From contig CAVPLM010000009.1 in NCBI GenBank assembly GCA_963706025.1, positions 1 through 27,286 of the forward strand: 27,286 nucleotides of DNA, in the 5' to 3' direction. The notes beneath the pieces were generated by a model. The model was not told where the DNA came from. It searched no databases and saw nothing but the letters and a program-made list of their open reading frames with translations. Shown here one piece after another: positions 1-27,286 of this stretch (position 1 is its first letter; each line of letters opens with the position of its first letter). The DNA is from an uncultured Actinomycetes bacterium (lineage in GTDB: Bacteria; Actinomycetota; Thermoleophilia; RBG-16-64-13). The position numbers and the translations under genes were made by a program.

Positions 1-104
1 ATCAGGCCAAGCTGCAGGAGCTGAACGCCCGTATCGCCTTCGGCGGTGAAGATCCCCGGGCCGTAGCCACCTCCTACCTGGAGGCTAATGGGTTCCTCGA
101 ATAG
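1..104 (+). CDS. osmF: 3' end of glycine betaine/osmoprotectant ABC substrate-binding protein (OsmF/YehZ-like), partial
   Basis: Frame from nt 3 reads QAKLQELNARIAFGGEDPRAVATSYLEANGFLE*, like the YehZ/OsmF C-terminus; directly upstream of permease/ATPase/permease genes; TAG at 102-104. Confidence 0.8.
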   Translation, partial: QAKLQELNARIAFGGEDPRAVATSYLEANGFLE

Positions 105-1435
105 ACTCGGCCGCGGCCTCGGCCGGGGCGAGAGGCCCGCTGGGGCCGGGCGGGCCCGAGTTGGGCGGGCCCGGTTTGGGCGGACCAGCGCTGGGCGGGC
201 GAACGCTGAGCGCGCGAATGCCATCATCAGCGTCACAGGCGGGCTGATCGGAGCCCTCGCGCTCGGTTTCGCACCTTTTGTCTCGTTCCGGCCCAACCGC
301 ATCGTTGAGGGCGATCCAGCCTCGGCGGTGAGCGCCCTCGGGTTTGCGGGCTGGGTCGCGCTGGCCCTGATGCTGGTGGCCGGTCTGGCGGCGCCGGCCC
401 TCTGGAGCGGCCGGCGCGAGGGAAAAGCGGGCGAAAAAGGAATTCGGACCCCGGTCCGCGGCTTCTCCGGGGTGGTTCGGGGGCTGCTCGCCACAGCCGC
501 CCTGCTGCTCTTTCTGGCCGAGACGGGGGCGCGCGGCTTCCGAGTTCGCCGCCGGGCAGAGCCCGGCGGCGCGGACCTCGTTCGGGTGGGGCTTCTATGT
601 GTTCCTTTTCGCCCTGTTCCTTGTCCTGTTCGCCGCCTCAGCCGATACTCCGAGCCGGGCGGGCCGGATGGTCATAGGGCTGGCGCCGCTTCTGGGTATG
701 GTGTTGCTGGCTGCCTTCGGCGCGCTGAGCGAGCTCGGGATCGTGAGGGAGTGGGCATTGACGCGGGACGACTTCGGGCCCGAGCTGCCAGGCACCTGTT
801 CTATGCGCTGGGGGCGACCATCGGTGCGATCATCTTCGGGGTGCCCCTGGGCATCTGGGCGGCCCGGAGCAAGAAGGCCGAGACCGTCATCATGGGAGCC
901 TTGAGTCTCGGACAGGTACTGCCGGTTCTCGCTTTCGTCGGCATCATGATCCCCATCCTGGGGTCTCTCAGCGATCGGGTGCCACCACTCGAGGCCCTGG
1001 GCATCTCCGGCATCGGCTGGGCGCCGGTCATGGTGGTCCTGTTCATATACGCCCTCTTCCCGGTGACCCGGAACACGCTCGTCGCCATCCAACAGTTGGA
1101 CCCCGGGGTGGCTCGACTCCGCCAAGGGAATGGGCATGAGCCGGTGGCGCTCGCTCAAAGAGGTGGAGCTCCCCCTGGCCTTCCCAGTGGTGCTCGCCGG
1201 GATCCGGATCGCCCTCGTCCAGAGCACGGCGGGAGCGATCATCGCGGCCTTCGTCGGGGGAGGCGGCCTGGGCACCATCATGTTCATGGGCCTGGAGCAG
1301 ACGAGCATGGACCTGGTGTTGGTGGGAGTGATCCCCATCGTGGTCCTGGCGTTGTTCTTCGACACGCTGCTCCGGGGCGTCGAGCGCCTGAGCGCCGGCG
1401 GACGACAGATCGACACGGACCTGAGCGGCGCATGA
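88..1435 (+). CDS. yehY: Osmoprotectant ABC transporter permease (YehY-like), three apparent frameshifts
   Basis: PFVSFRPNRIVEG, ARTSFGWGFY, ELARHLFYAL and EAA-loop DSAKGMGMSRWRSLKEVELPLAFP appear after correcting +G (~527), -G (~788), +G (~1110); stop TGA overlaps next ATG (ATGA 1432-1435). Confidence 0.8.
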
Positions 1436-2370
1436 TCGAGCTTCGAAACGTTACCAAGCGGTTTGGAGAGACCGTCGCGGTCGATAGCGTGTCGCTGACG
1501 ATCCCCGACGGAGAGCTGACCATCGTGCTCGGACCGAGCGGGTGCGGTAAGACCACGCTCCTACGCGCCATCAACCGCATGGTCGAGATCGACGCAGGTG
1601 AGGTGCTCATCGATGGTCGCTCCATCAACACCGTCGCGCCGGAGGAGTTACGGCGTCACATCGGTTACGCCATCCAGAGCGTGGGCCTCTTCCCCCACAT
1701 GTCGGTGGGGCGGAACATCGCCACCGTCCCCCGGCTTCTACGCTGGGACGCAGACCGGATCGAAAAGCGGGTCGCCGAACTGCTCGAACTCGTGGGGCTC
1801 GATCCGGCCGTGTACGCGGAAAAACGGCCGAGCGAGCTCTCCGGAGGCGAGGCGCAGCGCGTCGGGGTCGCCCGATCTCTGGCAGCCGATCCGCCGGTGC
1901 TGCTCATGGACGAGCCCTTCGGGGCACTCGACCCCATAAGCAGGGAACGGCTCCAGCGCGAGTTCGCAGACCTGCACCGCCGGCTGGGAAAGACGGTGGT
2001 CTTCGTCACCCATGACATCGAGGAGGCGGTCATCCTGGGCGACCGCATCGTGCTCATGCGGGACGGCCGCATCGTCCAGGTAGGGGCGCCGGAGGAGTTG
2101 TGGCTCACTCCAGACCAGCAGTTCGTCCGCGACTTCTTCGGGGATGAGTTCGGACTGCGCATACTCTCGCGGCACCGGGTCTCGGATCTGACACTTGGGC
2201 CTGCACCAACGGGTGAAGCCCCTCGGGTCCTTCCCGAGACCAACCTGCGCGACGTCCTTGCCATCATGGTCCTCGAAAGCGCCGATCAGGTCGCAGTCGT
2301 CACCGATGGGCAGGTGACCGGCGGGCTTACCTTCTGCGAAGTCGTGACGCAGGTGAGGCGGGCTTCATGA
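1432..2370 (+). CDS. yehX: Osmoprotectant ABC transporter ATP-binding protein (YehX/OsmV-like)
   Basis: MIELRNVTKRFG start, Walker A GPSGCGKTT, LSGGEAQRVG, Walker B LLMDEPFGALD, H-loop VTHD, degenerate CBS-like tail. Confidence 0.93.
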   Translation: MIELRNVTKRFGETVAVDSVSLTIPDGELTIVLGPSGCGKTTLLRAINRMVEIDAGEVLIDGRSINTVAPEELRRHIGYAIQSVGLFPHMSVGRNIATVPRLLRWDADRIEKRVAELLELVGLDPAVYAEKRPSELSGGEAQRVGVARSLAADPPVLLMDEPFGALDPISRERLQREFADLHRRLGKTVVFVTHDIEEAVILGDRIVLMRDGRIVQVGAPEELWLTPDQQFVRDFFGDEFGLRILSRHRVSDLTLGPAPTGEAPRVLPETNLRDVLAIMVLESADQVAVVTDGQVTGGLTFCEVVTQVRRAS

Positions 2371-3083
2371 CCACGTATACCCCCGGGATCCGGCGGAACT
2401 GGCGGAGCGTTTTGGTGATGGTGCTGTTTCTGCTGGTCTGGACGTTCTACACTCCTGGGGTGGAGCGGCTGCTGGGATTGTTCTTTCCGAACGAAGATCC
2501 GCTCGTGTACGACCGCTCGCCTCTGTGGACCTTCCTACTGGAGCACCTCGTGTTGGTCGCCATCGGGGGCGTCGTCGCGATCGTCATCGGCGTGGCGGCC
2601 GGGATATTCATCATGAGCCCGCTCGGACGGCCGTTCCGTGACCTGGTGCTCCGAATCGCCAATTTTGGGCAGTCGATACCTTCGGTGGCCATCATGGCCA
2701 TCGCCGTCCCGGCCATAGGTTATGGCTCCGAGCCGGTCCTCCTAGCTCTGATCATCTACAGCATCCTGCCGGTGATGGTGAACGTGGTGGCCGGCATCAC
2801 CGGGGTGCCGCAGGCCGTGGTCGAAGCCGGCAAGGGCATGGGCATGACCCGCAGGGAGGGATTGCTCCAGCTCGAGCTGCCGCTGGCCCTGCCCGTCATC
2901 ATGACCGGGGTGCGGACCATGCTGGTCATCCTCGTGAGCGCCGCGACCCTGGGAGCGGTGGTGGGGGCCGGCGGTCTGGGAGTCCCCATAATGTCGGGGA
3001 TCGGCTCGTTCAACAACGCCATCGTGGCATACGGGGCGGTCCCGGCCATCCTGTTGGCCCTTATCTTCGACCGGGCGCTCTAG
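2367..3083 (+). CDS. yehW: Osmoprotectant ABC transporter permease (YehW-like)
   Basis: Hydrophobic 238 aa; GQSIPSVA, EAGKGMGMT EAA loop, GAGGLG; ATGA coupling to ATPase. Confidence 0.9.
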   Translation: MTTYTPGIRRNWRSVLVMVLFLLVWTFYTPGVERLLGLFFPNEDPLVYDRSPLWTFLLEHLVLVAIGGVVAIVIGVAAGIFIMSPLGRPFRDLVLRIANFGQSIPSVAIMAIAVPAIGYGSEPVLLALIIYSILPVMVNVVAGITGVPQAVVEAGKGMGMTRREGLLQLELPLALPVIMTGVRTMLVILVSAATLGAVVGAGGLGVPIMSGIGSFNNAIVAYGAVPAILLALIFDRAL

Positions 3084-3125
3084 GTCGACCGGCGCTCAGG
3101 CCCGGCGCCGCCCAGCCCCAGGCCT

Positions 3126-5324
3126 TTAGGTCAGACCCACTCCCGCGGGATCGTGTGGGTCCGCGTCTTGGTGAGGACCAGGTGCCTCGGCCTCGTAGGC
3201 GGAGTACTCCTCGTTCACGTAGAAGCTCCGCTCGTCGCAGGTCATCTCACCGGCGATCGTCACCCGCCAATCCACCCCGGAGCCTGCCGAGCGCGTCTCC
3301 CGCTCGCAGCGGACCGTCGCCGACAAGGGCTCGTCCTCGACGATGGCGAATACGTCCGTGGCCAAATCCGTGTAGCGAGCACCGGTGGCCGGGATGATGC
3401 GCTCGTGCTCCTCGTGATCGACGATCTCGTGGCGCCGGCTCACACCGTCGACCGTGATCGTCCGCGACCGCTCGTCGCGTCGAGCGTCCTGCGGGTCCGC
3501 GGCCCCGACGCCAGTCCCGCCGCCGAGTCCGGCCACTTCCGCGGCAGCGAACGCCGGCACCGCTTCATCCGCCCGCTCGGCGCCCTCTGGCGGCTCCTGT
3601 CTCCTGACCGGCAGATCGAACGTGCTCGAGCCGTCGACCGCGAGCTTCAACTCGACCGGCTCTGGAGAAGGCCAGGCATGAGGCCAGTACGTGGGTGAAA
3701 GTGCCAGCCGAATGCGATGGCCGACATCGAAGCGGTGCCCGCAGACGCGGGATTCGACCGCGACGTCATACCAGCGGCCCGGGTCCAGAGGCCTCGGGGC
3801 TTCGTGGCTGTCGCGATGAGTCAGGTTCAGCATGCCCCAGCTCACCAGTAGCGAGGCCCCGTCCGGCGCAGCGTCCTCCAGCCGGATGGCGACGAGCGCG
3901 CAGGGGCGGTCTACACTCAGGCGCAGTCGCGCCAGCGGGAAACCGAGAACCTCGACAGGTGTCTCCAGCGGCACTGTGGTGAAGCAGAGGGAGCGCGCGT
4001 CATCGGGTGATTGGTCGCCACCGATCTCGTCGGGGTTGCCGTTGGCGCACCACACACCGGCTGTTTCGCCGCATTCCTGCCGGCCGCGGATCGCGACCTC
4101 GGAGAATCGGACACCCGCCGGGGCCGCCAAGGGCCCAGAGTCACCCGCCGAGGACCCGCCCGGGGTGGCGGCGCCCGCGCCCGGAGCAATGACCCGGCTG
4201 GTGATCTGGGCGTCCGCGGCGCCCCGGGCGGCGCCAGGAGTCGCCGCCGGCGTAAGATCTCCGCTGCTCCCCAACAGGAAGGACATGTGTCCGACCGTCG
4301 CCGGCGGCCAAGAAGCCTCACCGATCCAGCGGCCGGGTCGCACCGAGTGAAACGTGGCCGGGGTCACGTACTCCTGCATCCATATCCTCACACGCGGCCC
4401 GTCCATGATCCCCGAGTCGATCCCCTTGAGCCACTGGTCCCACCAGCGCACCGCTTCTTGCAGGAAACCGATGGCCGGACCCGGCACTCCTTCGTAGGGC
4501 ATCATGTGCCCCCAGGGACCGATCAGACCCAGGCGGGGGACCGTCAGATGCTCGAGAAGCCGCGGTACCGCGTTGGTGTAGGCGTCGGCCCAGCCGCCGA
4601 CGACCATGACCGGGCACCGGATCGCGCCGTAGTCCTCCGCCACCGAGCCGTGCTTCCAGAATGCGTCCTTGAGCTGATGCGATACCCAGTCGCCTGCCAA
4701 CTCCGGCGCATTCTCGAGACGGTTGAGCCACATCTCGCGCCAGCGCTCGCCCACGAAACGGGGGTCCGGCGGTTGCAGCGTGTAGCAGAGCATCGAAGAA
4801 GCCCACTTGAGCATGTCCGAACCCAGCAGGCACCCGCCCATGTAATGGCAGTCGTCCAGGTAGCGGTCATCGGTGGAGGCGATCGTGATGACGGCCTTGA
4901 GCTGAGGCGGACGGCGGGCTGCCACCTGTAGGCCGTTGAAGCCACCCCAGGAGTACCCGATCATACCCACGTCACCGGTGCACCAGGGCTGGTCCGCCAG
5001 CCATCCCAGGACCTCGAGGGCGTCGTCCTGCTCCTGCGCTAGATACTCGCCCCGCAGCAGCCCGTCTGAGTCACCGGTCCCCCGCAGGTCTACCCGAACC
5101 GCCGCGTAGCCGCACCCGGCGAAGTAGGGATGACGCTGGGCGTCGGCCGCGGCAGTGGCGTCGTCCTTACGATAGGGGAGATACTCCAGAACGGCCGGCA
5201 CCGGGGATCGGAGGGCGCCTACCGGCATCCAGACACGTGCAGCCAGACGAGTCCCATCCCGGAGCGGGATCCACGCATTCTCGATCTCTCGAATCTGGTG
5301 GGGGAAAGCCGTCCTTGCCTGCAT
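3126..5324 (-). CDS. CocE/NonD family hydrolase (peptidase S15 / PepX_C)
   Basis: DGTRLAARVW, LEYLPYRK, VDLRGTGDSDG, nucleophile GYSWGG, GGWADAY, GPWGH. Probable frameshift ~3185; the alternative frame LVLTKTRTHTIPREWV* (stop 3131) looks like the true end. Confidence 0.92.
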   Translation of the reverse strand: MQARTAFPHQIREIENAWIPLRDGTRLAARVWMPVGALRSPVPAVLEYLPYRKDDATAAADAQRHPYFAGCGYAAVRVDLRGTGDSDGLLRGEYLAQEQDDALEVLGWLADQPWCTGDVGMIGYSWGGFNGLQVAARRPPQLKAVITIASTDDRYLDDCHYMGGCLLGSDMLKWASSMLCYTLQPPDPRFVGERWREMWLNRLENAPELAGDWVSHQLKDAFWKHGSVAEDYGAIRCPVMVVGGWADAYTNAVPRLLEHLTVPRLGLIGPWGHMMPYEGVPGPAIGFLQEAVRWWDQWLKGIDSGIMDGPRVRIWMQEYVTPATFHSVRPGRWIGEASWPPATVGHMSFLLGSSGDLTPAATPGAARGAADAQITSRVIAPGAGAATPGGSSAGDSGPLAAPAGVRFSEVAIRGRQECGETAGVWCANGNPDEIGGDQSPDDARSLCFTTVPLETPVEVLGFPLARLRLSVDRPCALVAIRLEDAAPDGASLLVSWGMLNLTHRDSHEAPRPLDPGRWYDVAVESRVCGHRFDVGHRIRLALSPTYWPHAWPSPEPVELKLAVDGSSTFDLPVRRQEPPEGAERADEAVPAFAAAEVAGLGGGTGVGAADPQDARRDERSRTITVDGVSRRHEIVDHEEHERIIPATGARYTDLATDVFAIVEDEPLSATVRCERETRSAGSGVDWRVTIAGEMTCDERSFYVNEEYSAYEAEAPGPHQDADPHDPAGVGLT

Positions 5325-5441
5325 GGCAAGCAGTGTTCCCCATCCGTCCGGCGATCACACTCCGGCGGTCACACTCGATATCTCGAGATCATCGCCCTGG
5401 CGGCGCCGGCGGAAACGATGAGCTTTGGCTCGCGGGGGTGA

Positions 5442-6173
5442 CTACTGCCAGTCGATCGAAGCGTCGAGAATCGCTTTGGCGTCGTTCTCCTCGGAGCGGT
5501 AGAGCTGCTTGGAGTCGGGCTGGCGACCGCGACGGTCGTCGACTTCGGCGCTCATCGCCCGCCACAGGCATACATCGTTCTTGAGGTGCTTGGCCTTGAT
5601 CTCCGGAGAGCACTCCTCGCTCAGAGGGCACGCGTAGCATATTTCCTCACCCACGACGATCGCACGCTTACGCGCGCACTCGCCCTCGTCGATGCGCCGT
5701 TGCGCCTGGGCGAGAAGCTCATGCACGTCACCCTGGATCGCGACCTCGAAGTGAGGCATCTGCTCGGGTTCGTCGTAGATGAAGACGCCGTTCTGCCAAT
5801 GGGCAAGCTCGAACACCAGGTCGTGCGTCTGCCAACGCATGACCTCGCAGATCTCCATTTCGCTCGCGAGCCCCTTCTCGACAAGGCGCTGCCCGAGCGG
5901 CTTCCCCCTCTTCTCTTCGTGGGTCAGCGCCGCATCCTCCATGAGAACCTCAGCCAACTGCTGCAGGCTCAGACAGCCCACCTCTACGAGGCGCCTTCCC
6001 AGCTTCTCGTCGCTGATGGGCAACGATATCCCTTCCACCCGGCCGTCGACCAGGTAGATGAACCCGTACTCCTCGAAATCGTGGACCTCGAGAACGCCCG
6101 TGGCCTCGTTCTGGGCAAGGAACTGCAAGACACTCGTCAGTTTGAACCTTTGGATCGATCCCTCGAGTAGCAT
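5442..6173 (-). CDS. DUF4388 (PatA N-terminal-like) domain protein with Cys-rich C-terminal tail
   Basis: LEGSIQRFKLTSVLQFL..ATGVLEV..GFIYLVDGRV, KLGRRLV, PLGQRLVEKG, LAHWQNGVFIY; GGAGG RBS supports ATG 6173 (ORF track starts GTG 6197). Confidence 0.8.
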   Translation of the reverse strand: MLLEGSIQRFKLTSVLQFLAQNEATGVLEVHDFEEYGFIYLVDGRVEGISLPISDEKLGRRLVEVGCLSLQQLAEVLMEDAALTHEEKRGKPLGQRLVEKGLASEMEICEVMRWQTHDLVFELAHWQNGVFIYDEPEQMPHFEVAIQGDVHELLAQAQRRIDEGECARKRAIVVGEEICYACPLSEECSPEIKAKHLKNDVCLWRAMSAEVDDRRGRQPDSKQLYRSEENDAKAILDASIDWQ

Positions 6174-6209
6174 CGCCGTGCCTCCGTAGGCTTTCACCTT
6201 CTCTTCGGC

Positions 6210-6237
6210 TTATCGGCAGTATGCAGGGAGAGGCTTA
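6210..6237 (-). promoter_or_regulatory. sigma28 (FliA/WhiG)-type promoter for the DUF4388 gene
   Basis: Minus strand TAAG-N16-GCCGATAA, exact -10 consensus, 36 nt upstream of ATG 6173. Confidence 0.75.
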
Positions 6238-6346
6238 GCCGGCCAAGCCACGCGGCTCGGCAGGGGATCTCTACGAGAGTGGGTCGCACGACCGGCCTGG
6301 TGACGTCACCCCCACTTCACTCGAAGCGACCAAGCTGTCAAAGTAG

Positions 6347-7303
6347 ATGGCCGCAGGCGAACATGCGGGGCAAGAGGAGGCAGGGCGAGATCATGCTGGG
6401 CAAGACGATGCTCGTGACCAGATGACGCCGGGATTCTGGGGCTCCCTTTCGGCTCTGTCCTGGGGAACCGCCGACTTCCTCGCCCGCTTCACCGGCCGGG
6501 CCGTGGGCTTCGTGAACGCCTTGCTGGCCTTGCTGGTGATCAGTCTGGTGTTCCTGGGCCTGTGGATGGTCGCCAGCGGCACCGCATTCGTGTGGAGCCT
6601 GACCACGTTCTTGCTCCTCGTCCTGGCCGGCCTCTCGTTCCTGGTGGGGTACCTGTTCTTCTACAGGGCCCTGGTCTGGGGGCCGGTGACCCTCGTCGCC
6701 CCCATCGCGGGAAGCTATCCGGCAATGGTGGTGCTCATCGCGGTGATTCTGGGCAGCCGGCCGAGCGCCCTCCAGTGGACGGGTACCTTTCTCACCCTGG
6801 TAGGCGTGGTCGTAGTGGCCAGGGGAGGTGGCGAGGTCGAAACAGGGCATACGACGACCCCCGTCGGCCGCTCACCATCGCGGAAGCGGACGACCGCCGC
6901 TTCCGTGGCCGCCGCTATCAGCTTCGCGGCTGTGATCAGCATCACCCAGGAGGTCGTGACCGAGGTCGGCACCCTCCAGACCTTGTGGGTCCCCCGGGCG
7001 GTGGCCCTTGTAGTCCTGGTGGCGGTCCTGACCGTCGGATGGGCCCGGGGGCGGCCTCGTCCCACAATCCCTCGACGGTGGTGGCCCGTGCTGACTGTCC
7101 AGGCCGGCTTAGACACGGCTGGGTACCTCACGCTCTATCTCGCCTCCTCCGGCCCGAATCCGGAGATAGCGGCCATGGCCTCCTCCGCATACTATGTGGT
7201 CACGGTGCTGCTCGGCCGCGTGATACTGAAGGAACGCGTGAGCCTCCCCCAAATGGGCGGCATCGGGCTGGTGTTCGTGGGAGTCCTCCTCCTGTCGGCC
7301 TAG
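6347..7303 (+). CDS. EamA/DMT family transporter
   Basis: Two hydrophobic repeats; ALSWGTADFLAR, GPVTLVAPIAGSYP, LKERVSLPQMGGI; start may be ATG 6422. Confidence 0.88.
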   Translation: MAAGEHAGQEEAGRDHAGQDDARDQMTPGFWGSLSALSWGTADFLARFTGRAVGFVNALLALLVISLVFLGLWMVASGTAFVWSLTTFLLLVLAGLSFLVGYLFFYRALVWGPVTLVAPIAGSYPAMVVLIAVILGSRPSALQWTGTFLTLVGVVVVARGGGEVETGHTTTPVGRSPSRKRTTAASVAAAISFAAVISITQEVVTEVGTLQTLWVPRAVALVVLVAVLTVGWARGRPRPTIPRRWWPVLTVQAGLDTAGYLTLYLASSGPNPEIAAMASSAYYVVTVLLGRVILKERVSLPQMGGIGLVFVGVLLLSA

Positions 7304-7524
7304 AGACTCCGCGAGGGCCCGGTCGGGTCTGCCACAGTGGGAGAGATTCCAAGCGTGGAAGGCCCCGTTCCGGGGTAGAGTGACCCGGTGATTCGAAGAA
7401 CCCTCGGGAAAGGAGCACTCGGGGTCATGACGACTCCACTCGACTCGGTCATGGCGGCGGACCCCCGAGTCGTCCGCCTTGATCGACATCTTTTGCTCCG
7501 GTCAGGGCAATCCCGGATGATCTG

Positions 7525-8451
7525 GTGGGTGACGTGAGAGCCGGTGCAGTAGCCAACAAGGCTTCTCTGCTCTTCGACTTCTCGCACAGTCGTCAAGCGC
7601 TCCTCTCCGTTGCCCAACCTGCGCTCGGAGCCTTCATCGCTCAAGGAGGGTTCCCGACGCTGCGCGTCATAGGTCTGGGATTCGTCGCCTCGCTGGCGGG
7701 GATGCTGTCCGTCTATGCCTCCAACGATCTGCTGGATCTGCGGACCGATCGGAAGGCCGTCAATCTGCCGACCTCTCCCAAAGTCGCCGAAGTCTACGAC
7801 GTGGACGTCATGAGCGTGCGCCACCCGGTCGCTCTCGGCGTGCTCTCCACTCGTCTCGCGGTTGCCTGGGTCGTCGGTCTCGGCTTGGTCGCGCTGGTCT
7901 TCGCCTACCTGCTGCGACCTGGCTGTGCGGCCATGTTCGTTGGCTGCGTCGTCCTCGAGGCCATATACTGCGCGCTCAAGCACCGGACTTGGCTCAAGAC
8001 CATCCCCGGTGGAGCCATGGTGGGTCTGGGAGGGTTGGCCGGATGGTACGCGGTGGGAGACATGGACCTCTACGCCCTCGCGTTCTTTGTCCTGCTCACT
8101 TTCTGGGAGATCTTCGGGCGGAACTTGACAAACGACTTGGCGGACCTGTCCCACGATGCCCCCCTCGGCATCAGAACCCTCGCCGCAGTGCACGGCCCGG
8201 AGTGGGCCGCCAGGGCGAGCTTCGCGGGGACGATCGCGATCCTGCCGGTGGCCGCACTGCAACAAGGCAGTCTCGTGCTCCGTCTTCTGCTGGTGGTGGC
8301 GGCAGCCTGGACGATGACCCTTCCTGCCTACGGACTGGTTCGCGCTCCCGGTGAGCGAGCAGCCCAGCGCATGTTCAACCGAGCAAGCTTCTTCCCGCCG
8401 TTGGCCTTCTTGGCTACTGTGGTCTTCTTCGCCATACGAGGTGTCCTATGA
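7525..8451 (+). CDS. ubiA: UbiA family prenyltransferase (quinone biosynthesis)
   Basis: Asp-rich motifs NDLLDLRTD and NDLADLSHD..GIRTL, multiple TM segments, coupled to a UbiE-like gene; true start may be ATG 7427 through a frameshift. Confidence 0.82.
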   Translation: MGDVRAGAVANKASLLFDFSHSRQALLSVAQPALGAFIAQGGFPTLRVIGLGFVASLAGMLSVYASNDLLDLRTDRKAVNLPTSPKVAEVYDVDVMSVRHPVALGVLSTRLAVAWVVGLGLVALVFAYLLRPGCAAMFVGCVVLEAIYCALKHRTWLKTIPGGAMVGLGGLAGWYAVGDMDLYALAFFVLLTFWEIFGRNLTNDLADLSHDAPLGIRTLAAVHGPEWAARASFAGTIAILPVAALQQGSLVLRLLLVVAAAWTMTLPAYGLVRAPGERAAQRMFNRASFFPPLAFLATVVFFAIRGVL

Positions 8452-9233
8452 CCCTGCGCAGCAGATCACATCGGCGTCTACGCCCGCCGCGGCGGGAGAC
8501 CCGCGCTCCGACGGATTCGACCTATCTTAGGGATCTTTTCGGCGCAAGCGCCCGCTATTACGAGCGGGTGAACATGGTGACCAGTCTGGGACAGGTGGTC
8601 CTTTGGCGGAGGGAGGTGATCAGAGCAGCTCGCCTGCGTCCGACCGATCGAGTGTTGGATGCGTTCTGCGGCCCGGGGGCTCTGGCCGAGCAGGCATTTG
8701 CGCTGCTGGGCAGCGAGGGCCGGCTGGTTTTGGCCGACCTCAGTCCGGTCATGCTCCATCATGCGAGAATGCGTCTCGAGCAAGCGGGCGCGGGCCGGCC
8801 CGGCTCTCACCCACCGGTCGAGTACGTTGCCGGAGATCTGCTGCGCGACGACTTGGGCCTGAGAGACTTCGACGCCGTGATCCTGGGTTGGGGCCTCCGC
8901 TACGTGGAGGACGTGCACGCGGCCCTGACCCGCATGCACGCTTTTCTGCGACCGGAGGGTCGCCTGGTGATCCTGGAGTTCACCCGCCCACCGTCGATCA
9001 GTTGGGCTACTCCCGCCCACCTATACTTCCGGTACATCCTGCCGAAAGTGGGCTCCTGGCTGGCTCGAGACAGGGAGTTGCACGAGTACCTCCAGGTCTC
9101 GGCTGCCGAATTCCTCAGCGCCACCGAACTCATGCGGGCCGTTGAGCAGGCCGGATTCGCAGTGATCTACCACCGGACCCACATTGACGGGCTCGTCACC
9201 ATCCTCACGGCGGTGGCAACGCGGGCACGGTGA
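8448..9233 (+). CDS. ubiE: UbiE/MenG family quinone C-methyltransferase
   Basis: LFGASARYYERVNMVTSLG..LWRR, SAM motif VLDAFCGPG, DLSPVML, GWGLRYV, LRPEGRLVILEF, YLQVSAAEF. Confidence 0.82.
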   Translation: MTLRSRSHRRLRPPRRETRAPTDSTYLRDLFGASARYYERVNMVTSLGQVVLWRREVIRAARLRPTDRVLDAFCGPGALAEQAFALLGSEGRLVLADLSPVMLHHARMRLEQAGAGRPGSHPPVEYVAGDLLRDDLGLRDFDAVILGWGLRYVEDVHAALTRMHAFLRPEGRLVILEFTRPPSISWATPAHLYFRYILPKVGSWLARDRELHEYLQVSAAEFLSATELMRAVEQAGFAVIYHRTHIDGLVTILTAVATRAR

Positions 9234-9247
9234 AGGTATCAGCCGAG

Positions 9248-9952
9248 CTATTCTCGGAAACCCAGCGTGCGGGCAAGCTCGACGAGTATCCCCGCTGTGG
9301 CTCCCCAGATGCGGTGGCCCGGGTAGGGTAGGACGTAGAAGTGGCGGCGCGGGCCGGCCTGGACGATGCTCCCGCGGTGATGGTTCGCCGGGTCGAGCAC
9401 GAAGCTCAGAGGTACCTCGAAGATCTCGGCCACCTCGCGCCTGTCAGGCTCGAACTCGACCGGGGGCTCGATCCAACCGACGAAGGGATACACCTGGAAG
9501 CCCGTGACTGTCTCGTGGGGTGGGAGGCAACCCAAGATCTCCACCCTCTCTGGAGCCAAGCCGATCTCCTCGAAGGCCTCGCGCAGAGCGGCCCCCGCAG
9601 GACCGTCGTCATCGGCTTCGACCCGGCCTCCGGGCAGGCTGATCTCCGCCGGGTGATTGTTCAGGTCGGCGGTCCGCTGGGTCAGGATGATCGACGGGCC
9701 CTCAGGATGCCCGAGCAACCCGATCAGGACCGCCGCGGGGATCCCTTGCGCCGCCGGCGACCCCGACTGCCCGGCCGACCCCGGGGGCTCGGCCAACCCC
9801 GAGCTCCCGGCAGGCCCCGAGCTCCCGGCCGGCGGACATGTGCCGTGTAGCAGACGCCGCAGTTCTTCCCGGTCTGGCGGTCGACCGCTCGATCCCGGCG
9901 AAATCCGCAGTTCTGGCCTGTCCTTGCTCGCGGGAATAGATCCCCTCCTCAC
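9248..9952 (-). CDS. CoA pyrophosphatase, Nudix family (NudL/YeaB-like)
   Basis: AAVLIGL, ILTQRTADLNNHPAEISLPGG, Nudix box AALREAFEEIGL, IWGATAGIL; start uncertain (GTG 9952); appears fused to the upstream gene only through a frameshift. Confidence 0.88.
   Translation of the reverse strand: MRRGSIPASKDRPELRISPGSSGRPPDREELRRLLHGTCPPAGSSGPAGSSGLAEPPGSAGQSGSPAAQGIPAAVLIGLLGHPEGPSIILTQRTADLNNHPAEISLPGGRVEADDDGPAGAALREAFEEIGLAPERVEILGCLPPHETVTGFQVYPFVGWIEPPVEFEPDRREVAEIFEVPLSFVLDPANHHRGSIVQAGPRRHFYVLPYPGHRIWGATAGILVELARTLGFRE
9797..9832. repeat. 18-bp tandem duplication (PAGSSG x2) in the Nudix N-terminal region
   Basis: ccccgagctcccggcagg / ccccgagctcccggccgg. Confidence 0.8.
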
Positions 9953-9969
9953 CTGCCGCGCCCCCGACG

Positions 9970-12046
9970 TCACCAGAGGCGGTATAGCGTGCCGCTGCCG
10001 GAGCTCCCGCCGTACTCGGTTGCGTCCACGACCGTGCCGTTCTGTCTCACCCACTGCTCTATTGAGGCGGACGTGCCACCGGAAATGCCGGGGCCTCCTG
10101 GCAAGCCGCCGACCGACCCAGTTGAGGCACCAGCCGGAGGACCGTAGTTCGAAGTCGGCTCTCCAGCCGCGGGAGCAGCGGGTGACGCGGTTTCCGAGGC
10201 GGCCAGCGGTCCGATCGGACCACCCGGGCCTCGGTTGCCGCCTACAAGAACGTATCGAATCCGATGAGCGGCCGACATCTCCTGGAACTGGGCCAGCGTC
10301 GGACAGGGATCGGCCCCGCTGAATCCCCCCATGGCCATCACCGGCTCGCCGGTGGCGATGATGATGGATTGCGCCGCCTGGGCTCCTGCGACCGCCACCA
10401 AGAATTCCGCACTCCCCCGGTTCGCCACCAGATAGTCCACCAGGGATTGATCCACCGCCGTCTCGGCCCCGGGTTGCCCAGCGGCGGCAAGATCGCCCAG
10501 AGCATCCGAGGGAGGCCCCGGCAGGGCGGCCAGGCCGCCGGCGCCCGGCATGCCGCCGGGGAGCTGCGCCGCGGACGCGGGCCCGGCGGCCGCGAGCGCT
10601 CCGGTGACGCTTCGCGAAACCGTGCTGAGCGAGTAGGCCGTCGGTCCGGCCAAGACGCAGGCGGTCGCCACAACGGCGACACCGACGGTCAGGGTCTTGG
10701 CGTTGACGACCCGCAGAATGACCAGGAGCAGCCCGGCCGCGGCCAAAGACCCTGCCACCACCACCGCGGTGGCCAGACCGGGGGCATAGCCCGGCGTTCG
10801 GCCGAGGAGGTAGGCCGACAAGGACCGCGGTACCAACCACGGCTCCCGGCAGGAGCCAGGCCAGCCAGCGGTTGGCGCGCCCCAGCCGCCACATCGCCAC
10901 CGAGCCGGCGCCGGCGAGGGCGGCGACCGAGGGGGCGAGGATCACGGCGTAGTACGGGTGCAGTACTCCCGTGGCCCAGCTGAAGACGCCCAGGTAGAGC
11001 AAGGTCCAGGCTCCCCACAGGAGGTAGCCGGCACGGGCCAGGTCGGTGCGGCCGCGCCGGCGCGTGAGCCAAAGGCCGGCTCCCAGCCCAACCAGAGCGA
11101 GAGGCACCAACCACGAGATCTGACCGCCGAGTTCGGCGTTGAAGATCCGTAGCCAGCCGGCCGCTCCACTGAAGTTCGGCACCGGTCCGGCGCTCCCCAG
11201 ATAGCCGGCACTGCGGCTGAAGATAAGATCGAGCACGGAGTTGTCGGTGCTCCCGCCGATGAACGGCCGGCCGGCAGCCGGCCACAGCTCGACGATCGCC
11301 ACCCACCACGCGCTGGAGACGACCAGAGCGGCGGCGGCCGCCATCACCTGCAGCAATCTACGCCCCAGTCTGGGACGGCCGCACACCACGTACACGAGAG
11401 CAAAAGCCGGCAGAACAACGAGGGCTTCCAACATCTTGGTCAGGAAAGCGAACCCGACCAACGCACCGCATCCCATGAGTATCCAGGTGGATCCCTTTTC
11501 GAGAGCGGACCAGAGCGCCCAGGCGGCCGCAAGGAGCAGCAGGGTGAGCAAGGCATCCGGGTTGTTGAGCCGGAACATGACCACGGCCACGGGCGTCAAC
11601 GCGAAGGCCAGCGCGGCGAGGATTCCGGCTACGTCTCCCTGCCATCGGCGCACGAGCCGGTAGAGGATCAGGACCGAGGCCACCCCCGCCAGCGCCTGCG
11701 GCAGAAGGATGCTCCAACTCGAGAAGCCGAATAGCCGGGCGGACAACCCCTGTATCCACAAAGAGGCCGGCAGCTTGTCCACGGTAATGAACGACCCCGG
11801 GTCGAGAGCACCGAAGAACAGGGCTTTCCAGCTCGTGCTGGCGCTCTTGACCGCTGCAGCGTAGTAGGCGTTGCCCATGCCGTTGCGCGAGAGGCCCCAG
11901 GTGAAAAGCCCGAGGGCAAGCATTGTGACGGCGATCAAACCGGCCCAAGACCACCAGGGTCGAGGGTCTCGCCTCCAGAACCGCAACGCGCCGCTGCTCA
12001 CTGCGCCGCTGCTCACTGCGCCGCTGCTCACTGCCCCGCTGCTCAC
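9970..12046 (-). CDS. GT39/ArnT-like (PMT_2, YkcB-like) membrane glycosyltransferase, one apparent frameshift ~10822
   Basis: GNAYYAAAVKS, FITVDKLPASLW, NNPDALL, GFAFLTKML, RPFIGGSTDNS, HPYYAVILAP, then C-terminal ATGEPVMAMGGFSGADP in the 9970..10836 frame; AAGGAG RBS before GTG 12046. Confidence 0.85.
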
Positions 12047-12047
12047 T
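11988..12047. repeat. 15-bp tandem repeat x4 (VSSGA) containing the glycosyltransferase start codon
   Basis: gcgccgctgctcact x3 plus gccccgctgctcact. Confidence 0.92.
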
Positions 12048-12188
12048 ACTACTCTCCTTCGGCGGTGGAGGTGGTGTGACGTACTCTTTTGGAAGGATAT
12101 CCCGGATCGTATAAAGCCGGCGTATGGAGCGACGCACGGACGCACGGTGTTTCGCATCCCCGTGAGCGCGGGTAGTTCACTCGGCAAG

Positions 12189-12210
12189 GAGCCCGGGACG
12201 TTCCGGGCTC
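12189..12210. promoter_or_regulatory. Inverted repeat upstream of the VOC gene (operator or RNA hairpin)
   Basis: gagcccgg-gacgtt-ccgggctc, perfect 8-bp arms, 30 nt upstream of the start. Confidence 0.4.
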
Positions 12211-12239
12211 GAGTTGAAGAGTGGAATGAGGTGATCGCT

Positions 12240-12641
12240 GTGGCAGCGCTCGGTGACACGATGGTCTGCGGGGTCCTCCGTGCGGAAGACTATGACCGCG
12301 CCAAGAAGTTCTACACAGAGGTACTGGGGCTGACTCCGGCGCAGGAGTCTCCCGGTCCCACCCGCGAGGGGATGTTCTCAGCGGGAGGGGGCACGATGGT
12401 GTCCATATACGAGCGGCCAGGTATGCCGGCTCCCGAAAACACGACTCTGGCCTTCGGAGTGCCGGCCGACAAGTTCGATGCCCTGGCGGATGAAGTCCGC
12501 GCCCGGGGCGTGGTGTTCGAGGACTATGACATCCCGGAGATCGGCCTGAAGACGGTCAACGGGATCGTCGAGCTCAGTGGCGGCAAAGCAGCCTGGTTCA
12601 AGGATTCCGAGGGCAACATCATCAGCCTCATGTCGATGTGA
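12240..12641 (+). CDS. VOC (glyoxalase/bleomycin-resistance) family protein
   Basis: DYDRAKKFYTEVLGL, RARGVVFEDYD, KAAWFKDSEGNIISL; GAGGTGA RBS before GTG 12240. Confidence 0.9.
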   Translation: MAALGDTMVCGVLRAEDYDRAKKFYTEVLGLTPAQESPGPTREGMFSAGGGTMVSIYERPGMPAPENTTLAFGVPADKFDALADEVRARGVVFEDYDIPEIGLKTVNGIVELSGGKAAWFKDSEGNIISLMSM

Positions 12642-12680
12642 CCGGCTGACCCCGTTCCCCTGCTCGCGCGGTGCCAGGGC

Positions 12681-12727
12681 TGTGGCATAGTGACACAATG
12701 AATGCCACAATGTTACAAAGTGGTACC
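12681..12727. promoter_or_regulatory. Candidate antitoxin operator array upstream of phd-vapC
   Basis: Inverted repeat tgtggcat-N13-atgccaca plus direct repeats tgacacaat / tgccacaat / tgttacaaa in an AT-richer patch. Confidence 0.6.
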
Positions 12728-12743
12728 GGCCAGGGGGCAGGCG

Positions 12744-12971
12744 ATGAGGAATATGTCGATCAGAGAATTGAGGGAGTCGCTCTCATCGATCAGCGAGATC
12801 CTCGAGAGGGACGGCGAGGTCGTGCTGACGCGTCATGGGCGGGCCTTGGTAAGACTGGTTCCTCTGAATCCGTCCCACTCCGCTCCCAGTCACGCCGATC
12901 TGCGCGCCGGCATGCCCCGCATGACCGTTCCCAGCGAGGAGCTCGTCCGGGCTGATCGGGAGATGGGGTAG
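12744..12971 (+). CDS. Type II TA antitoxin, Phd/YefM family
   Basis: MRNMSIRELRESLS..GEVVLTRHGRALVRLVP, C-terminal SEELVRADR; upstream of a PIN gene. Confidence 0.85.
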   Translation: MRNMSIRELRESLSSISEILERDGEVVLTRHGRALVRLVPLNPSHSAPSHADLRAGMPRMTVPSEELVRADREMG

Positions 12972-12976
12972 CCGCG

Positions 12977-13408
12977 ACGAGCGTCTAGTTCGACATCAGC
13001 GCCCTCGCGAAGTGGTACCTCAATGAGGAGCAGTCTGAAGATGTGGAGGAGTATCTCGGGCAGGTCTGCCCGGTCTACATAAGCCTTCTCACCAAGGCGG
13101 AGATGAGGTCGCTGATGGCCAGGCGCACACGGGAGGGCCATGTAGATTCGGAGACCCAGGGCAAGATCCTCGCGACCTTCGAAGGCGACGTCGCGATGGG
13201 CCATCTCGTACTTCTACCGCATACCGTGGGGTCGTTCCTGATCGCGGAATCGTTGTTGGGGGCGCACCCCGACATCCCACTCCGCACCCTCGACGCCCTA
13301 CATCTCGGGGTGATGCGATCCTCGGGTATGACCACCCTTGCCACCGCCGATCGGGTGATGGCTCAGGCCGCCGCGGTCCTAGGCATGGAGTGCCGGGTCT
13401 TCTTCTAG
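12977..13408 (+). pseudogene. vapC: VapC PIN-domain toxin, disrupted (ACG at expected start, in-frame TAG 12986-12988)
   Basis: Reads (T)SV*FDISALAKWYLNE..KAEMRS..LRTLDALHLG..ATADRV; the family pattern is MxxYxDTSALxK; the four acidic PIN residues remain. Confidence 0.8.
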
Positions 13409-13895
13409 TCGCCGACCACCCGATACATATACGACACCCACTGGTTGGCCACTTTGCCGTCCTTGACCTCCAGCACCACCATATACAAATCGCGCCCCAC
13501 CCGCACCGGGCCGGCTATGTACCGCGCGCCGTTGTATGCCTGGCTCAGGGCCTCGATGTCTTCTGCGGAGGGAACGTAGGTGAACGTCTCGTCTCCATGG
13601 GCGTTGGGTCGACCGGATACTGTGCTACCAGGTTGCTGATCTCCTCGATGCCGTTGGAAACAGCGGGCTCAGCGCCTTCCGGCCAGCGGATAACGGCATC
13701 GGCTGTATAGACCTCCTTGGCCGCGGCCACGTCGTTGGAGATCCAGGCCGCCCCCATCTTGTCGAACAGAGCCTGATCATCGCCCCCGCCGCCGCAGCCA
13801 CCCACTGCCAGCGCGGCCGCGGCCAACACCAGCACCACCGCGGCGACCAGCAGCCACCGGTTGACTCGACCACGCAACATGAATCCGGCTTTCAC
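13405..13895 (-). CDS. Lipoprotein with single SnoaL/NTF2-like domain (module 1), apparent frameshift ~13597
   Basis: Signal peptide with lipobox AVGGC; AAWISNDVAAAKEVYTADAVI; after the shift GDETFTY..MVVLEVKDGKVANQWV..GD*; strong RBS AAAGGAAAAGGGG. Confidence 0.72.
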
Positions 13896-13926
13896 GACGC
13901 ACCCCTTTCCTTTCTAGCCTCGCCCA

Positions 13927-15942
13927 CTATTCGCTCTTGGGCACCCACTTGAAGAGGCCGCCGGTGGTGGTGGCGTAAAGCCCTCCGCTGGAGGCGGGAT
14001 CGATAACGATGTTGAGGTACCCCGTGTCGGGCAGCTCCCCCATGATGTTCTCCCAGGTGGCTCCTCCGTCGACGGAGCGATACATGCCTGCTTTCGCTAC
14101 GCTTTCGACCACTTGGGACGTGAGCACGTACAGCGTGTCGGGTGATCGAGGATCGAACAGCAGCTGCTGGATGTACTTCGCGGGGCCTTCGAGGTCGACC
14201 TTCTGCCACGTCGCTCCCCCGTCGACGGAGCGGGAGACCGAGTACGCGCCGGTATCCGAGCACTGGACCGCGTAGACGCCGAAGGGGTCATGCGGATCTA
14301 CCGCGATGTCTACGACCGCGTCTACCCACTCCTCGGGAGAAACGACCGTCCACGTGCCTCCCGTGTCTATCGATTTGAACACCTGGCTCGACACAGCAGC
14401 GAAGAGGGTGGAGGGTGTCTTCGGGTCGGCGGCGACGCAGGTCGCCCCTTCAAGGACCTCGCTCCAGGTGTTCCCGCCATCGGTGGATCTGGATAGACCA
14501 CTCTCCGGGCCCGTGACGCCCGCCGCCATGGCGAACACGATATCGGGGTTGTCGACCGCGACGAGAGCCAGCCCCCGTGCGGTGGGCCCGCTCAGGCCCT
14601 GGCCGGCCAGCCCGACCCAATTCAGCCCGCCGTCGTCGCTACGGAACGGTCCAATGGAGGTCCACGCATAGAGTCTCGATGGAGTCGAGGGCGCCAGGGC
14701 CACGGAGCCCTCGCCCGCCAGGATCAGGGTCCACTCCACGCCACCATCGGTGGATCGGAAGATGCCGGCGGTCGTGGCGGCGTAGAGAGTCGAGGGAGTA
14801 AGCGGATCGACTGCAAATCTGCTGATCGCCGGAACCCCGAAGCCGGTGCTCGCCTTCCTCCAGCTCCGGCCGCCGTCGATGGATTTGTACACACCGTCCA
14901 TGGTCGGGGCGTAGAGAATCGAGGGTTGATCGGGGTCAACGATCACCGATTCAGCCCTGGTGCCTTCGGGGACGCCATTACCGGCCGGGACGACCCCGAC
15001 GACGGCACCGGTGTCCGCATCGGTCACGGTGCCTTCAAAAGAAGCGAGGAAAGCATCGAGAGCCTGCTGCGCGGCGGCGGGCAAGGGGGGCTTGACGGCG
15101 GCGCCGACCTCGGGGACCACATCTTCCTGGCTGAGCTCGGTCCAGGTCTCGCCCCGATCGGTCGAGCGTAACACGTTCGCCGATTGGTCGCAGATGTACA
15201 CGGTGGAAGGAGAGGATGTAGCGTCGACCCACATGATGGGGGGCCACACCATTATCTTCGTGTTCGGAGGCATTGTCTCGGTCAGATCCGCCCAGGTGGC
15301 GCCGCCGTCATCCGACCGAAGCACCGGGCGGGACGTGGCATCGTCCAATGGGCCCATGATCACATAGACAGTGGACGGAGCAGCGGGATCGAGGATGAGC
15401 AGGTCCACATGGCCCGCAAGCGCTGAGAAGTCCAAGGTTTGCTTCCAGCTCCCCGCGCCATCACTCGACTTAAATAGGCCGGCAGCCGTTTCGGCGTAAA
15501 GGTCCGACGGATTGCGGGGGTCCAACACCAGGGTGCGGGGGTCCAACACCAGGGTGTTGATGGGAATACCAGCGCGCGCCAACGGCAGGCGCTCCCAGTA
15601 CCCGCTTTCCGTGCTGCTCCCCGTCCCCTGGCCGCCGGTATCGAGGTCGGTGTCGTCGGTGATCCTCAGCACGAAGTCCGGTCGGGTCAGATTCCGAACC
15701 GCCACGAAGCTCCCAATGGCTACGGCAGCTACGAGGACCACGGCGACCGACGCAAAGACCGCCACGCGCAGGTTGAGTCCCCGCGGCCTCCTCGCGCCGG
15801 GCTGGGCGCCTTCTTGGCCTCGCTCCCCGATGGCCCAGTGTTCGCCCCCGGCCCGCGCCTCGATCGCGGCCCACACCCCGCGCCGATCCACGGGCCCGGA
15901 AAGCCGTCTCAGGGTCTCTTCGAATTCCCAGTCCTCATTCAT
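13927..15942 (-). CDS. Single-pass membrane protein with extracellular BNR/Asp-box (YCF48/VPS10-like) beta-propeller, candidate anti-sigma (module 1)
   Basis: About 55-aa cytoplasmic N-terminus (EETLRRL..VWAAIEAR), one TM helix, about ten SxDGGxTW boxes alternating with DPxxPxxLY; overlaps the sigma stop by 8 nt. Confidence 0.8.
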   Translation of the reverse strand: MNEDWEFEETLRRLSGPVDRRGVWAAIEARAGGEHWAIGERGQEGAQPGARRPRGLNLRVAVFASVAVVLVAAVAIGSFVAVRNLTRPDFVLRITDDTDLDTGGQGTGSSTESGYWERLPLARAGIPINTLVLDPRTLVLDPRNPSDLYAETAAGLFKSSDGAGSWKQTLDFSALAGHVDLLILDPAAPSTVYVIMGPLDDATSRPVLRSDDGGATWADLTETMPPNTKIMVWPPIMWVDATSSPSTVYICDQSANVLRSTDRGETWTELSQEDVVPEVGAAVKPPLPAAAQQALDAFLASFEGTVTDADTGAVVGVVPAGNGVPEGTRAESVIVDPDQPSILYAPTMDGVYKSIDGGRSWRKASTGFGVPAISRFAVDPLTPSTLYAATTAGIFRSTDGGVEWTLILAGEGSVALAPSTPSRLYAWTSIGPFRSDDGGLNWVGLAGQGLSGPTARGLALVAVDNPDIVFAMAAGVTGPESGLSRSTDGGNTWSEVLEGATCVAADPKTPSTLFAAVSSQVFKSIDTGGTWTVVSPEEWVDAVVDIAVDPHDPFGVYAVQCSDTGAYSVSRSVDGGATWQKVDLEGPAKYIQQLLFDPRSPDTLYVLTSQVVESVAKAGMYRSVDGGATWENIMGELPDTGYLNIVIDPASSGGLYATTTGGLFKWVPKSE
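13941..14514. repeat. Near-identical direct repeat, copy 1 (3' part of propeller gene)
   Basis: Aligns without gaps to 22788..23361 (offset 8847); about 18 mismatches in 574 bp by manual count. Confidence 0.92.
15514..15555. repeat. 21-bp exact tandem duplication (TLVLDPR x2)
   Basis: gcgggggtccaacaccagggt x2; single copy in the paralog. Confidence 0.9.
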
Positions 15943-16510
15943 CGCGCGCTTCCTTGTAAGTCTCCTTGAGGGTCTCTCGGGCCCGGTGCAGATGCTGCTT
16001 GACCGTGCCCTCCGACACGTGCATGACGTCGGCCACTTCCCGAGTGTTCAAATGGTCCATGTAGTAAAGGGCGAGTGCGGTGCGCTGTTTGAGCGGAAGA
16101 GCTGCCAGTTGCTCCCACAGCCGTTCGTCGCTAGCCGAGGCTCCACCCGGAGTATGGGACTGCTGCTCGATCTTAAGCAGAAGCCTTGCCTGTCTCCAGA
16201 GCGAACGGTGATGGTCGCGGATCTGGTTCAGCGCGACTCTGCGAACCCATCCGGCCGGATCCTCGTAGGTGGATAGACGGTCCCAACCACGAACAAGGCG
16301 GACAAAAGCCTCTTGAACGGCGTCGGCGGCCGTCTCCCGATTGCCGGCCGCGATCGTCAGCGCCTGGACCAGACGGTCGTAGTTCTGCTCGAAGACGTCT
16401 TCGGGACAGAAGTAGCGCGCGTGCCCCCCGATCGTGCTCTCCCCTATCGACCAGTCGCTCAAGCCGGTCACGCTCCCGGTCTTCGAAAACGCTCTGCCAC
16501 CTGTGTGCAC
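15935..16510 (-). CDS. ECF RNA polymerase sigma factor, SigE-like (module 1)
   Basis: Region 2 AADAVQEAFVRLVRGWDRL..DPAGWVRRVALN; region 4 LAALPLKQRTALALYY..EVADVMHVSEGTVKQHLHRAR. Confidence 0.92.
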   Translation of the reverse strand: MHTGGRAFSKTGSVTGLSDWSIGESTIGGHARYFCPEDVFEQNYDRLVQALTIAAGNRETAADAVQEAFVRLVRGWDRLSTYEDPAGWVRRVALNQIRDHHRSLWRQARLLLKIEQQSHTPGGASASDERLWEQLAALPLKQRTALALYYMDHLNTREVADVMHVSEGTVKQHLHRARETLKETYKEARDE

Positions 16511-16548
16511 CGAGCCGGTCCTATTCCCTCGATTGTCCTACTTTCGAG

Positions 16549-16581
16549 ATAGACACGCACAGAGGGACCGATTAGTTGACA
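16549..16581 (-). promoter_or_regulatory. Putative autoregulatory ECF promoter of module 1
   Basis: TGTCAAC-N17-CGTGTCTAT (AAC..CGT ECF pattern); conserved at 25497..25529. Confidence 0.62.
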
Positions 16582-16775
16582 GGAGCGCGCGGCGCCCCGG
16601 GGGTGGGGTGCCCGCGGGGCCCAGCAGGGGGCGCGGGCAGGAGCGTCGCGCGGGCGGAGACGCCGTGCCAGCCCGTGTTCCGCGATGGTGTGTTCGAGCC
16701 GGGAAAGGCAGAGAAGCCGGGGCGCCGCGGACCATGCCGGTATGCGACCGCCGCGTCACGGCAGGAGATCGACCG

Positions 16776-16969
16776 ATGCCATACTACGAGTTGCACGAGG
16801 CGATGGACTGGGCCGGCGTCATAGGCGAGTGGAAGATCGAAGTTCTTGAAGAGATCGAAGCGACCTACGCGCAGTGGAGCTTGCCGGCGCCCTCAGCCCG
16901 AGCATCCGCGTTTCTCGCTTCGAGCGCCCCGTCGAGATACGAGGCGGCCGCCGCTCGAGAGAAGCCTAG
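16776..16969 (+). CDS. Small hypothetical protein (~64 aa if one missing G ~16877 is restored; runs to 17090 as sequenced)
   Basis: AGGAG RBS 8 nt before ATG; MPYYELHEAMDWAGVIGEWKIEVLEEIEATYAQW; corrected frame stops at a CTAG shared with the convergent gene's stop. Confidence 0.5.
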
Positions 16970-19644
16970 AGGCAGGCCTGGACCCGATTGCGACCGAGAC
17001 GCTTGGCCTCGTACATCGCAGTGTCCGCTCTTTCTATCAGCTCCGCTCTGGACGCCGCATGAGCGGGGAAGAGAGCAACGCCGATGCTGACGGTGACGGG
17101 ATCGGTCCCGACCACCAGAGGAGATCTCGCTACGTTAGCCCGGATACGGTCGGCCACCTGCATGCCGCTGCCCAGATCGCAGTCGGACAGCACCGCCACG
17201 AACTCCTCGCCTCCGTAGCGGGCGACGATGTCGCCCCGGCGGATCTGGCCCTCGATGATGTGGGCGACTGCGCGGAGAACCTCGTCTCCGAGCGAATGGC
17301 CCCAGCGATCGTTGAAGGCCTTGAAGTGATCGATATCGATAAAGAGAACTGCGAACTCCGATCGCCGCTCGATCGCCTTGGACACCTCGCCGGCGAGATG
17401 CTCGTGCAGATAGCGGTGGTTGTAGATACCGGTAAGACCGTCGATCGTGGCCTCGAACTCGGCCCGAGCGATGCGCTTGGTCACCTCTCCGAGCAAGGAG
17501 GCCATTGATGCGGGTGCGGCGTCCTCGCCATCGTGGACCGGAGAGGGCCGAGCCGGAGAATCAGCGGCGATCAGTCCCACTATGTTCCCTTCGCCATCGC
17601 GTAGCGGGGCCGAGGCTGTGATCCAGACACCGAACTCGTCCGCGTACAGTGCGTTCCTGTCTGCCTGCAACCCTGCAAGTACCTCTCGCATCTCGTCGTC
17701 GACGGCGAACAACTCGTCCCCGATGTGGGATTTGCGTTGCTCGATCTCTTCCGGATCCACGACAAAAACTACCCTGGAACCTACCTTCCTCTGCGTGGTC
17801 AGAAAACGGATCCCCTCACTCGCCCTCAGCACGTCCCGAAGAACTCCGGCGATCTCGCGGTACTCGGGCCGCTGTTCGTCCTCCCTTGTCTTCAGCCGTT
17901 CGTGCTTGTCGCCGTCGACGAGCGCTGCGGCTTTCTCGGCGACACTCAGGCACACCCTTCTTCGCCGGTCCATGTCGTCCAGCACGTCCAGGAACGCGTC
18001 CACGATCTCGGGATCGAAATGCGAACCGCGGCCGTTCTTCAACTCCTCCCGGCAATCCGCGTACCGGAGAGCCTGCCGGTAGGGGCGCAGACAAGACATA
18101 GCGTCGTAGGCATCGACCACGCACATGGCGCGGGCCATGAGGGGGATGTCCTCTCCCTTCAGACCGTACGGGTAGCCGCCCCCGTCGTATCTCTCGTGAT
18201 GATGACGGATCGCGTCGGTCTGCTCCTCTTGCACCATGCTCTGCAGGATGTCCGCGCTTGTCTCGGGGTGGGCGCGCATGATCATCCATTCTCGCTCCGA
18301 GAGTGGACCGGTCTTGTGCAGGATGGCGTCGGAAACGATCAGCTTGCCGATGTCGTGCAGGTATCCCGCCTCCTCCGCCCGTTGCACCGTGTCTTCGCTC
18401 CAGCCGAGTTTCGTTCCCAAGAGCGATAGATACTGGGCGACGCGGGCACCGTGACCTTGCGTATACCATTCCTTGGCCCCCAGCGCACTGACCAGCGCTT
18501 GCAGTCCCGCGACGTGGACGCGACGCAACTCCTGGTACTGCCGAGCGTTATGTATGGCCAGGCCGGCTTGTTCCGCCAACCCGCGGGCGAACTCGATATC
18601 GGCGTCGCTGAAGAGTCGATCCCTAGTGCACTGCGATATGACCATCGTACCGAGTCTCGAACGACCAAAAGGAAGGGGGATGATCAGGCGGCTTCTCTCT
18701 CCGCTTTCCTCCATCTCGGCCTTCACTGCCGGGTCCAGGTCGGGATCCTGTGAGCGCTGCTGGAGAACCCGCTCGCCCTGAAGTCCTCCAGTCCCTCCAA
18801 CGCCGGCCGTGGAAGGCCCGTCATCCTCCTCTCCGCGCTGGTACATGGTGCATCCGTCGCAGTCAAGAGCGGTGATGGCCTGATTCGCGACCGCCTCGAG
18901 CACCTCGTCCAAGTCCAGGCTGGAATTGATCACCCGGTTCGCGTGGAGGAGAGAGGTGAGCCTCACATTCCGTTCGTCCGTCTGCCGAAGCAACTGCGCA
19001 GAGTGTATGGCTTGGCCGGCGAGGGCGGCCAAGCCACGCGCCAGGGCCATCTGCGCATCGTCGAATTCCCTCTCCTCCTCTGCGTCGTAGAAAGCCATGA
19101 GCCCCATGCGCTGAGAGCCGACCAGGAGCGGTATCGAGAGGCACGTCTTTTCGCCCCACTTCTGCATGCTTTCCAGGCTCTCCAGAGCCAGATCAGGGTC
19201 CGAGATCCTCTCCAGAAGGGGTCGTCCACTCGCTAGAACGGCCTTCTCTGCAGGACACTCCGAGAGTGGCAATCGCTCGCCCAGACCCTCCCAGCCGGAC
19301 GGCACCCGCTCGTAGATCGCCAACGGGACGATGGTGCTCGAAGGGGCATCGTACTCATACACGATGCATTCCGGTACTTGCAGAGTTTCGGACGCGTGCC
19401 AGACCAGCATCTTCAGGGCTTCTTCCAGGCTCTCAGACTCGGCAGCAGCTCGACTCGCCTCCATGAGCGAAAGCAGCGCGTCCTGCGAAGCCCAGGGATC
19501 TCCCCGGAGCGGAGAGACCGTTCGAACCGGAGTCTGAGGGGCGTCTACAGGGGAGTGTGCCACGCAGCCGGAGCCGGAGGGGTGGTCGCGAGCGCCGCTG
19601 CAGGCAGCGGTATTGGCGATATCTTCCTTGATCCAAGTACTCAT
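16966..19644 (-). CDS. c-di-GMP enzyme: GAF-GAF-HD-GYP-(Cache-like)-GGDEF
   Basis: Two GAF-like segments (CLSIPLLVG..MGLM; LIIPLPFG..LGTM); HD-GYP motifs HGARV, LHDIGK, HHERYDGGGYP, DAYDAM..RPYR; DGLTGIYN, DIDHFKAFND, RRGD I-site, RYGGEEF; ATG 19644 chosen because of the promoter position. Confidence 0.9.
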   Translation of the reverse strand: MSTWIKEDIANTAACSGARDHPSGSGCVAHSPVDAPQTPVRTVSPLRGDPWASQDALLSLMEASRAAAESESLEEALKMLVWHASETLQVPECIVYEYDAPSSTIVPLAIYERVPSGWEGLGERLPLSECPAEKAVLASGRPLLERISDPDLALESLESMQKWGEKTCLSIPLLVGSQRMGLMAFYDAEEEREFDDAQMALARGLAALAGQAIHSAQLLRQTDERNVRLTSLLHANRVINSSLDLDEVLEAVANQAITALDCDGCTMYQRGEEDDGPSTAGVGGTGGLQGERVLQQRSQDPDLDPAVKAEMEESGERSRLIIPLPFGRSRLGTMVISQCTRDRLFSDADIEFARGLAEQAGLAIHNARQYQELRRVHVAGLQALVSALGAKEWYTQGHGARVAQYLSLLGTKLGWSEDTVQRAEEAGYLHDIGKLIVSDAILHKTGPLSEREWMIMRAHPETSADILQSMVQEEQTDAIRHHHERYDGGGYPYGLKGEDIPLMARAMCVVDAYDAMSCLRPYRQALRYADCREELKNGRGSHFDPEIVDAFLDVLDDMDRRRRVCLSVAEKAAALVDGDKHERLKTREDEQRPEYREIAGVLRDVLRASEGIRFLTTQRKVGSRVVFVVDPEEIEQRKSHIGDELFAVDDEMREVLAGLQADRNALYADEFGVWITASAPLRDGEGNIVGLIAADSPARPSPVHDGEDAAPASMASLLGEVTKRIARAEFEATIDGLTGIYNHRYLHEHLAGEVSKAIERRSEFAVLFIDIDHFKAFNDRWGHSLGDEVLRAVAHIIEGQIRRGDIVARYGGEEFVAVLSDCDLGSGMQVADRIRANVARSPLVVGTDPVTVSIGVALFPAHAASRAELIERADTAMYEAKRLGRNRVQACL

Positions 19645-19680
19645 GGCGCACACCCCGGGACTGCGACTACCTCCCATGGA

Positions 19681-19708
19681 TAATCGACCGCGCGGGGCGC
19701 AGGGTTTA
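19681..19708 (-). promoter_or_regulatory. sigma28-type promoter for the HD-GYP/GGDEF gene
   Basis: Minus strand TAAA-N16-GTCGATTA (6/8 to GCCGATAA), 36 nt upstream of ATG 19644, same distance as at the DUF4388 gene. Confidence 0.6.
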
Positions 19709-19793
19709 GAGCCGAGGAACTTGGGGTCCTGCTCGAGACCACGAGGGAGGAACAGCGGTGCCCGGTGACCGGCTCTCGAGTGACGCGCGGTGC

Positions 19794-19822
19794 TTGACAA
19801 CAATGGCACTGCTGTCTACGGT
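19794..19822 (+). promoter_or_regulatory. Housekeeping sigma70-type promoter for the SLH protein gene
   Basis: TTGACA-N17-TACGGT. Confidence 0.65.
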
Positions 19823-19904
19823 TTCGGAAAAAGGAAGGATGGACTGGGGGTGGACGGGCATGGGTACAGCGAGAGCAGTCAGCCGGTCGCCAAGAGGTGG
19901 TCGG

Positions 19905-21587
19905 ATGGGCGAACGGGTCCGGTTGGGTAGCGGCGGTGTGACCGTCCGAGCGGCGCTGCCGGCTGGGCTGACGTTATTGCTGACGGTCGCCCTGGTCTTC
20001 GCGTTCGGTGTGCTGAGGGCGACGGACGCTCGCGCCTCTGTCGTGCTTTGCGACGTCGTTTCGTCCTCGGTCCAATTCAGTGATATTGGCTCGTCGCCGT
20101 ACAAGACCGCTATCGAGGCCCTTGCGTCAGCGCAGATCATCAACGGTTACGCGGACGGCACGTTCCGTCCGGACGACCCCGTCATCCGCCAGCAGTTCGC
20201 CAAGATGATCGTCCTGAGCCTGGGTCTGACCGTCAAGCTCACCGACGTATGCCCATTCGCCGATGTGGTGGATGGTGGTGGCATCGATCCCCTCTACCCG
20301 GCGCACTACGTTGCCGTCTGTGCGTCGAACAAGATCACCGAAGGCAAGAGTCCCGGCAGATTCGACCCCTATGAGAACATCACCCGGGCCCAGATCGCGA
20401 GCATGGTGGTCCGCGCCGCACAAGGGCTGGCCCCGGCGGTCCTGACCACTTCGAATGTCGCAGGAGCTCTCCTATATGACGCCCCGCCCCACACCGAGAA
20501 CCTTGCCAAAGCCACGGTGAACGGGCTGCTCAACGGTCTTGCAGGGTTCGGAAAAGCAGGCTGGGACCCCTGGAAAGATTCCACCCGAGGCGAGGTGGCC
20601 CAGGTGCTCTACAACCTGCGCGAACGGGCCAGGCCCGGTTCGCTCCTTTACTCCGACCAGCTTCTGACTCCCTCCGGCAACTGGCAGGACGTTTCCACGG
20701 GCGGCGCCCATTTCGACTACGAAGTGGCGGGCTATGTGGGAGAGGCGGCTTCCGGGGGCCAGGCTTCCGAGGCTCGGACGAAGCTGACCGGCTTGTACGC
20801 TGATTTCAGGGCCGAGTTCACGGCCACTCCGCTGTCGGGCGCCAACCCCGGGTTCGGCATATGCGTGAGGACCGATCCGACCACCGGCGATCCCGCGACG
20901 GGAGGCGGTTACCGCTTCTTGGTGCTTGCGAACAACCACCTCCAGTACTCCAGGTGGGGCGCCGGCGGAGAGCTGGAGGAGACCGGCGACGTCGCTCTAC
21001 CTGTGCCTCAGGGGATCGTGGCCCAGGGGATGCAGCCGGGCGACCTAGCGGTCCTGGGTAAACAGAACACCGTCACCTGCTACTGGAACGGCACAAAGGT
21101 GGTGCAGCTCACCGGCTCCCCGAGCACTCCACAAGCCGGAGCCGTGTCCTTGGTCGTGAACGGAGGGGGATCCGCGGCCCAAGTCTCGTTCAGTGAGTTC
21201 AAGATCCTGAACGCCGGTAACGCCACCACGTACAACGTCACCATCAACGCCATCGACAAGAACGGCACTCGTGTGGGATCGGTCCACACCGGTGACGTGG
21301 TGGACGTGCAGGCCTCCGGGACCTGGGACATGGGCAACGGCAACATCGGGGGACCGGACGGCATCGTCATGCCGCACCCGGACGAGTCCGACGTGATCCT
21401 CGTCACCGAGCCCATCGGAGAGCTGATCGCGCGTATCGGGCCTCAGCTGTTGCCGGTGGGGAGCAACAGGACCTTCGCCGTGCCACGGGACGGCGATCTC
21501 TATCTGCTCTTCAACGACCGGCCGGATTACTACGGAGACAACGCGGGCTCCGTAAGTGTCCACGTGACTGTGTACTCGGCGCAATAG
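19905..21587 (+). CDS. SLH-domain surface protein with DUF1080/ConA-like beta-sandwich and C-terminal LecA (PA-IL)-like lectin domain
   Basis: Signal peptide; SLH repeats FSDI..IINGYADGTFRPDDPVIRQQFA, ITRAQIA, STRGEVA; C-terminus GELIARIG..GDLYLLFNDRPDYYGDNAGSVSV resembles LecA LIYNDVPGTYGNNSGSFSV; GAGG RBS before ATG 19905. Confidence 0.8.
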   Translation: MGERVRLGSGGVTVRAALPAGLTLLLTVALVFAFGVLRATDARASVVLCDVVSSSVQFSDIGSSPYKTAIEALASAQIINGYADGTFRPDDPVIRQQFAKMIVLSLGLTVKLTDVCPFADVVDGGGIDPLYPAHYVAVCASNKITEGKSPGRFDPYENITRAQIASMVVRAAQGLAPAVLTTSNVAGALLYDAPPHTENLAKATVNGLLNGLAGFGKAGWDPWKDSTRGEVAQVLYNLRERARPGSLLYSDQLLTPSGNWQDVSTGGAHFDYEVAGYVGEAASGGQASEARTKLTGLYADFRAEFTATPLSGANPGFGICVRTDPTTGDPATGGGYRFLVLANNHLQYSRWGAGGELEETGDVALPVPQGIVAQGMQPGDLAVLGKQNTVTCYWNGTKVVQLTGSPSTPQAGAVSLVVNGGGSAAQVSFSEFKILNAGNATTYNVTINAIDKNGTRVGSVHTGDVVDVQASGTWDMGNGNIGGPDGIVMPHPDESDVILVTEPIGELIARIGPQLLPVGSNRTFAVPRDGDLYLLFNDRPDYYGDNAGSVSVHVTVYSAQ

Positions 21588-21643
21588 CAGGAGATCGGTT
21601 CCTTTGCCGGGCTGACGGGTGCCACACCCAGGCGCTGCCGGAC

Positions 21644-22693
21644 TCACTGCACGAGCCCCGACGCCAGGAGGCTGTCGGCGTCGTAGAACACTTCCTCCCG
21701 GGTGATGAGACCGTGCGGATCGATGTCGAACGATTTCTCATGCCTGGTGCCGAGCTCGAAGGTGGTGAGGCTCTCGACGCTTGTCGGTATGCCCGCCACC
21801 ACCAGGTTGCACCGGTAGTGGATCCCCACCGCGATGATGGCCCCCTGCTCGGGTGGTTGCTCGGCAGACGGGTCGAGGCCGTCGTTGGTCTGGACGTAGA
21901 GGTCGATCACCTCGAGCGTGAGCGGGCCGCCCGACCCGAACCGCGTGTCGCCCAGCTCACCGATGGCGGCCGCTCCCTGGGCCTGAATGCCCCGCATGGT
22001 GTCGGAGAACACGGCGTCGTCGCGGTAGAGGGCGGCGATCCGGTCTTTGTCCCCCGAGGACCAGGCCGCGAGATACCGGTCGGCGATCGCCCACAGCTGT
22101 TCGGAGCCGCCTTCACCCGGGGCGAAACATGCCATCGACAGCATCTCGAGAGTCGCCGGCACAGCCCAGATTTCCCAACTGGCTACCAGGCCGTCCTTGA
22201 ACCGGAACAGTTCGAGCGCGCGCACCGGAGGATGATTCGCCGGCTCCGGCAACCCGGGGGGCCACAGGTTCTCCATCACGCCGTTGTAGGCGGCACCATC
22301 CGCCGAGAGGTACACCGCTTTCTGGCGGAACCTATAGTCGGGAAAGGAGGAGAACATGGACCGGGTGAGCGCAACTACCTGCTGCTTGCCCTCAATGAGA
22401 AAGTCACCGTCGCCCGGGTCGTAGAAGGCGATATTGTCGGCGAACTCGGGAAAAGTAGCGCTAACGTCCCCGTACATACCGAAGAACCGGTCGGCGAAGG
22501 CGACTGCATCCGTCTTCCACTGAGCGATCTCGGCCCGCGACATCGGTTCTTCACCGCCGCATGCGGCCACCGGACCCACCAACCCGGCGGCCAGCACAAC
22601 GATCGAGGCGAGGAGCCACCGTTTGGCGAGGAGCCACCGTTTGGCGAGGAGCCATCGTTTGACAGTGCCGCTCGGCAGAAACTTGGCTCCCAT
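21644..22693 (-). CDS. Lipoprotein with two SnoaL/NTF2-like domains (module 2)
   Basis: Lipobox VAAC; domain 1 FADNIAFYDP..EGKQQV..FPD..FRFKDGLVASW; domain 2 DRYLAAWSSGD..LYRDDAVFSD..GLITREEVFYD; GGAGGGG RBS before ATG 22693. Confidence 0.78.
   Translation of the reverse strand: MGAKFLPSGTVKRWLLAKRWLLAKRWLLASIVVLAAGLVGPVAACGGEEPMSRAEIAQWKTDAVAFADRFFGMYGDVSATFPEFADNIAFYDPGDGDFLIEGKQQVVALTRSMFSSFPDYRFRQKAVYLSADGAAYNGVMENLWPPGLPEPANHPPVRALELFRFKDGLVASWEIWAVPATLEMLSMACFAPGEGGSEQLWAIADRYLAAWSSGDKDRIAALYRDDAVFSDTMRGIQAQGAAAIGELGDTRFGSGGPLTLEVIDLYVQTNDGLDPSAEQPPEQGAIIAVGIHYRCNLVVAGIPTSVESLTTFELGTRHEKSFDIDPHGLITREEVFYDADSLLASGLVQ
22607..22660. repeat. 18-bp tandem repeat x3 (KRWLLA) in the lipoprotein signal peptide
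   Basis: ggcgaggagccaccgttt x2 plus ggcgaggagccatcgttt. Confidence 0.92.
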
Positions 22694-22773
22694 CGCACAC
22701 CCCCTCCGATCTGGATTCTCGTCCTTGGTTACGCCGGTCACCCCAACTCAGGCTTTGTACCAAGTCACCAGTG

Positions 22774-24886
22774 CTAGTTGCTGCCCTGCACCCATTTGAA
22801 GACGCCGCCGGTGGTGGTGGCGTAAAGCCCTCCGCTGGAGGCGGGATCGATAACGATGTTGAGGTACCCCGTGTCGGGCAGCTCCCCCATGATGTTCTCC
22901 CAGGTGGCTCCTCCGTCGACGGAGCGATAGATGCCTGCTTTCGCTACGCTTTCGACCACTTGGGACGTGACCACGTACAGCGTGTCGGGTGACCGAGGAT
23001 CAAACAGCAACTGCTGGATGTACTTCGCGGGGCCTTCGAGGTCGACCTTCTGCCACGTCGCTCCCCCGTCGACGGAGCGGGAGACCGAGTACGCGCCGGT
23101 ATCCGAGCACTGGACCGCGTAGACGCCGGAGGGGTCATGCGGATCTACCGCGATGTCTACGACCGCATCCACCCACTCCTCGGGAGAGACGACCGTCCAC
23201 GTGCCTCCCGTGTCTGTCGATTTGAACACCCGGCTCGAGGCGGCAGCGAAGAGGGTGGAGGGTGTCTTCGGGTCGGCGACGACGCAGGTCGCCCCTTCAA
23301 GGACCTCGCTCCAGGTGTTCCCGCCATCGGTGGATCTGGATAGACCACCCTCCGGGCCCGTCAGGCTCGCCGCCATCGTGGGCGTTGCGAACACGATATC
23401 GGGGTTGTCGGCCGCGACGCTGAGCAGGGCACTTGCGGTGGGTCCGCTCAGGCCCACACCCGTCAGCCCGGCCCAATTCTCCCCGCCATCGTCGCTACGG
23501 AACAGTCCAATGGAGGTCCACGCGTAGAGTCTCGATGGAGTCGAGGGCGCCAGGGCCACGGAGCCCTCGCCCGCCAGGATCAGGGTCCAGTCTGTTCCGC
23601 CATCGGTGGATCGGAAGATCCCGGCGCTCGTGGCCGCGTACAGAGTCGAGGGAGTAATCGGATCGACTAGAAAGCTGCTGACTGCCGGAATTCCCGAAGC
23701 CGGTGCTCGCCTTCCTCCAGCTCCGCCCGCCGTCGGTGGATTTGTACACGCCCTCCATGGTCGGCGCGTAGAGGATCGAGGGTTGATCGGGGTCAACGAT
23801 CACCGATCCAGCCCTGGCGCCATCGGAGGCAGATACCCCACCAGGTAGCCCGTTGTTGCCAGGGACGACGCCGACAACAGCGCCCGTGTCCGCATCGGTC
23901 ACGGTGCCGTCAAAGGAAGCCAGGAACGCATCAAGAGCCTGCTGCGCAGCGGCGGGCAGGCTGGAAACACCGTCGCGATAGGCATGTTCGCGAAGGTCCT
24001 CAACACCCGTGCCGCCCATAGCTTGGTCTGCCTCTTCCTCGGTAAGCCCGGTCCAGGTCTCGCCCCGGTCGGTCGAGCGGTACCACCCACTGTTCCCAAA
24101 CATGAAGACCGTGGAGGGGGTGGATGCCGTGTCAAACGATATAGCTCCGAAATACCCGCTCAATCCCGGGGTGCTTGCGTCGGTCAGGTGCGCCCAGGTG
24201 GCGCCTCCGTCATCAGATCTGAGCAGCTGTGGCGGCCCCGGAGAATCGCCCGACAGCCACGCGATCATGTAGACCGTGGAAGGGGAAGCGGGATCGAATG
24301 CCACCACGAACACCTGGCCCGCAAAGGCCGAGAAACTCAGGGTTTGGTTCCAGCTCCCCGCGCCATCAGTCGACTTGAATAGGCCGGCCGCCGTTTCGGC
24401 GTAGAGGTCCGACGGGGTGCTGGGATCCAAGACCAGGGTCTTGATGGGAACGTCACTGCGCGCCAACGGCAGGCGCTCCCAGTACCCGTTTTGCGCGTCG
24501 TTCCCCGTCGGCTGGCCGCCGGTATCGATGTCGGTGTCGTCGGTGATCCTCAGCACGAAGTCCGGCTTTGCCAGGTATTTGAAAGCTTCGAGGCCGCCCA
24601 AGGCCACGGCGGCCACCAGGACGACGGCGATGGAGGCAAAGACCGCGATGCGCAAGCCGCTCCTCCGCCTCGGCGTGGACGCTCTCGGCGCGGAGGCTTC
24701 TCTGGGCGCGGACGACCGCTTCTGGCCACTAACCCGCTCGTCAACCCCAGCCATCAATGGCCAACGTTCCTGAGATGCTCTCTTATCCTGCTGCGCCCGT
24801 CCCTCGATGACGTCCCATACTCCGCTTGGATCCACGGGCACCGCGAGGCGCTTCAGTCTTTCTTCGAGTTGCCGGTTCCCGTTCAC
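22774..24886 (-). CDS. Single-pass BNR beta-propeller protein, candidate anti-sigma (module 2), apparent frameshift ~23693
   Basis: ORFs 23495..24886 and 22774..23796 join at STGFG/IPAVSS into a full-length paralog of 13927..15942; GTGA overlap with the sigma stop. Confidence 0.8.
22788..23361. repeat. Near-identical direct repeat, copy 2
   Basis: About 97% identical to 13941..14514 by manual alignment. Confidence 0.92.
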
Positions 24887-25467
24887 CGCTGTACCTCCAG
24901 TGTCTCTCGTAGTGTCCGCAGGGCGCGATGCAGGTGCTGGTCGACCGTGCCCTCCGAGACGTGCATGACTTCGGCCACCTCGCGCGCGGTCAAGTCGCCC
25001 ACGTAGTAGAGGGCAACCGCCGCGCGCTGTTTCGGAGGCAGGGCCCTCAGCTGCTCCCAGAGCTCCGGGTCAAGCGACCAGACCTCCTCCGGCACTATGG
25101 GTTGCTGTTCGATCTTGAGCAGGAGTCTGGCTTGTTTCCAGATCGAGCGCTGATGCTCATGGATCTGGTTCAAAGCGACTCGGCGCACCCAGCCGGCTGG
25201 ATCCTCATAGGTGGCTAGACGGTCCCACCCGCGGACAAGGCAGACGAAGGCCTCTTGGACCGCGTCGGCGGCTGTCTCCCGGTCGCCGGCCACGATCGCC
25301 AGGGCTTGGACGAGACGGACGTATTCGTGCTCGAACACGTCTTCGGGGCACGTGTAGCGCGTACGCTCCCGGAGTCTGTCATCGCTCATCGGCCAGTCGC
25401 TCAAACGGGTCACGCTCCCCGCCTTCAACAACGTTTTGCCGTTCGTGTGCACCTTAGTCAGCCCCAT
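24883..25467 (-). CDS. ECF RNA polymerase sigma factor, SigE-like (module 2)
   Basis: Close paralog of 15935..16510 (DAVQEAF, GWDRL, PAGWVRRVALN, LPPKQRAAV, VSEGTVDQHLHRA); alternative start GTG 25452. Confidence 0.92.
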   Translation of the reverse strand: MGLTKVHTNGKTLLKAGSVTRLSDWPMSDDRLRERTRYTCPEDVFEHEYVRLVQALAIVAGDRETAADAVQEAFVCLVRGWDRLATYEDPAGWVRRVALNQIHEHQRSIWKQARLLLKIEQQPIVPEEVWSLDPELWEQLRALPPKQRAAVALYYVGDLTAREVAEVMHVSEGTVDQHLHRALRTLRETLEVQR

Positions 25468-25496
25468 CTCCGCATCCCTATTGTCCTGCTTTCGGC

Positions 25497-25529
25497 ATAG
25501 ACTCGCACGAGGGGGTCAAATCCTTGACA
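25497..25529 (-). promoter_or_regulatory. Putative autoregulatory ECF promoter of module 2
   Basis: TGTCAAG-N17-CGAGTCTAT, same spacing as module 1 with a largely diverged spacer. Confidence 0.58.
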
Positions 25530-25717
25530 TGGGGCGAGAAGAGATCTTGGGGGCTCGAGGGCGAGGGGAGATTAAGCCGTCATTGCGCCGGCGCGCAGCC
25601 CTCCGCCGGAGGCCGAGCGGAGACCAGGTCCACCGGGGTCTGGGGGGGTGGGGTCAACCGAATCTTACTTCACCCCAATGGTTCCGCGCCAACTCTACGC
25701 GGTCACGCCCGCGCCGC

Positions 25718-25945
25718 CTATGACGCCGTGCGCTCCAGCCGCTCGGCGATCCACATCTTGATCAGCGACTGCCTCGTGACTCCGAGACGCTCAGCCTCGC
25801 GGTCGAGCGATTCGACCATCCAGGAGGGGAAGTCGACGTTCACGCGCCGGGCCGTCCGCAGTGGCCGATGTGCAGCCGCCAGGTCGAGATTGTCCGTCAG
25901 ATCGTGGCCCGCATCGAACTTCTCGTCAAACTCTCTAGCCTTCAT
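25718..25945 (-). CDS. brnA: BrnA-type (CopG/RHH) antitoxin
   Basis: MKAREFDEKFDAG..RRVNVDFPSWMVESLDREAERLGVTRQSLIKMWIAERL; 11-nt overlap with the BrnT-like stop. Confidence 0.85.
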   Translation of the reverse strand: MKAREFDEKFDAGHDLTDNLDLAAAHRPLRTARRVNVDFPSWMVESLDREAERLGVTRQSLIKMWIAERLERTAS

Positions 25946-26099
25946 AGATGGCCACCTCCTCGTCGCGGGACCGGCGCACGGAGATCACACGGATCCGGTC
26001 CTTACGGTGGGTGATAACCGCCGACCAGTGTTTGCCGGCGATGGTCCCGATCACCACGAACCGTGATTTGTATTCGGTGTGGACCGTCTCACCGATCAC
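25935..26099 (-). pseudogene. brnT: 5'-truncated BrnT family toxin
   Basis: RFVVIGTIAGKHWSAVITHRKDRIRVISVRRSRDEEVAIYEG matches the BrnT C-terminal half; the N-terminal FEFD..K..N..KHGIDF part is absent and replaced by the mqsA 3' end. Confidence 0.75.
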
Positions 26100-26571
26100 G
26101 ATCGAGCCTGCGAACGGGCGGCCGGGGATCGCGGAGAAGGCACGGAGCTTGCGAGCACTCCCGCGGTTTCGGGCATAGCACGGATCAGCCTCATGAGCCG
26201 GTCGGCGGTCGCGCTCTGAAACACGGTGCCCTTTCCCAACGCACGACGGTCTTCGGGCCAACCCCGATCAGCTTCTCGAACGCGGCTTGCGAAAGATCGA
26301 GCGAGTGCCTCAGTGCCCGGATCTCGTCCGCAGTCAACAGTCCCCGCGCTCGCTTCATGAGCTGGATCGCTTCCTTCTGAAGCTTTTCCATCGCCTCGAC
26401 GCTCAAGAAGGTTTCCCCGCAGTCAGTGCACACCGCGTGTTCGATACCGCTGACCGCGATGGTCTCGCCGCGCATCTCTACTGGCAATGGGTCGCAGGAG
26501 ATCGATACGGTACCGCCGCACGCCCCGCACGTATTGGGAAAAACGTTCACATCAGCCTCCGCAGTGACCAT
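26096..26571 (-). CDS. mqsA: MqsA family antitoxin (YgiT-type zinc finger + HTH), apparent frameshift ~26232
   Basis: CGACG and CTDCGE zinc ligands, LLTADEIRALRHSLDLSQAAFEKLIGVGPKTVVRWE; adding one A gives KGTVFQSATADRLMRLI; TGATG coupling with the upstream gene. Confidence 0.85.
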
Positions 26572-26852
26572 CAATGGGCTGTTCCTTCCCACCAGCACGA
26601 CCACACGTTCACCGCAGCCTGCTCTTCGTCAACATAGATCTTCACGTACCACTCGACACCCTCGACCGCGACGATGTACTCGTCGGCGATCTCACCGTTG
26701 GCGAGGACGCAGGAACCCACCCACACTGCAGATCGGCTCACCCGAACAAGCGTCTTGGTTAGCTGCTCTCTTGCGTCATAACCATGGTTGATGAGCCACC
26801 CTGCGACTCGCAGTGTAGAAACGACCCGGTTCTCGCGTGCGAGTCGACGCAC
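26571..26852 (-). CDS. Divergent MqsR-like toxin (homology extends upstream to PRYDPAL; true start probably ~26896-26914)
   Basis: PRYDPALVRRLARENRVVST, ADEYIV, WYVKI, VWSC parallel MqsR-family motifs; coupled to mqsA. Confidence 0.6.
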   Translation of the reverse strand: MRRLARENRVVSTLRVAGWLINHGYDAREQLTKTLVRVSRSAVWVGSCVLANGEIADEYIVAVEGVEWYVKIYVDEEQAAVNVWSCWWEGTAH

Positions 26853-26912
26853 GAGCGCCGGGTCATAACGGGGCCCCCCAGCGCTGCCGCTGCCAATCGT
26901 CCGCCCGTGCGC

Positions 26913-26941
26913 ATGGTAGCATTATGCTACCTTCTTCTCAA
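26913..26941 (-). promoter_or_regulatory. sigma70-type promoter with embedded perfect palindrome (candidate MqsA operator)
   Basis: TTGAGA-N17-TACCAT; palindrome ggtagcat-t-atgctacc at 26915..26931 covers the spacer and -10. Confidence 0.72.
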
Positions 26942-27146
26942 CCATCGAAGTCACCTCCCGCAATGCAGCCAGTTGGGTCCAGTGAACATCGAGGGAGCCT
27001 GGTTCCTCTCCACCCTTGGTACTGGTATGGCGGCGAATTCGTAGATGAATCGCGGGAGGACGCGCGTGGGCACTAAATCCAGGCTATCGGTCGACCGGCT
27101 GGTTGGCGCCCGCGTTCCCCGCACCGACCGCCTTGAAGATCAGAGC

Positions 27147-27286
27147 TCAGCCGGCGAGCTCTGCCAAACCAAGTTGGATGGTGACTGCCCGCTCCACGAG
27201 TTGAAGGTCGAAGGGCGAGAGGCGGCCGGCCAGGCCCACAAGCCCGCGCCTTGGCTACGGTGGTTAGCTGATCGGCCATTGCTTTG
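27147..27286 (-). CDS. mazF: 3' end of PemK/MazF family toxin, partial, apparent frameshift ~27245
   Basis: KAMADQLTTVAKAR then (removing one G) LVGLAGRLSPFDLQLVERAVTIQLGLAELAG*, a typical MazF C-terminus; missed by the ORF track. Confidence 0.75.

Follow-up and report, generated by a model that had tools for sequence, protein, structure and literature searches.

Two paralogous ECF sigma factor/propeller modules with a variable lipoprotein gene in an uncultured Actinomycetes bacterium

The stretch of DNA that was analysed, referred to below as the window, comprises 27,286 nucleotides of an uncultured Actinomycetes bacterium. On its minus strand the same order of three genes is seen twice, in which an ECF sigma factor is followed by a single-pass membrane protein with a BNR propeller and then by a SnoaL-like lipoprotein (Table 1). 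This arrangement had been proposed in an earlier, sequence-only reading, and it is borne out by the ORFs and the Pfam domains, as is the overlap of the sigma and propeller genes, which is 8 nt between sigma stop and propeller start in module 1 (ATGAATGA) and 4 nt in module 2 (GTGA). The propeller stop codon is followed by the lipoprotein start after 29 nt in module 1 and after about 78 nt in module 2. The DNA similarity between the modules spans 16566/25513 to 13941/22788, with an identity of 74.5% across the sigma gene and 82.0% across the propeller gene. It ends ahead of the propeller stop codons, and therefore the lipoprotein genes are outside the duplication: the duplicated DNA consists of the promoter, sigma and propeller regions only. 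The two lipoproteins are only weakly related, as previously described, with E-values of 5e-4 and 0.002 and a similarity that lies partly in the leader.

Table 1. Positions and properties of the features of modules 1 and 2
Feature	Positions	Strand	Description
Lipoprotein 1	13405..13895	-	491 nt; lipobox ...AVGGC and one SnoaL-like domain; 1-nt deletion
Putative anti-sigma 1 (propeller)	13927..15942	-	671 aa, intact; Sortilin-Vps10 3e-24, BNR 2e-12
ECF sigma factor 1	15935..16510	-	191 aa; Pfam Sigma70_r2 2.6e-11, r4_2 1e-16
Module 1 promoter-like motif GTCAAC-N17-CGTGTCT	16551..16580	-	About 40 nt upstream of sigma start
Lipoprotein 2	21644..22693	-	Leader, lipobox ...VAAC, tandem SnoaL/NTF2 domain; longest ORF starts at 22741
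18-nt tandem repeat	22607..22661	-	3.1 copies (KRWLLA x3), within lipoprotein 2 leader
Putative anti-sigma 2 (TM + BNR propeller)	22774..24886	-	2113 nt; two ORFs owing to 1-nt insertion
ECF sigma factor 2	24883..25467	-	194 aa; Pfam Sigma70_r2 and r4_2
Module 2 promoter-like motif GTCAAG-N17-CGAGTCT	25499..25528	-	Upstream of sigma 2 gene

Both sigma factors are ECF (group 4) sigma-70 factors, having the sigma2 and sigma4 regions only, and the scores of the family models are above the cut-offs, both for Sigma70_r2 and r4_2 (Pfam gathering scores) and for TIGR02937 (80.8 and 72.5 bits; cut-off 42.9). The nearest NCBIfam subfamily, TIGR02983, stays below its cut-off for both proteins (101 and 106 bits versus 141.55). 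The two sequences are 67.7% identical across 189 aa, and sigma 1 has a conserved N-terminal extension of ~40 residues.

The propeller protein of module 1 is built from a cytoplasmic part (residues 1-57, with predicted helices at residues 4-14 and 23-32), a TM helix (residues 58-85) and a BNR/Asp-box propeller ectodomain of ~590 aa, in which nine Asp-boxes (S-x-[DN]-x-G-x-x-W) are counted. Its identity with propeller 2 is 57% in the N-terminal half and 86% in the C-terminal half. The first ~31 residues of the cytoplasmic part are conserved, with 16 invariant columns when comparing five sequences, and the linker behind them varies freely. At least about 50 full-length proteins, from MAGs of the Actinomycetota type, combine this N-terminus with a TM helix and a propeller and form one family. 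Of the 80 genome loci kept, only three match the propeller N-terminus (L001, L002 and L004), each with a sigma gene directly upstream; the other 77 are generic BNR propellers having neither a match to the N-terminus nor an adjacent sigma gene. A known anti-sigma domain was not matched by Pfam in residues 1-57, and the best hit of a profile of five propeller N-termini against the PDB has an E-value of 0.29 (ribosomal protein S21), such that a class I (zinc-binding/RsrA-like) anti-sigma domain of the zf-HC2/RskA type is not recognisable in the cytoplasmic part by either search. The named ESM Atlas clusters closest to it are DUF4179, DUF3600, RsgI_M and zf-HC2, which with scores of only 0.78-0.81 are no more than leads. 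The translational coupling, the conserved two-helix N-terminus and the single TM helix nevertheless support the earlier suggestion that this protein is the anti-sigma factor, and it looks like a putative cognate partner of the co-encoded sigma factor.

A lipobox is the motif [LVI][ASTVI][GAS]C that closes a signal peptide. By inspection, it is found as ...LAVGGC in lipoprotein 1 and as ...PVAAC in lipoprotein 2, and its cysteine is nearly invariant among 36 relatives. The start of lipoprotein 2 is probably the ATG at 22693 behind GGAGGGGG, rather than 22741. SnoaL_2 matches this protein in two stretches (4e-17; 63 bits, cut-off 27), and its AF2 model (pLDDT 85.7, pTM 0.80) matches Lsd19/MonB and ketosteroid isomerases in a structure search. 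The intact relatives of lipoprotein 1 are about 160 aa long, with PF12680 found in 5 of 11, and the broken fragment in the window reaches only 16.9 bits against the SnoaL Pfam model. Considering the family model and the predicted alpha+beta cone fold, the lipoproteins belong to the SnoaL/NTF2-like superfamily. The previously proposed hydrophobic ligand is in agreement with this at the level of the modelled fold, since the tandem NTF2/SnoaL fold resembles that of enzymes for hydrophobic small molecules. The lipobox and the SnoaL assignment of the sequence-only reading thus stand, but the gene of module 1 is not a single open frame: its ORF (13545..13895) departs from the family after ...DPTP, one base being missing near 13595-13598, and the remainder continues in another frame to 13405. 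In propeller 2 there is one extra base near 23689-23695, generating the ORFs 23495..24886 and 22774..23796.

In all six modules with readable DNA, the gene immediately downstream of the propeller gene is a lipoprotein gene, and its cargo varies: three have SnoaL domains, two an alpha/beta-hydrolase and one PQQ-like repeats. The cargo types are SnoaL x1, SnoaL x2, PQQ-like and a BD-FAE/esterase-like hydrolase, in which a GHSGG motif is seen. A homologous leader, M.AK[FC]LP.GKVNRWLL...VAACGG, is present in a same-strand gene in modules 1 and 2, in L001 and in the upstream module of L004, and leader-like pieces are seen in the third slot of L002. Eight further propeller/SnoaL pairings, deduced only from protein matches whose contigs are given with equal length, concern relatives of the SnoaL x2 (six) and SnoaL x1 (two) types. 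The cargo types are scattered across the tree of 46 propellers; together with the varying cargo, this agrees with the notion that the lipoprotein is exchangeable, whereas the implied role of a SnoaL lipoprotein as constant partner is contradicted by the neighbourhood search, where it is found in only three of the six modules. Fusions also occur. In P0071, a TM-propeller of this family and SnoaL x2 are in one polypeptide, which may be an assembly artefact since it has three deletions relative to its relatives; P0228 is a lipoprotein in which a different (Reg_prop) propeller is fused to the same SnoaL family; and P0017, in which a propeller is fused to a hydrolase, continues across the intergenic region and the signal peptide and therefore looks like the result of a lost stop codon.

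The promoter-like motif GTCAAS-N17-CGWGTCT has two matches in the window, where 0.13 are expected. Upstream of each sigma gene of the window, of L001 and of L004 it occurs once, and it is absent elsewhere in these sequences, including the regions before the lipoprotein genes. Each module therefore looks like one self-induced operon.

The sigma/propeller pairing is already catalogued. According to the supplement of Casas-Pastor et al. 2021 (NAR, PMC7826278), subgroup ECF128s2 of ECF128 is restricted to Actinobacteria and has at +1 a single-pass protein whose cytoplasmic N-terminus is conserved but has no Pfam domain and whose extracytoplasmic part is a BNR/Asp-box, sortilin and/or YCF48 domain; this protein is proposed, by prediction only, as the anti-sigma factor. 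Both modules agree with this description, having a +1 single-pass protein with a Pfam-less N-terminus and a BNR/sortilin-type ectodomain, and the loci of the same architecture likewise come from Actinomycetes/Actinomycetota MAGs, the named protein matches being from Actinobacteria/Thermoleophilia. The earlier view that the architecture was not described thus fails for the pair of sigma factor and TM BNR/sortilin/YCF48 protein, but holds for the triad, as the supplementary text on ECF128s2 (PMC7826278) does not mention a lipoprotein. An ATP-grasp protein is given there at +2, where the window has a SnoaL-like lipoprotein and the relatives have a hydrolase-like or PQQ-like one. The predicted ECF128s2 promoter (-35 CCAACC, -10 GGCGTC; PMC7826278) has only CAAC and GCGT-like cores in common with GTCAA[CG]-N17-CG[TA]GTCT. 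The new element in this ECF128s2-like context is the variable-cargo lipoprotein in the third position.

Other systems resemble this triad in part. In the sigmaE-RseA-RseB system of Proteobacteria (ECF02), a sigma factor and a single-pass anti-sigma factor (putative here) are also accompanied by an exported +2 protein, and RseB, according to the supplement of PMC7826278, binds to the ectodomain of the anti-sigma factor and makes the latter more stable. RseB belongs to a conserved soluble periplasmic family, however, whereas the +2 products described here are lipid-anchored, have unrelated folds (NTF2, alpha/beta-hydrolase, PQQ-like) and are exchanged between modules. A SnoaL/NTF2 domain is associated with the sigma system also in ECF41, ECF56, ECF294 and ECF295, where it is described (PMC7826278, PMC7730460) as sigma-fused, cytoplasmic and replacing the anti-sigma factor; in the window it forms part of a separate, exported lipoprotein, alongside an anti-sigma candidate. 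The two-domain NTF2-like architecture of lipoprotein 2 is also that of the polyether epoxide hydrolases Lsd19 and MonBI-MonBII (PDB 3rga, 4rzm, 9kw6), with TM-scores of 0.64-0.69 by target length and an E-value of about 1e-11, at an identity of only 13-17%, but these are cytoplasmic biosynthetic enzymes, unlike the exported lipoprotein. In Streptomyces, the sigE-cseA-cseB-cseC operon is an actinobacterial ECF operon with a lipoprotein gene beside the sigma gene, and CseA modulates the signal; control is via a two-component system rather than a membrane anti-sigma factor, and CseA is not known to be SnoaL-like.

With moderate confidence, the modules can be interpreted as two paralogous operons, each for a sigma/anti-sigma pair of the ECF128s2 kind and with a third cistron that encodes a membrane-anchored lipoprotein of variable cargo. 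The propeller protein would use its short two-helix N-terminus in the cytoplasm to tether the co-translated sigma factor at the membrane, and the BNR propeller ectodomain, with its GH74/sortilin-like fold, would perceive an extracytoplasmic cue, for which a glycan or a molecule derived from the envelope is the probable source. The freed sigma factor would transcribe its own operon from GTCAAS-N17-CGWGTCT, such that the levels of sigma factor, anti-sigma factor and lipoprotein would rise jointly. The lipoprotein, in the window a one- or two-domain SnoaL/NTF2 protein whose pocket may accommodate a small hydrophobic molecule and in the relatives an esterase-like hydrolase or PQQ-like propeller, would be an induced surface effector that has been repeatedly swapped in evolution. 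This role is assigned only by default, because the lipoprotein is the sole non-regulatory product of the operon. The differing promoter motif and +2 protein of ECF128s2 speak against the interpretation, as do the failure of the N-terminus to match a known anti-sigma domain in the Pfam and PDB profile searches and the two propeller-SnoaL fusions.

It is very improbable that the propeller protein is instead a glycoside hydrolase or binding protein anchored in the membrane, without anti-sigma function, the three genes being merely co-expressed envelope genes. GH74 xyloglucanases are its best structural matches (Foldseek, E 1e-20), the NCBIfam model F510_1955 'glycosylhydrolase' scores 183 bits (cut-off 175), and the Pfam and PDB profile searches of its N-terminus returned no known anti-sigma domain. 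The TM-scores with GH74 are only 0.28-0.41, however. GH74 xyloglucanases are characterised by two propellers of seven blades each and a pair of catalytic Asp residues in the cleft, to be compared with an ectodomain of ~590 aa and nine Asp-boxes here. The conservation of the N-terminus ahead of a free linker, the start/stop overlaps of both modules and the 77 generic propellers, which have neither this N-terminus nor a neighbouring sigma gene, also argue against this reading. The anti-sigma function would be lost from module 2, and the lipoprotein from module 1, if the frameshifts were real and the modules were decaying remnants of an expanded family, in which case neither module would be complete. 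Each module does hold one frameshift, a neighbouring PIN toxin ORF is disrupted too, and the family is multi-copy (at least two modules in the window, at least three in the MAG of L001 and L004), so redundancy could permit loss. This is nevertheless unlikely when considering that both genes, besides the single indel, stay family-like in the shifted frame up to their normal end, and that the indels fall within short runs of the same base (GG/GGG and AA). In L004, which belongs to a different MAG, the orthologous propeller gene carries three frameshifts, of which at least one is at a homopolymer, and the truncation of P0301 lies within a few codons of the break in the window; such a pattern is typical of consensus errors. 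A sigma factor would be left unrestrained by the loss of its anti-sigma factor, which is usually costly. Intact relatives are known for both broken genes, and assembly errors are a more likely cause of both frameshifts than true inactivation.

For the lipoprotein, a different role is doubtful but deserves consideration: it may act as a co-sensor by docking on the ectodomain of the propeller, the SnoaL pocket or other cargo setting the ligand that releases sigma, which would generate a three-component trans-membrane sensor like sigmaE-RseA-RseB. This is suggested by the position of the gene directly 3' of the propeller gene in all six modules with readable DNA, by the leader being kept across four cargo types, by the pairings seen in protein matches, and by the similarity of the tandem NTF2 fold to Lsd19/MonB, which bind hydrophobic polyethers. 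The fusions P0071 and P0228 are easier to reconcile with a physical partnership than with a role as output only, and RseB in ECF02 (PMC7826278) is a precedent for an extracytoplasmic +2 co-regulator. Co-regulators of the RseB type, which bind the anti-sigma ectodomain and modulate its cleavage, are conserved partners, however, whereas the cargo here changes from one fold class to another, a probable esterase among them, and its distribution does not follow the tree of the propellers; moreover, P0071 may be artefactual and P0017 appears to have arisen by stop codon loss. Somewhat less probable still is a plug-in co-receptor slot, in which NTF2, esterase and PQQ-like cargo, either binding or generating ligands, would be swapped behind one propeller anti-sigma factor by way of the conserved leader and junction and would dock on its variable N-terminal lobe, each paralogous module being retuned to a new extracellular cue. 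Such a modular three-component sigma switch is not known to have been described for any ECF group.

ECF sigma factors are among the commonest signalling devices of bacteria and, to our knowledge, the inputs of most actinobacterial ECF groups, including ECF128, are unknown. The fixed sigma/anti-sigma core with a refilled lipoprotein slot provides a natural variant series for probing what a BNR-propeller anti-sigma factor senses and whether the exported protein encoded next to it belongs to the sensor or is its response. As an induced product only, the lipoprotein would make this a useful, ordinary refinement of the ECF128s2 context; as a co-receptor, it would correspond to RseB in Gram-positive bacteria, with a specificity that can be exchanged, and might serve as a scaffold for engineered sensors.

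The 18-nt repeat in the leader of lipoprotein 2 is likewise present in three copies in L004.

The gene order described in the sequence-only reading and the overlaps between the sigma factor and propeller genes are both real: two modules are found on the minus strand of the window (G+C about 65%), and the stop codon of the sigma factor gene overlaps the start of the propeller gene in both of them (8 nt for module 1, 4 nt for module 2). The earlier proposal that all three genes are duplicated holds for the promoter, the sigma factor and the propeller, and fails for the lipoprotein genes. When the modules are compared by blastn, 16566-15851 matches 25513-24795 (74.5%) and 15770-13941 matches 24654-22788 (82.0%), and this similarity ends just ahead of the propeller stop codons. 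The duplicated unit is promoter, sigma factor and propeller; lipoproteins 1 and 2 have a weak likeness to each other, in part within the leader. The identity of the two propeller proteins is uneven, being 86% in the C-terminal half and 57% in the N-terminal half, a pattern that points to gene conversion in one lobe or to a faster rate of change in the other.

Coordinates of the two modules and of the neighbouring genes
Feature	Position	Strand	Properties
ECF sigma 1	15935..16510	minus	191 aa
Propeller protein 1	13927..15942	minus	671 aa, Sortilin-Vps10/BNR matches
Lipoprotein 1 gene	13405..13895	minus	491 nt, lipobox ORF from 13895, one SnoaL domain
ECF sigma 2	24883..25467	minus	194 aa
Propeller 2 gene	22774..24886	minus	ORFs 23495..24886 and 22774..23796
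Lipoprotein 2	21644..22741	minus	365 aa, lipobox, two SnoaL_2 stretches (E 4e-17)
Glycosyltransferase-NUDIX protein	9248-12259		1003 aa
Phd/YefM-like antitoxin	12702..12971
PIN toxin	ends at 13408
GAF-GAF-HD-GGDEF protein	16966-19809		947 aa
SLH-lectin protein	19758-21587		609 aa
Toxin-antitoxin genes	25720-26604
BrnT-like toxin	25935..26261
MqsA-like antitoxin	26191..26604

The third gene can be read from the DNA in six modules: the two of the window and four in genome loci with related propellers (L001, L002 and two in L004). It encodes one SnoaL domain in module 1 and two in module 2 and its L004 orthologue, a BD-FAE/esterase-like alpha/beta-hydrolase in L001 (with a GHSGG motif) and in the second, upstream module of L004, and PQQ-like repeats in L002. 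The leader, M.AK[FC]LP.GKVNRWLL..VVLVVGLGG.VAACGG, is clearly homologous in four of these six genes, in front of unrelated cargo, and the L002 gene has leader-like pieces in shifted frames. A phmmer match that would make the L001 protein a SnoaL protein concerns the leader peptide only, its cargo being the esterase-like hydrolase. The leader of lipoprotein 2 contains 3.1 tandem copies of an 18-nt unit (22607-22661, 97% matches), which encode KRWLLA three times; there are also three copies in L004 and one in the other leaders of the family.

The two-domain SnoaL family is small, with 69 matches in a word-indexed search and 44 matches below 1e-30 among 1.84 billion cluster representatives. In these relatives the lipobox cysteine is nearly invariant, and a Thr-rich linker usually follows the leader. 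For the one-domain family there are 11 relatives of about 160 aa each. Six two-domain relatives are reported on a contig of the same size as that of a family propeller (P0124 with P0002 and P0023, P0125 with P0003, P0128 with P0004, P0148 with P0034, P0146 with P0043, and P0141 with P0084), as are two one-domain relatives (P0304 with P0019, P0305 with P0020). These pairings are circumstantial; on contigs of 3.6-5.9 kb the paired genes must be close. A quick maximum-likelihood tree was calculated for 46 propellers, picked for coverage or known cargo from the best 120 listed, with P0017 and P0071 trimmed to the propeller part. One-domain SnoaL cargo is found in three separate supported clades; two-domain cargo occurs at four positions of the tree, and hydrolase cargo at two. 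As judged from this tree, which gene conversion can distort, such scatter indicates that the cargo has been exchanged repeatedly.

Two genes are interrupted. The lipoprotein 1 gene is not a single frame: a GG/GGG run at 13595-13598 (near 13596) is one base short, and the ORF 13545..13895 departs from all relatives right after ...DPTP; what follows, up to the usual C-terminus, lies in a different frame. Propeller 2 is split into two ORFs by one extra base near 23689-23695. Consensus error is a likelier explanation of both frameshifts than true inactivation, because both indels occur within short base runs, the sequence past both breaks stays family-like to the end in the shifted frame, the L004 propeller (the orthologue of propeller 2 in another MAG) has three frameshifts (7171-7200, 7376-7395 and 7489-7520), one of them no more than about 10 nt away from the propeller 2 break of the window, and the relative P0301 breaks off a few codons away from the point where lipoprotein 1 is interrupted. 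The recurrence of breaks at almost identical positions in different assemblies might reflect a systematic consensus error, which is a guess. Methylation sites were considered as the cause, the breaks lying in GAATTC and CCATGG, and this explanation was dropped as six of the seven GAATTC and eight of the nine CCATGG sites of the window are away from the breaks.

The predicted model of the propeller protein (mean pLDDT 74.6) has helices at residues 4-14 and 23-32, a disordered linker, a transmembrane helix (58-85) and a beta-rich ectodomain. The pattern MNG.RQLEE.LKRLA.PVD..GVW..IE.RA is common to the five N-termini compared (modules 1 and 2, L001, L002 and L004), and the length of the linker behind it varies freely. 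With this N-terminus there is no match in Pfam and no credible match in a profile search of the PDB; the ESM Atlas gives sub-threshold leads to anti-sigma-associated families. The fold of the ectodomain resembles GH74 xyloglucanases (E 1e-20, TM 0.28-0.41) and also the sortilin Vps10p domain and single seven-bladed BNR proteins such as DAIP. In the protein search, 6034 of the 8000 scored candidates are BNR relatives, and the N-terminus is covered only by the top part of the best 120 relatives listed. The genomic context is thin because 77 of the 80 loci kept from the genome scan are generic BNR propellers without this N-terminus and without an adjacent sigma factor. The remaining three (L001, L002 and L004, all from Actinomycetes/Actinomycetota MAGs) have matches that begin at residue 1 or 9, and exactly these have a homologue of the window's sigma factors directly upstream of the propeller. 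The best match of a plasmid search, a 313-aa BNR protein in a Rubrobacter metal-resistance context, has no sigma factor and is not relevant. Architecture and literature together support well the assignment of the propeller protein as the putative anti-sigma factor of its sigma factor.

Both sigma factors exceed the cut-off of the general ECF model; the best subfamily model for both is TIGR02983 (SigE family), with a score under its cut-off. An extension of about 40 residues ahead of region 2 (...GSVT.LSDW...CPEDVFE..Y) is conserved in both and in the L001 sigma factor (835-1398). Each sigma factor gene is preceded, about 40 nt ahead of its start, by a motif GTCAA[CG]-N17-CG[TA]GTCT (16551-16580 and 25499-25528; two matches observed in the window, 0.13 expected), which is conserved in L001 and L004 and has no other match across the window, L001 and L004, the regions upstream of the lipoprotein genes included. 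Between propeller stop and lipoprotein start there are 29 nt in the first module and about 78 nt in the second. With a single motif before the sigma gene and such short gaps, each module looks like one autoregulated three-gene operon.

The sigma/propeller pair is already catalogued, as a prediction, in the description of ECF128, a group confined to Actinobacteria (Casas-Pastor et al. 2021, PMC7826278). In the available part of that description, the protein encoded at +1 of ECF128s2, the proposed anti-sigma factor, crosses the membrane once; its conserved cytoplasmic N-terminus matches no Pfam domain, and outside the membrane it bears BNR/Asp-box, sortilin and/or YCF48 domains. An ATP-grasp protein is encoded at +2, and the predicted promoter is CCAACC / GGCGTC, which the motif of the window resembles only in part. 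Judged by architecture, the window's pair is ECF128s2-like, and duplicated. In that same part of PMC7826278 there is no mention of a lipoprotein or of a SnoaL protein for the group, whereas here a lipoprotein gene is at +2, and literature searches on ECF sigma factors and anti-sigma factors gave no description of a triad of sigma factor, propeller and SnoaL lipoprotein. The pair itself is catalogued as a prediction; what is new is the context of the third gene, a slot for lipoproteins in which the leader is conserved and the cargo can be exchanged.

According to its model (pLDDT 85.7, pTM 0.80), lipoprotein 2 has a tandem NTF2-like structure. In the PDB the model comes closest to the two-domain polyether epoxide hydrolases Lsd19 and MonBI-MonBII (E about 1e-11, TM 0.64-0.69 by target length, identity 13-17%), with ketosteroid isomerases next, for single domains. 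From these matches it is plausible that lipoprotein 2 has a pocket suited to a small hydrophobic molecule.

It is possible to see the lipoprotein either as a product or as a part of the sensing device. The favoured reading is that it would be an induced surface effector of its operon, because the operon seems self-contained and encodes no other non-regulatory protein, and because some of the cargo proteins are probable enzymes with folds unrelated to one another. The model of the sequence-only reading, in which the lipoprotein would dock on the propeller as a co-sensor, is kept alive by the invariable adjacency of the lipoprotein gene to the propeller gene, by the retention of the leader and by the existence of propeller-SnoaL fusions. 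In P0071 (735 aa), the N-terminus of the family, the transmembrane helix and half a propeller are followed by a Thr-rich linker and two SnoaL domains; this protein may be an assembly artefact because it has three deletions relative to its closest relatives. P0228 (548 aa) is a second, independent combination, a lipoprotein in which a Reg_prop-type propeller is fused to the same two-domain SnoaL family. A fusion with other cargo, P0017 (1067 aa; propeller and esterase), runs on across the stretch between the genes and across the signal peptide, and is probably due to a lost stop codon. Complex prediction for the P0003 ectodomain (78-663) and the P0125 SnoaL domains (84-383), assumed to be a cognate intact pair as both are reported on a 4419-nt contig, gives no answer (score 0.00 in a run without controls) and speaks neither for nor against binding.

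The GAF-GAF-HD-GGDEF protein encoded between the modules is likely a cyclic-di-GMP signalling enzyme. In the SLH-lectin protein, SLH domains are combined with a PA-IL-like lectin domain at the C-terminus; the L001 module, too, is flanked by SLH proteins, which suggests an S-layer-bearing envelope. The PIN gene, preceded by the Phd/YefM-like antitoxin gene, converges on the lipoprotein 1 gene and overlaps its end; the PIN ORF has no proper start, since an in-frame TAG (12986-12988) directly precedes the conserved FDISAL start. Upstream of module 2, the BrnT-like toxin gene is followed by a small CopG/BrnA-like ORF, and the MqsA-like antitoxin gene is also found there. In the 1003-aa protein, a PMT_2 (dolichyl-phosphate-mannose-type) glycosyltransferase is fused to a C-terminal NUDIX domain.
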